NCBI GenBank assembly: GCA_963666285.1
Contig: OY762711.1
From: Sedimentisphaerales bacterium
GTDB lineage: Bacteria > Planctomycetota > Phycisphaerae > Sedimentisphaerales > SM23-30
Reading direction: 5' to 3' (one strand)
DNA length: 64,000 bases
A program made the translations under genes and the position numbers. Numbering within the stretch: the stretch's first letter is position 1; each line of letters opens with the position of its first letter. The notes under the pieces are model-generated. The model was not told where the DNA came from. It did not search any database and saw only the letters and a program-made list of their open reading frames with translations. Positions 1 through 64,000 of this stretch are shown here, in pieces.

Positions 1-2
1 AA

Positions 3-218
3 ATATCTTTTAACTGTATTTATGACAAAACACAGGCTTCTTCTCTATATGGAGCAGTTGGGACTAGTGATACATTCACAGTTACTTTCCCAGATAGTGC
101 TACTTTTGTAGCTTCAGGTTATGTAAAGAATGTAGGAACTACTATTCCATTTGAAGACAAGATAGAACAATCAGTGACTATTAAAATAAGTGGGAAACCT
201 ACTTTTTCAGTAAGTTAA
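3..218 (+). CDS. Phage major tail tube protein, C-terminal part (truncated by window start)
   Basis: Open frame +3 ISFNCIYD...TFTVTFPDSATFVASGYVKNVGTTIPFEDKIEQSVTIKISGKPTFSVS*. Beta-rich, ends in a 'TIKISGKP' segment like siphovirus tail tubes, and lies directly upstream of the chaperone and tape measure genes. Confidence 0.75.
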   Translation: MSFNCIYDKTQASSLYGAVGTSDTFTVTFPDSATFVASGYVKNVGTTIPFEDKIEQSVTIKISGKPTFSVS

Positions 219-244
219 CAATTAAATAAAAAGGGAGATTTAGA

Positions 245-583
245 ATGTCACTAAGAGACAAGATTTTGAGTGTAAAAGATTTTGAGTTAGTAGAAGTTGA
301 GGTTCCTGAATGGGAAGTTTCTATTTATCTGAAACCTATTTCAGGAATGAAAAGAGCAAAGCTAGAATCTATGAACAACAACAATAAACCTCTTGAAACT
401 ATTATGATGAGTTTATTAGTTGATTCTATTGTTGATGAGAATGGGAACCAAGTCTTCACTGATGAAGATATAGAGAAATTAGGGAATAAGAATTCCAAAG
501 TTATTTATAGAATCTTCACAGAAGCCTTAACTGTTTCAGGTTTAAGTGATAAAGAAATTGAGGAACTTGAAAAAAACTTATAA
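245..583 (+). CDS. Tail assembly chaperone (lambda gpG-like)
   Basis: 112 aa, 'EVEVPEW...DENGNQVFTDEDIEKL', ends EKNL. Lies between tail tube and tape measure; RBS AAGGGAG. Confidence 0.85.
   Translation: MSLRDKILSVKDFELVEVEVPEWEVSIYLKPISGMKRAKLESMNNNNKPLETIMMSLLVDSIVDENGNQVFTDEDIEKLGNKNSKVIYRIFTEALTVSGLSDKEIEELEKNL
571..577 (+). other. Programmed -1 ribosomal frameshift slippery heptamer A AAA AAC
   Basis: X XXY YYZ heptamer two codons before the gpG stop. The -1 frame (KLINSPFRKFCF) is open and continuous with ORF 610-906. Confidence 0.85.
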
Positions 584-609
584 ACAGTCCATTCAGAAAG
601 TTTTGTTTC

Positions 610-906
610 ATGTTGGCTTCCCATTTGAAAATGACTTTTAAAGAGTTGTTAGAAAGAATGGACAGCAGAGAACTTTCTGAGTGGATGGCTTATTATAACT
701 TGGAACCTTTTGGAGAAGAGAGAGCAGATATAAGACAAGGTATAACTAGTTGTGTTATGGCTAATTCTTTTTCAAATAAAAAACATAAGATTGATGATTT
801 CATCCCTAAGTTTAGACAACAAAGAAAAGAACCTAAAGACTGGGAAACAATGAAGGCAATGTTACAGGGATTCACAGAATTATATAACAAGGGAAAAATA
901 AAATAA
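610..906 (+). CDS. Tail assembly chaperone gpT-like region (C-terminal part of the G-T fusion)
   Basis: 'LASHLKMTFKELLERMDSRELSEWMAYYNLEPFGEERAD' is typical of gpT-type regions. It is in the -1 frame relative to 245-583 and has no clear RBS of its own. Confidence 0.8.
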   Translation: MLASHLKMTFKELLERMDSRELSEWMAYYNLEPFGEERADIRQGITSCVMANSFSNKKHKIDDFIPKFRQQRKEPKDWETMKAMLQGFTELYNKGKIK

Positions 907-2301
907 ATGGCAACAGTTTCAACATTACTAGTTAACCTCAAGGCAGGAACAGCGGCATTTCAAAAAGGAATGAAGAAGGCTAATAATACCCTTGGGAAGT
1001 TTGGAATGTTATCTAAGGGAGTTGGAGGAACAGTAACTAAGTCTTTTGCTGTTATGGGAGCTGCAGCTATAGGAGCAGGAGTAGCTCTTTCTTTCCCTAT
1101 TAAGAATTCCATGGCAGCCATAGACAAGATTTCTAAAATGTCTTCAGAATTAGATATTTCTACTGAAGCCTTGGGAGGTCTTGAACATGCTGCGCAAATA
1201 ACAGGAGCCTCTCTTCCTGATTTGCATAAGGGAATGCAAATAATGATTAGAAGGCTTGGAGAAGCAAAACAGGGATTAGGTGAAGCTAGACATGGACTAA
1301 CTACGCTTGGACTTACTACAGAGCAATTAGACAAGATGAACACTGAAGATAAGTTTAAGGCTATCTCTGAAGGTATCTCAAAGCTTCCAACTGTTACAGA
1401 TAAGGCTCAAGCGGCTTATGCAATGTTTGGAAGACAGGGAATGAATATGTTAAATACTCTTAATCTTGGAGCAGATGGTATAAATGCTTTGCAACAAGAG
1501 GCTGAGGAATTAGGTTTAACATTCAGTAGATTTGAGGGAGGACAAGTAGAAGAAGCTAATGATGCTTTTACTAGGTTGAGAAACTTAATAAAAGGTATAA
1601 CTCAGAGAATAACTATAGCCTTGGCTCCTTACTTACAACTTGTTTCTGATTCTTTGACAAACATGGGTAAGAATGGAGTTATTTCTGTTGATACTATTTC
1701 CCAAAAAATGAAATTCTTAGTTAAGATATTTGATATAGCAGTTAGGGCTATAAATGGGATGAAATCTGCATTTCATGCAGTAGCAGGAATATTTTATAAA
1801 TCTATCTCTTTCATTGCAGAAGGTTTTCATAACCTCCTTGATACTATTGCATGGGCTTTAGAAAAATTGGGAAAAGATGAATGGGCTAATAAACTTAGAA
1901 ATAGTTTTGCTTCTAATTTCTCAGATGGACTAGCAAAAGAGTTTGATGAAATGGCTTCTTCAAGATTTGATAAAGCAGGGAAAAAGTTCTCAGATATGAT
2001 AGGAGAAGGTTCTGTTAAAGGAATAGAAGAACAATTAAAAAAGAATGCTGATAAGGTTAAAAAAGCAGTTGGACCTAAAGATATAAATACAGATTTTGAA
2101 CCAGGTTCAAGAGTTAAATCTAAAAAGGCTTCTGCTTTAACATATTCTTCTGCTCTAATTTCAGTGAAAGCTTTATCAGGTTCTTCAGTTACAGACCCAC
2201 AAACTAAGGAACTAAAAAAGAATTATAGTGAGAACAAGAGAACAGCAGATAATACTGCAAAAATAGCTAATGGTCTTGGGAAAATAGGATTAGCGGTTTA
2301 A
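907..2301 (+). CDS. Tail tape measure protein
   Basis: 464 aa, Ala/Gly/Lys-rich helical. N-terminal 'MATVSTLLVNLKAGTAAFQKGM', internal 'AQAAYAMFGRQG..MLNTL..GADGI'. Follows the chaperones. Confidence 0.88.
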   Translation: MATVSTLLVNLKAGTAAFQKGMKKANNTLGKFGMLSKGVGGTVTKSFAVMGAAAIGAGVALSFPIKNSMAAIDKISKMSSELDISTEALGGLEHAAQITGASLPDLHKGMQIMIRRLGEAKQGLGEARHGLTTLGLTTEQLDKMNTEDKFKAISEGISKLPTVTDKAQAAYAMFGRQGMNMLNTLNLGADGINALQQEAEELGLTFSRFEGGQVEEANDAFTRLRNLIKGITQRITIALAPYLQLVSDSLTNMGKNGVISVDTISQKMKFLVKIFDIAVRAINGMKSAFHAVAGIFYKSISFIAEGFHNLLDTIAWALEKLGKDEWANKLRNSFASNFSDGLAKEFDEMASSRFDKAGKKFSDMIGEGSVKGIEEQLKKNADKVKKAVGPKDINTDFEPGSRVKSKKASALTYSSALISVKALSGSSVTDPQTKELKKNYSENKRTADNTAKIANGLGKIGLAV

Positions 2302-2310
2302 GGAGGGATA

Positions 2311-3126
2311 ATGGCAACAGTTAATTGGAACTTAATAGAAGGTGAGACTGCAACTCTAAATAGAGAAGGATGGACAGCAACAAGAGGGATAATAGTTTCT
2401 GATATAGGTTCTTCCTATGAAGGACAGGAAAAAATATATAGAGGTTTTCAATCTCTTGGAGTAGAAATAGGTGAGCGTCATCCTACTTATCCTTATTCTT
2501 ATCTTCAATCTGTTTCAGGGACAGCTTTATCTAGTGACATAGTTAAATATGATTTAACTTATGAACCTATGAAAAATGTTCCTCCTGAAATAACTGTTTC
2601 AGGTAAATTAGCTTCAGTTCAAACTAATTTAGATGTTTCAGGGGACCCTATAACAGTTAGTTATACTTTTCCTAGTGACTATAAACATGACCCAAACAGG
2701 GCTAATCAAACTGACACAGTAACAAAACAATTAAATAAAAGTATCCCTTCTGCAACTATTACAGTTAAAAGAAGGGAAATAATAACAGGTTCTCAATTAG
2801 CTGAGAGAGCCTTATATTATGAAGGAACTGTTAATAATTCAGGATGGAATATAAGACCTTATGATGATGCTAACACTTGGATGTGTTCAACTATAGACGG
2901 TCAATTAGCAGGCTATATACTAGATGGTTCTTTATATTATGTATATGATACTGTTTATGTATGGGAGTATCAGTCTGAAGGATGGAATCAGAAGATTATA
3001 TATGTGGACCCTAATACTGGGGACCCTGTTCCACCTGATGCAGAAGGGAATTATCCTCCTGAGACTAATAAAGAAGTTATATTATATCCTCAGATAGATT
3101 TTAGCCCTCTAACGATAGATTTATAA
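2311..3126 (+). CDS. Phage structural protein, probable tail-tip/hub component
   Basis: 271 aa, beta-rich (Tyr/Thr/Val), strong RBS AGGAGG, immediately after the tape measure gene. No recognisable family. Confidence 0.5.
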   Translation: MATVNWNLIEGETATLNREGWTATRGIIVSDIGSSYEGQEKIYRGFQSLGVEIGERHPTYPYSYLQSVSGTALSSDIVKYDLTYEPMKNVPPEITVSGKLASVQTNLDVSGDPITVSYTFPSDYKHDPNRANQTDTVTKQLNKSIPSATITVKRREIITGSQLAERALYYEGTVNNSGWNIRPYDDANTWMCSTIDGQLAGYILDGSLYYVYDTVYVWEYQSEGWNQKIIYVDPNTGDPVPPDAEGNYPPETNKEVILYPQIDFSPLTIDL

Positions 3127-3147
3127 TAAGGAAAAAGGGAGAAATAA

Positions 3148-4614
3148 ATGATTAAAAGATTCAGAAGAGGAGGAACAGAAGAAGCCCTTAATAACCTGAA
3201 TAAGATGGTTGATACTTGTAATGATTATAATAATGTATCAACTAATCAGGGTTCTTTGTCACCTTTTAAATCTTCCCCGAAAATATATTATGGGAGAATA
3301 GTTACAGAACTAGGAGATGATGGTTATTTCCTTGGGACTTTTTTTGATGGAATGGGAAATCCTGTTTTAGATGATTCTCCATTCTATGAACAGCCTATCT
3401 ATTGTTGTATAAGTGAACAGCCTAATGTAGAAATAGAAAATGTTTTTGTTGCTATTAGGAACCCATACAATTATGAATGGTATTGTTTGGCTATTTATCC
3501 TGCCGAATATGAATCTTCTATCTCTTCTTCTATTAGTGAGAGTTGGAGTTCAGAGAGTGGCTCAAGTGACACAGAAAGCTCTGAGACTCAATCTAAGAGT
3601 AGTTCAGTTAGTTCTGATAGTTCTATTACCTCTGAGAGTGATAGTAGCACAGAGGAGACTTCATTTAGCTCAGAATCAACTTCAGATAGTTCTTTTGATA
3701 CTTCAGATAGTTCTGATGGGACAAGTGATTCTTCTGTAACTTCATCAGGCTCATCTTATGAAACCTCTGATAGTAGTTCAGGGGGAACTTCAGATAGTTC
3801 ATTTGAAACATCAGGAAGCAGTTCAGAAGGTACTAGTGAAAGCAGTTTTGAGACTTCTGATTCATCATATGAGACTTCAGGCAGTAGCACAGAAGTTAGT
3901 TCAGGCTCTTCAGATGTAACAAGTGGAAGTTCATATGAGACTTCAGGAAGCTCTGATGAAACTAGTGGTTCATCCTACGAAACTTCAGACTCTTCTGATG
4001 CTACAAGTGGGAGCAGCACACAAGATAACTCATCCTCTGAAAACTCTAATACAGAAAACTCTGTAACAGAAGATTCTCACTCATTTAGTTCTATAAGTGA
4101 GGGTAGTTTAACATTTATATCTCTTTCAGGTTCCTCAGAATCTTGGGATGATAGTTCTAGTTCTTCAGATAATAGTTCTTCTTCTGATGATTCTTCGGGA
4201 AGTAGCACAGATAGTTCAGGCTCATCAGATGGTAGTTCAGGAAGCTCAGACTCATCAGGTTCTTCAGAAAGTTCAGGTAGTAGTGATGGTAGTTCAGGTT
4301 CTTCAGGCAGTTCAGATAGTTCAAACTCTTCTAACTCATCAGGCAGTTCTGATAGTTCTGATGATGCTTCTACACCACCTCCTCCACCTCCTTCTTCAGA
4401 TGAACCTCATCATCATCATTTAGGATTGTTTATATTTAGAATATTTACAGAAGAAGAAAAACAAGAAATATATGCAAGATGTAAAGATGCTCTAAAAGAT
4501 GTTAAAAAAGAGGACATGGAAGATAAGCTAATTGAATTAGTTATAAACAATAAACTTACTGCTGATGAAGCCTTAATTGTAGCAATAAAGGAAGGTATAG
4601 CAATTGACTCTTAA
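3148..4614 (+). CDS. Serine-repeat (Ser/Asp/Glu/Thr/Gly) phage protein, putative virion-exposed fibre
   Basis: 488 aa: about 120-aa N-domain, about 290-aa Ser-rich low-complexity tract, a Pro7 run, HHHH and a short helical C-domain. Position of tail fibre genes. Confidence 0.6.
   Translation: MIKRFRRGGTEEALNNLNKMVDTCNDYNNVSTNQGSLSPFKSSPKIYYGRIVTELGDDGYFLGTFFDGMGNPVLDDSPFYEQPIYCCISEQPNVEIENVFVAIRNPYNYEWYCLAIYPAEYESSISSSISESWSSESGSSDTESSETQSKSSSVSSDSSITSESDSSTEETSFSSESTSDSSFDTSDSSDGTSDSSVTSSGSSYETSDSSSGGTSDSSFETSGSSSEGTSESSFETSDSSYETSGSSTEVSSGSSDVTSGSSYETSGSSDETSGSSYETSDSSDATSGSSTQDNSSSENSNTENSVTEDSHSFSSISEGSLTFISLSGSSESWDDSSSSSDNSSSSDDSSGSSTDSSGSSDGSSGSSDSSGSSESSGSSDGSSGSSGSSDSSNSSNSSGSSDSSDDASTPPPPPPSSDEPHHHHLGLFIFRIFTEEEKQEIYARCKDALKDVKKEDMEDKLIELVINNKLTADEALIVAIKEGIAIDS
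3511..4370 (+). repeat. Coding low-complexity repeat: T-S-[DGE]-S-S-x-[ED] heptads followed by [DE]SSGSS hexads
   Basis: Read from the translation (TSDSSFD TSDSSDG ... TSGSSYE TSGSSDE; DSSGSS ESSGSS). Ser codons are mixed (tct/tca/agt/agc). Confidence 0.85.
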
Positions 4615-5308
4615 AAGCTTGCTTAAATTAGCTAGCTATAAGGGAACTGATTTTTTTGATAAAGAATCTATTGGTTTAATAGCTAGAGGACCTTCTTCTA
4701 AGGCTATAGAGGAATGTAATAATAAGTTTAACCATTGTTTCTTGGCGGGAGAGTTTAATAACAACATAGATAAAATAGGAGTGTATCTAAAGAATAAAGA
4801 TATAGTTTTGAGTATTGTTCAGACAGGAAGATATAGAACTCCTCCTGATAAGTGTAAAAGATATAATATTAAAAATGTTCAAATAATTCACCAATATGGA
4901 ACCTCAAATTATTATGAGAGTGTGAAAAGATTTTTAGACATTAAAGTAGTGGGATATACAGAACATCAGGTATTAGAAGCAAAAGAAATATTTAAAGAAG
5001 ATATGGAATGTAAATATGGGATATGGACAACAGGGATAGCTGGTCTTTTCCATGCTTCATATTTTAGACCTAAGAAATTATATGTTATGGGAATAGATTT
5101 CTATAATGAAGATAAGGATAAATATTCAATCCCTGAGGACCATGATATCTTAGATGATACTGTAGAAATATCTGCTGAAAGAATGAGAGATGGAATGTTA
5201 AAGAATTTCTATTCTATATGTGATTTCTATTCAGATGTTGAATATATAGTCTATACAACATTCCCAGGAATTAAGAGTGGGAAAAACATAAAAGTTATAG
5301 AAATATAA
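4604..5308 (+). CDS. Glycosyltransferase, CstII/GT42- or Maf-like (sialyltransferase-type fold)
   Basis: N-terminal 'IGLIARGPSSKAI' and C-terminal 'TTGIAGLFHASYFRPKKLYVMGIDFY' parallel CstII 'IIAGNGPSLK' and 'TSGVYMCAVAIALGYKEIYLSGIDFY'. TTG start overlaps the upstream stop; RBS AAGGAAGG. Confidence 0.68.
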   Translation: MTLKSLLKLASYKGTDFFDKESIGLIARGPSSKAIEECNNKFNHCFLAGEFNNNIDKIGVYLKNKDIVLSIVQTGRYRTPPDKCKRYNIKNVQIIHQYGTSNYYESVKRFLDIKVVGYTEHQVLEAKEIFKEDMECKYGIWTTGIAGLFHASYFRPKKLYVMGIDFYNEDKDKYSIPEDHDILDDTVEISAERMRDGMLKNFYSICDFYSDVEYIVYTTFPGIKSGKNIKVIEI

Positions 5309-5321
5309 AAGAGGATTTTTA

Positions 5322-5411
5322 ATGGAAAAATATAATAGTAAAAATATAGATGTGTTAGCTGATGAAGCTTAGATTATAGTTATTAAGGAAGGTGTATATA
5401 TTGACAAATAA
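5322..5411 (+). pseudogene. Relic copy of the 3' end of the Ser-repeat gene with an in-frame TAG
   Basis: MEKYNSKNIDVLADEA*IIVIKEGVYIDK* versus ...LTADEALIVAIKEGIAIDS*. 5358-5411 aligns without gaps to 4561-4614 (40/54 nt identical). Confidence 0.7.
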
Positions 5412-5739
5412 CAAACCTAATAAATATGGGGAAATCATGGATAATATGAAATTTATTTCTGTTGTAGTTAGCCTAATCTTATCAGTAGGATTTTATATTT
5501 TTATGGCTGGAAAATTAACAGAATCAATTAACCAAAATACTAAGGCAATTCAAGCTAACACTGCTCAGATTACCAAGAATGCAGAAGACAATAGAAATAC
5601 AGATAAGAAACAGGAAGAAGATATAACAAAACTTAAAGAATATAAGGCTTCCTCAGAAGAAAAATTAGATAACATTTGTGAAGATGTTAAAGAAATAAAA
5701 ATAGATATCAAAGAATTATTGAAAAATAAAAATGAGTAA
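5401..5739 (+). CDS. Holin-like membrane protein (one TM helix plus coiled coil)
   Basis: Hydrophobic 'FISVVVSLILSVGFYIFMAG' then a charged heptad-rich tail 'EEKLDNICEDVKEIKIDIKELLK'; overlaps the next gene. Start is either TTG 5401 (RBS AAGGAAGG) or ATG 5437. Confidence 0.5.
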   Translation: MTNNKPNKYGEIMDNMKFISVVVSLILSVGFYIFMAGKLTESINQNTKAIQANTAQITKNAEDNRNTDKKQEEDITKLKEYKASSEEKLDNICEDVKEIKIDIKELLKNKNE

Positions 5740-6541
5740 TGAAATAAAAACACTTCTTAGAAAAGGAATACTTAGGGACCCTGAAGACTCAAGAGATTAT
5801 CAACTATCTTCAATCTCTTCAGGTTCTTCTATACCGCCCTCAGTTGACCATAGCCCTTATATGTCTTCTGTTAAATACCAAGGGAACCTTGGGGCTTGTG
5901 TGGCTTTCTCTGTGGTTGCTCTGAAAGAGTGGCAGGAACAGAAAGAATATGAGGAAGAGAGGAAACAGGGTAGTTCTTATAAAAGGGATAAAACATATAA
6001 TCTTTCTGAGCAATGGTTATATTGGAATTGTAAGAAGATTGACCCTTGGGGAAATAGTGTAGAAGGAACTAATATCAGGTCTGCCATGAAAGTGTTGAAT
6101 AAAATAGGAGTTCCTCCTGAAAAGGCTTGGACTTATACTGACGATAAAATAAATATAGGGGAACCTAAATCATGGGCTAATCTTATTTCTAGGTGGTATA
6201 GAATTGGTTCTTATTGGAGAATCAATAATCTTGATGAGTTAAAACAGGCTTTAGTAGATGGACCTGTTGTAATAGGACTAAAGATTTTTGAGGATATTAT
6301 TGAGCCATTGAAAAATGGGAAGGTCCCTCTCCCTGAAAGAAATAGGAGTCTTGGGGGACATGCTTTATTGGCAGTTGGTTATAATGATGAAACAAGGGAG
6401 ATTAAGGTTAAGAATAGTTGGTCTAAGTTTTGGGGAGAAAGAGGATATGGTTATTTTTCCTATGAATATATAGATAGATATATGTTAGATGCTTGGGCTT
6501 GTAGAGATATAGAGGTAACAAGGGACATGTTAAAAAATTAA
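5732..6541 (+). CDS. Papain-family (C1) cysteine peptidase
   Basis: Catalytic motifs 'VKYQGNLGACVAFS' (Q, C), 'NLSEQWLY', 'GGHALLAVGY' (H) and 'KNSWSKFWGERGYG' (N). Confidence 0.93.
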   Translation: MSNEIKTLLRKGILRDPEDSRDYQLSSISSGSSIPPSVDHSPYMSSVKYQGNLGACVAFSVVALKEWQEQKEYEEERKQGSSYKRDKTYNLSEQWLYWNCKKIDPWGNSVEGTNIRSAMKVLNKIGVPPEKAWTYTDDKINIGEPKSWANLISRWYRIGSYWRINNLDELKQALVDGPVVIGLKIFEDIIEPLKNGKVPLPERNRSLGGHALLAVGYNDETREIKVKNSWSKFWGERGYGYFSYEYIDRYMLDAWACRDIEVTRDMLKN

Positions 6542-6569
6542 ATGTTTACCAATTCATTTATTCTTCTTT

Positions 6570-6609
6570 GGGAGTGTAGCTTTTCTCCATTTGCTCACTC
6601 CCTCTTTTA
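6570..6609 (+). terminator. Putative intrinsic terminator of the late operon
   Basis: GGGAGTG(T)AGC ... GCTCACTCCC followed by TCTTTTA. Confidence 0.55.
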
Positions 6610-6617
6610 TGGACCAT

Positions 6618-6641
6618 AAAAAAGCCCTGAAAAACAGGGCT
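6618..6641 (-). terminator. Intrinsic terminator of the integrase gene
   Basis: AGCCCTG-AAAAA-CAGGGCT preceded by an A-run on + (U-tract on the - strand), just past the integrase stop. Confidence 0.7.
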
Positions 6642-6649
6642 ATAAGGGA

Positions 6650-8041
6650 TTATTTTTTAAGAGTGAAATAATATTCATGTAAATCTCTAACAAGGTCCTT
6701 AGTATCTTCAGGCATTTGATAAATATAAGACTCATCCGCGCCGGGGATTTTTCTTCCCATAATAGCCTTATAAGCTAGTGTGTTAGAATGATATCCTAAT
6801 TGACTTGCTTTAGTAGCAGTCATTTTTCTAAGTTTATCCTGAGTCAACCATTCCATTTCAGCCTTAGTTCTAACCTTGTTGAAATGGTTCCTAAGGTCCT
6901 TGTCTGACCATATATTATTGTGTTTAGTTAAGAATATATATTCAGTGTCATTAGGGTATTTATCCATATATTCTTTAATTGCTTTTATGGTTATATCCCA
7001 TAATTTACAGGCTTGTAGATTCCCATTTTTATTCCTGAAAGATAGATATTCTTTATTGTCAAAGTCTATCATATCTTTAGTTATTTCTGCAAAATCTCCC
7101 CATCTTATACAGCAATTTAGACCTAATAATATAGAACATTTAACAAGTATATCCTCATTAGAACAGTCTAATAAGTTTTTAAGTTCAGAAGAAACTAAAA
7201 CTTTCTTAGATTTGTTAAACTTAGCCTTGTTTTCTTCTTCTTTTTTGACATAGGTTAATTGGTTCATATGTTCTAGTAATGTTATGCAATCTTGTTTAAT
7301 AACTCCTTTAGATTTATCTCTGAGCCTTCTTATAACTCTTTTGACTGGATCGAAATTATTCTTAACATACCTGTATTTATTTTTAATAGTGGCTTTTTTT
7401 GCTCGTTTATGTATTTTAAGGTTATAGGTGGTTATATCTTCAAAGGTGATTTCTCGAATGGAAGACCTGCCTACAATAGATTTAAATTCTTTCCAAGCAG
7501 GCTTAATATTCCTATTCAAATCTTTATCACTTGAGCCTGTATAGTGGCTCTTATATAGGTCCCATACTTCAGACATAGGAAGGCTTTTTTCAAGTGGTTT
7601 TACATCATGTAAATAAGCTAGCTCAGGGATATTTAGTCTTTTAGCAGAGTAGGGGAGGTTAGCCTTTATTACCTTTTCAGCAAGGCTCCAGAACTCATCA
7701 GTTATGTTAAGACTGTCTATAGACACTTGTCCCTGTTCTATCTGTCTTAGAGTTTTTACATAGTCTTCAGGGGAATATAGGGAGCCATCTTCAGGTATAT
7801 CTATTTCAAACTCATGGATTTTAGGAGCCTGAATAATAATATTATGCTCTCTTTTATAGATTTCAAACTTCTGAAGAGCCTTGTTAAAATCAGAGCCACA
7901 AGTTACTTGTTTCTTATTATCAAGGTAATAATAGGCTTTGACTCTTCCATCTTTCCACTTGTTTGTATATAAGCCTTCTACTATTTCACCAGTATGAGGA
8001 TTAGTAGCCCATGAAGCTTTTTTTCCTGATTTTTTAGCCAT
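6650..8041 (-). CDS. int: Tyrosine recombinase / phage integrase
   Basis: Box I 'LLGLNCCIRWGDFAEI', Lys in 'RNKNG', box II-like 'QDKLRKMTAT...AIMGRKIPGADESY'. Adjacent to the att site. Confidence 0.85.
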   Translation of the reverse strand: MAKKSGKKASWATNPHTGEIVEGLYTNKWKDGRVKAYYYLDNKKQVTCGSDFNKALQKFEIYKREHNIIIQAPKIHEFEIDIPEDGSLYSPEDYVKTLRQIEQGQVSIDSLNITDEFWSLAEKVIKANLPYSAKRLNIPELAYLHDVKPLEKSLPMSEVWDLYKSHYTGSSDKDLNRNIKPAWKEFKSIVGRSSIREITFEDITTYNLKIHKRAKKATIKNKYRYVKNNFDPVKRVIRRLRDKSKGVIKQDCITLLEHMNQLTYVKKEEENKAKFNKSKKVLVSSELKNLLDCSNEDILVKCSILLGLNCCIRWGDFAEITKDMIDFDNKEYLSFRNKNGNLQACKLWDITIKAIKEYMDKYPNDTEYIFLTKHNNIWSDKDLRNHFNKVRTKAEMEWLTQDKLRKMTATKASQLGYHSNTLAYKAIMGRKIPGADESYIYQMPEDTKDLVRDLHEYYFTLKK

Positions 8042-8135
8042 AATATACCATCCTTTTATATGTATAATAGAAACCTACAGGCTATAAGCCTGACTATGTA
8101 AAAGAATACCATTTTTTAGGCTAAAAACAAAGGGT

Positions 8136-8159
8136 AATTCTGTAAAGAACTCTGTAAAA
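8136..8159. repeat. Tandem 12-bp direct repeat, candidate integrase arm-type binding sites
   Basis: AATTCTGTAAAG AACTCTGTAAAA, about 40 bp phage-side of the att core. Confidence 0.45.
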
Positions 8160-8195
8160 TGAAATTAAGATGATATAAGTAATTAAAAATTAGTA

Positions 8196-8239
8196 TCTTA
8201 CGGAGACAGGTTTTACAGGTTCGACTCCTGTCGGGCGTA
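8196..8239 (+). other. Prophage attachment site (attR): 3' half of tRNA-Arg(ACG)
   Basis: Anticodon loop TT-ACG-GA, 3' stem GACAG, T-arm ACAGG-TTCGACT-CCTGT, acceptor strand CGGGCGT-A. The 5' half (D-arm, CTGTC stem) is absent and replaced by phage sequence. Confidence 0.88.
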
Positions 8240-8245
8240 TTACTT

Positions 8246-8298
8246 AATAACCCTGTTTTTGACTTAAATCATTGATTTGACTCAAATTCAGGGTTATT
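8246..8298 (+). terminator. Hairpin downstream of the tRNA fragment (probable original tRNA terminator)
   Basis: AATAACCCTG ... CAGGGTTATT with an imperfect inner stem. Confidence 0.6.
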
Positions 8299-8770
8299 TC
8301 ATTTTACGGGAATATTGATTATTATAATAACTTATTAAACTGCAAAAGATTACAGATATTTAACTGTCTATGTAGTTTATTGGTAGATTCATTTTATTAT
8401 ATTATATTGCAGAGATTTCGAAGTTTTATTGTGTTTTTTCTATGCCTTAATAAGGCAAAACTTTATGATTTACTCAGTTTTTTGCCTTATTTCATTCCCA
8501 ATTTTAATCAAAAATTAACAAAAAATTTTCAAAATATTCAAAACTCAATTATTATCTTTTTATTAAAAATGATATAAGTCTATATAATGCAATAATATAT
8601 GTATTATTTGACGATAGTACAATTACTGTGTTGTTTATGGCAAATATCCTTGAATTGGGTATGTAAATTGTGTATATTAAATAGATAAGAGATTTATGTT
8701 AATTTTTCATTAGTATCATTTAAGTAGTAGATAGAAATCAGATTCACGCCCTTTTTAGTGTAGACCTATT

Positions 8771-9646
8771 ATGATCGTTATTAATAAATCAAATGTTTCT
8801 ATAGGTAACCACCAAATTCTTGGCGAAAATTCCCCCGGCATTGAGCTGCCAACCGGTCAGCAAATTCCAAAAGAAAATCTGCAAAATTCTGCTAATAATC
8901 AGAAAAAATCAAAAGATAAAATGCTAAAACGGAGATACGAGCTCAAATATCGTATTCCGGAAGCCAAAGCCAGGGCTATAGCTAAATATGTCGAAGATTA
9001 TATCCCGGTAGATAAATTTTCCAAAGATAAGGAAGATTATGAATATCCAATTTCCAGTTTATATTTGGATTCTCATACTTTAGATCTTTATAATGAGACA
9101 ATTGATAAAAAAGTAAATAGATTTAAGCTTCGTGTACGTTGTTATGATGACAATAGCGAATCACCTTGTTTCTTTGAGATTAAACGCCGTTTTAATAGCG
9201 TTATAGTAAAAGACAGGGCTAGAGCAGAGAAGAAAGACCTTGCTGATATTCTCCTGAATGGATGTTTTGTTCCATGCCAATTAGATAAAGACTGTGAAGA
9301 GACATTAAAGCAGTTTCAGTTTTATGCTCGTATGATTAATTCACGACCAATTGTTTTAGTGAGATATATTAGACAGGCATTTGAAGGCAGTTCTTCAAGT
9401 CGAGTTAGGATCACTTTTGACCGTAAACTAAGTTATAAAATGGTTAATTCTCCTGAACTGGTTGTAGGGGGAGGCGGTTGGCAAATGGTCCCAATGGATT
9501 TTGTTGTACTGGAAATTAAATTTTCTGATAATTATCCTTCATGGCTTAGTGATATGGTCAAAATTTTTGATCTGAAACAAACTTCAATGTCTAAATATTG
9601 CTCTACGGTTAAGCAGTCTTTTGCTTTAGGATGTAACAGTTTTTAA
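8771..9646 (+). CDS. VTC-domain (polyphosphate polymerase-like, CYTH/TTM tunnel fold) protein
   Basis: 'RRYELKY', 'ISSLYLDS', 'RFKLRVRCY', 'FFEIKRR', 'VRYIRQAF', 'VRITFDR', 'VLEIKF', 'SKY'. Alternative start ATG 8921. Confidence 0.9.
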   Translation: MIVINKSNVSIGNHQILGENSPGIELPTGQQIPKENLQNSANNQKKSKDKMLKRRYELKYRIPEAKARAIAKYVEDYIPVDKFSKDKEDYEYPISSLYLDSHTLDLYNETIDKKVNRFKLRVRCYDDNSESPCFFEIKRRFNSVIVKDRARAEKKDLADILLNGCFVPCQLDKDCEETLKQFQFYARMINSRPIVLVRYIRQAFEGSSSSRVRITFDRKLSYKMVNSPELVVGGGGWQMVPMDFVVLEIKFSDNYPSWLSDMVKIFDLKQTSMSKYCSTVKQSFALGCNSF

Positions 9647-9663
9647 GATAGGCAGGTGCAGCA

Positions 9664-10365
9664 TTGACTGAAAGAATATGGGAGGTCATCCAGAGAGCTT
9701 CTTCTGATGGAGCTGATTTTAGTGTTCAAGGTGTTTTATTATCCTTGTTGCTTGCATTCATTCTTGGACAATTATTAGCTTGGGTTTATTATTTTACTCA
9801 TAATGCCCTTTCTTATTCCAGAACATTTGTCCAGTCTCTGATATTGATCACAGTTGTAGTAGCTATGGTAATGTCTACAATAGCAGGCAGTTTTGTTGTT
9901 GCTGTTGGACTGATGGGTGCTCTTTCCATCATACGGTTTAGAAATATAATTAAGGATACCCGCGACATATGTTTTATATTTTGCGCTCTTGTTATTGGTA
10001 TGGCATGCGGTTCTCAAAGATATACAATTGCAATTATTGGGACGATATGTATTTGTGCTATTATTTTCTATTTATATCTATCTGATTTTGGTTCTCATCG
10101 TCCTCATAATGCTTTTTTGAGATTCAAGATGCCTGAACATATCAACCCCAAACATCCTGTAGTTGTAACTTTAAATAAGTTCTGCAGGTCTCATACTATG
10201 ATTTCTTCTCAGGATAGTAGCTTTGGAGAGGTGGGTGTTGAGTATGCTTATCAGATCTTAATCAAAAATGTTGCTAACAATGAGCAGATGATGAATGAAT
10301 TGCAATCTGTTGGCGGAGCACAAAACCTTAATTTAACTGTGCAGGAACAATTATTGCAAATTTAG
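9664..10365 (+). CDS. DUF4956-family membrane protein
   Basis: N-terminal TM helices with 'YSRTFVQSL...GLMGALSIIRFRNIIKDTRDICFIF..LVIGMACG' and a C-terminal ACT-like soluble domain. Classic neighbour of VTC-domain genes. Confidence 0.88.
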   Translation: MTERIWEVIQRASSDGADFSVQGVLLSLLLAFILGQLLAWVYYFTHNALSYSRTFVQSLILITVVVAMVMSTIAGSFVVAVGLMGALSIIRFRNIIKDTRDICFIFCALVIGMACGSQRYTIAIIGTICICAIIFYLYLSDFGSHRPHNAFLRFKMPEHINPKHPVVVTLNKFCRSHTMISSQDSSFGEVGVEYAYQILIKNVANNEQMMNELQSVGGAQNLNLTVQEQLLQI

Positions 10366-10374
10366 GAGCCAAAA

Positions 10375-11529
10375 ATGTCTATAAAAATGGGAACGACTAA
10401 TTTGCTGACAAGGTCATTGCCGGTGCTTATGTGGTGTGCCGCTTTAGTAGCTGTTGGCTTTCTGTTTGTTGATCAGTCAGAAACCGTCAGGTTAAAAGGT
10501 ATTGCTTTCAGTGATGAACAGGTGATCAATAGTGTTGAGACTGGTTACATTAGTTCTTTACCTGTTCAGTTATATCAGAAAGTCAAAAAGGGTGAGACTC
10601 TTGCTATCATCAAAGAGAATACTTCTGCTAAAGATGAATATGTAAACCAGCTTCTTATAGCGTCAAAGGCTACAGCTGAAGCTGAATTGGCCAGGCTGCG
10701 ATCGGAACTTGAAGCTGCTGAAGAGAGAATGCTTCAGGAAATGGCAGGTATCGAAAATGAACATTTTGAGATTGAAAGAAATCTGGCTTTGGATGTTGAA
10801 ACCGCCAGGCTCAATATGTTGGAGGTAAAGTCTAATTTAGAGCCTGATAAACTTGCATTGAAAGACCTGGAAGTTGAAATAGAAATTGTTAAAAAACTTT
10901 TAGCTGAAGACGCCGCTGAAGAATATGAGTTGCAAAAGATTGAAGCTTCATATGCAATTATGAAAGAAAAGGTAAAGCAGCAGGAAAAATTGCTTGCCCA
11001 GACGCAAAACAGTTATGAATTTGCCCAGATCCGTAAAGATGTTTTTGACCAGAAACATCCTTTAAGACCGAGATTGTCAGAAAAGGAATTAGCACCTATA
11101 CGCAAGGCTATCATTGTTCAGGAAAAGAAAATTGAAGAATTAATGACGCAGCATGACGTCCTGGTGTTGAACGCTCCTTTTGACGGTATTGTGAGTAATC
11201 TAGCTTATAAGCCGGGACAGACGGTTGTTCGCGGTGAGCCAATTATGACCATTGTAAAGCCTACTCCAGATACTATCACTGTATGGGTGCCGCAAAGTGA
11301 AATGAATAAGTTTGATTTGCACACAAAAGTTGAAGTAGTATCGTTAGATATTCCTAAACAGATTTTTGTCTCTCAGGTTTCAAATATGAGCGAATCGCTC
11401 GAACAGATTCCACAAAGACTCTGGCATGACCCGGCTATTCCTCAATGGGGAAGAGCACTCCAGATTCCTATTCAGCCCAATTTTATTTGTTTAAGTAATG
11501 AAATTGTTGGCATAAGATTAGTCCGTTGA
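10375..11529 (+). CDS. HlyD-family membrane fusion (periplasmic adaptor) protein
   Basis: N-terminal TM anchor; lipoyl halves 'SVETGYISSLPVQLYQKVKKGETLA' and 'LNAPFDGIVSNLAYKPGQTVVRGEPIMTI' flank a long coiled coil. Confidence 0.88.
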   Translation: MSIKMGTTNLLTRSLPVLMWCAALVAVGFLFVDQSETVRLKGIAFSDEQVINSVETGYISSLPVQLYQKVKKGETLAIIKENTSAKDEYVNQLLIASKATAEAELARLRSELEAAEERMLQEMAGIENEHFEIERNLALDVETARLNMLEVKSNLEPDKLALKDLEVEIEIVKKLLAEDAAEEYELQKIEASYAIMKEKVKQQEKLLAQTQNSYEFAQIRKDVFDQKHPLRPRLSEKELAPIRKAIIVQEKKIEELMTQHDVLVLNAPFDGIVSNLAYKPGQTVVRGEPIMTIVKPTPDTITVWVPQSEMNKFDLHTKVEVVSLDIPKQIFVSQVSNMSESLEQIPQRLWHDPAIPQWGRALQIPIQPNFICLSNEIVGIRLVR

Positions 11530-11552
11530 TTTAATTAGTTATTTTTTGCTTG

Positions 11553-13199
11553 ATGAAAATATTTTATAAAAAAATATTAGTAGCTCTGTTATGTCTAGTT
11601 GTGGCAGGGTGCAATAATGATTTAGCCGAATCTGTAAAAAAAACAGATGACCAGGTGTATGACATTATAGATAATGCCTGGGCTGATAATCTGGGACCGG
11701 CTTGTGATTATACCATTTCTGTAGATCCTAACCAGGTTGATGATCCTGATTTAACTATTGATTTCTCTAAAATCGGTATTTTGTCTTTGCCGAAGGCAGT
11801 TGCTTTAGCTTCAACATATAATCGACAGTATGCATCAGAGAAAGAGCTTCTTTATTTGACTGCCTTGGAACAGGTTGATGTTAATCATTTATACGAGCCT
11901 ATTCCGTTTGCCGGCCTGAACGGTGGGCAGGTAAAAGATGGTTCCGACGAAGCTGCCGGAGTTTCTGGTGATATAGGTTTCTCTCAGTTATTGTCAACAG
12001 GTGCCCGCATAGGTTCTAATATCAGTATTGGCTGGTTCGATATATTATCTGGCGATATGAAAAGCGGTCTGTCTACTATTGCTTCAGCCGTAATTACCCA
12101 GCCGCTGTTGAGAGGTGCCGGAAGAAAAGTTGCATTTGAGAATTTGACTCAGGCTCAACAAAATACGTTATACCAGATAAGGTCTTTTAATCGTTTTAGA
12201 AAAGAGTTTATTACTTCTGTAATCTCTGGTTATTATCAAGTTTTGATATATCAGGAAAGACGTCAAAATGCTCTTGAGCATCTTAATAATCTGCAGGATA
12301 CCTATAATAAGTTCCAGAAACGCGCAGTTGCAGGAAAAGTGTCCAGACATCAATTCGATCAGATAGAACAGGATATTTTACAAGCTGAATCTGAATATAT
12401 AACCAGGCAAAAAGAATACGAGAATGTGTTGGATACTTTCAAAACTTTAATGTCTGTATCTCCTGATACAGAATTAGAACTTGATGCTAATGAGCTGGCT
12501 GCTTTGAAAGATTCAATTTCTCAAAATGTTGATATGTTGTCAATAGACCAATCCATTGATATAGCCTTAAATCAACGACTGGATCTTGCTAATGCCGCTG
12601 ACAAGGTTATTGATGCTGAGCGTAAGGTTGATGTGGCCGCTGATGCTATTCGTGCAGAGCTCAACCTGGTCGGTTACGGTCAGACTCATGCCGGTAATAA
12701 AAACAGGGGAGCGTTTGGTGCAAGTGTTGGTCAGCTTTCTCGGGCTCAAAGCGAGTTTGAATTAAGCTTGCAATTAGACTTACCTCTTGACCGGGTTGCC
12801 GAAAAAAATGCCTATCGCAGAGCCATGATTACTCTTGTCCGGATGCATAGAGAACATCAGCAGGTAACTGATGATATAATTATGCAGATCAGAAATTCGT
12901 ACAGACGAATGAAAGAGGCGCGGTCAAAATATCAGGTTGAATTACAAAATCTTAGAGTAGCACGGAAACGCACTGATAATTCAGTTTTACTGCTGCAATA
13001 TGGAAGAGCATCAACTAGAGATATGTTAGATGCCCATGAAGATCTATTTGAGTCAAAAGATGCAGTCGCAGAGACCTTAGTCGAATGTATAACAGCAAGT
13101 CTTGATTATTATAGAGATACCGGTATGATGAAAATTCGTCCCGATGATACCTGGGAAAACGAGATTCCAGCTCAAAATACCGTGTCTAAGTCTGAATAA
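11553..13199 (+). CDS. TolC-family outer membrane channel (lipoprotein)
   Basis: Lipobox 'LVVAGC', 'ITQPLLRGAG', 'LSIDQSIDIALNQRLDL', 'LQLDLPLDR', 'YGRASTRDMLDAHEDL'. Confidence 0.88.
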   Translation: MKIFYKKILVALLCLVVAGCNNDLAESVKKTDDQVYDIIDNAWADNLGPACDYTISVDPNQVDDPDLTIDFSKIGILSLPKAVALASTYNRQYASEKELLYLTALEQVDVNHLYEPIPFAGLNGGQVKDGSDEAAGVSGDIGFSQLLSTGARIGSNISIGWFDILSGDMKSGLSTIASAVITQPLLRGAGRKVAFENLTQAQQNTLYQIRSFNRFRKEFITSVISGYYQVLIYQERRQNALEHLNNLQDTYNKFQKRAVAGKVSRHQFDQIEQDILQAESEYITRQKEYENVLDTFKTLMSVSPDTELELDANELAALKDSISQNVDMLSIDQSIDIALNQRLDLANAADKVIDAERKVDVAADAIRAELNLVGYGQTHAGNKNRGAFGASVGQLSRAQSEFELSLQLDLPLDRVAEKNAYRRAMITLVRMHREHQQVTDDIIMQIRNSYRRMKEARSKYQVELQNLRVARKRTDNSVLLLQYGRASTRDMLDAHEDLFESKDAVAETLVECITASLDYYRDTGMMKIRPDDTWENEIPAQNTVSKSE

Positions 13200-13502
13200 T
13201 TTGATTTTAGTCCGTTTATTCGCTTTTTTACCAATTATAATAAACTGGCTTCCTGATTAATACGATATAAATCAAATGTTTATATTCTATTTTTTTATAG
13301 ATATTTAAGTGAATATTTGTTTATATATTAAATATGTAATCAAGAGTCGTATTTTCTTTTTACGATTCATTTATTATATGATTTGTGTTTATTTATGAGG
13401 AGATTCACTAAGCAAAGGTTACGCTATTTTTTCATATTTTAAACAAATAATGTTCATATATGAACCAGGCTAGTGTGTTCTTAAAGAAGGAAAAGAGGTA
13501 AC

Positions 13503-16500
13503 ATGAGAAGTTTAGTCAGAATTGTTGTTGTAATAGGATTGTTATGTTTTTCAGTTAATGCTGAATTAGTGCATCGATACAGTTTTTCCAGCGATGCTTC
13601 TGATTCAGTCGGTAGTGCTGATGGTGTTTTGGTCAACAATGGAGTTGATGCATATTATACCGGTTCATCCCTTGAAATGGGAAATACTGAGCAGCCAAAT
13701 TCAAACAGTACTCAACTTAACTATGTAGACTTGCCAAACGGTATTATTTCCAGTCTTGGCTCCGGGGCGACATTTGAAGCCTGGGTTACCTGGCATGGAC
13801 CTTCAACTTCATCCTGGCAGAGAATATTTGATTTTGGGACAAGTGATGCCGGAGAAGACTTAGCTACCGGCGGAACAAATTCTACATATTGTTTTATGTC
13901 TCCTTATTCAGGAAGTGGTACATATAGATTTGGACATCGTCGAGGAGCTGAATTAGGTGATGTTGTTGAGAATGTTATTGATTCTGCTACCTTGTCGGTA
14001 AATACTGAGGTACATGTAGCTGTTGTCTGGGACGATGTATTAGAGACTGTATATATGTACCAGGATGGTCAACTGGTTGCAAGCGGACCGTTGATTGTTA
14101 AGCTTGCTGATATACCTGATGTTAATAACTGGCTGGGACGCTCGCAATGGGCGGATACTGCGTTTAACGGCAGTTATAATGAGTTTCGTATATATAATGA
14201 AGCTTTAAGTAGTGGAATGATACAGGCCAGTTATGAATCAGGACCGGATTCTCCGATTACTACTTATATGATTCCAACTGACCCGTCTCCGGCTGATCAG
14301 GCAAAAACCGGGACTGCAACTCCGCTTCTTTCCTGGACCTCTGATTCCAGCAGCGATATTTCCAGTCATAATATTTATCTCGGAACAGATTACGCTTCGG
14401 TTCAAACTGCAACTACTGCTTCGACCGGAATATATCAAGGTCAGAGTTTATCAGGAAACACCAGCTTTCAGATTGTTAATGAGCTTGTTCCCGGCCAGAC
14501 TTATTACTGGCGTGTTGAAGAAGTAACTTCCGGATATACTTTTAGCAGTCCGGTCTGGAGCTTTAAAGTTGTGAGTACTAAGGCCTATGCTCCTCTACCG
14601 GCAAATAATGCTGATGGCATAGCTGTGCTAAACTCTATTCTGCAATGGCAGCCAGCTGAGGATGTTGTTGCTCACAGAATTTTATTGGGTACATCTGCAG
14701 GTTCGCTGCAAATAATAGAAGATAACTACGCTAATTCATCGTATTCTCTGGAAAGTCTTGATTATCAGACACAATATTATTGGCGTGTTGATGAAATTTA
14801 TGAAGATACATCTGTAGTTACCGGTAATGTCTGGTCTTTTATAACAAGACCATCTGTTATATCATGTTTGCCGGGTGATTTGAATGGCGACTGTAATGTT
14901 ACCATCAGCGACCTTGTGATATTTTCTCAGCAATGGCTCAATCAGGCTGGTTGTGTTGGTTATAGTGGTGATTGTGCCGATCTGGTTGGAAATGACGGCG
15001 TTAAGAACAATGATTTCGCAGTAATGGCTGGCCAATGGGAAAATCAAGGTGAATTTTCAGTTGTAATAAATGAAATACACTATCATCCTGATTCAAATAT
15101 CGAACAGGTTGAGTTTATTGAATTATATAATGCCGGTGTTCAGCCGGTAGATTTGAACGGCTGGTCTTTTGATGGTGCCGTGGATTACGATTTTCAGGGT
15201 GTACCGTTGTTGTATCCTGATGGTTATATTGTAATATGCAAGAATCAGGGAGACTTTTATACTAAGTATGGTTTCAGTGCGTACGGACCTTTTGAAGGTA
15301 AGTTAAGCAATGAAGGTGAAAATCTGATTTTAAGAAATGAGCTTGGTGATAAAGTTGATAGTGTTGATTATAATAGTGAGTTCCCTTGGCCGATAGCTGC
15401 AAATGGTGAAGGGGCTTCCATGGAATTGATTAATCCTCTGCTTGACAACAATCTAGCCGGCAGCTGGAGAAGTTCTGGCTTCAATCTAAATGAACGACCC
15501 GAGTTATCTTTTGGCTTACCTACACCTGGAGCTGTTAACAGTATATATTCTGCCCAGGTACCGCCTCATATTCGCCAGGTTAATCATAGCCCCAGTCAGC
15601 CTCTTTCCAGTGAGTCTGTCATAATAACGGCAAAGGTTACCGATCTTGATGGTGTTAGTAGTGTTGTCTTGAAGTATCAGGTAGTTACCCCCGGTAATTA
15701 CATCCCGGCTTATCTGCCTGTCGAGCATAGCTCACTTTTAACCGATCCGGATCAATTATGTCCGCAGAACCCGGATTTTGAAAATCCTGAAAATTGGGTT
15801 GCTGTTAATATGGTTGACGATGGCAGTGGGTTTGATGGAACAGCTGGTGATAATGTATATACAGTTGTTCTGGCCCCTCAAATCAATCGTACTTTGCTGC
15901 GATATAGAATTGAGGCCTCAGATACGTCTGGTAATTCAGTTCAAGTACCGTATGCAGATGATGAATCTTTGAATTTTGCCTGTTTCGTATATGATGGAGT
16001 TCCGGACTACGTCACAACCGATGCTTCTGTCCATTCCGATGGTGTTGGACATGCTTATAGCTCGGAGACGCTAACTTCGCTTCCTGTCTATACTCTGATT
16101 ACCAGGAACGAAGATTTATACGAATGTAACGGGTATAATTCGGCTGACCAGATAGACCAGTCAACAGCTTCTGCTGCTATTCAGGATGCAGGTCGAGCTT
16201 ATAACTGGGAAGGCTGTTTTGTATATGACGGCAATGTTTATGACCATATTGGATATCGTCTTCGCGGCGGAAACGGAAGATACAATAATGGGGCAGCTGG
16301 TAAACGCTCTATGAAATTCCGTTTTAACCGTGGAAATTATTTCCAGGCTCGAAATATATATGGTAAAAAATTCCCATCTAAATGGCAGCATCTGAATACT
16401 GGAAAAATGTTTGGTAACAAGATTGTTTGGGACTATTACCGAAAATATCCTTACGGCTTGAATGAAGTAATGAATATGCTGGTATTTGATATTGCTAATG

Positions 16501-19500
16501 TACCGTCAGCTCATACTTACTGGATGCATTTTCGTGTGATCGATGGCCCAACTGAGACACCTCTGGTAAGCGGCGGCCAATATAATGGCGATTTCTGGGG
16601 CCTTTATGTTGCCTTCGAAAATTATGATGGAGCTTTCCTTGACAGGCTGGGTTTGCCAAAGGGTAATTTATATAAGTTGTCTGATAAGGTTTATGAAGGT
16701 GAACGTCAGCTTCGTTATCAGGGACCGGATGCTGTCAGTGCTTCAGAAGATTATGAAAATATTCGCTGGAATCTTAATCATAACTCTACTGCTGAATTTA
16801 TTCGAAATTATATGGACTGTGGTGAATGGTATCGTTATCACACGGTAATCGAATCTATCAGGTCTTTTGATATTTTCTCCGGTGCCAGCTGTGTGCATTG
16901 TCTTAAGAACTCTGCCTGGTATTTCTATCCTGATTATACCGAAGCGAATAATAATTATGGTAAAGTCCAGTTTTTGCCGTTCGATGTTGATGATACCTGG
17001 GGACCATTCTTTAATTATGGTATTGACCACGGCAAAGCGGCTGTTCTTGATCAGTCTTTTGATAATGATCATGTTTTAGAGTATTTTGATCTGCAGCCGG
17101 AAAAATCATCGCTAAGACAGGAATATCGCAATTATATCCGCGAGTTCCGTGATCTGGTCTGGCAGCCTGAGGTGATTGATACGCTTATTTTGGATATGGC
17201 GTCAGTTATTATGGATTTTGTACCTGCTGATCGTGATCGATGGAAAGAAGATCCTACTTCCGGTGGTGCGATAGATAACGGTCCTTTTGATGACGGGCTG
17301 GCGTTAATGCAGCAGTTTGCATGGAGCCCTGGTTATTTCGATGGAATGTATTACTGGGAAGGTACTTCTAATCATTTGGACAGCCTTGCTGGTGATGAAG
17401 ATGATGATTCCTGTATTCCCTATACCCCGACTGTTAGCTATATAGGCTCAACTGGCTATCCGGAAAACGATTTATGGTTCCATACTACAGCTTTTGCTGA
17501 TCCTCAGGGAGTCGGTACTTTTGCCGCTATGAAATGGCGTATTGCTGAAGTCGAACCTTCTTCCGGACAGAGTGGACCTTATACTGTTAACCTGATCAAT
17601 AGTGAGGAAACCGATTGGAAATACTACAGGGCAATTGACAGCGGCCCATCGTATCCGGATGATGCGTGGACTGCCGCTGATTTTAATGACAATTCCTGGC
17701 AGATCGGGCAGACCAGTATTGGTTATGGTGACAACGATGACAATACAGACTTGAATGATCAGTCACCGGAAATGCAGGGGAATTACTATACGGTATATCT
17801 ACGTAAATCATTTGAGATACTTAATATGGATGATATTAGTTCTTTTGCTATGAGCTTGTATGTTGATGATGGTTGTATTGTATATATTAATGGCGTTGAG
17901 GTTGTTCGGCATTATTGCTCTGCCGGGGAAAAATCATGGAATTCAACTTCGGGCCAGACAGTAGATAATCCATCCTGGGAATCTGTGAAGCTTCTTTCTC
18001 CATACGACTATTTCGTTGAAGGTGACAATACAATCGCAATTCATGTATTGAATCAAGGGATAAACAGCTCAGATTTATCTATTGATGTCGAATTAACTGC
18101 GACATATGGAGGTGATTCGTCAGAAGCTCTTCCACTGGCACCACGGAAACTTGAAATTGATGCCCTATGGGAAAGTGATGATATAACAACTTATGACAGT
18201 GATATTTTAATGCCGGCAAATGGTGTCAAGCCGGGCCGCACATATCGTGTACGATGCAAGATGAAAGATGATACCGGCAGATGGAGTCACTGGTCGGATC
18301 CGGTCGAATTTGTCGCTGGGGAAGCGATTCCAAGCCCGCTCAGAGAACATCTTCGTATTACAGAGCTTATGTATAACTATGATGATGCTGAATTTATTGA
18401 ACTGTATAACAGCGGCACAGAGATATTGGATTTAAGTGATGTTTCATTTACCAGCGGCATAACATTCAGCTTTGCTGACTGTTTTATTCAAGCGATAGAG
18501 CCGGACAGCTACATATTGGTTGTTAAATATCTGGATGATTTTGAAGAACAATATGGCACCGGCTTCAATAATATTATTGCCGGTGAATATTCTGGTTCTC
18601 TTTCAAATGGTGGTGAAGTTATCAAGTTGGAAGACACCTGGGATGGCACTTTATCCGAATTTGAATACAATGATGCTCGAGGATGGCCTTTGGCGGCAGA
18701 TGGTGCAGGGCACTCTCTTATCCCGCAGGAATGGGCTATAGAAGATGAGCCGCTTGGTACCCTGAATTATGGTGGTAATTGGCGTGCCAGTTCCTTTATG
18801 GGTGGTTCGCCGGGTACTGCTGATCCGACTCCTGTTGTTAATGTTGTTATAAATGAAATTATGGCACACACTGACTTCAGTGACCCTGTAAATTACCCGG
18901 ACTATGACAGTAATGACTGGATAGAGCTGTTTAACAGCAGTGATTCTACGGTTATTTTTGATGGTAACTGGTATCTTAGTGATGAAAGTGATGAGTTAGA
19001 TAAATGGTCATTACCTGTATCTTCTTTGAATTCTCAAGATTATGTCAGTTATGACGAAATCTCTGGATTTCATTGTCCTATTAGTTCAGGATTTGGATTA
19101 GACAAATCTGGAGAAAAACTTTTCCTGTCATATTTACCGGGAGATGGTCAGGATCGTGTAGTCGATTGTATTGAGTTTAAGGGCCAGGAAAATTCCATTT
19201 CTATTGGCAGGTTTGCTGATGGCAAACAATATTGGTTTAGTTTTGATCAGCCGACAAAAGGCAGTGAAAATCTTAATCCGGCTGAGCATATTGTTATTAG
19301 TGAGATAATGTATAATACGGCAGATGGGCAATATGAATACATTGAACTAACGAATGTTACAGATTCGTCTGTAGATTTAACTGTTGATCTGCCTTTGGGC
19401 GGTGTTAGAGGCTGGGCTGTTGATGGTGCTGTTCAATATGAATTCCCTGCCAATGCTTCTATTAGTGCAGGTGAAATAGTACTTGTTGTTGATTTTGATC

Positions 19501-19832
19501 CGGCTGATTCAGCTTTACTTGACGATTTTGAGGCTTCTTATGGCATAAATGGCTTAACTGCCGGTGTCGATATTTTCGGGCCTTGGGATGGATCATTGTC
19601 AAACGATGGTGAACGTGTAACCTTTGAAAAACCTCAGGATTCAGATGACCCGTTAGAACCTCTGGAAGTGTCATGGGTTATTGTTGATGAGTGTATTTAT
19701 AATGACTATTGGCCTTGGCCTGTTGATGCTGATGGTACCGGGTTATCGCTTCAGAGGATTTCGAGTTCTGCTGCTGCTTCAGGTAATGATCCGGATAATT
19801 GGCAGGCAGCTGAGCCGGACCCTGGTCAGTAA
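13503..19832 (+). CDS. Secreted multidomain CotH-kinase protein (LamG, FN3-like, dockerin-like, lamin-tail domains)
   Basis: Signal peptide; LamG 'WQRIFDFG...NNWLGRSQW'; 'GDLNGDCNVTISDL'; four 'VINEIHY/ITELMY/VINEIMA/VISEIMY...IEL' lamin-tail repeats; CotH core 'YRLRGG...KRSMKFRF...GLYVAFE...FLPFDVDDTWG'. Confidence 0.88.
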   Translation: MRSLVRIVVVIGLLCFSVNAELVHRYSFSSDASDSVGSADGVLVNNGVDAYYTGSSLEMGNTEQPNSNSTQLNYVDLPNGIISSLGSGATFEAWVTWHGPSTSSWQRIFDFGTSDAGEDLATGGTNSTYCFMSPYSGSGTYRFGHRRGAELGDVVENVIDSATLSVNTEVHVAVVWDDVLETVYMYQDGQLVASGPLIVKLADIPDVNNWLGRSQWADTAFNGSYNEFRIYNEALSSGMIQASYESGPDSPITTYMIPTDPSPADQAKTGTATPLLSWTSDSSSDISSHNIYLGTDYASVQTATTASTGIYQGQSLSGNTSFQIVNELVPGQTYYWRVEEVTSGYTFSSPVWSFKVVSTKAYAPLPANNADGIAVLNSILQWQPAEDVVAHRILLGTSAGSLQIIEDNYANSSYSLESLDYQTQYYWRVDEIYEDTSVVTGNVWSFITRPSVISCLPGDLNGDCNVTISDLVIFSQQWLNQAGCVGYSGDCADLVGNDGVKNNDFAVMAGQWENQGEFSVVINEIHYHPDSNIEQVEFIELYNAGVQPVDLNGWSFDGAVDYDFQGVPLLYPDGYIVICKNQGDFYTKYGFSAYGPFEGKLSNEGENLILRNELGDKVDSVDYNSEFPWPIAANGEGASMELINPLLDNNLAGSWRSSGFNLNERPELSFGLPTPGAVNSIYSAQVPPHIRQVNHSPSQPLSSESVIITAKVTDLDGVSSVVLKYQVVTPGNYIPAYLPVEHSSLLTDPDQLCPQNPDFENPENWVAVNMVDDGSGFDGTAGDNVYTVVLAPQINRTLLRYRIEASDTSGNSVQVPYADDESLNFACFVYDGVPDYVTTDASVHSDGVGHAYSSETLTSLPVYTLITRNEDLYECNGYNSADQIDQSTASAAIQDAGRAYNWEGCFVYDGNVYDHIGYRLRGGNGRYNNGAAGKRSMKFRFNRGNYFQARNIYGKKFPSKWQHLNTGKMFGNKIVWDYYRKYPYGLNEVMNMLVFDIANVPSAHTYWMHFRVIDGPTETPLVSGGQYNGDFWGLYVAFENYDGAFLDRLGLPKGNLYKLSDKVYEGERQLRYQGPDAVSASEDYENIRWNLNHNSTAEFIRNYMDCGEWYRYHTVIESIRSFDIFSGASCVHCLKNSAWYFYPDYTEANNNYGKVQFLPFDVDDTWGPFFNYGIDHGKAAVLDQSFDNDHVLEYFDLQPEKSSLRQEYRNYIREFRDLVWQPEVIDTLILDMASVIMDFVPADRDRWKEDPTSGGAIDNGPFDDGLALMQQFAWSPGYFDGMYYWEGTSNHLDSLAGDEDDDSCIPYTPTVSYIGSTGYPENDLWFHTTAFADPQGVGTFAAMKWRIAEVEPSSGQSGPYTVNLINSEETDWKYYRAIDSGPSYPDDAWTAADFNDNSWQIGQTSIGYGDNDDNTDLNDQSPEMQGNYYTVYLRKSFEILNMDDISSFAMSLYVDDGCIVYINGVEVVRHYCSAGEKSWNSTSGQTVDNPSWESVKLLSPYDYFVEGDNTIAIHVLNQGINSSDLSIDVELTATYGGDSSEALPLAPRKLEIDALWESDDITTYDSDILMPANGVKPGRTYRVRCKMKDDTGRWSHWSDPVEFVAGEAIPSPLREHLRITELMYNYDDAEFIELYNSGTEILDLSDVSFTSGITFSFADCFIQAIEPDSYILVVKYLDDFEEQYGTGFNNIIAGEYSGSLSNGGEVIKLEDTWDGTLSEFEYNDARGWPLAADGAGHSLIPQEWAIEDEPLGTLNYGGNWRASSFMGGSPGTADPTPVVNVVINEIMAHTDFSDPVNYPDYDSNDWIELFNSSDSTVIFDGNWYLSDESDELDKWSLPVSSLNSQDYVSYDEISGFHCPISSGFGLDKSGEKLFLSYLPGDGQDRVVDCIEFKGQENSISIGRFADGKQYWFSFDQPTKGSENLNPAEHIVISEIMYNTADGQYEYIELTNVTDSSVDLTVDLPLGGVRGWAVDGAVQYEFPANASISAGEIVLVVDFDPADSALLDDFEASYGINGLTAGVDIFGPWDGSLSNDGERVTFEKPQDSDDPLEPLEVSWVIVDECIYNDYWPWPVDADGTGLSLQRISSSAAASGNDPDNWQAAEPDPGQ

Positions 19833-19865
19833 TATCTGGTAATCATCCATTTTTATTGTTTTTAT

Positions 19866-19906
19866 ACTCTGTTTCTGTTATTCGAATAATGGAAACAGAG
19901 TTTTTT
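19866..19906 (+). terminator. Intrinsic terminator
   Basis: ACTCTGTTTC...GAAACAGAGT followed by a T-run. Confidence 0.8.
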
Positions 19907-20124
19907 AATGTCCGGAATTGCTGAGGTTGGGGTTAGTTGGTTATATAAATGACGTAGATGTGGCTAAGTGTCTGATATTAAATGGCTTGTGATGTGTATA
20001 ATATTGTGTCTTTAATTTTTTGAAAAAAAAGTTTTTTTTATGTGTGAATTATCGGTTGGGATGCGGTTGCTTATTAAGAAGTTACTAATTGCATATATAT
20101 TCTATTATGCGAAAATAATCATAT

Positions 20125-20637
20125 ATGGAAAATAATCAAAATACAGCTTTTGTAGAGTTATATACTACTAATTATATCAGGATCAGGGCATTTATTCTGT
20201 CTTTAGTTCCTAATATTACTGAAGCGGATGATATCATGCAGGAAACATCACGCGTGATGTGGCAGAAGTTCGACCAGTACCAGCCCGGCACAAATTTCGC
20301 CTCCTGGGCTGTTACTATCGCTAAATATGAAGTTTTGAAATACAGAAGAACCTATAATTCCAAGGTTCCGCTCGGCTCTGATGTTATTGAAATTATGGCT
20401 GATGAAACTAAAGGGCCTGATATCGAGGAAAATGAGAGACTTGATGCTTTAAAAGGCTGTTTGAAAAAATTAAATGAAAAAGACCATAGTCTGATTCGTC
20501 ATCGATTTGAACAGAAAACAACTGCTAGGGAATTATCAAAGCAGTATGGCGTTGCCATGAATACTATATATCGAAATGAGATTAGAATTTTACGTGTTTT
20601 ACAAAGTTGCATAAAGAAATCACTGAGGGCAACTTAA
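20125..20637 (+). CDS. ECF sigma-70 factor
   Basis: 'IRAFILSLVPNITEADDIMQETSRVMWQKFDQYQPGTNFASWAVTIAKYEVL' and region 4 'LKGCLKKLNEKDHSLIRHRF'. Confidence 0.93.
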   Translation: MENNQNTAFVELYTTNYIRIRAFILSLVPNITEADDIMQETSRVMWQKFDQYQPGTNFASWAVTIAKYEVLKYRRTYNSKVPLGSDVIEIMADETKGPDIEENERLDALKGCLKKLNEKDHSLIRHRFEQKTTARELSKQYGVAMNTIYRNEIRILRVLQSCIKKSLRAT

Positions 20638-20639
20638 TT

Positions 20640-22349
20640 ATGACTGATAATAATCAATATAAAGAGCTGGAACTCCTGATTATTCGTTCATTAGATGGTA
20701 CTATAACTTCTGATGAGTTTAGCAGGTTAAATGATATCCTTAGATCGGATGTTCAAGCCCGCAAAACTTACCGGTCATTTATGACTATGTATTGTGATCT
20801 GGAGATATCTTTGGGGATGTCAGAAGAGCTTAATTCTTCGGTTGCTTCGGATACGAACCAGGATATTAGCCAGGATTGCCTGGTCAGTCTCGCTGAATAC
20901 GAAAATAACGCACCGGCGATAGAAATTGAGCCGGTAGAAGATAATTCCGGTATTGTAGAAGAAGTTCAGATTGTTAAAGATAGAAAACAAAATAGTAGAT
21001 TTTATAGAATCTTTGATAAGTTTGTGTATATAGCCGCCGCTTTCATGATTATTTTTATTATCTATGCCGAAGTTTTTTCTCCTCAGTATACTGTGCCTGT
21101 AGCGTCTGTTATAGATCAAATAAATGTGAAATGGGGGAACGGTTCACACAACTTAAATAATAACGATAGAATACTGACTAATCAACCTCATTATGAAATT
21201 GAAAAAGGTATTATTAAAATCAGTTATGACAGTGGCGTGGATGTGATTATTGAAGGGCCTGCACGGTTTCAGTTTGAAAAACAGGGTATTGATATAAAGT
21301 ATGGCCGATTATACTCTTACGTGTCAAATACAGGTCGTGGTTTTACCGTTGATACCCCAAACAGCCGCTTTATTGACCTTGGCACTGAGTTTGGTGTTTT
21401 TGTTGATAAAAATGAGACTTCTGAACTACATGTATTGAAAGGTGAAGTGCAGTATTATTCCGGGCGGCCCGGCACGGATAAGGTTAGCAGGACAATTAAA
21501 GAAAATAATGCCAGGAGGTTTAATGCTGATACTGGCGAAGTTCAGGCAATCCCGGTAGCTGAAGAGTATTTTGCTCGCCAGGTAAATTCTAAAAGCGGGA
21601 TGATATGGCGGGGACAAAAGTCGCTTGACCTGACCAGTATAATTGCCGGCTTGGATGGTTTCACTCCGGTTAAATCTGCTAAAGGTATTAGTCCGCTCTC
21701 CGGCACATACGAATCTCCTTACTTTTATAAAGATACTGTTACTAATAATAAATATAACCTGTTCAATGATTCTTTATTTATTGATGGTGTCTTTGTGCCT
21801 GACGGAGGCAAAAACCTGGTTACTGTATCTTCGACTGGAATTACATTTAACTGTCCCAATACTTCCGGAAAGTATTCTCATAATATTTGTGTCTTTCGGG
21901 GTGGTTTAGGAAAGACTGATTCGACTATACTACCGCCGGTATTTAATAATCAGGATTATTCTCTGTTAGATGAACCTGTTTTATTCATGCATAGTAATTG
22001 TGGTTTGACTATTGACCTTCAAGCTATAAAAGATTCTAAACCGGAATTGAATCTTGACGGGTTTACTGCCTGGGGGGGCATCACTGAAGCGGCCAAAGAT
22101 GTCGAAGACGAACCTGATGTTAATTTCTGGATTCTTGTTGATGGCCAGATTAGATATAAAAAAGAGTTTCTAAAAATTGATGACGGTACTGTGGCTTTTG
22201 ATATTGATATTTCAAGCCAGGATCGTTTTTTGACAATCATAGTGTCTGACGCTCTAAAAGATCCTGATCGCAGGGATTATCCCTGGGGCAATGACTTCTT
22301 TTATCTGGTTAGCCCGCAAATTGAGTTAACGCATATTATTGATAATTAG
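20640..22349 (+). CDS. FecR-type anti-sigma factor with C-terminal NPCBM/NEW2-like domain
   Basis: Cytoplasmic N-domain, one TM, FecR 'FTVDTPNSRFIDLGTEFGV...ELHVLKGEV', C-terminal 'VNFWILVDGQ...DIDISSQDRFLTIIVSD'. Confidence 0.88.
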   Translation: MTDNNQYKELELLIIRSLDGTITSDEFSRLNDILRSDVQARKTYRSFMTMYCDLEISLGMSEELNSSVASDTNQDISQDCLVSLAEYENNAPAIEIEPVEDNSGIVEEVQIVKDRKQNSRFYRIFDKFVYIAAAFMIIFIIYAEVFSPQYTVPVASVIDQINVKWGNGSHNLNNNDRILTNQPHYEIEKGIIKISYDSGVDVIIEGPARFQFEKQGIDIKYGRLYSYVSNTGRGFTVDTPNSRFIDLGTEFGVFVDKNETSELHVLKGEVQYYSGRPGTDKVSRTIKENNARRFNADTGEVQAIPVAEEYFARQVNSKSGMIWRGQKSLDLTSIIAGLDGFTPVKSAKGISPLSGTYESPYFYKDTVTNNKYNLFNDSLFIDGVFVPDGGKNLVTVSSTGITFNCPNTSGKYSHNICVFRGGLGKTDSTILPPVFNNQDYSLLDEPVLFMHSNCGLTIDLQAIKDSKPELNLDGFTAWGGITEAAKDVEDEPDVNFWILVDGQIRYKKEFLKIDDGTVAFDIDISSQDRFLTIIVSDALKDPDRRDYPWGNDFFYLVSPQIELTHIIDN

Positions 22350-22469
22350 AAGTCGGACGCTATTTTAGCAAAAGTATTATAATATTTGGAGGATAGTTTA
22401 TGTAGTGTGTCGCATTTGTTAGGGTATTTTTCTTACAATTATAGTTATTTTGATTTTGGAGATTTTAAG

Positions 22470-24602
22470 ATGAAAAAGTTTAGAGTTGTTCTTTTTGTTG
22501 GTGTTTTGTGTCTTATGGTTTCTGCCTTGTTTGCTTTACCGCCGATTACAGATGGGCTTGTTATTCAACTGGATGCAAGAAGTCTGTCACTTACAGATGG
22601 CGATCCTGTTGCTGTATGGTCAGATCAATCTGGCGGGGGTAATGATGCAACTCAGGAAACTGCAGATAATCAGCCTGCATTTATTGTCAGTTCGGAAGAG
22701 TTTAACAATAGGCCGGTAGTTCGCTTTGATGGTTCTAATGATTGTTTGTTATTACCTTCAGATACAGATTGTCCTATTGATGTGACATCTTTTACAGTAT
22801 TAATATATGCTAAATTCAGCTCTATCGATGCAAATGCATATCTTATTGCCGGTCAGGCTTCTAGCGCAGATAATGGACGCCTGCGTATTTGTAATGACGT
22901 AGCTGGCGGTGGTTTCTTGTTCCGTGTTGGTAACTCAACCTGGAAAGGAATTGTCGCAACTGCCGATACTGACGTTCATAAATTCGCTGTAACTTCTACT
23001 GTTGAAGGTTTTGTCGATGGTGTAAGTATAAATACAACTACAAATACCTCTACTGATTATCCTCAGGCATTTAATCTTGGTTCATACAATAATGGAGAAA
23101 AAGACTTTTTTAATGGAGATATAGCTGAAGTACTGGTTTATAACCGTGTTTTAACTACCGAAGAATTAGAAACAATCAATACTTACTTCGAAGAAGGGTT
23201 CCTGCCAAATCCATCTCCGGTCGATGGTGATATATTAGTTCCTCTTGACACTGCTGTCTTGGCATGGGATACCCCGGATGTTGGTTTTACTCCTTCTAAA
23301 TATGTTTTGACTATGCGAGCTGATGATCCTAACTTCCTGGATACAGCAAACAATACTGTGATAGATCCTGTTGTTGACCTGAATTCTGATGCCGGAAGAG
23401 TTGAAGCTGCTATGCCGGTTACTTTGGACTATGGTATTTCTTATTACTGGCGTGTTGATGTTTTTGATGGCGATACTGAATATCCTGGAACTTCTCTGAA
23501 ATTTACTACAGCTCCTCTGGATAAGTTCCCTGTTGTTGATGCCGGCAGTAATTATATTACCTGGCTGGATAACCTTCCGCTGCAGATTACCGGTAGTATT
23601 GATGACAGTGGTGAAGGTGATGTTGCCGATGTTGATATTGAATGGTCTATTGTTGGTTATCCGGGTGATCCTGTAGATGCCGTTGCCCGCGTTTTGGATC
23701 GTGGTGTCGATTCGTCTGTTGCTGCTGAACTTAAAGATGCTGGTTATGATCCAAATATGCTGTCTGATTGGATTGGAACTGATGTTTCTCAAACTGGTAA
23801 TCCACTAGTAATTACTTTAAGCGATCTTCCTGCTGCAACTTATAGCTGGAAGTCATATCATCATGATTATAGTGACCAGACTGGTACATTTAATGTATAT
23901 GTTAATGGAGTTATGGTTGAAGAGGATGTTGATATTTCTGATGAAAATAATACTCCAACTGAATTTACAACAACATTTAACACTGATGGTACAGATGTTG
24001 AGCTGATATTCGAAAAAAATGAAGATGAGTATAATGCTAATGCTCCTGAATATAAAATCTTTGTAATAAATGCTTTTGAATTATCTGATAGTTCAAATAT
24101 ATTGAAGGTTGACTTTAATAAATTTGTTCCTTCTACAGTTGAAGGTGAACCTGATACGATATCTCCTACCGCAACTGGTTTTGTTGCTTATAATGCAACT
24201 AATGCTGATTTGTCTTCATTTATTTCTCAGAGCTATAGTTTGGGCTCTTCTACTGTAACAGTTCTGTCTGAGTGGGGAGCTATGGCTGCTGGCTTGATAG
24301 ATGCCGCTGTTACCAAGACATCTTCTGATCCGTTAAACCCGGCAGCTGAATTAACTGCAAATTATCCTGGCGAATATACTATCCAGTTGGCCGCTACAGA
24401 TAGTGCCGGACAGGCAGATTCTGATACTATGGTTGTTAATGTTGCCGCTGATGCCTGTGCAGCAGCTCAGCTTTCTGACAGCTGGGTAGAGTTCAATTAC
24501 TTTGATTTGGACCAGAACTGTGTTGTTAATTTAAGTGACTTTGCTGAATTTGCAGTTAGCTGGCTGGAAGACATTTCAGCTGTTTCTGTTGAAGCGTATT
24601 AA
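22470..24602 (+). CDS. Secreted LamG-like / FN3 / PKD protein with C-terminal dockerin-like motif
   Basis: Signal peptide MKKFRVV...; 'LVIQLDA...WSDQSGGGNDA', 'DFFNGDIAEVLVYNRVL', 'YYWRVD', 'DLDQNCVVNLSDFAEFAVSWL'. Confidence 0.75.
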   Translation: MKKFRVVLFVGVLCLMVSALFALPPITDGLVIQLDARSLSLTDGDPVAVWSDQSGGGNDATQETADNQPAFIVSSEEFNNRPVVRFDGSNDCLLLPSDTDCPIDVTSFTVLIYAKFSSIDANAYLIAGQASSADNGRLRICNDVAGGGFLFRVGNSTWKGIVATADTDVHKFAVTSTVEGFVDGVSINTTTNTSTDYPQAFNLGSYNNGEKDFFNGDIAEVLVYNRVLTTEELETINTYFEEGFLPNPSPVDGDILVPLDTAVLAWDTPDVGFTPSKYVLTMRADDPNFLDTANNTVIDPVVDLNSDAGRVEAAMPVTLDYGISYYWRVDVFDGDTEYPGTSLKFTTAPLDKFPVVDAGSNYITWLDNLPLQITGSIDDSGEGDVADVDIEWSIVGYPGDPVDAVARVLDRGVDSSVAAELKDAGYDPNMLSDWIGTDVSQTGNPLVITLSDLPAATYSWKSYHHDYSDQTGTFNVYVNGVMVEEDVDISDENNTPTEFTTTFNTDGTDVELIFEKNEDEYNANAPEYKIFVINAFELSDSSNILKVDFNKFVPSTVEGEPDTISPTATGFVAYNATNADLSSFISQSYSLGSSTVTVLSEWGAMAAGLIDAAVTKTSSDPLNPAAELTANYPGEYTIQLAATDSAGQADSDTMVVNVAADACAAAQLSDSWVEFNYFDLDQNCVVNLSDFAEFAVSWLEDISAVSVEAY

Positions 24603-24643
24603 TGTTTTTCATAAATCTTCTAATCGTTTGATTAGATCCTCAA

Positions 24644-24682
24644 ATGAATTGGCCTTATTTCTCGTAATTGAGGCCAATTCAT
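24644..24682 (+). terminator. Intergenic stem-loop (terminator or mRNA-stabilising)
   Basis: ATGAATTGGCCT ... AGGCCAATTCAT. Confidence 0.65.
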
Positions 24683-24783
24683 ATATTTAATTTTGGTTAT
24701 CTAGGGTATTTTTATCTTAGGTGTTTCTAGTGTGATATTTGTTTTTGTTTTAATTAATTCTATTTTCCAAGGAGAAAAGAAAA

Positions 24784-25470
24784 ATGAAAAAGTTTGTACA
24801 ATTTCTAATGATTTTTGTAATGATGGTCGGTAGTAGTTATGCAGCACCGATTGATATCGTTAATGGCGATTTCGAGACTGGTGCAGACAATGATGCTCCT
24901 TCCGGTTGGACCGACACCTCTTCTTCTATCAGCTTTTGGCTGGGGATGGCTGATGAGACAGGAAACCCTACCCAGACTGAATGGGATGCTGCTCCTGCTT
25001 CTCTGGGGGCGTTTATCCTTACCACAGCACGTCAGTCTGCCGGAGTAGGGTCACAGCCTATTGACGGTCAATTAACTCAGGTAGTGGACTTATCTTCGTT
25101 TGCAGCTGATATTGCTGCCGGTGACCAGGTCTTGAACGTTGATTTTGTCTGGGCCAGTGATGACTCACGTGATACCGGTGCTTTCAGTCTGATTTTCTTT
25201 GACGCTGATAACAACCAGCTTGGCGATGGTTACAGTGTCGCTTTAGATGATGGCGATGGTTATTCTTTTACCGGATGGATTGAAGAAACTGTTGGCGGGC
25301 TGGTACCTGTTGCCGCACAAAGTGTTATGCTGCAGATTGATACCACCAGAACCGGCGGTTCTGAAACCAATATCTGGATTGATAATATCTCAGGTAATAT
25401 TGCAGTTCCGGAACCTTCTACCATGATTCTTTTGGGGCTTGGCGGTCTCGTTCTAAAACGTCGTAAATAA
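24784..25470 (+). CDS. PEP-CTERM sorting-domain surface protein
   Basis: Signal peptide, 'NGDFE' jelly-roll-like domain, C-terminal VPEPSTMILLGLGGLVLKRRK. Confidence 0.93.
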   Translation: MKKFVQFLMIFVMMVGSSYAAPIDIVNGDFETGADNDAPSGWTDTSSSISFWLGMADETGNPTQTEWDAAPASLGAFILTTARQSAGVGSQPIDGQLTQVVDLSSFAADIAAGDQVLNVDFVWASDDSRDTGAFSLIFFDADNNQLGDGYSVALDDGDGYSFTGWIEETVGGLVPVAAQSVMLQIDTTRTGGSETNIWIDNISGNIAVPEPSTMILLGLGGLVLKRRK

Positions 25471-25483
25471 GTATTTGCTTACG

Positions 25484-25523
25484 TGTCCGGCCTCATTTTC
25501 TTAGGAGATGGGGCTGGGCATTT
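25484..25523 (+). terminator. Stem-loop after the PEP-CTERM gene
   Basis: TGTCCGGCCTCATTTTC-TTAG-GAGATGGGGCTGGGCA, with G:U pairs on the + strand RNA. Confidence 0.55.
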
Positions 25524-25705
25524 ATAAATCTTACTTGTTTGCCATATTGATCAAAAATAGAGCTTATAATGAATAAATAAGTATCATAATTCATTTATTT
25601 TTTACCTGTCTTCTGCTGCTGTTTACTCCTGCCATATTACTGTGTTCAATTTTTGATTGTCTTATTGAATTGCAGTCTGATAGATTCCTTTGAGAGAGGT
25701 TTATT

Positions 25706-28700
25706 ATGAGAAAGTATGTTAACATAATCGCAATTATCATAGTGCTTTGCATTTTAGACAACGTTTCTGCCGTGCTGCCGGTGACAAGTAGCCTGGTAAT
25801 TCATCTTGATGCTGGAGATCTTACTGGACTAAGCGATGGCGAAACAGTCAGTACCTGGCAGGATGCATCTGGTGTCGGCAATGATGCTATTCAGCTGAAT
25901 GCGGTTAATATGCCTATATATATTGCTGAATCTGATGCATTTAATAGTAATCCATGCGTTTGGTTCGATGGATCTGATGACTGGTTGTCATTACCGTCTC
26001 CTGCTCCATTCAACGTTGGCTCGGTAACAATGTTTGCGGTTGCAAATTATAATTCTTATGTCTCAAACGATCAATATATTGTCGCAGCTCAGGATGGCAG
26101 TGGCAATGACCGCATGCGTTTCGCCTGTAATAGCGACAACAGCTTCGAGTATCGTATTGGCAGTACCGGCTATAAGGCCATAAATACCGGGCCCGGTAAT
26201 GCCGATCTGAATGTCCACATTTTCGAAATCAATTCATCTGCTGAAGGGTTCCTTGATGGTGCTAGTGTCAATATTGCATTAAATACATCTACTGAGACTC
26301 CTGTTGCATTAAATATCGGCTCATACAACTTTGGTCAGAAAGACTTTTTCGCAGGCAACCTGGCAGAACTGATTATTTTTAGTCGAGTATTAGATGATGA
26401 TGAACGAAATGCTGTTGGCGAATACCTGGCGATAAAATACGTCTTGGATACCGAATACGGCGGCGATTACTTACAGGTATTCTCACCGCAGCCTGCTGAT
26501 GATGCTGTTAATATTTCTATTGAAACCGAGCTTAGCTTCCAGGTGCCTGATTCACTGCAGGAACCGCTATTCAATATATATCTTGGCACTTCGGTTGACA
26601 ATCTTCTGCTGGTTTCTGAACTACAGTCAGAATCCGTCTTCAAACCGTATCAGTCAGCTCTCCTGCTAAATGGGCAAAAATATTACTGGCGTGTTGATAT
26701 TGCCGGTCAGGGCCCAGGCAATATATGGAGCTTTTCTACCGTTCCGGAGGCTTTAGCCTCTCTCGATGCGGATATTAATGAAGATGGTTATGTCAATATG
26801 CTGGACTTGAACCAGTTATGTGAAGCTTGGCTTTCACATGAACTTATTTATGACAGTGTTATGGCTGATATGACTGATTTTGCCTGTATCAGCTCAATGT
26901 GGGAAAAAAATGGACCGGTCCCAGGCAGCTATGTTGTTTCGCGGGCCCGGGCAGAAGATTTTGTTATCAAATATGGTAGTGAAATTGCCTCTATTTATGT
27001 CGATGCCGATGATTTCGCGGTATGCCGAATTGCTGCTAACTGTCTCGCTGACGATATACAGGCTGTTTGCGGCATCAGGCCTGAGATTGTCAATGATATT
27101 AGCGGGCTCAACGGTAATGTTATCTTTATTGGCACTATTGGCCACAGCTCAGTTATTGATAGCATGGTCGCATCTTCTGTTATAGACATTACGGATACAT
27201 CTGGCAGTTGGGAAACTTTCGCTCTTGAGGTTGTCGATCAGCCAATAGCCACTGTTGACAAGGGACTCGTTATCTCAGGCAGCGATCGGCGTGGTACTGC
27301 CTATGGCGTTTTTGATCTATCCGAAAAAATGGGCGTTTCTCCCTGGTTCTGGTGGGCTGATGTACCGGTTAAGTATCGGGACTCAATTATCGTACGTAAC
27401 GGCAGATACAAGCAGGGGCCGCCATCGGTCAAATATCGCGGTATTTTCATAAATGATGAAGATTGGGGCATACATCCCTGGGCTAAAAACACTTTCTCGC
27501 CCGAAGATGGCTATATCGGCCCCAAGGCCTATGAAAAGATATTCGAGCTCCTATTGCGTCTAAAGGCCAACCATATCTGGCCTGCCATGCATTCTTGTAC
27601 CAAAGCATTCAACGCCTTTGATGAAAATAAGTATATTGCTGACGATTACGGCATCGTTATGGGTTCTTCCCATTGTGAGCAGATGCTCCGCAACAACGTT
27701 TGGGAATGGTCACGCTGGACCCCTGACAGTGGTTCTCAAGGCAGCTGGGACTGGTGTACAAACAGCAGCCAGATCGTTGAATACTGGCAGGATCGGGTCG
27801 AGGTTAATGCTCTGTTTGAAAATATCTTTTCTACTGGCATGCGTGGCATACACGATGGCTCTATGCCTTGTTCTGGTGCAACCAGTGCCCAGAAAGTACA
27901 GAAAATGGAAGATGAAGTCTTCCCGGCCCAGCAACAGATTATATCTCAATTTGTGAACGTAGATTATTCTTCTGTCCCTCAGGTATTCTGCCCGTACAAA
28001 GAGGTATTAGACCTCTATGACATGGATATGCAGGTTCCTGAGCATATGACTCTTCTCTGGCCCGATGACAACCACGGCTACATCAGGCGACTGTCTAATA
28101 CCTCCGAACAAAGCCGTAGCGGCAGGGCGGGTGTCTATTATCATATGTCATACTGGGGTTCACCGCATGACTATCTCTGGCTCTGCTCCACTGGTCCGGG
28201 TCTTATCTGGGAAGAAATGAAAAAAGCATACGATTATGGCGCAGATCAGGTATGGGTCTTTAATGTCGGCGATATCAAACCTGCTGAGATTAGTATGGAA
28301 TTTGCCCTGCGTTTAGCATGGGATGTCAGCTGCTGGGACAATACCAACCTGCGGGAATATCTGGAATACTGGGCTTGGCGTGAATTCGGTCCCGACCATA
28401 AAGCCCAGATTGCTGATATACTTATCGAGTATTATAGGCTGGGTTTAACCAGGAAACCGGAACATATGACTTCCAGTGGTGCCGGATTCAGCATGGTTAA
28501 TTATAACGACGAAGTTCAGTTGCGTATTGACGCATATAAGCAGCTGGACAGCAGGGCGGACGCCATATACCGGTCATTGCCTGTCATTTACAAAGATGCC
28601 TTCTATCAGCTTGTCTTATATCCTGTCCGCGGCGCCAATCTTATGAACCAGAAGATTCTATACGCCCAGAAGAGTATTACTTATGCTTCACAGGGCAGAG

Positions 28701-30340
28701 TCAGTGCCAATGAATATGCCCGGATGGCCCAGTCGGCATACGATCAGATCAAAACTGAAACTGATATCTATAATACTGTCATTTCCGGCGGTAAATGGAA
28801 CAATATGATGAGTTATAACCCTCGCAGCTTATCCGTATTTGATATGCCGGCAACAGGTTCCGTTGAACCGGTAAGCGGTGCGGCTATGGGTGCGGTCCTC
28901 GAAGGACAGTATACTGATATTGCCGCCTCAACAGGTACTGATGAGCCTTTTAACGACGATTTCTCAGATGGCAATGCCGATGGCTGGCTCACACTTAATT
29001 CTGACAGGTGGGAAGTTCGATCAAACGGTTCCATTATGGAATATGCCATTAATACTTCGGATTATTCCAACCTCTCAGGAGATCGCCTCGGCGAAATGGC
29101 CATGATCGAAGATTACAGCTTCGATAACTTTAATTTCACTTGCCGGCTTCGCACTGCCGATGATCTTTCATCCAATAGCTCTGCGGATCTTGCTGTTATC
29201 TTTGGCTATGTAGATGAATACAACTATAACTACCTGATTTTAACGACTAATTCCTCAAATTCCGCGTTATACCGTGTCCAGAACGGATCTCGTGTATTAG
29301 TCCAGTCACTGAATATCGGTATCCCTGACAATAGTTTCTACCCTGTTGAAATTGAAAAAACTTCTACAGAGTTATCTATAATATATCGCGGCCAGACCAT
29401 ACTCTCAACTAGCCAGCAGTTTAATCGCGGCATGATCGGACTCGGCTCCTATAATGATTCCGCGGCTTTTACCGATATAAATATCACTCCGCTCGAAGGA
29501 GCATCTGGTAACTCGTTACCTTGCTTTGATGTTTATACTGCCGGTTCTCATTTTATTGATATCTTCAACAAGGGAGATATCCCTTTAAGCTGGTCCGCCG
29601 TTCCTTCTGAATCATGGATACTTTTGGATTCTTCTGCTGGCACAATAGCTTCTGACCAGCGAATATGGGTCAGTATCGACTGGCAGAATGTTCCTTTCGG
29701 CAGTAGTAATGCATCTATCGATATTGCTGGTGCCGGGTCAAGTTTTGCTGTCGGGATTGAAGTTTTTAACCCGCAATCTCCTCGTCCGAATGATATTAGT
29801 GGCTTTGTCAGCTCAGATGGCTGTGTGAGTATCGAAGCCGAACATTTTTCTAATACGACTGCCGGAAATAACGTCTCTTGGGAACTGATCTCCACTCTGG
29901 GCACTTCAGGCGATACAATGACCGTTCTGCCTTTTACCGCTGCAAGTCACACGGAAATATCCGACATTATCGCCAATAGCCCGGTTCTCGAATATGATGT
30001 CTATCTATGGGAAACTGGCACTCTGCCGGTTACCGTTTTGTGTCTGCCTACGCACGCTGCTACTGATGAACGAGGATTACGTTATGCTGTCTCATTCGAT
30101 GATCAGCAGCCTCAGATTGTTGAATTTGATACTGCTGAATGGAGCTCTCAGTGGTCCCTGAACGTTCTTCAGGGTGCCGCCATTACCCAAAGCGAACATC
30201 AGGTTCAATCTGCAGGCAGCCATAAACTCAAAATTTGGATGGTCGATCCCGGCGTGGTACTTGACAAGATCATTATCGGTGACTACAAAACCAGTCGCCT
30301 TGGCCCTCATGAAACCGCTGTAATTTCTACTAATCCATAA
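25706..30340 (+). CDS. Modular GH115 alpha-glucuronidase (LamG-like + dockerin-like + GH115)
   Basis: 'GSDRRGTAYGVFDLSEKMGVSPWFWWADVP', 'PSVKYRGIFINDEDWG', 'LLRLKANHIWPAMH', 'NVGDIKPAE', 'MVDPGVVLDKI'; signal peptide. Confidence 0.92.
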   Translation: MRKYVNIIAIIIVLCILDNVSAVLPVTSSLVIHLDAGDLTGLSDGETVSTWQDASGVGNDAIQLNAVNMPIYIAESDAFNSNPCVWFDGSDDWLSLPSPAPFNVGSVTMFAVANYNSYVSNDQYIVAAQDGSGNDRMRFACNSDNSFEYRIGSTGYKAINTGPGNADLNVHIFEINSSAEGFLDGASVNIALNTSTETPVALNIGSYNFGQKDFFAGNLAELIIFSRVLDDDERNAVGEYLAIKYVLDTEYGGDYLQVFSPQPADDAVNISIETELSFQVPDSLQEPLFNIYLGTSVDNLLLVSELQSESVFKPYQSALLLNGQKYYWRVDIAGQGPGNIWSFSTVPEALASLDADINEDGYVNMLDLNQLCEAWLSHELIYDSVMADMTDFACISSMWEKNGPVPGSYVVSRARAEDFVIKYGSEIASIYVDADDFAVCRIAANCLADDIQAVCGIRPEIVNDISGLNGNVIFIGTIGHSSVIDSMVASSVIDITDTSGSWETFALEVVDQPIATVDKGLVISGSDRRGTAYGVFDLSEKMGVSPWFWWADVPVKYRDSIIVRNGRYKQGPPSVKYRGIFINDEDWGIHPWAKNTFSPEDGYIGPKAYEKIFELLLRLKANHIWPAMHSCTKAFNAFDENKYIADDYGIVMGSSHCEQMLRNNVWEWSRWTPDSGSQGSWDWCTNSSQIVEYWQDRVEVNALFENIFSTGMRGIHDGSMPCSGATSAQKVQKMEDEVFPAQQQIISQFVNVDYSSVPQVFCPYKEVLDLYDMDMQVPEHMTLLWPDDNHGYIRRLSNTSEQSRSGRAGVYYHMSYWGSPHDYLWLCSTGPGLIWEEMKKAYDYGADQVWVFNVGDIKPAEISMEFALRLAWDVSCWDNTNLREYLEYWAWREFGPDHKAQIADILIEYYRLGLTRKPEHMTSSGAGFSMVNYNDEVQLRIDAYKQLDSRADAIYRSLPVIYKDAFYQLVLYPVRGANLMNQKILYAQKSITYASQGRVSANEYARMAQSAYDQIKTETDIYNTVISGGKWNNMMSYNPRSLSVFDMPATGSVEPVSGAAMGAVLEGQYTDIAASTGTDEPFNDDFSDGNADGWLTLNSDRWEVRSNGSIMEYAINTSDYSNLSGDRLGEMAMIEDYSFDNFNFTCRLRTADDLSSNSSADLAVIFGYVDEYNYNYLILTTNSSNSALYRVQNGSRVLVQSLNIGIPDNSFYPVEIEKTSTELSIIYRGQTILSTSQQFNRGMIGLGSYNDSAAFTDINITPLEGASGNSLPCFDVYTAGSHFIDIFNKGDIPLSWSAVPSESWILLDSSAGTIASDQRIWVSIDWQNVPFGSSNASIDIAGAGSSFAVGIEVFNPQSPRPNDISGFVSSDGCVSIEAEHFSNTTAGNNVSWELISTLGTSGDTMTVLPFTAASHTEISDIIANSPVLEYDVYLWETGTLPVTVLCLPTHAATDERGLRYAVSFDDQQPQIVEFDTAEWSSQWSLNVLQGAAITQSEHQVQSAGSHKLKIWMVDPGVVLDKIIIGDYKTSRLGPHETAVISTNP

Positions 30341-30350
30341 TTTCTGCCAG

Positions 30351-30408
30351 CTATCTCTTTGCTGATAATCATCTACCTCCCAAAATACGATTATCTGCAA
30401 AGAGATAG
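30351..30408 (+). terminator. Long stem-loop after GH115
   Basis: CTATCTCTTTGC(T)GATAATC ... GATTATCTGCAAAGAGATAG followed by TTTT. Confidence 0.7.
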
Positions 30409-30504
30409 TTTTATGGAACTTAACTCTATGTCCAGTAATGCGTTATGTTGTGACTTGGTCCAATGTTTGTTTCTGACTCTTTGCTAATTCCGCTTTCAAT
30501 CTCA

Positions 30505-30533
30505 TTGACAATTACCTGTTTTGTCATTAACAT
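30505..30533 (+). promoter_or_regulatory. Sigma70-type promoter pointing into the non-coding repeat region
   Basis: TTGACA (30505-10), 17 bp, TAACAT (30528-33). Predicted start near 30540 coincides with the first repeat copy. Confidence 0.6.
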
Positions 30534-30539
30534 TAAGCC

Positions 30540-32373
30540 ATACCTTCACATCGTTGGAATATTCCAATGATGTGCCAGAGTGCGAAGCACGTATTTCCTG
30601 TTTGCTGGCCGCTGTTCGCTCGTAGCTGATTGCCTGTTCTACTATCATTTGTTCTAATTTTAAACAAGCCGTGAGCCGTTAGGCGAACACCTTAATTTTT
30701 CACTTTTAATTATTCATTTTTCATTTAGCGTAGCTCGTTGCTGTTTAGCTGTTTTCTGCCTACCGTGTTTGTCTGTGTTTGTCCGTGTCAGTCAGTGCTA
30801 TATTTAAAATGATATTTTGCAAATCTTGCCAGCTTTCCCTTCTCTCTTCTCGCTTCTTTCTTCTAACTCTTCTCATCCTTCAGGTGCCGCAATTTTGATT
30901 AAACTTTACCTATGCGTCAGCCTTAAAACAAGTCGTGAGCCGCAGCGAATTATTCCTGATGTCAACGTACATCAGGACACCTCCTTTACACTTTGATGCC
31001 GCTTCGCGGCATCTGGTCCGCCCACAAACCAAAAATAACAACTTACAACAAATCACGTAAATTTCTCAGCCCACCGCACTACCTCCGAGACCTGCCCGGT
31101 CAACTTCGCTAACCGCCTTCACTTTCGCTTCAACACATAAAAATAGCATCGCCGCTAGGCGATACCTTCACATCATTGGAATATTCCAATGATGTGCCAG
31201 AGTGCGAAGCACGTATTTTCTGTTAGCTGATTGCTGATAGCTCGTTGCTATTCCCTGCTCACCTGTTCTAATTTCTAACGACCTTCGGTCGTTCGCGCAG
31301 CACGTACTTCCTCTTAACTGACCGCTGGTTGCTGGTCGCTGGCAACTCGCTGCTGACAGCTCTCTTGATTTTATATACTTCATCCTTTATACTTCAGAAA
31401 CGCTTTCCATTTCTTTCTTTATCAGTGTGCATCGGTGTTCATCAGTGGTTCTCTTTTTTTTAAGGCGCCAGCCGCTTAAAATAAGCCGTCCGCGAAGCGG
31501 ACACCTCAACTCTTACCTCTTACCTCTTACTTTTTACCTGCCTTCCCATCTCCGCTTCGTCCCCGTCCGTATACCGCCGCACCCATTCAACGTTCCGCCG
31601 TATACTGCCCGCGGCCCGCAATTCGCCGCCGCTCAAATCCATTTGCCTTTTCACCGCCGTCAACCCGCCGCGATGACTCGTATACATGCCGCACACCTCC
31701 CGTTACCCATCAATTAGCCGCGAGCGATAGCGAGCAACCTTCCCTGGCACCTGAAACCAGATCCCTGACCCCTGATTTTCTCGAAAAAATCACCGCGTTT
31801 TTACAACCACCAAAACACGAAAATCCAAAATCTTAAAAATTATTATCCACTTTCCCTCCAACGCCTTACAAACTTCCAAGCCAACCATCCCACCCAAAAA
31901 ATCAGCGCACTTTTGACATACCGTCCAACAGTAGAGAGCCGACAAAAAATGAGAACCAGCAAAAATCAGCTCTCTCTAAAACATAACAACGACGAAAACT
32001 TCGTCTTTAACATAAAAACGCTCAATAAAAACTGAATATCAAAACGGTAAGCATTCACAGGTGCGTTATTTGCGTCAGACTCTGTGTTTGCGGAGCTTTA
32101 AAATAGGTCGCGATAAGCGATACCATAGCTTATTTCTTTTTACTTATATCTTATTATTGTAACCGTGTGAACGGTTACTTAAAACGATTTGTCACGGGCC
32201 TTTCCGTTCAGAATGAACGGTTATTAGACATTACAATTTCAATTCGTCTCCGAGCGAAGCGAGGCCTAGTCCAGACTATGTCTGGTCCGAGCAAAGCGAG
32301 GTCTGTTCCAAACTTTGCTTGGTCTCCGAAGCAGCTCGCCTGCGCTGAGGTCTAGTCCAGACCGTGTCTGGTC
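30540..32373. repeat. Non-coding mosaic of palindromes, mini-hairpins and 7/10-bp periodic repeats
   Basis: Direct repeat 30540-about 30640 / 31162-about 31270 with a 28-bp palindrome; several GAA/TTC/GNTA-loop hairpins; heptamer and decamer tracts; three roughly 39-bp REP-like units at 32246-32373. Confidence 0.8.
31520..31687 (-). CDS. Possible 55-aa small protein
   Basis: MYTSHRGGLTAVKRQMDLSGGELRAAGSIRRNVEWVRRYTDGDEAEMGRQVKSKR*, with SD GGAGGTG 6 nt upstream. No recognisable homology. Confidence 0.3.
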   Translation of the reverse strand: MYTSHRGGLTAVKRQMDLSGGELRAAGSIRRNVEWVRRYTDGDEAEMGRQVKSKR

Positions 32374-32383
32374 AGGTTATTTC

Positions 32384-32413
32384 TTGATTTTGGACGGTAA
32401 CTATCGATATAAT
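32384..32413 (+). promoter_or_regulatory. Putative sigma70 promoter of the GH78 gene
   Basis: TTGATT, 18 bp, TATAAT, ending 11 bp before the ATG (near-leaderless transcript). Confidence 0.45.
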
Positions 32414-32424
32414 GATACCTTATC

Positions 32425-35400
32425 ATGAAATTATTATATCTAATATTATTATTGTTTGCGTTATCCTGTATCACAGGCTGTCAGGATATTTTTCAAGGCA
32501 CAACTTCTGACATTACCATCAGCTCACTTCGCTGCGAATATCGAACTAACCCTTCAGGCATCAACAGTCAAAATCCTCACTTGAGCTGGATACTGAATTC
32601 AGACCGGCATGGCAAAAGTCAAACAGCTTACCAGGTCTGCGTCGCTTCCAATCTTCATAAGCTCCAGATCAATGAGCCGGATATATGGAACTCAGGTATC
32701 GTAAAAAGTGACAATACAATTTCTGTCTCGTATACAGGCACAAAACTAATCTCTGACACCGAATATTTCTGGAAGGTTCGTATATGGGACAATGATGGTA
32801 ACGTTTCTCAATGGAGCGAACCTGCAAAATGGTCGATGGGCCTTTTGGACAATAGCGACTGGCATGCCAAATGGATTGGTTTCGATGTTAAAGAAGAAGT
32901 TATTCCTGCACCGACAATAATAAAAAATGCAAATTGGATATGGTCTGAGCCACAGTCAAATACAGGTACACAACCTGCTATTTTATATTTCAGAAAGAAA
33001 TTTGATCTTCCACGAGGCTGGATAATCAAAAAGGCGGTAATATTCTACAATGCGGACGATTCTGTTTCTCTCTTTGTCAACGGTACCAAGCTGCGTTCAT
33101 TCACTAAGCGAAAAGTAATACATGAAGTTTCCTTATCCGACCTGATCAAACCAGGCCCCAATATCCTGGCATTTCAGGCTCAAAACGAAGGCGAAAAGAA
33201 ATCTCCTGCCGGGTTTATCGCTACGGTACGAATTGAATCTGAAAGCGGCGAAATTATCGAGTTTGCAACTGACGACCAATGGATTTTCTCTACCCAACAG
33301 CAGGGCGGTTGGAAGTCAATTGATTTTAACGACGGTAACTGGTCTCATGCCTGTAATATTGGCCCAATTGGAACCTCTCCCTGGCAGACTAACACACCGA
33401 TAGAGAAACTTCTTCCGCCGGCACGTTATTTTCGCAAGGAGTTCGACCTTGCCGATAAGCCAGTTAAACGGGCAACTGTTTATTCTACTTCTCTAGGCAT
33501 ATATCAGCTTTATCTTAACGGCATACATATCAACCGCGATTACTTATCGCCCGGCTGGACCGATTATCGTAAGCGTGTTATCTATCGCAGTTATGATGTG
33601 ACTGATATGCTTGACAAGCCTCTTAATGCTATTGGTGCTGTTCTTGCTGACGGCTGGTATGCCGGTTATGTCGGCGGCAGTCATCGTCGCAATCATTACG
33701 GTCACAAAACTCGTATCCTTGTTCAGCTCAATATTGAATATTCTGACGGTTCAACACAGGTTATAGCGACCGGCCCTGATTGGAAAGCATCATTGGGGCC
33801 GACTATATCGGCTGATCTGCTGCAGGGTGAAACTTATGATGCTCGCTGTGAATTCCCCGGCTGGAATAACTCAGATTTCGATGATTCCTTATGGAGCTCT
33901 GTAACAGTAAATGATACCGAAGTCGATCCAGAACTGTGTGCCGCGGTTACTGAGCCGGTAAAAGCTGTTGATACCATCAGGCCGGTTTCCGTTACCGAAC
34001 CAATTCCCGGCAGATATGTCTTCGATTTGGGTCAGAATTTCGCTGGTGTCGTCAGGCTGAATGTCAAAGGAGAAAGCGGGCACGAAATTATAATTCGTCA
34101 CGGTGAGCGACTAAATCCTAACGGCACTGTATATACTGCTAATCTGCGTACTGCCGCTGCAACAGATGTGTATATCTGTAATGGCAGCGAAGATAACACC
34201 TTTTGGCAGCCTCAGTTTACGTATCACGGCTTTCAGTATGTCGAGGTCAGAGGTTTAATAGATAAGCCGAATCTTAATTCTCTTGTCGGCGTAGTATTCA
34301 GCAGTGATACGCCGCGTGCCGGTTATTTCCGGTGCAGTAATGAAATGGTAAATCAGCTCTATTCGAATATATTCTGGACCCAGCGAATGAATTTTGTTGA
34401 TATTCCTACCGATTGTCCACAGCGTGACGAAAGATATGGTTGGACCGGTGACGCTCAAGTGTATATAAATACAGCGTGTTATAATAACGATGTCCATTCT
34501 TTCTTTTATAAATGGCTTACTGACCTGGCTGATGCCCAGCGAGATGACGGCCAATACCCAAGATATGCACCGCTAAAGATAAAACCAACAGACGGCGGCC
34601 CGGCATGGACTGATGCCGGGGTGATTTGCCCTTGGACAATATATGCAATGTATGGTGATAAGCGAATACTGGCGGTGCATTATGATGAGATGAAGCGATA
34701 TGTTGAGTTTAATCTGAACCGCTGCTCTGACAACCTCTTACCGCCGGAGAAATTTCACTGTTTCGGCGATTGGCTGAATATAAATGATGAAACGCCGCAT
34801 CATATAATATTTATGGCATATTTCGCTCATAGCGTAAATCTGATGTCGCAAATTGCTGATACCCTTGGCAATGCTCAGGATGCTGCCAGGTATAATGAGC
34901 TTTTCGAAAAGCTAAAGCAGTCTTTTTCCAATACTTATATTCAGCCTGACGGTAGAATCGAAGGCGATACTCAGGCTGGCTATGTCTTGGCAATTGCTTA
35001 TGATCTTCTTGACAGCCGCCGGCAAAAACTGGCTGGTGAGCATTTGATACGCAGGATTGAAGAGTGTGACAATCACCTTTCAACTGGTTTTATCGGTACA
35101 AAAGACCTGATGCTGGCACTGGCAAAGATTAACCGAAACGATATCGCGTATAAGCTGCTGCTAAATGATACTTTCCCTTCCTGGGGCTTTACCATCAAAA
35201 ATGGTGCTACCTCTATCTGGGAACGATGGAACGGCTGGACACCGGAAAATGGTTTTGCTGACCCGGATATGAATTCTTTTGCCCATTATTCTTTCGGTGC
35301 TGTTGGCCAATGGATATTTGAAAACATCGGCGGCATTAAATCTAACGCACCCGGTTTCAAACATATAGTAATACATCCTCAACCGGGCGGGGATATTACC

Positions 35401-35670
35401 TGGGCTGATACTTCATACCACTCAATTCGGGGAGAGATTGAGTCTAATTGGTCAATTCTCAATGACATCTTTTCATTGGAAGTAACTATTCCGGTCAATA
35501 CAAGTGCCCTTGTATATATTCCGGGTAACAATCCATCAAAAGTTGTAGAGTCCGGGGTACCGGCTTCTGACTCTGATGGTGTCACATATGTCGCTCAGCA
35601 GGATGGTTATACTGTTTATAAGCTCGCATCGGGGCATTACTCTTTTGCAGCACCATGGCAGGCAAAATAA
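32425..35670 (+). CDS. GH78 alpha-L-rhamnosidase (lipoprotein)
   Basis: 'LSPGWTDY', 'DLGQNFAG', 'FTYHGFQYVE', 'IPTDCPQRDERYGWTGDAQ', 'GATSIWERW', 'MNSFAHYSFGAV'; lipobox 'ITGC'. Confidence 0.95.
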   Translation: MKLLYLILLLFALSCITGCQDIFQGTTSDITISSLRCEYRTNPSGINSQNPHLSWILNSDRHGKSQTAYQVCVASNLHKLQINEPDIWNSGIVKSDNTISVSYTGTKLISDTEYFWKVRIWDNDGNVSQWSEPAKWSMGLLDNSDWHAKWIGFDVKEEVIPAPTIIKNANWIWSEPQSNTGTQPAILYFRKKFDLPRGWIIKKAVIFYNADDSVSLFVNGTKLRSFTKRKVIHEVSLSDLIKPGPNILAFQAQNEGEKKSPAGFIATVRIESESGEIIEFATDDQWIFSTQQQGGWKSIDFNDGNWSHACNIGPIGTSPWQTNTPIEKLLPPARYFRKEFDLADKPVKRATVYSTSLGIYQLYLNGIHINRDYLSPGWTDYRKRVIYRSYDVTDMLDKPLNAIGAVLADGWYAGYVGGSHRRNHYGHKTRILVQLNIEYSDGSTQVIATGPDWKASLGPTISADLLQGETYDARCEFPGWNNSDFDDSLWSSVTVNDTEVDPELCAAVTEPVKAVDTIRPVSVTEPIPGRYVFDLGQNFAGVVRLNVKGESGHEIIIRHGERLNPNGTVYTANLRTAAATDVYICNGSEDNTFWQPQFTYHGFQYVEVRGLIDKPNLNSLVGVVFSSDTPRAGYFRCSNEMVNQLYSNIFWTQRMNFVDIPTDCPQRDERYGWTGDAQVYINTACYNNDVHSFFYKWLTDLADAQRDDGQYPRYAPLKIKPTDGGPAWTDAGVICPWTIYAMYGDKRILAVHYDEMKRYVEFNLNRCSDNLLPPEKFHCFGDWLNINDETPHHIIFMAYFAHSVNLMSQIADTLGNAQDAARYNELFEKLKQSFSNTYIQPDGRIEGDTQAGYVLAIAYDLLDSRRQKLAGEHLIRRIEECDNHLSTGFIGTKDLMLALAKINRNDIAYKLLLNDTFPSWGFTIKNGATSIWERWNGWTPENGFADPDMNSFAHYSFGAVGQWIFENIGGIKSNAPGFKHIVIHPQPGGDITWADTSYHSIRGEIESNWSILNDIFSLEVTIPVNTSALVYIPGNNPSKVVESGVPASDSDGVTYVAQQDGYTVYKLASGHYSFAAPWQAK

Positions 35671-35709
35671 TAATTCAATTGAAATGCCAGGCTGAATGTT
35701 TAGGTAGTC

Positions 35710-38484
35710 TTAAATCTCAAAACTGAAATCGTACTTTCCTGATTGAATTTCATATGCAGCACATGCTTTGGAATGACCAACATATTTAATATATTGGCTG
35801 GTTTCTATTTTATTTCCGGATTCTGTGATCGAGTTAGTATCTGAAGTCGGTATGTAGACTATAGCAGTCGTATTAGCTGGGATTTCGACCTGAAGATTGC
35901 AGGTATTACCGTCTATATGCCATTCGCTTTTAATATTTCCGCGGATAGATTTATAGTTTGCTTTGACATATTGCAGTTTTTTAGTGATTACCGGTCGGAT
36001 AATAATATGTTTAAATGCTTTTTCTGAAGTATTTTGCTCCTGGGTTATACCGGCCAGGTTCTTATAGAACCATGCACTTATATCGCCAAACATAATATGA
36101 TTTCGTGATTCTGTGCCAGACCATTGTTCCCAGAGGGTGGTAGCACCTTCTTTGATCCAGTAGCCGTAACTTGGCCGAGTTGTCTGCATCAGCATTTGGT
36201 ATGCAGTGTCAAATGCACCATTTTCAGCCAGGACGTTATATATGGCTTTAGCTCCCAGAATACCGGTGTCGATGTGATAATTTTGGGATTTTATATTATC
36301 AACCAGTTTATCAAGTACTTTATCGCGTTCTTGTTTAGGCGTAAGATCATAATACAGCGGGAAACATAGGGCTGTCTGGCTGCCTTTGTCGTATATGCCG
36401 TCACCTTTATAGAATGTTTTATTGAATGCCTGCCTGATATTGTTAGCCAACTGGGAATATTTAGCGGCGTCATTATCTTTGCCGAGTATCTTAGCAGCTT
36501 GGGCTGTTATCATAGTATCAATGTAATAATATACAGTAGAAGTAACAGCAGCCTGGGTAGTGGTCTTGGCCGGTGCCCAGTCATTTAAGCCGATAGAGAC
36601 AATATTGTCTTTGGCTTTTGATGAAAGGTAATCTACATACAGTTTGAATCTATCGTAATGTGTTTCAAGTATTGCTGTATCACCATAATATTCGTACATA
36701 TACCATGGTATCAGGAGAAAAGCACTGTCCCATGCGGGCCCATTACCCCAGCTGTATCCCCAGCCGCCTGTCGGCACAATTCCTGGCAATTCACCGGTTT
36801 CTTTTTGTTCATCATGTAAATCCATCAGCCATTTGGTATAACCTGCACCGTTCGCCCAGTTGTACATTGCCTGTTCGGCAGCTAAATGAGCGTCACCGGT
36901 CCAGCCGTTCTTCTCGCGATGAGGACAATCGGTTGGGATACCATGGAAATTGCCTCTGTAAGACCAAAGAGTGCAATCCTGAATCTTGTTTATGAGTTCG
37001 TTTGAACATTCAAATTGAGCTGTATTTTTGAATGTTGTGTGTACTACCCGGCCGGATATTGTCTCAAGAGTTGGTTTGCCCGGACATCCTGTGAGTTCAA
37101 CATACTGGAAGCCGTAATATGCAAATCTTGGTTCCCATGTCTCTGTTCCTTCGCCTTTGAGAATATAAGTGTCAGTATGGAAAGTGTCTTCGTAGGTATG
37201 TCTTTTTATTTCGTCCTGGTCGATTGTACCGTCTTTTTTCAGGCGTTCGGCGTAGCGAATCTGAACTTTTGTACCTTTTGGCCCGGAAACTTTCAGCCTG
37301 GACCAGCCTGCGATATTCTGGCCCAAATCGTAAACAAATACCCCTGGTGTGGGTTCGGTTATTGATACCGGAGTTATTGTTTCTGTAACTTTAATCGGGG
37401 TAATCATTTGAGCTCGTAATTTACCTTTTGGAGCCGGTACTATATCAGGTTTAGCCCAGTTCTGGTCGTTGAAATCAGGGGTTGACCACCCCGGCATCTC
37501 TTTTCCCGCATCATAACATTCGCCCTGGCGTATTCCATCCTGGATAACCGGTCCGGTATTGGCTTTCCAGCTGGAATCACTGACAATCATCTCAGAAGAA
37601 CCGTCAGTATATTCAATTCTGAGCTGTGATAGCATTTCTGGTTTATTTCGCCATGGAGCTTCGTTGAAATCCCATGCGGCATCAGTAAAGACATTATACC
37701 AGCCATTGCCAAGCATTACGCCGATTGCGTTAGAACCTTTATTGAGCATTGATGTTACATCAAAACTGACATACAGGCAGGCTCGATCGTAGCGGGTAAA
37801 GGCCGGGTCCAGAACATGGTCGCCAACTTTTTTCCCGTTTATATAAGCCTCAAACAGGCCAAGCCCGCAAATGTGCAGGCTGGCATAAGAAATTTCCTTT
37901 TTAGCCGAAAAAGTCTTTCTAAATACCGGAGATGGAGCTTCCTGTTTCCATTTTTTTGCTTCTTTACTGACATTTTCAGTTTTCCTGGTATAGCCAAGCC
38001 ATTTACCGGCCCATTCATTTTCTGAAAGAATACCCATTGACCAGGAAGAAGGCTTTGTCCAGGATGAAGGAACACCATTTTTATCCCAAACTTTCACTTT
38101 CCAGAAGCATCTCTGGTATGATTTAAGTGGTTTGCCTTGATATTTGATATGTAAGGTATTATCTGACATTATTTTGCCGGTGTCCCAAAGGTCGCCGGTA
38201 TCAGAATCTAGTATTTTTTGCGAAGATGCAACGATGATCTGGTAAGCGGTCTGGAACTGGCCTCTTTTGCCGGATTCAACATGCCAGCTAAGCCTGGGGT
38301 TGACAGTGTCAATACCGATTGGATTGCTAAGATATTCTACTTTAAGGTCTGCGGCAGTTAAATTATTGCTGGTTGCGGTGTTATTTTGAGCTAAAGTATC
38401 GCTGCAAAATGAAATAAGAGATAGTGCAATAGTTAGATAAAGTGATAGTGTAAAAAAAACTGCATTTTCTTTAATCATGATCAA
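35710..38484 (-). CDS. GH78 alpha-L-rhamnosidase
   Basis: 'DLGQNIAGW', 'FAYYGFQYVE', 'IPTDCPHREKNGWTGDA', 'GATTLWEQW', 'SRNHIMFGDI'; signal peptide. Confidence 0.95.
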   Translation of the reverse strand: MIMIKENAVFFTLSLYLTIALSLISFCSDTLAQNNTATSNNLTAADLKVEYLSNPIGIDTVNPRLSWHVESGKRGQFQTAYQIIVASSQKILDSDTGDLWDTGKIMSDNTLHIKYQGKPLKSYQRCFWKVKVWDKNGVPSSWTKPSSWSMGILSENEWAGKWLGYTRKTENVSKEAKKWKQEAPSPVFRKTFSAKKEISYASLHICGLGLFEAYINGKKVGDHVLDPAFTRYDRACLYVSFDVTSMLNKGSNAIGVMLGNGWYNVFTDAAWDFNEAPWRNKPEMLSQLRIEYTDGSSEMIVSDSSWKANTGPVIQDGIRQGECYDAGKEMPGWSTPDFNDQNWAKPDIVPAPKGKLRAQMITPIKVTETITPVSITEPTPGVFVYDLGQNIAGWSRLKVSGPKGTKVQIRYAERLKKDGTIDQDEIKRHTYEDTFHTDTYILKGEGTETWEPRFAYYGFQYVELTGCPGKPTLETISGRVVHTTFKNTAQFECSNELINKIQDCTLWSYRGNFHGIPTDCPHREKNGWTGDAHLAAEQAMYNWANGAGYTKWLMDLHDEQKETGELPGIVPTGGWGYSWGNGPAWDSAFLLIPWYMYEYYGDTAILETHYDRFKLYVDYLSSKAKDNIVSIGLNDWAPAKTTTQAAVTSTVYYYIDTMITAQAAKILGKDNDAAKYSQLANNIRQAFNKTFYKGDGIYDKGSQTALCFPLYYDLTPKQERDKVLDKLVDNIKSQNYHIDTGILGAKAIYNVLAENGAFDTAYQMLMQTTRPSYGYWIKEGATTLWEQWSGTESRNHIMFGDISAWFYKNLAGITQEQNTSEKAFKHIIIRPVITKKLQYVKANYKSIRGNIKSEWHIDGNTCNLQVEIPANTTAIVYIPTSDTNSITESGNKIETSQYIKYVGHSKACAAYEIQSGKYDFSFEI

Positions 38485-38711
38485 TCCTTTTTCTTTGTTG
38501 CCGGTTTATTGCTATATGTAATTAATTAAACGAACGAGTATTATAGCATTAGAAAATTTACAATGTTGAAATTATAAGCAAAAACCATGAGTATTGCCAA
38601 ATTATTATGACATAAATAATTACATTCAAATTCAAATGATTAACGGGATTTATGATTGCTAGTAAAGCATAAGTTGACGCGTGCTTATACTCATGAGTGT
38701 ATTTCTATTGG

Positions 38712-38932
38712 GTGGTTTTGTCTGGACCGGGCGAGCATGTTTCTGCAGCTAATGGTGATCCTACAGACATGACATCGTTTGGCTCATGCAGCCGAAAGCT
38801 TTTAACGGCTATTGTCTGGCAATAGTACGGAGTAAAGCTGGCAAACCCGGCATATTTACAGTCTCGATATCTTCAGGTTCAATCGAAAGCACTTCATTAG
38901 AAATAAAAACAGTTGCTGCTAAGGCAGAATGA
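38712..38932 (+). pseudogene. Relic C-terminal domain of a GH2 glycosidase with a frameshift
   Basis: LSGPGEHVSAANGDPTDMTSFGSCSR, then a 1-nt shift near 38795, then KAFNGYCLAIVRSKAGKPGIFTVSISSGSIESTSLEIKT...*. Matches the 'GPG...NGDPT...RKAFNG.CLAIVRS' pattern of GH2 C-terminal domains. Confidence 0.75.
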
Positions 38933-39155
38933 ATAAATGTTGTAAAGTATTGATTTACACGCGGATATGTGTTAATAGTTTGCTATTTCAATTGTAGTAG
39001 CCTGTTATTTTTTTAAATATCAAAAAAAATGAAAATATTTGTCCAATTTTATTCAAAAAATACAATTACTAACATGATTTAGGTTTATTTTTCATATGAA
39101 CTTTTTCATTTTTTTAGTTTTTCAAAGTATTGGACGAAATTTAAATATCATTTAG

Positions 39156-39719
39156 ATGGATAATTTTAAAGAGATTAAGGATTCAAATACTTCCCAGAGT
39201 ATTAATTATGATTTTGTTCGCAAGCTGGTTCAAAGTCAAAACAGAATCTATGCCTTTATCCTGACGCTGGTACCAAACTGGGCGGAGGCAGAAGACATAC
39301 TTCAGGATACCGTTGAGATTCTCTGGAGTAAGTACAGTAAAAGCAAGGAGTTAGATAATTTTACTGCATTAGGTATTGGTATTGCCAGAAATCTGGTCTA
39401 TTCATATTATCGCGAAAAGAAAAAACAGGAATTTTTGTTAGAACAGGAAGCCCTGGATAATATTGCCAGTTATTCGGAGAGTATTTCTCAGGAATCAGAA
39501 GATCGGGTTCGTATACTGCGGAAATGTCTGAGGAAGTTGTCTGAAAAAGATATGGAACTGATCAGGCTGCGTTATGAAGAGGGGATGAAAATAAAAAATG
39601 TGGCCGAGATATCTAATAGATCGGTTGCAGCGTTATATAAAGCTCTTGGAAGAGTACACGATGCGATATTGAAATGTGTTAAGAGCGGATTAGTTCGGGA
39701 GAATTACTGTCATGACTGA
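39156..39719 (+). CDS. ECF sigma-70 factor
   Basis: 'RIYAFILTLVPNWAEAEDILQDTVEILWSK', 'LRKCLRKLSEKDMELIRLRYEEG'. Confidence 0.93.
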   Translation: MDNFKEIKDSNTSQSINYDFVRKLVQSQNRIYAFILTLVPNWAEAEDILQDTVEILWSKYSKSKELDNFTALGIGIARNLVYSYYREKKKQEFLLEQEALDNIASYSESISQESEDRVRILRKCLRKLSEKDMELIRLRYEEGMKIKNVAEISNRSVAALYKALGRVHDAILKCVKSGLVRENYCHD

Positions 39720-41349
39720 TAGTCAGGAATATGATATCAAAGGTCTAATCCTGGAGCTTTTGGACCAGACTATCAGCTCTGAAAGGAGACAGAAGCTCCG
39801 GGATATTTTAAACAGTGACCCTGAAGCGCAGAAATATTATGCGGAATATATAATGTTGTGTGCATCATTGAGGCAATATGGAGCAGCAACAGCTCTTACG
39901 CCTTTATGCGACAGTAAAGATAATTTTGATTACAGCTTGCTGGAAGACCTGGCAAATTCCGAGGAAAGTGCACCGGCAGCTCCGATAGAAAAGGCCGTCG
40001 AAGTAGAAGAGGTAAAAGCTAAACCGGTTAAAAAGAAAAGATCGAGAAAGATACTGCTGGCATATGTTTCCATTGCCGCATTAATTTTTATTGTTGTCAG
40101 TGTAAATAATCTGTTTAAGGCCAAACCGGTGGCAGTTATAAAAGATTCCATAAATGCAAAATGGTCTGATATGGACTTAACAGAAGGATGCACTTTATTT
40201 GATTCTGACGGCTTTCTAAAGCTGGAGTCGGGAGTGGTAAAACTTGAGTATAAGGATGCCACAGTAATCGTGGAAGGTCCGTGTGAGTTTGCCAGTAAGA
40301 GTAATAACCGAATCAAAATGCTAAGCGGCAGCGTTTATGTAAAGATGGTTGAAGGCCGGAACGGTTATGTGGTTGAGACCCCGGTATCTACGATTGTTGA
40401 CCTGGGTACTGAGTTTGGAGTCCAGATTCATAATGGTAATAGTACCGAGGTTCATGTTTTGAAAGGCAAGGCATCGGTGTCAGCTTCATGTAAACCAGAT
40501 AAAAGCCAGACCTTTGAGGCAGGTTCTGCCGGTCTGGTCAGCAGCAATGGAGCAGAAATTACAGGTATAAACCTTGATAAGTTTAAGTTTGTCAGAGAAA
40601 TTGATTCAAATACTAATACTATATCAAGAGGCAGGACGCATATTGATCTGGCATCAATAACTACCGGGTGTGACGGTCGGATGGCAGCTCTGGATAATTA
40701 CTGGCTGGACCCTGAGCTTGGTCTTACTGAAAATGCGTTAAAATCACAAGTGCATGATAATAAGTATATGCCACTTGAATTTAATCAATATGTTGACGGT
40801 ATTTTTGTACCAAAGGGTCCGGGTAACCAGATAAGTTCTACAGGTATGATTTTTGAGGATTGTCCGAAAACCTGTGCTGATTATTATGCTAATATTGGAG
40901 TTAATCCCAAGCCTGAATTACTGGAAGTTCCCGATAAAAGAACCGGTAACATTATTTTTAATGGTAGAGACTATGGTAATGCATTGAATCCATGTATTGT
41001 GATGCATGCGAATATTGGAATAACATATGATTTGAGAGCCATAGCCAAAGAATATCCGTATCGCAGGATATCCAGGTTTTATTCAAAGGTCGGTATAGCT
41101 GACCTGGATGAGCCTTATCCGTGTAATGCTGATATATGGGTACTTATCGATGGTCAGGTGAGAAGTAAAATTGCAGCAGTCAAAGAGAAGGGTAAGCTGC
41201 TTGATATTGAAGTTGAGATAAATGAGAATGATAAGTTTCTGACACTGGTTGTAACAGATGGTGGCGACATAGATATCATGGAAGCATACAAGCGGGCTAT
41301 TACATGTGACTGGTGTGTCTTTACCAGCCCTGTTTTAGAGCTGTATTAA
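39712..41349 (+). CDS. FecR-type anti-sigma factor with C-terminal NPCBM/NEW2-like domain
   Basis: One TM, 'YVVETPVSTIVDLGTEFGV...EVHVLKGK', 'MHANIGITYDL', 'IWVLIDGQ...DKFLTLVVTDGGD'. Overlaps the sigma gene stop. Confidence 0.88.
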   Translation: MTDSQEYDIKGLILELLDQTISSERRQKLRDILNSDPEAQKYYAEYIMLCASLRQYGAATALTPLCDSKDNFDYSLLEDLANSEESAPAAPIEKAVEVEEVKAKPVKKKRSRKILLAYVSIAALIFIVVSVNNLFKAKPVAVIKDSINAKWSDMDLTEGCTLFDSDGFLKLESGVVKLEYKDATVIVEGPCEFASKSNNRIKMLSGSVYVKMVEGRNGYVVETPVSTIVDLGTEFGVQIHNGNSTEVHVLKGKASVSASCKPDKSQTFEAGSAGLVSSNGAEITGINLDKFKFVREIDSNTNTISRGRTHIDLASITTGCDGRMAALDNYWLDPELGLTENALKSQVHDNKYMPLEFNQYVDGIFVPKGPGNQISSTGMIFEDCPKTCADYYANIGVNPKPELLEVPDKRTGNIIFNGRDYGNALNPCIVMHANIGITYDLRAIAKEYPYRRISRFYSKVGIADLDEPYPCNADIWVLIDGQVRSKIAAVKEKGKLLDIEVEINENDKFLTLVVTDGGDIDIMEAYKRAITCDWCVFTSPVLELY

Positions 41350-41445
41350 ATTTTTATTTGTTTGCTGAAATGAAGTTAGAATGTTTATATGGTATAGTTA
41401 GTTTTTAACTGTTCACTTATTTTTAACCAAAATTGGAGGTTCAAA

Positions 41446-43482
41446 ATGAAAAAACTTTTATGTCTTTTGGTTGCATTGTGTCTGGTAGGAAGCGTAAGGG
41501 CTGATTTAGTCATTACAAATGGTGATTTTGAAGAAGGGGGATTGACTGCCAATCAGAACGATGTTCTTAGTTGGTTTGATTCTGCAGGAAATTCAGATAA
41601 CACAGGTACTGATCAGTGGTGGTCAGGTTCCTGGTATGGTCCAGGGGTTTCTCCGACAGGTACATCAGGTGTTGGTTTTAGTGCCTGGAATTCACCTTGG
41701 ATTTTTCAGAATATTGGTGTTAATGATCTTGGCAGGACAGACCTTGAGGTTACTTTGACTATTGGTTCTTTCACAGATGCTGCTCAGGCACGTGACCTTG
41801 AAGTATTAGTAGAAATTTATCAGCCGGGCAGTGGTTTTGTTCCAGAAGAAGCCGTTGATATTGCTGATAGTTATACTGCTCTTGATTCGTTTAGTATCAC
41901 AGGTACAGGTCTTGAAGCTGGCGATACCGTAACCGATTCCGGTACTCTGGATCTTTCTGGTGCAAATGCGACAGACGCAATTTATCTTCGCATTTCTAAT
42001 CCAAAAGCTATTGAAGATAACAGTTCTGATAATCAGTCATGGGTTGGTGTTGATAATGTTTCAATTCCTTCTTCTGTGAACGTTGTTGCTCCAGTAAACG
42101 ATCCTTCTGGAACAATCCCTGTTCCTGTGACCCAGACTTTAGAGTGGAATGTTGTTATGGATGGAATTGAATATGTAGATATTTATCTTGCAGATGCAAC
42201 AGAACCAAATCTATCAAATGATCCCGGAACTAAGGTACTGGATTATGCACCTGTTGCAACTACCACATTTACTCCGTCAAACCTGGAATACAGCACACAA
42301 TATTATTGGAAAGTTGTAATGTATAAACCTGATGGTAATGGCGGTTATATGAGCGGTAGCGGCCCAGTATGGAGTTTTTTGACAGTAGATGAGCAGCCGA
42401 CAATAGGTGTAGTTGAGCCTGTTATTACTGTTGTAGAAGCAGGCGAGCCGGCAATTATTAAATCTATAGGTGTTAATGTTAATGATTACCAATGGTACAA
42501 AGTTGGTGACTCAGCTCCATTGCTCAATGGTGATGATTATGACGGTGTAACAACTGACACCTTGACAGTTAAGAATGTTCAGGTAACTGATGAAGGTTAT
42601 TTTTATTGTGTAGGAACCAATTCAGTCGGAACTGCTTCAAATGAAGAAACAGGCACCGGTCGAGTGATGGTTCGCAGAATGGTAAATCATTATAAAATGG
42701 ATATTACCTCAACTGATGGAAAATCAGTACCAAATGAAGTAGCAGGTAGTCCTGCTATGGAATTGGTTTCTGATGATGAAGTTGTCGTTGGTTATCCTGT
42801 GCTGGACACTGATGTTGTTGATCCTGTTCTCGGCAGCAGCCTGAATATTGTAAACCTTGCAGAAAATGATCCTAACGGACAATACGGTCAATTACCGGCT
42901 GGTGATATAAACCTTGCTGATATGACGGTTTCTGTTTGGGTTAAATGGACAGGTACCGGATCATACCAGCGTATCTTTGACTTTGGTAATAGTACTAGTG
43001 AGTATATGTACCTTGCAACCAATGTCAGTAACAGAATGCGTTTTGGAATAACAACTGTTGGTGGAGCTGACGAAGAAGATGTATTGACATCTGATGCAGC
43101 GTTGTCAACTGATACCTGGACATTTGTTACTCTTACTTTGTCTGGCGACACAGGTAAATTATATGTTAATGGTGAATTAGAAGATACAAATACTTCAATG
43201 CCTATCGACCCGATTGATTTCAAGCCGGCAAATAACTACTTTGGTAAGAGTCAGTGGGCTGATCCATTTTTCAACGGCTTCATTGATGATGTCAAGATTT
43301 ACAATTATGCCCGTACAACAGAAGAAGTTGCTCATGACTATCTGGATGTTATTGGTGGCTGGGTTTGTAATAATGAAGTGGATGCACTTCCTTATGACTA
43401 TAATGATGACTGTGAGGTTAATGTAGCAGACTTTGCTGTTTTTGCAGCTACCTGGCTTGATAGTAATCGTATTTATGAATAA
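41446..43482 (+). CDS. Secreted jelly-roll / FN3 / Ig / LamG protein with C-terminal dockerin-like motif
   Basis: Signal peptide; 'NGDFE'; 'STQYYWKV'; Ig 'YQWYK...DEGYFYC'; LamG 'YQRIFDFG...YFGKSQWADPFFNGFIDDVKIYN'; 'DYNDDCEVNVADFAVFAATWL'. Confidence 0.8.
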   Translation: MKKLLCLLVALCLVGSVRADLVITNGDFEEGGLTANQNDVLSWFDSAGNSDNTGTDQWWSGSWYGPGVSPTGTSGVGFSAWNSPWIFQNIGVNDLGRTDLEVTLTIGSFTDAAQARDLEVLVEIYQPGSGFVPEEAVDIADSYTALDSFSITGTGLEAGDTVTDSGTLDLSGANATDAIYLRISNPKAIEDNSSDNQSWVGVDNVSIPSSVNVVAPVNDPSGTIPVPVTQTLEWNVVMDGIEYVDIYLADATEPNLSNDPGTKVLDYAPVATTTFTPSNLEYSTQYYWKVVMYKPDGNGGYMSGSGPVWSFLTVDEQPTIGVVEPVITVVEAGEPAIIKSIGVNVNDYQWYKVGDSAPLLNGDDYDGVTTDTLTVKNVQVTDEGYFYCVGTNSVGTASNEETGTGRVMVRRMVNHYKMDITSTDGKSVPNEVAGSPAMELVSDDEVVVGYPVLDTDVVDPVLGSSLNIVNLAENDPNGQYGQLPAGDINLADMTVSVWVKWTGTGSYQRIFDFGNSTSEYMYLATNVSNRMRFGITTVGGADEEDVLTSDAALSTDTWTFVTLTLSGDTGKLYVNGELEDTNTSMPIDPIDFKPANNYFGKSQWADPFFNGFIDDVKIYNYARTTEEVAHDYLDVIGGWVCNNEVDALPYDYNDDCEVNVADFAVFAATWLDSNRIYE

Positions 43483-43505
43483 AATTAAATTACTTTTCTG
43501 ATAAT

Positions 43506-43538
43506 TGTTTTCGGGTGTCTAAAAGATGCCCGAAAACA
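43506..43538 (+). terminator. Intergenic stem-loop
   Basis: TGTTTTCGGGTGTCT-AAA-AGATGCCCGAAAACA. Confidence 0.7.
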
Positions 43539-43616
43539 TGTATTTTTGAAATTTTGTATATCTTTATGGTGAGGATATTTATTTTATTTAACTTTTTGTC
43601 TTTGGAGGATAAAAGA

Positions 43617-44312
43617 ATGAAGAAGTTGTTTGCTTTAATTTTGGCTTTGTGTGTTGTATCTGCTGCTCATGGATCATTAGCTATTACTAACGGTAATTTT
43701 GAAACTGATGCTCCAGCTATTGCAGATGATATTAATCAGAATGATGTTGTTGGCTGGTTTGATTCCGCAGGAAATACAGATAATACAGGTACTGATCAGT
43801 GGTGGTCCGGTTCCTGGTACGGTCCTAAAGTATCTCCAACTGGAACATCAGGTGTTGGTTTCAGTGCCTGGAATTCACCTTGGATTTATCAGGCAATTGG
43901 AGTTAATGATCTTGGAGATACAGAGCTTTATATTAGGGGTACCATAGGCTCGTTCACTGATGCCGCTCAGGCACGTGATCTTGAAGTCTTATTTGAAATT
44001 TTCCAGCCAGGTAGTGATTTCACAGGTGCGGAAGATGCGGATATTGCTGACAGTTATACTGCTCTTGGTTCAGCAAGCATAACAGGTGCCCAGCTTGCTG
44101 CAGGCGAAACTGTTTCTAAGACAGTTATGTTTGATCTTACCACTGCCAATACGACGGACATGTTGTACCTGCGTATTTCAAATCCACTGGCAATTGAAGG
44201 TAGCAATTCTGATAATCTGTCATGGGTTGGCGTTGATAATGTAAGTGTTGTACCAGAACCTGCAACACTGATTCTTCTTGGTGTTGGCGGTTTGCTGATA
44301 CGTCGCAAGTAA
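43617..44312 (+). CDS. PEP-CTERM sorting-domain surface protein
   Basis: RBS GGAGG, signal peptide MKKLFAL..., C-terminal VPEPATLILLGVGGLLIRRK. Confidence 0.93.
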   Translation: MKKLFALILALCVVSAAHGSLAITNGNFETDAPAIADDINQNDVVGWFDSAGNTDNTGTDQWWSGSWYGPKVSPTGTSGVGFSAWNSPWIYQAIGVNDLGDTELYIRGTIGSFTDAAQARDLEVLFEIFQPGSDFTGAEDADIADSYTALGSASITGAQLAAGETVSKTVMFDLTTANTTDMLYLRISNPLAIEGSNSDNLSWVGVDNVSVVPEPATLILLGVGGLLIRRK

Positions 44313-44341
44313 TTGTTTAAATTAGATTTCGTTCTCTATAA

Positions 44342-44386
44342 ATATAACGATACTGCAGGAATAGCCTTCATGTAGTATCGTTATAT
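44342..44386 (+). terminator. Stem-loop after the PEP-CTERM gene
   Basis: ATATAACGATACT ... AGTATCGTTATAT. Confidence 0.6.
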
Positions 44387-44425
44387 ATTTATATTAACAG
44401 ATTTAGTTGTTTGGGGTAGAAAGAC

Positions 44426-47400
44426 ATGATGGTGAAATATCAAATCTTATTAAATTTATTTGTATTTTTGTTATTAGCGGCAGTATCGGCTTATCCTGCC
44501 TCTTTGCAGCTGGGTACAGAACAGCCTTCTATTGCTGCGTCAGATGTGGCAAATCTAATTGGAGCTGCAGCAGACCATGATAATGTTGGGAATTCAACCG
44601 CCGACGGGAACGGCAATGATTCTACGACCTATATATCTTATGACAGGGCTGCCCAGGGGCAGACATTTAAAACTCCCGGCAGTGCTCTGGCCTACACGCT
44701 GAGAGCTGTAACAATTCGTCATACCGGTTATACTTCTAATACTGACGCTACTTGGTACAGAATGTCAGCGGGAGGCACATTTACTATAAGAGTAACAGAC
44801 CCGTCGTTAGGCGGATCATCGGCAATGGTGCTGAGTTCTGAAACTTATGCTGTGACTGGCTTAGAAGATAATATATTTTCTGTTAATACTGTATCAAGTT
44901 CTACCAATGGAACAGGCACATGGTTTACTTTTAATTTGGATACACCGGTAGAACTTGCTCCAAATACATTATATGGCTTTGATATAAGTTCAACGGATTC
45001 CTTTTTGGAAACTGTGGGTATAAAAGATACTGCTTCTGGTGGGAATCCCTATGCTGACGGATCTGCATATATCAGTGGATCAGGTGGTGCCGGAGCTAAT
45101 ACCATTAGTGCAGCTCCAGGAGACCGTGTTTTTATTGTACATTTGAATGCTATATCTCCGTCAGACGGAGATTTAAACTATAACGGGAAAGTAGACTTAT
45201 ACGATGTTGCAGTATTGGCAAATAATATAGAATATCAGGTTTATCTCAATACTCTCAAAAACATTGCTGCCAATTGGCTCAATGTTAATCCGCCTGTATT
45301 CAAAAATGATATAATAACCGCAAGAGATGCAATTATAGACGAATCATACGATGGCGATATATTTGATGAAGTAATCTATTATAATACTAATGCCTTAACA
45401 TTTGAAAAAAATGATGGTCCTGAATGGCTGACTATTACACCTGATGGCATTTTGTTAGGTAAACCGTTGGAATCAGATGAAGGTTTAAATACGTTTACGG
45501 TTCAGGTGATATCTGAAAAAAATATTGCAGTTCAGGTTGTATTACAGATAAACGTAATAAATGATCCAACTGACGTTAAATTTCTGGAGTCGGTACCATT
45601 CACAGACGTGGCTTTTGAGGACGAGTTCTGGCGGCCTCGTCTGGAAATTAATAGGGAAGTAACCGTACCATATATTTTCGATCAGCTGGAAGGTAAATAC
45701 GATTCGTCGCACAATAGAATTGACAATTTCTCAATTGCAGGCGGACTGATGACCGGTACTCCTCAGTATGATTTCCCATTTGATGATACAGATATTTATA
45801 AAACACTTGAGGGTGCCAGTTATTCGCTTATGGTTTCACCAGATGCCGAGTTGGAACAGTATCTTGACGATTTGATTGTTAAAATTGCCGCCGCCCAGGC
45901 AGCCGAAGGTGATGGATATTTATATACAGTCAGAACAAATGGGTTGGCTAACGATCATTGGGGCGGTACCGCCCGCTGGTATAGCTTGAAAATGAGTCAT
46001 GAGTTATATAATGCCGGTCACTTATTTGAGGCTGCAATAGCTCATTACCAGGCAACTGGAAAAACATCATTGCTGAATATTGCCAGGAACTTTGCCAATT
46101 TGCTGGTCGATACTTTTCACGATGGCGGTGTTGAAATTCCGCCGGGACATGAGATAGTAGAGTCTGCCCTGGCACGATTATATGATGTTACAGGTGATGT
46201 TGATTATTTAAATCTCGCTAAGTATTTTCTAGATATTCGAGGTACTGTAACTGATGATTATAGCCCGTGGGGTACTTACCATCAGGATCACTTACCGGTG
46301 CTTCAGCAAAATGAGGCAGTTGGACATGTAGTTCGAGCTATATATATGTACCTGGGTATGGCTGATGTTGCTGCCAGAACCGGAGACTATCAGTATCGAG
46401 ATGAGCTGATGGCCGCTCTGGATAGAATCTGGCATAGCGTCAATGACACCAAGGCGTATATTACCGGCGGATTAGGCGCTTCTCATGGCGGTGAATCTTT
46501 CGGCAGTCCATATGACCTGCCTCATGACGGATATTGTGAGACTTGTGCCCAGATAGCAAATGTGATGTGGAACCAGCGTATGTTCCTGTTCCATAAGGAT
46601 GGGAAGTATATCGATGTTTTGGAACGTACACTTTATAACTCTGTTACCAGTGGTGTTTCACTTGATGGTAATAGATTTTTCTATCCGAATCCGCTGATTT
46701 CGACAGGGGGATACACCCGCAGCGGCTGGTTTGATTGTAATTGCTGCCTTGGCAATATTGCAAGGATGATTCCATCGGTACCGGGCTATGTATATTGCAA
46801 GGATGAAGATGAGATTTATGTGAACCTCTATGTTGCCGGCACCGGCACAATTGCTCTGGTTGATAATGATGTTACTCTTACCCAGACTGGAAACTATCCA
46901 TGGGATGGTGATATGTCAATAGCGGTTGATCCCGATACGACGGGAGCGTTTACCATAAATATGCGTATACCCGGATGGACGCAAAACCAGCCATTACCGA
47001 GTGATCTGTACTATTATGAGAATCAAAGCACTGATGTTGTTGCATTGGATGTAAACGGTACGTCGGTTCCATTAAATATTAATAAAGGTTATGTTTCTAT
47101 TAACCGTACCTGGCAAGCCGGTGATACAATAAATATCTCTTTGCCGATGGCTGTTCGGAAGGTGCATGCAAATTCAAAAATTGCGGCATGTGCCGGCCAG
47201 GTTGCACTGGAACGAGGCCCGATTGTATATTGTGCGGAATGGCCCGATTACGACAGCAAGTCAGTATTTCATTTGTTTATTCCGGATGAGGTTCAGTTCG
47301 ATGTAGAATACCTGGAAAATATGCTGGGTGATTCATCCATAACTAATAAGGGAAATGTAATCACCGGTGTTGTAAAAGGCATGTTCGAAGATGATGACGG

Positions 47401-48172
47401 TGCAATTATCCAGCAGGATGAAGTTTTCCGGGCGATTCCATATTATGCCTGGGCGCATCGCGGGGCAGGCCAGATGACAGTATGGTTTCCTGATAATCCA
47501 GAGCTTGCTACTCCGGTTTTGCAGCCTACTCCAAAAGAAATATCAGGATATTGGTGTTTTGATGAAATCAGCGGTATCACTGCATATGACAGCAGTGGTA
47601 ATGGTATCGACGGTGTATTGAGTAATGGTTTGACTTTTGATACCGGAACCGTTAGCGGGCAAGTTGGGAACGCTTTGTCGTTTGACGGTAATGACCAGTA
47701 TGTTGATTTACCAACCGGATTAAGTGATTTTACCAAAGGCTGTACAATTTCGTTATGGGTATATCCAACAGATGTTCAGAACTGGTCTCGTTTTGTAGAC
47801 TTTGGTAATGGCTCATCTTCTGATAATATCTGGTTTGGCAGGCGATCCAATTCAAACGATCTGGCTTTTGAATGCTGGTCTGGCAGTAGCAGTAACGGCC
47901 TGGTTTATGCCGAAGATGTGATTAATCTGAATGAATGGCAGATGTTTACCGTAACGGTTGACAGTACCGGCAATGTCAGGCTATTCAAAGACGGCAGCCT
48001 GATACAAACCGGGACATCTATGCCGACAAGCGTAAACCGTACAAATAATTATCTTGGCCGCAGTAACTGGCCTGCGGATGATTATTACCAGGGCTATATG
48101 GATGATGTGCGGGTATATAATTATAATCTTACCGACAGTGAGGTTATGGCTGTATTTACAGCTTCAAACTGA
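44426..48172 (+). CDS. Modular GH127 beta-L-arabinofuranosidase-like hydrolase (N-domain, dockerin-like, Ig, GH127, LamG)
   Basis: 'FPFDDTDIYKTLEGASY', 'HELYNAGHLFEAAIAHY', 'AVGHVVRA', 'YCETCA', 'WFDCNCCLGN', 'ALERGPIVYCAE'; C-terminal LamG. Confidence 0.92.
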   Translation: MMVKYQILLNLFVFLLLAAVSAYPASLQLGTEQPSIAASDVANLIGAAADHDNVGNSTADGNGNDSTTYISYDRAAQGQTFKTPGSALAYTLRAVTIRHTGYTSNTDATWYRMSAGGTFTIRVTDPSLGGSSAMVLSSETYAVTGLEDNIFSVNTVSSSTNGTGTWFTFNLDTPVELAPNTLYGFDISSTDSFLETVGIKDTASGGNPYADGSAYISGSGGAGANTISAAPGDRVFIVHLNAISPSDGDLNYNGKVDLYDVAVLANNIEYQVYLNTLKNIAANWLNVNPPVFKNDIITARDAIIDESYDGDIFDEVIYYNTNALTFEKNDGPEWLTITPDGILLGKPLESDEGLNTFTVQVISEKNIAVQVVLQINVINDPTDVKFLESVPFTDVAFEDEFWRPRLEINREVTVPYIFDQLEGKYDSSHNRIDNFSIAGGLMTGTPQYDFPFDDTDIYKTLEGASYSLMVSPDAELEQYLDDLIVKIAAAQAAEGDGYLYTVRTNGLANDHWGGTARWYSLKMSHELYNAGHLFEAAIAHYQATGKTSLLNIARNFANLLVDTFHDGGVEIPPGHEIVESALARLYDVTGDVDYLNLAKYFLDIRGTVTDDYSPWGTYHQDHLPVLQQNEAVGHVVRAIYMYLGMADVAARTGDYQYRDELMAALDRIWHSVNDTKAYITGGLGASHGGESFGSPYDLPHDGYCETCAQIANVMWNQRMFLFHKDGKYIDVLERTLYNSVTSGVSLDGNRFFYPNPLISTGGYTRSGWFDCNCCLGNIARMIPSVPGYVYCKDEDEIYVNLYVAGTGTIALVDNDVTLTQTGNYPWDGDMSIAVDPDTTGAFTINMRIPGWTQNQPLPSDLYYYENQSTDVVALDVNGTSVPLNINKGYVSINRTWQAGDTINISLPMAVRKVHANSKIAACAGQVALERGPIVYCAEWPDYDSKSVFHLFIPDEVQFDVEYLENMLGDSSITNKGNVITGVVKGMFEDDDGAIIQQDEVFRAIPYYAWAHRGAGQMTVWFPDNPELATPVLQPTPKEISGYWCFDEISGITAYDSSGNGIDGVLSNGLTFDTGTVSGQVGNALSFDGNDQYVDLPTGLSDFTKGCTISLWVYPTDVQNWSRFVDFGNGSSSDNIWFGRRSNSNDLAFECWSGSSSNGLVYAEDVINLNEWQMFTVTVDSTGNVRLFKDGSLIQTGTSMPTSVNRTNNYLGRSNWPADDYYQGYMDDVRVYNYNLTDSEVMAVFTASN

Positions 48173-48202
48173 TAAGTTTTATGATACGTTTAAAATGCTA
48201 AA

Positions 48203-48228
48203 CAGGCCTGGAAATAATTCCGGGCCTG
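48203..48228. terminator. Stem-loop between convergent GH127 and GH43 genes
   Basis: CAGGCCTGGAA-ATAA-TTCCGGGCCTG. Confidence 0.6.
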
Positions 48229-48273
48229 CTTAACATATAAGTGTAGTATTGTATAAAAAATTATTAGTCTGTT

Positions 48274-49977
48274 TTATTTGATCCTGAACCAGTCGAAATC
48301 GGCATAGCCGCCATGATGGCTTTTACTGCGAATTCGATCACAGAAGATTCCTACTTTGGCACCAATCCACCTGTTAGGTTCAGCGGTAAAACTTTTACCT
48401 ATAATAGAATATTTCTTATCATCAAGACTGTAGCTGAACTGGCATTGAGCGTCAGGTCCGGATACCTGAACACGCAGATATACAGTATTACTGGCGACAG
48501 CAGCTTCTTCAATAACTTCCTCCGAATTGCCTTTGTGACCGTCAATGCAGACAGATTGAGTAATGACTAACTGATCATCTTTTAGCGAGAGAGTCAGGCA
48601 GGCATAGCTATAACCCATAATAGTCAAACCTGCGCGAGTTTCGCGACCCATAGGTGTCAGGGTCATTTTAGTAGTTGCAATGAAATCCGGTGCAGGAAAT
48701 TTCTGTAGTAACACATTTCCGGCATCACGCAGGTTTACCGCATCTTCAGGAAGAGGATGGGAAAACAGCCTCAGGTATTCTGTTTGTGTTGATAGGGTAT
48801 GCCAGGTCATTTTGGGGTTTGCCTGCCATTGCCATTGCAGACCAAGTGTATCTGAGTTAAATTCATCATCTGTCAGAGGGCCCATGACAGGCATGGCTCC
48901 TGGTGCAGCAGGTTTATTGTGAGTTTTTACTGGTTCAAATTTGCAGATTGCCTCGTTGAAGCTGCCTATTTCCGGCCAGTTGTCTTCCCAGGTCATTGGC
49001 TGAAGGTGGACTATGCGGCCGTAAGCGTCACGGTCCTGAAAATGGATAAACCATGAATTACCGGCAGGAGTATCAACCCAGCCGCCCTGGTGAGGTCCGT
49101 TAATGGCAGTTGATCCCTGTTCCAGAACGATTTTATCTTCATAGGGGCCGAAGATATCTTTTGATCTTAGTGCGGCCTGCCAGCCGGTTTTTACACCGCC
49201 TGCCGGAGCCAGGATATAATAATACCCGTTACGCTTGTATAATTTTGGACCTTCTATTGTTGGGTGGTGGTCATGCCCATCAAAAATATGTTTACCTTCA
49301 TCTTCAACTTCTGTACCATCACTATTCATTTTACGAATAGTTAACAGGCTTTTAATACCGGCTCGGCTGGCTGCCCAGGCATGAACAAGATAAGCCTGGC
49401 CATCGTCATCCCAAAAAGGACATGGGTCAATAATCCCGTTTCCTGGAAGCACTAAAACCGGTTCTTCCCATGGTCCGCGTATGTTTTTGGTGCGTACCAT
49501 AAAGACACCATTATCAGGATCACCCCAATAGATATAAAAGTAATGATTATGATAACGGATACTAGGTGCCCAAACACCTTTTCCGTGTTGAGGTCTGTCA
49601 AATTCCTTAACGGGATATTTATCCAGTGCGTGTCCAATTAATTCCCAGTTCACCAGGTCTTTCGAATGTAGAATTGGCAAACCTGGAATAGAAGAAAAGC
49701 TCGATGCTGTCATATAGTAGTCGTTCTCAACTCTAATAACATCAGGGTCGGAATAATCAGCGTAAAGAATAGGGTTGCTGTAGGTTTCATTGCCGTTATC
49801 AGCAATCCAGCAGTCAGAGGTGTATGGCAGACTGCTTTTAGATGAACTCTTTTCATCTGATAAAAGGATACTGTCAGGTTTGTTGTTTTTTGATCCTTTA
49901 ATTTCCGAGTTGTTAATAATATCAGCCAAAATACAGCTTTCCAATACCGAAGTAATAATTATAATAACTTGCCACAC
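48274..49977 (-). CDS. GH43 beta-xylosidase/arabinofuranosidase with C-terminal beta-sandwich
   Basis: 'NPILYADYSDPDVIRV', 'HSKDLVNW', 'GVWAPSIRYH', 'IDPCPFWDDDG', 'IEGPKLYK', 'GPHQGG'. Confidence 0.93.
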   Translation of the reverse strand: MWQVIIIITSVLESCILADIINNSEIKGSKNNKPDSILLSDEKSSSKSSLPYTSDCWIADNGNETYSNPILYADYSDPDVIRVENDYYMTASSFSSIPGLPILHSKDLVNWELIGHALDKYPVKEFDRPQHGKGVWAPSIRYHNHYFYIYWGDPDNGVFMVRTKNIRGPWEEPVLVLPGNGIIDPCPFWDDDGQAYLVHAWAASRAGIKSLLTIRKMNSDGTEVEDEGKHIFDGHDHHPTIEGPKLYKRNGYYYILAPAGGVKTGWQAALRSKDIFGPYEDKIVLEQGSTAINGPHQGGWVDTPAGNSWFIHFQDRDAYGRIVHLQPMTWEDNWPEIGSFNEAICKFEPVKTHNKPAAPGAMPVMGPLTDDEFNSDTLGLQWQWQANPKMTWHTLSTQTEYLRLFSHPLPEDAVNLRDAGNVLLQKFPAPDFIATTKMTLTPMGRETRAGLTIMGYSYACLTLSLKDDQLVITQSVCIDGHKGNSEEVIEEAAVASNTVYLRVQVSGPDAQCQFSYSLDDKKYSIIGKSFTAEPNRWIGAKVGIFCDRIRSKSHHGGYADFDWFRIK

Positions 49978-50097
49978 AATAAACCTTTTGTCTTTGTAAT
50001 CATTCTATTTCATGCACTTACATATATAATTACATATTTGACATGCATAAAAAATCATCCTTGAAAATAGAATTAAATGCTTATCTCCTATGTGGTT

Positions 50098-50162
50098 ATT
50101 ATGCTTAATTTCAGTAGTTAAAACAAGTTGAATTCGCGCATAATTGGAGGTTATTTCGCGCA
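50098..50162 (-). promoter_or_regulatory. Promoter of GH43 with tandem XylR-type activator boxes
   Basis: On the - strand: TGCGCGAAAT and TGCGCGAATT (22-bp period), then TTGTTT, 17 bp, CATAAT. Confidence 0.6.
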
Positions 50163-50314
50163 TTTACATTTTAATAAGAGTTATTTAGGGGGAATTAATT
50201 TTAAACTCATATATTAATAAAAGTATATTAATAGTTTAATTTCGCAGTTTTTAAGTTGCATTAACGAAGTGCCTCTGGTAAATCGCCTAAAAGGGCCTTC
50301 CTGCAATGCTTATG

Positions 50315-50380
50315 TTTAAAACAAAGCGTGAGACGATAGTCGAACACCTTAATTTTTCACTTCATTATTCATTTTTCACT
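50315..50380. repeat. Dispersed copy of the hairpin + heptamer element at 30658-30725
   Basis: AAACAAAGCGTGA-GAC GATA GTC-GAACACCTTAATTTTTCACTTCATTATTCATTTTTCA versus AAACAAGCCGTGA-GCC GTTA GGC-GAACACCTTAATTTTTCACTTTTAATTATTCATTTTTCA. Confidence 0.8.
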
Positions 50381-50478
50381 TTGTTGGCCCTGTTCTGGCC
50401 TTTGTGCATAATAATGAACAGTCAAAAGTGCGATGCCGCACTTAATATATGGAAAATATGAGGATTATGTGGAGGGTT

Positions 50479-51696
50479 TTATTCGGTATCAGTTTTTGCA
50501 GAATTGTGTGCCGGACGATGCTGCTGGCGGTATTTATGCGGCAGCATGCCGGTGATATCCAGAAATGTGCGTCGCATATTTGAACTGTAATGGAAACCGG
50601 AACGCAGTGCGATAGCGTCAATAGACAGATCAGTTTCCAGTAGTAAATTTCTGGCAACGAGGAAATGAGCGTGGATAATTTTATTATGAATTGATGTATT
50701 GAGTGTCTGATGAAATTTCATTTGCAGCGATCGTTTGCTGATATTGACATGCTTGGCGACATCATCAACCTGCATAGGCTCGCTGTTGTGAGCGCGAACA
50801 TATTTTAATGCTTTGACAACATCAGGGTCATCAATTGCAAAAATATCGGTAGAAATACGCTCTTTTACCTGTTTAGGATGTATATTTATCCGCTGGCCGC
50901 TCATTGTTTCTTTCCCGGTAATAATCTGTTCAAGTAGGGCGGCAGCTTCATATCCGGCTTTATTAAGGTTCAGGTCGATACTTGATAGATAAGGTATGCA
51001 GATATTGCACATAGCTTCATTGTTATCTATGCCTAGTATTGCAATATCATCCGGGACAGACAAACCGCATTCCTGAGTGGTATAGCTTAAATGGCAGCCT
51101 TGTATATCACAGCTGGCAAGTATAGCAGCAGGCTTGGGCAGCCCTTTCAGCCAGTTAATCAATTCCTGCTGGCTGCGTTTCATAGTTGTGTCAGTCCATA
51201 GTTTGGCAAAGGAAAGCAGGTCGTTAGTGACATGAATCGAGTCGCCTTCAAAAGTATGCAGAGTTTTTCCTGCTTTGGCGACAATGTCAGAGAACTGACT
51301 TAACCTTTCATAGGTCCATCGGACATCAGTCATGCCGAAGAAGCCGAAATGTTCAAACTGCTTTTCTGATAAATAATCAAATGCCAGCTGGGCTACTTCG
51401 CGTGAATTGGTGCTTATATATGGTATCTCATGCATGTCCTGTAAGGTTGCATAAGCGATCACCGGCATGCCGGTGCTGGTAAGTTCTTTTGCTTTGGCAT
51501 AAGTAGGTACGCTGGCAATAGCTCCCTGGCAACCCAGTTTCTTGAGAAATGCTAAAGACTCCATTGAATTGTCCGGCCATGGTATCAGCTGAATACGGCC
51601 GGTATTTCTGACATATTGAGTTATGCCGGTGCTAAGCCCTTTATCGGTATGGCCGTTTTCATTATGTGCGAATGCTATTTTTATCTGATTTTTCAT
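50479..51696 (-). CDS. XylR-type transcriptional regulator (periplasmic-binding-protein-like domain + AraC HTH)
   Basis: 'WLKGLPKPAAI...VPDDIAILGIDN...LSSIDLN..KAGYEAAALL', 'STDIFAIDDPDVVKALKYVR', 'VDDVAKHVNISKRSLQMKF', 'IALRSGF'. Confidence 0.9.
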   Translation of the reverse strand: MKNQIKIAFAHNENGHTDKGLSTGITQYVRNTGRIQLIPWPDNSMESLAFLKKLGCQGAIASVPTYAKAKELTSTGMPVIAYATLQDMHEIPYISTNSREVAQLAFDYLSEKQFEHFGFFGMTDVRWTYERLSQFSDIVAKAGKTLHTFEGDSIHVTNDLLSFAKLWTDTTMKRSQQELINWLKGLPKPAAILASCDIQGCHLSYTTQECGLSVPDDIAILGIDNNEAMCNICIPYLSSIDLNLNKAGYEAAALLEQIITGKETMSGQRINIHPKQVKERISTDIFAIDDPDVVKALKYVRAHNSEPMQVDDVAKHVNISKRSLQMKFHQTLNTSIHNKIIHAHFLVARNLLLETDLSIDAIALRSGFHYSSNMRRTFLDITGMLPHKYRQQHRPAHNSAKTDTE

Positions 51697-51824
51697 GATA
51701 TCCAGAGAGAACCAAAATTCGAATATATAAAACACGTCCAGAAACTATAATTCCTACAAAATATCAGTTTTTTCTCTGATAGTCAAGCCCTTCTTGCAAA
51801 AAAGTTGTCAACAAACCTTTATTT

Positions 51825-51888
51825 TGCGCAAAATAGATTTTTTTTAGGCACAATAATGTCTTGTTGAATTTCTTTTTTTTTAGAGAAT
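51825..51888 (+). promoter_or_regulatory. Promoter of the pectin operon with tandem XylR-type activator boxes
   Basis: TGCGCAAAAT (51825) and GGCACAATAA (51847), 22-bp period; TTGTTG at 51861; GAGAAT at 51883. Confidence 0.5.
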
Positions 51889-52070
51889 GAAACTAAGAGT
51901 ATTGGCCTGTAAATATCTAAATAATCTGTGTTATTACTGCGAAGGAAAATTAGCTGTAATTCTGTGTTAAAAATACTAAAAGGTAAATAGTTTTACATCT
52001 ATATTTGAATTGTGTATATATAGTATCATATTAGTATGATGAATTCTTGAGTAAGGAAGTACTTAATAAA

Positions 52071-55000
52071 ATGATAAGAGGTCGAAACAGTTTATTCAGC
52101 CTGTTTGGCATGATTTCACTGGCGTTTTTTTTTTCAGTCATAAATTGTAATCTAATTGCAGCAGTTCCGGCTGGTATTACAAACGATATTGAATATGGAA
52201 GTGCCGGAGGGCAAAAACTTCTGCTGGACGCTTTTGTGCCTGTAGAAGGTGATAATCATCCAATTGTTATCATGATCCATGGCGGAGGCTGGGTTGGTGG
52301 TGATAAGCAGGATATGAGTCTGCTGTATCATTCCTTGATCGAATCTGACTTTACCTGGTTTTCAATTAATTACAGGCTGGCTCCGGAGCATCGCTGGCCG
52401 GCATGTCTCGAAGATGTTCAAACTGCTATTAAATGGGTAAAAGCAAATGCATCGGATTTTAAGGGCAATCCCGATAAAATAGCATTAGTCGGGTATTCTG
52501 CCGGTGGACATTTAGCCTGTTTAGCTGCAACCAAAGAGTCTGTGCAGGCAGTTGTTGGGCTTGCTGCACCGACCGACCACCTGGCAGATTCCGGCCGTCG
52601 CGGCGGTGCAAGTGAGTGTATGCAGAAGCTTCTTGATTGCCAGAAGAAAATTGATAGCAATGTTAAAAAGAAGCTTAATGATATTTCACCGATAAACTAT
52701 CTGTCAGCTGAATTGCCGCCTTATTTGCTTATTCATGGTACCGAAGATAGGAGTGTACCTTATTCTCAGTCTATTAATTTCCAGGCAGGTCTAAAAAAGC
52801 TGAATGTTCCATGTGATTTGATGACAATTGAGGGGGCACCTCATAGAATATCAGAATGGAATAAATATTATGGAAAAGATTTCAGGCCTGAATTTGTCAG
52901 TTGGCTTAAGAAAACCCTGGATAGTGGAAAAGTAACTTCAGGTGATCTGGAATCCCAGACAATAACAGTCAGTCAGGATGGAAATGGTGATTTTAAGACT
53001 GTGCAGGCAGCCGTTGATTCGGTAACAGATTTTTCCAAGAATAAGACGGTTATAAAGATAAGGCCTGGTAATTATAAAGAAAGGATTGTTATCCCGCGAT
53101 CCAAATGTTTTATCCACTTTGTAGGTGAAGATGCTAAAAAAACAATATTGACATATGATCTTTATGCCGGGATTAAGGGTGCTGACGGAAAGGAAATAGG
53201 AACATTCCGGACACCGTCTGTGACGATTGAGGCAGATGATATAGTTATGGAAAACATCACAATTGAAAATAGTGCCGGTGATGTTGGCCAGGCGGTTGCT
53301 TTAGCTGTATTAGGAGACCGGATTGTCTTCAGGAATTGCCGATTGCTGGGCTGGCAGGATACTCTGCTGGATCAGGCAGGCAGACATTATTATGAGAATT
53401 GCTATATCGCCGGGCATTGTGATTTTATCTTTGGCGGTGGCACGGCATTCTTCGAAAAATGTCATATACATTGTATTTCTGCCAGTTATATAACAGCTGC
53501 TTCTACCCCGCAATATCAGAAATACGGTTATATATTTTCCAATTGCAGGATTACCGGTGAGCCGGAAAAGGCCAAGGTGTACCTGGGCCGACCATGGCGA
53601 GATTATGCTTATGTTGCATATCTGAATTGTGAAATGGAAGATATGATACGGCCGCAGGGCTGGCATAACTGGGGAAAGCCGAATCGTGAAAAGACTTCCC
53701 GTTATTATGAGTATAACAATTCCGGGCCGGGAGCGAATCAGGATAAAAGAGTATCCTGGCTTAAAGTGTTAACAGATGAGCAGGCAGAGCAGTTAACGCC
53801 GGAAAATGTTTTATCCGGTACAGATAGTTGGAATCCGTTGACAGGTATATCTCAGCCGTCTGTTGAGTTGAGCAGAACTCAAGGCGAGGCTCGTGAACTG
53901 GTTGAAAAAGTAAAAAAAAATAAGAATGTATACCTGGCTGTTAATAACAGCAGTGAAAATAGTGATGGACTATATCTGACATACAGCTATGATGGCTTTA
54001 AGTGGGAAGCACTGGGAGCTCCACTTATTACTGTTCAGCCGGGAGACCGGAAAAAGATGCTGAATGCCGGTCTGTTGAGAGATAAGGATGGTACTTTTCA
54101 CCTTATCTGGCAGGCTGGTGAGAGGCCGGAAACCGGTTTTGGTTATGCCTGGTCTAAAGACCTGAAGAACTGGTCCGAACAGAAATATATCAATCTTATG
54201 AGCGAGCATAAGGCTTATGATCTTATAAACCCTCATATTTATTATGATACCAATCTGTCAAAATACATAATAACCTGGGCTTCGACTCTACCGGGAAACT
54301 ACTACCAGGCTTACCAGGAAGATGCAGACAATAATCCCCGTTTATGGTTTACTGTAACAGATGATTTTGAAACTTTTGCCCCGGCAAAAAACTTTATTGA
54401 ACCCGGATATCGTATCGATGATGCGATAATAGTTAAAGATGATAATCAGTATGTGCTGGTCCATGAGGACAGCAGGAAAAGATATCGTACTTTGCGTTTT
54501 GCCTTTTCCGATTCGCCTTTTAAGCCCTGGCAGAGATTCACTGGCGGTCTAACCTTTGATTCAGTAAGTTCTCCTGTTGTGCTGGAAGAAGATGATATAC
54601 ATGTTGTCTATTACAAGAATGATAATGATGGTTACAATGCATTAATTACTGAGGATTTCAGGCATTGCACCGATATTTCAGATGAGATATCGATTCCGAC
54701 CGAGGTAAAGCTGGGGGATATAGTAAAAGTTGACCTTGCTGCTTTACAGGGGCTGATGAAATATGCAGAAAGGGCAACTGGAGAAAACAGCATTGTAACC
54801 AGGGAAGAAATAGAGCCGATAAGGGCACCTTTCCCTATGCCGGAGTTAAAGAGACCGGAGATTCCCGGAACAATATTTGATATTCGTGAATATGGTGCTG
54901 TAAATGACGGCAAAACATATAATACAAAAGCTTTTGCTGCTGCAATAAAAGATTGTGTTGAAGCAGGTGGTGGGCGGGTGCTTGTGCCGTCAGGAAAATG

Positions 55001-56264
55001 GTTTACCGGCCCGATCCATCTTGCCGGCAATATAGACCTGCATCTTGCGGAAGGTGCCGAGATAATTTTTAGTGACCGGTGTGAGGATTATCTGCCGGTT
55101 GTTCTTGTCAGGGGCGGCGGTGTTGAGTTTTATAATTATTCACCGCTTATTTATGCCCGAGATTGTGAAAATATTGCGATAACAGGTACCGGGAAACTTA
55201 ACGGTAATGCCAAAGCCTGGTGGACTATGAAAGGAAAGGAAACCGGCAAGTTTTTTGAGATGGCTGCCAAAGGTATTCCAGTTGAACAGCGGGTATTTGG
55301 AACAAGAGAAGATGCAATCCGTCCGAGCTTTTTATGTTTGTTTAATTGTAAGAATATACTGCTGGAAGATTTTACGATCGGCAGCGGGCCAAACTGGACG
55401 GTACACCCGATATACTGCGAAAATGTGATTATTCGCAAAGTTAAGGTAATTACAGACGGGCCGAATAATGATGGTATTGACCCGGATTCCTGCAGGAATG
55501 TCTTGATCGAGCATTGTCTGTTTGATACCGGTGATGATTGTGTGGTGCTTAAATCAGGCTATAACGAAGATGGATGGCGGGTTGGCAGGCCGACCGAAAA
55601 TGTGGTTATGAGGTATTGTGCCAGTAAACGCGGTCACGGCGGTCTGGTAATCGGCAGTGAGATGTCGGGTGATGTACGTAATGTATTTATGCACGATTGT
55701 GAATTTGAAGGTACTGACAGGGCTGTGCGTATAAAGTCAAAGCGAGGCCGGGGAGGGGTGGTTGAAAATGTATGGGCACGTGACTTGAAGCTGAAGAATA
55801 TGCAGCGGGAGGCTGTTATTTTGAATATGGTATACGGTTCAGACAGAAACAAGGTTTCAAATGAAAAGGCACCAACGTTCAGAAATATCCATATAAGTAA
55901 TCTGACCTGTGAAGGAGCTCCTGCTGCGATCCAGATGCGTGCATTGGATGATTCGCCGATTGAAAATGTTACTCTTGAAAATGTTAGTATTATCTCAACA
56001 AAAGGGGTAATATGTGAAAATATAAAAAATGTGGTTTTTGACCATGTTAGTGTAGTACCTGCCAAAGGACCGGTTTACCAGTTGTACAATGGTTCTAATC
56101 TGCTGATAAGTAATAATTCTATTGCAGATGGAACAAAGGTATTTCTGGAGGTTTCAGGTGACAAGACTTCTGATATTGTAATAAGAGATACGAATCTGTC
56201 AAAAGCTGTTCAGGCTGTTGCTGCAAAAGACGGGGCCGAAATTACGGCTGTAAAATTTGAATAA
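52071..56264 (+). CDS. Four-domain pectinase: alpha/beta-hydrolase esterase + CE8 pectin methylesterase + GH43-like propeller + GH28
   Basis: Esterase 'HGGGW', 'GYSAGGHL', 'HGTED'; CE8 'GQAVAL...GWQDTL...DFIFG...LGRPW'; GH28 'NNDGIDPDS...TGDDC...GHGG...RIKS'; signal peptide. Confidence 0.92.
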   Translation: MIRGRNSLFSLFGMISLAFFFSVINCNLIAAVPAGITNDIEYGSAGGQKLLLDAFVPVEGDNHPIVIMIHGGGWVGGDKQDMSLLYHSLIESDFTWFSINYRLAPEHRWPACLEDVQTAIKWVKANASDFKGNPDKIALVGYSAGGHLACLAATKESVQAVVGLAAPTDHLADSGRRGGASECMQKLLDCQKKIDSNVKKKLNDISPINYLSAELPPYLLIHGTEDRSVPYSQSINFQAGLKKLNVPCDLMTIEGAPHRISEWNKYYGKDFRPEFVSWLKKTLDSGKVTSGDLESQTITVSQDGNGDFKTVQAAVDSVTDFSKNKTVIKIRPGNYKERIVIPRSKCFIHFVGEDAKKTILTYDLYAGIKGADGKEIGTFRTPSVTIEADDIVMENITIENSAGDVGQAVALAVLGDRIVFRNCRLLGWQDTLLDQAGRHYYENCYIAGHCDFIFGGGTAFFEKCHIHCISASYITAASTPQYQKYGYIFSNCRITGEPEKAKVYLGRPWRDYAYVAYLNCEMEDMIRPQGWHNWGKPNREKTSRYYEYNNSGPGANQDKRVSWLKVLTDEQAEQLTPENVLSGTDSWNPLTGISQPSVELSRTQGEARELVEKVKKNKNVYLAVNNSSENSDGLYLTYSYDGFKWEALGAPLITVQPGDRKKMLNAGLLRDKDGTFHLIWQAGERPETGFGYAWSKDLKNWSEQKYINLMSEHKAYDLINPHIYYDTNLSKYIITWASTLPGNYYQAYQEDADNNPRLWFTVTDDFETFAPAKNFIEPGYRIDDAIIVKDDNQYVLVHEDSRKRYRTLRFAFSDSPFKPWQRFTGGLTFDSVSSPVVLEEDDIHVVYYKNDNDGYNALITEDFRHCTDISDEISIPTEVKLGDIVKVDLAALQGLMKYAERATGENSIVTREEIEPIRAPFPMPELKRPEIPGTIFDIREYGAVNDGKTYNTKAFAAAIKDCVEAGGGRVLVPSGKWFTGPIHLAGNIDLHLAEGAEIIFSDRCEDYLPVVLVRGGGVEFYNYSPLIYARDCENIAITGTGKLNGNAKAWWTMKGKETGKFFEMAAKGIPVEQRVFGTREDAIRPSFLCLFNCKNILLEDFTIGSGPNWTVHPIYCENVIIRKVKVITDGPNNDGIDPDSCRNVLIEHCLFDTGDDCVVLKSGYNEDGWRVGRPTENVVMRYCASKRGHGGLVIGSEMSGDVRNVFMHDCEFEGTDRAVRIKSKRGRGGVVENVWARDLKLKNMQREAVILNMVYGSDRNKVSNEKAPTFRNIHISNLTCEGAPAAIQMRALDDSPIENVTLENVSIISTKGVICENIKNVVFDHVSVVPAKGPVYQLYNGSNLLISNNSIADGTKVFLEVSGDKTSDIVIRDTNLSKAVQAVAAKDGAEITAVKFE

Positions 56265-56277
56265 TAAAGGAATATGA

Positions 56278-58533
56278 ATGTTTGGCCTTGAGATAATTGA
56301 TATTATTGTAATTGTTCTTTATTTTGCGGTTATGATCGCGATTGGTTTCTGGTCATCCCGCCGGATAAATAACCAGGAAGATTATTTTCTTGCCGGGCGA
56401 CGTTTTGGCAAGCTGGTACAGACATTTGCTGCTTTTGGCCAGGCAACATCTTCGGATAATGCGGTAGGGGTAACAACAACAACATTCAATAATGGTATCG
56501 CAGGTATATGGAGTTCTATGCTCTATTTGTTTGCTACGCCATTGTACTGGCTTGTAACCCACTGGCCGCGGCGTATGCGTGTTCTCACGCTTGGCGACTA
56601 TTTTTCCGAGCGGTTTAACTCAGTCAAAATGGGAGCAGTATATTCGCTGATTGGCTCAGTTGGTATGATGGCCTTTATTGCCCTGGGTTTCAGTGCGATG
56701 ACCAAGACTATTCTTGTTATCACCCCCAAAGATGCGTCAAGCTATACGCAAAGTGAAATTGCCCGGTATAATAAGGCTTACGAGTCAGAGAAGATATCAC
56801 TTGAGGCCGCAGGAAATGCAGTTGATATACTGACATTTGAGCAGTTGCTGGAACGCCAGCAGATCAGGGGTATTGATGCTTCTGAACGAAGTGCCGACCA
56901 GACAGCCCGTCTGGCGGCTCTGGATGAGTTTAAGCCGGCAACTTTAATATCACATCTGTCCGAAAGTGTGCTGATCTGGTCTGTATGTGTAATTGTATTG
57001 TTGTACGCGGTTGTAGGCGGCCTGGAAGCGGCATTTCTCACCGATATGATACAGGGGGTATTTATTATTATCCTTTCGGTGATGCTTATCCCATTCAGCT
57101 GGGCAAAGATAAATGACCTTTACGGCGGCAGTTCGATAGTGGATGCCATGCATACGATACACCAGAAGCTGCCGGAATCATATTTTAAGATATTCGGTGC
57201 TCCGCAGACACCTGATTTTACCTGGTACTATGTGATTACCCTGTCATTTATGGCAGCTATTACCGTGGTAGTACAGCCAAACGGTGCAGTTCTGGCCGGT
57301 TCTGCCAAAGATGAGCTGTCGAACCGTTCCGGTGTGGTAATGGGAAATTTCCTGAAGCGGTTCTGTACTGTTTTCTGGGCGATATTCGGGCTGGGTGCAA
57401 TTGTGTTGTACAGCGGTAAAGTTATTCATTCCGATCTGGTCTGGGGTTATGCTACTCTTGATCTGCTTGGATCTTTGAATATTGGACTGGTAGGGCTGAT
57501 GATAGCCTGTCTGATGGCGGCCCTGATGTCGACGGTGGATTGTTATATGATAACCTGTGCGAGTCTGCTGACCCATAACTTCTATTATCCGCTTGTTTCA
57601 AATCGCAGTCAGAAGCATTATGTCTGGGCAGGTCGGTTTTTTGGAGCATTGGTAGTGCTTGGCGGTGCGTGGGTGGCATTGCAGTTTGACACAATTCTGC
57701 AGATATTGAAATTTATCTGGGAAATCAATGTAATGCTGGCCCCGGCATACTGGCTTGGTATCAAATGGCGCAGGGCGAATCGTATTGGAGCCTGGATGTC
57801 GATTGGCATTGGTGCATTGCTGTTTCTGATCATACCGGTAATGGCACCGGTAATTAGTACGCAGATGCGTTACCAGGAATCTCTGCTGAGGACTACCCAG
57901 CCGGCACCGAGAGTTGTTGTAGAAACCGCAAGCGAATTTGATGTTCGGCAGAGAAATGAAGAAATATTACGCTGGGAAAACCTGGATAAACAAGGTAAGG
58001 CAGCTGAAGCCAAACCGGCTGTACTCAATATTGGAGATGAATTTGAGCAGGAATATACATTTTCAAGTAGAAGTATTTTCTGGACTCAGGGTATCAAAGC
58101 AGATGCTGACGGTAAATTATACGGTAAAGGCCGGTTCAATATAGAACTGTGGATAATGGAAAAGTGTGGCTGTAACCTGCAGACCAATCCATATGCCCTG
58201 AATGAGACCTTGCGTATATTATTCCGTACACTGCTGCCGTTTGTAATACTGATTGTTACGTCGCTGCTGACAAAACCTGACCCGGAGGGTACCTTGGATA
58301 ACTTCTATGCAAAGATGCGGACAAAAGTTAATCCTGACCCTGAAATAGATGCCCGTGAAGTTGAACTATCGGTGCAGAATCCGGCCCGTTATAATAATTT
58401 ACTGCTGCTGCCGAAAACGCAGTTTGAATTGTATAAGTGGAACAGGCAGGACTGGATAGGTTTTATCCTGTCAGTTGCAGGTGTCGGACTTGTACTATTG
58501 TTTATATGGATAGTTGTGGTGGTTGGAAGCTGA
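56278..58533 (+). CDS. Sodium:solute symporter family transporter
   Basis: 'EDYFLAGRRFG', 'TLGDYFSERF', 'YAVVGGLEAAFLTDMIQG', 'GLMIACLMAALMSTVD'; many TM helices. Confidence 0.92.
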   Translation: MFGLEIIDIIVIVLYFAVMIAIGFWSSRRINNQEDYFLAGRRFGKLVQTFAAFGQATSSDNAVGVTTTTFNNGIAGIWSSMLYLFATPLYWLVTHWPRRMRVLTLGDYFSERFNSVKMGAVYSLIGSVGMMAFIALGFSAMTKTILVITPKDASSYTQSEIARYNKAYESEKISLEAAGNAVDILTFEQLLERQQIRGIDASERSADQTARLAALDEFKPATLISHLSESVLIWSVCVIVLLYAVVGGLEAAFLTDMIQGVFIIILSVMLIPFSWAKINDLYGGSSIVDAMHTIHQKLPESYFKIFGAPQTPDFTWYYVITLSFMAAITVVVQPNGAVLAGSAKDELSNRSGVVMGNFLKRFCTVFWAIFGLGAIVLYSGKVIHSDLVWGYATLDLLGSLNIGLVGLMIACLMAALMSTVDCYMITCASLLTHNFYYPLVSNRSQKHYVWAGRFFGALVVLGGAWVALQFDTILQILKFIWEINVMLAPAYWLGIKWRRANRIGAWMSIGIGALLFLIIPVMAPVISTQMRYQESLLRTTQPAPRVVVETASEFDVRQRNEEILRWENLDKQGKAAEAKPAVLNIGDEFEQEYTFSSRSIFWTQGIKADADGKLYGKGRFNIELWIMEKCGCNLQTNPYALNETLRILFRTLLPFVILIVTSLLTKPDPEGTLDNFYAKMRTKVNPDPEIDAREVELSVQNPARYNNLLLLPKTQFELYKWNRQDWIGFILSVAGVGLVLLFIWIVVVVGS

Positions 58534-58569
58534 AAGAGCAAATATTATTTTTGAGAAAGGTATATTAGT

Positions 58570-61032
58570 ATGTTTAGATTAAAGAACTGGTTCATATTCT
58601 GTTTTGTGTGCATGGTTGGCTGGAGTTCTATTGTTTATGCCCAGATTACAGACGAGCAGGGCTGGAAGATGATGCCGCAGATACTGCAAAATATTCAACC
58701 GCCGGTATTTCCAGGCAAAGACTTCGTTATTACAAAATATGGTGCTCGGGGCAATGCTGATTATGATTGTACTGAAGCTTTCAGGAAAGCTATTGACGCC
58801 TGTAGCAGTGCCGGAGGTGGCAGGGTGGTAGTACCGGCAGGTACGTATCTGACCGGTGCCATTCATTTGAAGAGCAATGTCAATCTGTACCTTGAAAAAG
58901 ACTCGGTTATCAGCTTTTTTACCAATACCGATGATTATCCGATGGTTTATACCCGTTTTGAAGGTACTGAATGTATGAACTTTTCCCCGCTGGTATACGC
59001 GTTTGAACAGGAAAATATTGCGATTACCGGTAAAGGTACCCTGGATGGTAACGGCAGCAACTCTAACTGGTGGCGCTGGCAGTGGACCCAGAAGCAGGAT
59101 GTAATTTCGCTTTGTAAGCAGGGTGATGATAATGTACCGGTAAAAGACAGGATATTTGGCAAAGGTCATAAACTTCGACCGAATATGATCCAGCCATACC
59201 GCTGTAAGAATATTTTGATCGAAGGTGTTACAATCAAAAACAGCCCAATGTGGCATATTCATCCTGTTTTGAGTGAAAATATTACAGTTCGAAAAGTCAC
59301 AGTTGTCGGACATGGCCCAAATAATGACGGTTGTAATCCTGAATGTTGTAAAAATGTGCTTATCGAGGATTGCCATTTTGATACCGGAGATGACTGTATA
59401 GCAATCAAATCGGGAAGAAATAACGATGGCCGCAGGGTCAATGTTGCCAGTGAAAATATTATTGTCAGGGGCTGTGTAATGAAAGACGGTCATGGCGGTG
59501 TTGTAATTGGCAGTGAGATTTCAGGCAGTGCCCGTAACATTTTTGCCGAAGACTGTATTATGGACAGCCCGAACCTGGATCGCGGCCTGCGTATAAAGAC
59601 TAATTCCGTTCGCGGCGGAGTTGTAGAAAATGTTTTTATGCGAAATGTGGTAATGAAGCAGGTAAGAGAAGCGGCTTTAAAGATTAATTTCCATTACCAG
59701 GAAGGTGATAACGGAGATTTTCCACCTAAGGTTCGTAATATTTTCATGACCAACGTTCATTGCTATAAGAGCAAGTATCCCTGGCATATCCGTGGATACG
59801 ATCATAACCCAATTGAAAATGTCGTTTTAACTGGCTGTACCTTTGAGAATACTGAAAAAGAAGGTCTTACTGAAGGGATCAAAGGCTTAAAGATTATACC
59901 GAAGAAAGAGTTCAGTATCTATGACGATTGGGCCGAAAAAATGACCTATACGGTCATGAAAAGAAATGCCGATCTCAAGACTGTCGATTTTGGTACCAGC
60001 CTCAAGTGGAGTTATACCTATGGACTGGTATATAAGGCGATGTGGCATGTCTGGGAGAAAACCGGCGATCCAAAAATACTTGCCTATATCGAAAGCTATT
60101 ATGACACGATGATCGAAGATGATGGCACTATCAAGACTTATGATATTAAAAAGTACAATATTGATATGATCAATGCCGGTAAAGCCCTGATTTATCTATA
60201 CGATGAAACAAAGAAGGAAAAATATCTAAAAGCTATCAATACTCTCCGCGAACAGATGAAGCATCATCCGCGTACCAGTGATGGCGGTTTCTGGCATAAG
60301 AAGAGATATCCGCACCAGATGTGGCTGGACGGATTGTATATGGGGTCGCCGTTTCTGGCCCAGTATGCGAAACGTTTTGATGAGCCGCGGCTGTTTAACG
60401 ATGTAGCCAACCAGATTATTCTTATGGAACAGCATGCACGTGACCCTAAGACGGGATTGCTTTATCATGCCTGGGATGAGAGTCGTGAACAGAAATGGTC
60501 TAATCCGGAAACCGGTCAGGCTCCTCATTTCTGGGGGCGTGCTATGGGCTGGTATGCAATGGCTGTTGTTGATGTTCTTGATGATTTGCCTCAGAATCAT
60601 CCCAAACGCGGCGAGATTATAGCAATACTGGATCGCATGTTTACCGCACTGGCTAAAGTGCAGGATAGTAATACTGGTCTCTGGTACCAGGTATTGGACC
60701 AGGGCGACCGAAAAGGTAATTACCTGGAAGCGACAGCATCCAGTATGTTTGTTTATTCAATGGCCAAGGCGGTTCGTATGGGCTATGTAGATAAGAAGTT
60801 CCTTGATGTTGCCGAAAAAGGGTATAAGGGGATTCTCAATGAGTTGGTTTCCATTGACGAAAATGGCTATGTCGATCTGCATCAGTGTTGTGCAGTTGCC
60901 GGTTTAGGTGGTAATCCGTATAGAGATGGTTCTTTCGAATACTATATTGGCGAAAAAGTGCGTAAAAATGATCCGAAAGGTGTAGGCCCGTTTATTTTAG
61001 CAGGTCTTGAGTTTGAAAGGCTAGCCAGGTAA
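58570..61032 (+). CDS. GH28 polygalacturonase fused to GH105 unsaturated rhamnogalacturonyl hydrolase
   Basis: GH28 'NNDGCNPE...TGDDCIAIKSG...GHGG...RIKT'; GH105 'WSYTYG', 'GGFWHKKRYPHQMWLDGLYM', 'FWGRAMGW'. Confidence 0.93.
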   Translation: MFRLKNWFIFCFVCMVGWSSIVYAQITDEQGWKMMPQILQNIQPPVFPGKDFVITKYGARGNADYDCTEAFRKAIDACSSAGGGRVVVPAGTYLTGAIHLKSNVNLYLEKDSVISFFTNTDDYPMVYTRFEGTECMNFSPLVYAFEQENIAITGKGTLDGNGSNSNWWRWQWTQKQDVISLCKQGDDNVPVKDRIFGKGHKLRPNMIQPYRCKNILIEGVTIKNSPMWHIHPVLSENITVRKVTVVGHGPNNDGCNPECCKNVLIEDCHFDTGDDCIAIKSGRNNDGRRVNVASENIIVRGCVMKDGHGGVVIGSEISGSARNIFAEDCIMDSPNLDRGLRIKTNSVRGGVVENVFMRNVVMKQVREAALKINFHYQEGDNGDFPPKVRNIFMTNVHCYKSKYPWHIRGYDHNPIENVVLTGCTFENTEKEGLTEGIKGLKIIPKKEFSIYDDWAEKMTYTVMKRNADLKTVDFGTSLKWSYTYGLVYKAMWHVWEKTGDPKILAYIESYYDTMIEDDGTIKTYDIKKYNIDMINAGKALIYLYDETKKEKYLKAINTLREQMKHHPRTSDGGFWHKKRYPHQMWLDGLYMGSPFLAQYAKRFDEPRLFNDVANQIILMEQHARDPKTGLLYHAWDESREQKWSNPETGQAPHFWGRAMGWYAMAVVDVLDDLPQNHPKRGEIIAILDRMFTALAKVQDSNTGLWYQVLDQGDRKGNYLEATASSMFVYSMAKAVRMGYVDKKFLDVAEKGYKGILNELVSIDENGYVDLHQCCAVAGLGGNPYRDGSFEYYIGEKVRKNDPKGVGPFILAGLEFERLAR

Positions 61033-64000
61033 TGAATTTGTGCAGCATTCGATTAAAAGTTCAGTATCTTGCATTATTAATTTTGATGCCGGGGTTCTTT
61101 TCAGGTGTGAAAGCTTATAATCCTCCTGAAAGGATTATGGTTAACTGCCCGACTTTTGAAGGCCAGACCGGGCGGGAACTTAGGTATCAGCCGGATGGTA
61201 CTGACTTTGTGATCGTAAACGGTAAAGAATCGTTTAACCGTCCTCTTTATGGCGGAAACTCTGCCCTGAGGGTAGATGCCGGCGATGTGCCGGAGTTTTC
61301 CTTTTATATGCCGCGTCATGGCGGAAATGTCCGTTTTGGTGTGAAGGGAGATAATGGCATAAAATGGCTGCTGAATGCCGATAATATTGTCAGCCGCTAT
61401 CGTCCCGGATCGATGGTGTATGAAATTACTGATCCTGTTTTGGGCGACAGCAGGCTCATCCTGACGGTAATCAGCTTATATGAAACTGAAGGGCTGGTTG
61501 CAAAAGCCGAAATAGATGGCGATATTACAGTCGAACTTGTTACTGCTTATGGCGGTATTGGAGGACGTAAAGGTAAACGCAGTGGTGATATCGGCTGTGA
61601 AAGTGAACCGGTAAGTGAGTTTTTCCGGCTGAAACCTCAATATTGTAAAGATAATAAAATTGAAATCTTTAACCAGAAAAGCTTTTTGATTGATAGCAAG
61701 TTTGCCAGATTTTACGGAGCTTTTTCCAGTAAAACAGATATCAGAATAGTTGATTCCAGGTGCTGGTCAAATCTTTCTGATCTGCTGGATTCAGCTGGTG
61801 AAGAACTGGAGTTACCGCTGGTTCTCGGTAGTACAAGCTTATCAGCTGATAGGCCTGTCATTTTTGCCTTGCAGAGGAATGAACGGTTAGATACTGAGGT
61901 TTTGGATCAATTATTTTCAAGCAGTGATTTTAGCCGTAAGGAAATAGCTGACAGGGTAATTGTAGAGACACCGGATGATTATATCAATGCTGCTTCGAAG
62001 GCTTTGTGTATCGCAGCGGATGCTATCTGGGACGGAGATATTGGTTCGGTGCTGCATGGCGCTGTTGCCTGGCGGAGCAAGTATCTCGGTTGGCGCGGGC
62101 CATATGCCAATGATGTTTTGGGCTGGCACGATAGAGCTGAAACTCATCTGAAATACTGGTCGTCCAAACAAAATACAAAGCCGGTACCTGAAAAGATCCT
62201 GCCCGCTGATCCAACCGCTCACCTGGCTAGAAATGAACCGTCATTACATAGTAACGGCGATATGTCTGGTAAGCATTATGATATGAACCTGGTTTATATT
62301 GATGCATTGATCAGACATATACTCTGGACCGGTGATTTGCAGTTGGCTGAGCAGTTGTGGCCCGTTATTGAACGGCATATGGCATGGGAAAGACGTTTGT
62401 TCAGGAGGACTTATAGTGATGATGAACTGCCGTTATACGAGGCCTATGCGGCAATATGGGCCAGTGACGATATGCAGTATCATGGCGGGGGAGTTACCTA
62501 TACTTCGTCGTATAACTACTATCACAACCTGATGGCAGCTTGCTTGGCGGAAAAACTGGGTAAGGATCCATCGTCCTACCGGCAGGAAGCGGAATTAATT
62601 ATCCGGGGCATGAGAAAATATCTCTGGCTTTCAGAAAAGGGCTGGTATGGCGAATGGAAAGACCTGCTCGGTCTGCAGGAGGTTCATCCGGCAGCCGGTT
62701 TGTGGAGCTTTTACCATACCCTTGACTCAGAAGCAGTCTCGTCAATGGAAGCATGGCAGATGTCGCGGTATGTCGATACCGGTATTGCCCATATACCCGT
62801 TCATGGCGGTAGCATTCCGGAAGGTAAATATCATACTATGCCTACTTCGAACTGGATGCCTTATACCTGGTCAACTAATAATGTCGTTACCGCGGAGGTG
62901 GCTCATACTGCACTGGCATACTGGCAGGCAAATCGACCTGAAAAAGCGTTTTCCTTGTTAAAGGGGGCAATTCTTGACAATATGTTTATGGGGATTTGCC
63001 CGGGTAATGCAGGCATGACTACCTATTTTGATATGGCACGCGGTGAGTCCCAGAGGGATTTTGGTGATGGTGTCGGCTGTCTTTCACGGGCTATTGTTGA
63101 AGGCTTGTTTGGTATTAAACCGGACATGTTGTCTGGTGAATTGACAATAGCTCCCGGGTTCCCGATTGAGTGGAAGCATGCTAAAATCGATCACCCTGAT
63201 ATCTTTTTCGAGTACCAGGCCAGCGGAAATTCTGACAGATATTCTATCAAGTCGAGGTTTCCTGTATCTCAATCTCTCAGGCTCCGGGTACGTGCCCGCG
63301 GAACCGATATAGAAACTGTTACAGTCAATGGCAGTCCGGCGGATTGGACTGTCGTTAAGGATTCGATAGGTTGTTGTTATATAGAAATAGAAAGCAGACC
63401 GGCTAAGGATTTCGATATTAAAATTACCTGGAAAGGTAATGCACCTGATAAATCTTTGCCGCTGCAAATCGCAAATAATGGTAATGATATAAAACTAAGG
63501 TTTCAGGATGCTTCTATAATTGAAGTGTCTGACCCTCAGGGTGTATTGGATAATATCGAAACTAAAGCAGATTCAATGACAGCTCAAGTGAATGGTGAAT
63601 TGGGTTTCAGAACTGTATTTGCCAGGCTTCAGCAAGGCAATATGAAATGGTGGCAGCCGATTGAGTTTGAGATAAAAACACCTTACGAAATTGTTCCGCT
63701 TACCGAACAGAAAAATGATTCTCTAAGCTTCAGAATACAGAATAATACCGGTCAGGCTGTAGCCGGCAAAGCGATAGTCCGAATCGGTCATATATCAAAG
63801 AATATTGCAATAGATATTCCTGGTTTTACAATATCCGATACAATTGTTCTTTCTGGAAAAGACTTTTTATTGATACCGGGCACTAACAGTATTTCTATTG
63901 ATATTGGCAAGGATGTTTGTATATCCGGAAATGTTACCAACTGGCATATCACTAACTCAGAAATTATTACTGATTCAGAGCCTGTAGATCTTGGCTGTTT
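61032..64000 (+). CDS. DUF4450-like secreted protein (runs off the window end; absent from the ORF track)
   Basis: ATG overlaps the preceding TAA (TAATG); signal peptide MNLCSIRLKVQYLALLILMPGFFSGVKA; 'LRYQPDGTDFVIVNGKESFNRPLYGGN...DAGDVPEF', 'HGAVAWR...GWRGPY', 'HYDMNLVYID'. Confidence 0.75.
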   Translation, partial: MNLCSIRLKVQYLALLILMPGFFSGVKAYNPPERIMVNCPTFEGQTGRELRYQPDGTDFVIVNGKESFNRPLYGGNSALRVDAGDVPEFSFYMPRHGGNVRFGVKGDNGIKWLLNADNIVSRYRPGSMVYEITDPVLGDSRLILTVISLYETEGLVAKAEIDGDITVELVTAYGGIGGRKGKRSGDIGCESEPVSEFFRLKPQYCKDNKIEIFNQKSFLIDSKFARFYGAFSSKTDIRIVDSRCWSNLSDLLDSAGEELELPLVLGSTSLSADRPVIFALQRNERLDTEVLDQLFSSSDFSRKEIADRVIVETPDDYINAASKALCIAADAIWDGDIGSVLHGAVAWRSKYLGWRGPYANDVLGWHDRAETHLKYWSSKQNTKPVPEKILPADPTAHLARNEPSLHSNGDMSGKHYDMNLVYIDALIRHILWTGDLQLAEQLWPVIERHMAWERRLFRRTYSDDELPLYEAYAAIWASDDMQYHGGGVTYTSSYNYYHNLMAACLAEKLGKDPSSYRQEAELIIRGMRKYLWLSEKGWYGEWKDLLGLQEVHPAAGLWSFYHTLDSEAVSSMEAWQMSRYVDTGIAHIPVHGGSIPEGKYHTMPTSNWMPYTWSTNNVVTAEVAHTALAYWQANRPEKAFSLLKGAILDNMFMGICPGNAGMTTYFDMARGESQRDFGDGVGCLSRAIVEGLFGIKPDMLSGELTIAPGFPIEWKHAKIDHPDIFFEYQASGNSDRYSIKSRFPVSQSLRLRVRARGTDIETVTVNGSPADWTVVKDSIGCCYIEIESRPAKDFDIKITWKGNAPDKSLPLQIANNGNDIKLRFQDASIIEVSDPQGVLDNIETKADSMTAQVNGELGFRTVFARLQQGNMKWWQPIEFEIKTPYEIVPLTEQKNDSLSFRIQNNTGQAVAGKAIVRIGHISKNIAIDIPGFTISDTIVLSGKDFLLIPGTNSISIDIGKDVCISGNVTNWHITNSEIITDSEPVDLGC

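What the first reader, a model, noticed from the sequence alone, without database searches (positions are those of the whole stretch)
8771..19832. VTC-DUF4956-HlyD-TolC-CotH cluster: candidate polyphosphate synthesis/export and extracellular phosphorylation system
Seen: four tightly spaced genes (gaps 9-23 bp) encode a VTC-domain enzyme, a DUF4956 membrane protein, a membrane fusion protein and a TolC-like channel. After a 300-bp gap comes a secreted 2109-aa CotH-kinase protein, closed by a strong terminator. The adaptor and channel have no ABC or RND pump in the operon; DUF4956 is the only multi-pass inner-membrane protein. Known: yeast Vtc4 polymerises polyP and threads it through a linked membrane channel; CotH proteins are atypical secreted kinases; VTC/DUF4956/CotH genes often co-occur, but I know of no assigned function for the set. 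Inference: VTC+DUF4956 form a split synthase-translocase and HlyD+TolC extend the conduit across the diderm envelope. Exported polyP could then be the phosphate donor, or a mineral scaffold, for the surface CotH enzyme outside the cell, where ATP is scarce.
Basis: partly seen in the sequence, partly recalled or inferred. Interest (0 to 1): 0.85.

Follow-up and report, generated by a model that had tools for sequence, protein, structure and literature searches.

The report
Phosphate-donor export line for secreted kinases
Four tightly packed bacterial genes join a relative of the yeast polyphosphate-making enzyme and a small membrane protein to an export adaptor and outer-membrane tube with no ordinary pump beside them, and they likely send energy-rich phosphate (probably polyphosphate) out of the cell to a family of kinases predicted to be secreted, which would explain how such kinases could work away from the cell's ATP; none of this has been tested at the bench.

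Summary
The anatomy is confirmed: VTC, DUF4956, HlyD-type adaptor and TolC-type channel, then a 2109-aa CotH protein with a signal peptide. The VTC profile matches only yeast Vtc4/2/3 in the PDB and keeps every Vtc4 catalytic residue, including the K458 equivalent. In 201 Planctomycetota genomes, 55 of 61 with VTC have CotH, and all 36 with three or more CotH have VTC. This genome has one VTC, one DUF4956, seven CotH and a separate PPK1. The adaptor subfamily sat directly after DUF4956 in all 22 strong matches (4 held out). Best reading (0.5): a pump-less line exporting a phosphoryl donor, probably polyphosphate, to secreted CotH kinases. Main rival: ATP is the cargo. The cotH/VTC/DUF4956 trio is in print without a function, and glucan synthase-adaptor-TolC systems are a precedent. 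This scan found the same cassette before on other DNA (16 findings, at least 13 genomes).

The parts
8771..9646 (+). VTC-domain (Vtc4-type triphosphate tunnel) enzyme, soluble; the conserved part starts near ATG 8921
   Evidence: Pfam PF09359 E 2.9e-43; profile matches Vtc4 3g3q E 1.7e-29; K59, R121, R123, K138, Y199, R201, E248, S274, K275 align with Vtc4 K200, R264, R266, K281, Y359, R361, E426, S457, K458
9664..10365 (+). DUF4956 inner-membrane protein: five predicted helices plus a C-terminal ACT-like domain; invariant R91-F-R93 and conserved K97-D98-x-R100-D101
   Evidence: Pfam PF16316 E 1.8e-15; AlphaFold2 model pLDDT 87.6; ACT-like matches Z 8-10; conservation over 65 sequences
10375..11529 (+). 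HlyD-type periplasmic adaptor with N-terminal membrane anchor; a distinct subfamily found only directly after DUF4956 in the genomes searched
   Evidence: Pfam HlyD_3/HlyD_D23; 22 matches at 247 bits or more, next best 132; four held-out matches checked
11550..13199 (+). TolC-type outer-membrane factor with a lipoprotein-like N-terminus (LVVAGC)
   Evidence: Pfam OEP E 1.2e-20; TIGR01844 E 6.9e-18, under cut-off; sequence
13200..13502 (.). 303-bp AT-rich gap; one weak promoter-like match (13257-13286), no terminator-like site; CotH may be transcribed separately
   Evidence: promoter matches in the region are near the shuffle expectation, 64 against 49
13503..19832 (+). 2109-aa CotH protein: signal-peptide-like N-terminus, LamG, Fn3-like, dockerin-like repeats, four LTD stretches, CotH kinase domain; no RTX repeats
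16044..17624 (+). CotH kinase domain (aa 848-1374) with R921-G, K934, E1039, D1123, N1136, D1161
   Evidence: profile A5 matches B. cereus CotH 5jd9 E 5e-59; motif positions
19866..19911 (+). Intrinsic-terminator-like hairpin (16 pairs) with T run

Best explanation
The VTC, DUF4956, adaptor and TolC genes likely form a pump-less export line in which the VTC enzyme would make polyphosphate from ATP, DUF4956 would pass it through the inner membrane, and the adaptor-TolC tube would carry it to the surface, where the cell's seven CotH kinases, predicted to be secreted, would use it as phosphoryl donor. Shown: gene order, domain content, intact Vtc4-type and CotH-type active-site residues, linkage and co-occurrence. 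Inferred, with my odds: the VTC enzyme polymerises phosphate (0.7); DUF4956 is a transporter or channel rather than only a regulator (0.6); the adaptor docks on DUF4956 and recruits an outer-membrane factor, adjacent or borrowed (0.8); the exported product feeds CotH (0.55). The core would be DUF4956 with VTC and CotH. The adaptor is an add-on gained once, in a lineage whose CotH proteins are large LTD-bearing surface-type proteins; loci without it would deliver only to the periplasm or cell wall. The CotH proteins would leave by Sec, not through the tube.
For: Enzyme: the 74-sequence profile hits only Vtc4 (E 1.7e-29), Vtc2 (3.5e-16) and Vtc3 (1.8e-11) at E up to 10. All nine residues that bind Mn-triphosphate in Vtc4 have matches; K458, which Vtc2/3 lack (10.1101/2023.01.27.525886, passages), is K in 73 of 74. 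The genome has a separate PPK1, so cytosolic storage does not need VTC. Link to CotH: 55 of 61 VTC genomes have CotH against 11 of 140 without VTC; 36 of 36 genomes with three or more CotH have VTC (kin are not independent). Among 14 control genomes VTC and DUF4956 ring in the same three and CotH in those three plus B. subtilis. 51 of 53 genomes with a strong DUF4956 have VTC (counted by hand). All seven CotH paralogues here begin with a hydrophobic signal-like stretch (by eye). Adaptor: 22 of 22 strong matches lie at VTC-DUF4956 loci, 18 in the training set and 4 held out; a same-strand ABC or RND gene is near 2 of 35 genome loci and 0 of 44 metagenome loci; each of the five RND pumps here has its own adaptor. 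CotH beside adaptor loci: LTD in 24 of 26, median 1537 aa; beside other loci 4 of 45, median 729 aa (Pfam check 7 of 9 against 4 of 32). No adaptor follows DUF4956 in 4 of 4 monoderm loci. DUF4956 has an invariant arginine pair after a Gly/Ala-rich helix, as a polyanion pore might. Precedent: BgsA synthase, BgsB adaptor and TolC (PMC13438883).
Against: Six of six DUF4956 copies away from a VTC gene lie next to CotH, with no VTC in 11-14 kb; two of those genomes have no VTC match at all. Ten of 61 VTC genomes lack a strong DUF4956, several of them rich in CotH. In Streptococcus intermedius loss of the membrane protein or of CotH cut aggregation, no such loss is reported for the VTC-like gene, and the two affected mutants moved Pel levels in opposite directions (PMC12345266, passages). 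The CotH domain keeps the motifs of B. cereus CotH, whose B. subtilis relative uses ATP. Adaptor and channel carry no net positive charge (-3.1 and -2.1 per 100 aa, like other adaptors and channels here). An outer-membrane factor is absent from 15 of 33 adaptor loci, and relatives of this TolC occur in 104 of 201 genomes regardless of VTC. The adaptor-linked VTCs are one group (39 rows, SH-aLRT 93, quick tree), so the adaptor/LTD-CotH contrast is one event. CotH is in only 45 of 74 loci. The genome has an ABC_membrane exporter without a neighbouring adaptor (L163). No VTC-DUF4956 fusion was found (one 560-aa hit among 1639 longer candidates; weak search).
Confidence: 0.5

Rival explanations
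1. Same supply line, but the cargo is ATP (or another nucleotide). DUF4956 would export ATP to CotH, and VTC would be an optional helper that regenerates, buffers or gates it.
For: DUF4956-CotH pairs without VTC in six loci; CotH keeps the motifs of an ATP-using kinase; no aggregation loss reported for the VTC-like deletion in S. intermedius; tube not positively charged.
Against: 51 of 53 strong DUF4956 genomes keep VTC; VTC and DUF4956 are adjacent in 58 of 74 loci; every adaptor locus with sequence upstream keeps VTC; the polymerase-type active site is almost invariant.
Confidence: 0.2
2. Polyphosphate is exported as an end product (surface polyanion, metal or mineral scaffold). CotH proteins share the pathway, for example by binding or remodelling the polymer, without using it as donor.
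For: Vtc4 makes and translocates a polymer; adaptor-TolC tubes serve polymer export in BgsAB-TolC; four-gene loci with no CotH nearby exist (L002, L003, L010, L012, L014); six VTC genomes have no CotH match.
Against: CotH kinase residues are conserved; DUF4956 stays with CotH when VTC is gone; CotH expansion never occurred without VTC in the sample (36 of 36).
Confidence: 0.13
3. No shared conduit: DUF4956 is an MgtC-like membrane regulator, VTC acts in the cytoplasm, and the adaptor and TolC work with a pump encoded elsewhere or secrete the CotH proteins as a type I system.
For: DUF4956 resembles MgtC with an ACT-like domain; an adaptor-less ABC exporter exists in the genome; an ABC gene, second adaptor and channel lie upstream in L020; the S. 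intermedius authors suggested the polyP stays in the cytoplasm.
Against: The adaptor subfamily was not found away from DUF4956; pumps are near only 2 of 79 adaptor loci; CotH has an N-terminal signal-like stretch and no RTX repeats.
Confidence: 0.1
4. The VTC protein is a triphosphatase or cyclase like other tunnel metalloenzymes, clearing or signalling a by-product of CotH activity.
For: CYTH/TTM proteins in bacteria have been characterised as short-chain polyphosphatases (10.1101/567040, passages); the protein has Glu at the position of Vtc4 T198 in 73 of 74, a CYTH-like trait (recalled motif ExExK).
Against: No CYTH, ygiF or other TTM chain appeared at E up to 10; Arg, as in Vtc4 R196, replaces the first acid of that motif in 66 of 74.
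Confidence: 0.07

Closest known systems
Yeast VTC complex (Vtc4/Vtc3/Vtc1; PDB 3g3q, 8i6v, 7ytj; 10.1101/2023.01.27.525886)
   Same: Homologous catalytic tunnel with all Mn-triphosphate ligands; a small multi-helix membrane partner with conserved basic residues on the predicted cytoplasmic side.
   Different: Enzyme is soluble with no SPX domain or own membrane helices; DUF4956 is MgtC-like with an ACT domain and showed no sequence match to Vtc1; an adaptor, an outer-membrane factor and kinases are attached; VTC can be missing.
cotH / poly-phosphate polymerase / DUF4956 accessory genes of Gram-positive pel loci (10.1101/768473; S. intermedius SIR_1592-1594, PMC12345266)
   Same: The same three families, adjacent; also listed in C. 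perfringens NELoc-2 (PMC2879425). Function unassigned in the passages read.
   Different: No pel or glycan genes here; adaptor and TolC added; CotH is a 2109-aa multidomain protein with six dispersed paralogues. The mBio authors did not find the trio outside pel loci; it is common outside them.
Synthase-adaptor-TolC glucan exporters (Sinorhizobium BgsA-BgsB-TolC, PMC13438883; cyanobacterial cellulose systems cited there)
   Same: A polymer-making enzyme at the inner membrane, an HlyD-type adaptor and TolC, with no ABC/RND/MFS pump; TolC may be encoded elsewhere.
   Different: There the synthase is a seven-helix glycosyltransferase and the product a glucan; here a soluble Vtc4-type enzyme with a separate DUF4956 protein, and the export is untested.
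Tripartite efflux and type I secretion systems (PMC8277102)
   Same: Periplasmic adaptor plus outer-membrane factor.
   Different: No ABC, RND or MFS transporter in the operon; the neighbouring secreted protein has a Sec-like signal and no RTX repeats.
Bacillus CotH spore-coat kinase (PDB 5jd9/5jda; PMC7821199)
   Same: Kinase domain with the catalytic aspartates in register.
   Different: Bacillus CotH is a 359-aa protein, assayed with ATP, in a genome without VTC or DUF4956; this one is exported-type and modular, substrate and donor unknown.

Membership tests
Vtc4-type polyphosphate polymerase | Homology to the Vtc4 catalytic tunnel rather than to CYTH-type tunnels | tested here: met
   Profile hits Vtc4 E 1.7e-29, then Vtc2, Vtc3, nothing else at E up to 10
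Vtc4-type polyphosphate polymerase | K200, R264, R266, K281, Y359, R361, E426, S457, K458 | tested here: met
   K59, R121, R123, K138, Y199, R201, E248, S274, K275
Vtc4-type polyphosphate polymerase | Polyphosphate synthesis from ATP | not testable with these tools
   needs an assay
Eukaryotic VTC complex | SPX domain and membrane helices on the catalytic chain | tested here: not met
   291-aa protein, only PF09359, no membrane segment
Eukaryotic VTC complex | Channel subunit of Vtc1 fold with rings of basic residues | tested here: inconclusive
   DUF4956 has invariant R91, R93; fold searches of the membrane domain gave only generic helical bundles, best Z 7.7
Tripartite efflux pump / type I secretion | Periplasmic adaptor and outer-membrane factor | tested here: met
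   Pfam HlyD_3, HlyD_D23, OEP
Tripartite efflux pump / type I secretion | Cognate ABC, RND or MFS transporter | tested here: not met
   None in the operon; ABC/RND near 2 of 35 and 0 of 44 adaptor loci (MFS not modelled in that count); an unlinked partner is not excluded
Type I secretion substrate (CotH protein) | No N-terminal signal; RTX repeats (recalled definition) | tested here: not met
   N-terminal hydrophobic stretch, no GGxGxD match
CotH kinase family | CotH domain homologous to 5jd9 | tested here: met
   PF08757 E 1.1e-12; profile to 5jd9 E 5e-59
CotH kinase family | Catalytic aspartates (B. subtilis D228, D251) | tested here: met
   D1123 and D1161 fall in the columns of 5jd9 D224 and D247; mapping to B. 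subtilis numbers is my inference from spacing
CotH kinase family | Protein kinase activity and donor | not testable with these tools
   needs an assay
MgtC/SapB family | Score above the family cut-off | tested here: not met
   PF02308 21.5 bits against 31.4; NF007431 27.8 against 214; shares the membrane-plus-ACT layout
Synthase-coupled tripartite polymer exporter (BgsAB-TolC type) | Polymer synthase linked to an adaptor without a canonical pump | tested here: met
   Linkage only; the synthase family differs
Synthase-coupled tripartite polymer exporter (BgsAB-TolC type) | TolC-dependent appearance of the polymer outside the cell | not testable with these tools
   needs mutants

The most novel reading that the evidence does not exclude
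Bacteria run a dedicated power line to the cell surface: a Vtc4-type polymerase threads polyphosphate through a DUF4956 channel and an adaptor-TolC tube, a new class of tripartite exporter driven by polymer synthesis, and the dispersed secreted CotH family are polyphosphate-dependent ecto-kinases.
Probability: 0.35. Interest if true: 0.9.

Novelty: new variant of a known kind. Interest (0 to 1): 0.7.

Why it matters
Secreted CotH proteins are widespread and their kinase activity is called unexpected for an extracellular protein (PMC12774918, passage), because the periplasm and the outside lack ATP (established knowledge). A VTC-DUF4956 supply line would answer that, give functions to bacterial VTC proteins and DUF4956, add a new inner-membrane partner class for adaptor-TolC tubes, and offer a bacterial counterpart of the eukaryotic VTC complex. 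Each step can be tested with small soluble or reconstituted proteins.

Tried and rejected
Complex prediction, three DUF4956 copies with VTC as partner: no answer, score 0.18 against a mark of 0.32, controls not folded; no evidence either way. Fold searches of DUF4956: whole model gave ACT-like folds only; membrane domain alone gave no Foldseek match at E 0.001 and best Z 7.7 to generic bundles, VTC subunits not listed; this does not exclude a shared fold. PDB profile search with DUF4956: nothing significant. Single-sequence PDB search with the CotH domain: nothing; the profile was needed. ESM Atlas: adaptor look-alikes in Planctomycetota, Cloacimonadota and Verrucomicrobiota clusters, no context; nothing useful for the DUF4956 membrane part. 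Sequencing runs: no RNA holder listed. The genome-contig scan gave only 2 loci. A genome-wide survey outside Planctomycetota was not possible; other phyla rest on 4 monoderm loci, 14 control genomes and unnamed metagenome contigs. The adaptor profile found only weak matches (71 bits or less) in two Bacillota replicons; one record was too large to search. Net-charge test of the tube: neutral. PPK2 not found in this genome. The careful tree did not finish; the quick tree is used. Rejected: that the operon is part of the low-GC element to its left (the att-like repeat lies at about 8213-8242, upstream of VTC); that CotH leaves through the tube; that the adaptor simply tracks an outer membrane.
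Full report
Observation. Pfam names them VTC, DUF4956, HlyD-type adaptor, outer-membrane efflux protein and CotH with LTD and LamG domains; no NCBIfam model reached its cut-off for the first four. A 16-pair hairpin with a T run follows CotH; none lies in the 303-bp gap. Named relatives of the adaptor are Phycisphaerae and Sedimentisphaerales, so the host is a diderm planctomycete.

The enzyme. A profile of 74 VTC sequences matches only Vtc4 (E 1.7e-29), Vtc2 and Vtc3 among solved chains at E up to 10. Reading that alignment by hand, K59, R121, R123, K138, Y199, R201, E248, S274 and K275 correspond to Vtc4 K200, R264, R266, K281, Y359, R361, E426, S457 and K458, the Mn-triphosphate ligands; K458 is the one that Vtc2 and Vtc3 lack (10.1101/2023.01.27.525886, passages). 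It is lysine in 73 of 74 sequences. The genome has one VTC, a separate PPK1 and no PPK2 match. Polymerase activity is inferred, not shown.

The membrane protein. The AlphaFold2 model (pLDDT 87.6) has five helices and an ACT-like domain. R91 and R93 are invariant in 65 sequences and K97, D98, R100, D101 are conserved in charge. They follow a Gly/Ala-rich helix and, if the ACT domain is cytoplasmic, face the cytoplasm (inference). The family is a distant MgtC relative, under the cut-offs.

The kinase. A 52-sequence profile matches B. cereus CotH 5jd9 at E 5e-59. The window protein keeps R921-G, K934, E1039, D1123, N1136 and D1161; B. subtilis D228 and D251 are needed for activity with ATP (PMC7821199, passages). 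The genome has seven CotH genes of 1773-2804 aa, all with LTD and a signal-like N-terminus (by eye; no predictor was available), six far from the operon.

Co-occurrence. In 201 Planctomycetota genomes VTC was found in 61, CotH in 66, both in 55 (20 expected if independent), and all 36 genomes with three or more CotH matches have VTC. Strong DUF4956 matches (115 bits or more) occur in 53 genomes, 51 with VTC; 10 VTC genomes lack one (hand count; 18 genomes with only weaker matches were left out). Kin are not independent. Among 14 control genomes VTC and DUF4956 ring in B. thetaiotaomicron, C. glutamicum and M. acetivorans, CotH in those and B. subtilis.

Neighbourhoods. I fetched all 31 other VTC matches of a 121-genome class sample, 40 of the 74 further rows of the phylum sample (chosen for contig room), and two loci. 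Of these 74 loci with the window, 65 hold DUF4956 (58 adjacent to VTC) and 45 hold CotH. The adaptor directly follows DUF4956 in 35 of 63 with room; an outer-membrane factor directly follows it in 13 of 33 and is somewhere in the locus in 17 (Pfam adds L047). A same-strand ABC gene is near 2 of 35 (L015, L020; not characterised). In 80 metagenome loci, the best of 590 and biased toward adaptor-type DUF4956, the adaptor follows in 41 of 60, a channel in 12 of 23, a pump in 0 of 44. Four monoderm loci have no adaptor; one lies among polysaccharide genes. Searching from the adaptor side, 22 matches in 19 genomes score 247 bits or more, the next 132 (nine candidates scored per genome); 18 were in the profile, and the 4 held-out ones are all VTC-DUF4956-adaptor. 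The subfamily is large: 150 representatives at under 50% identity score above 315 bits (no context). The TolC is less specific: relatives occur in 104 of 201 genomes, including 13 of the 14 more distant adaptor genomes.

Two kinds of locus. CotH proteins beside the adaptor carry LTD in 24 of 26 cases (median 1537 aa), the others in 4 of 45 (median 729 aa) (lengths from the first possible start, some cut by locus ends; Pfam check 7 of 9 and 4 of 32). Four related genomes carry both kinds (L004/L032, L007/L029, L008/L033, L009/L031). The adaptor-linked VTCs form one group of 39 rows (35 adaptor, 2 truncated, 2 without; SH-aLRT 93), so this is one gain and not a statistical test. It fits a tube added to reach kinases beyond the outer membrane.

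Against a strict line. Six DUF4956 copies away from VTC all sit beside CotH; two of those genomes lack VTC. Another VTC clade sits with a thymidylate-kinase-domain protein instead of DUF4956 in CotH-rich genomes. In S. intermedius, deleting the membrane gene or cotH reduced aggregation, none is reported for the VTC-like gene, and Pel levels moved in opposite directions (PMC12345266, passages); that its membrane gene is DUF4956 is my reading from 10.1101/768473. The tube is not basic. An adaptor-less ABC exporter exists in the genome.

Mechanism. The best-supported common thread is supply of a phosphoryl donor to exported CotH kinases through DUF4956, with polyphosphate the likeliest cargo where VTC is present (0.5), ATP the main rival (0.2), then polyphosphate as end product (0.13), unrelated or regulatory roles (0.1), and a phosphatase-type VTC (0.07).

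What is known. The cotH/poly-phosphate polymerase/DUF4956 trio is described at Gram-positive pel loci without function (10.1101/768473, passages and figure legends; 10.1101/2024.04.20.589940 passages; PMC12345266) and listed in C. perfringens (PMC2879425, passages). Synthase-adaptor-TolC polymer export has precedent (PMC13438883, abstract and passages). A review of tripartite pumps names ABC, RND and MFS partners and has no 'polyphosphate' or 'MgtC' in the first 300,000 of 747,799 characters (PMC8277102). Also seen as passages: PMC10657179, PMC12774918, 10.1101/567040, PMC10434189. Ten searches found no paper joining VTC or DUF4956 to an adaptor or TolC, or CotH to polyphosphate as donor. The library lacks most subscription papers; no supplements were read, and those of the pel papers may bear on gene order. 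The scan itself reported this cassette before: 16 findings in at least 13 genomes; these are not independent evidence.

Verdict. A real, conserved, uncharacterised system. It works like a VTC complex joined to a synthase-type tripartite exporter, is not a member of either as defined, and is a new variant of known kinds. Interest 0.7.

Noticed in passing
window 6650-8041 (-) and about 8213-8242: Tyrosine integrase next to a 30-base copy of the 3' end of tRNA-Arg(ACG) (G000:C1:2104127-2104156); further copies at C1:2144727 and 4483907. Marks the right end of a low-GC (0.32-0.35) integrated element, probably one of tandem islands, directly upstream of the operon.
   Followed up: partly
window 907-6541: Low-GC genes with no Pfam family over cut-off except a papain-like peptidase at 5732-6541.
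   Followed up: no
window 20125-30340: ECF sigma, FecR-NPCBM anti-sigma, LamG protein, PEP-CTERM protein and GH115: a glycan-use cluster after the terminator; a similar sigma/anti-sigma pair follows the four genes in L005 and flanks another CotH paralogue.
   Followed up: no
L052, L063, L065, L074, L176: A divergent VTC group followed by a 557-598-aa protein with a thymidylate-kinase domain and a repeat-like tail, some preceded by a 400-560-aa exported protein of no family, in genomes with 5 to 10 or more CotH matches.
   Followed up: partly
L167-L172: DUF4956 directly beside CotH with no VTC gene in 11-14 kb.
   Followed up: yes
L016, L017, L019, L020: A related outer-membrane factor lies upstream of VTC with a second, short adaptor; an ABC ATPase precedes them in L020.
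   Followed up: partly
L089, L090, L095, L096, L106, L110, L114, L128: A 360-440-aa exported protein without Pfam family recurs after the TolC gene in eight metagenome loci.
   Followed up: partly
L056:14177-15001; L066, L078; L142, L146, L149, L153, L154: Other recurring neighbours: a phosphate-selective porin O/P, Cthe_2159 proteins after VTC, and a 334-351-aa unknown before CotH in low-GC loci near glycan genes.
   Followed up: no
L166 (G000:C1:6027169-6032495): Three consecutive adaptor-domain genes, one with GAF domains, followed by an ABC ATPase.
   Followed up: no
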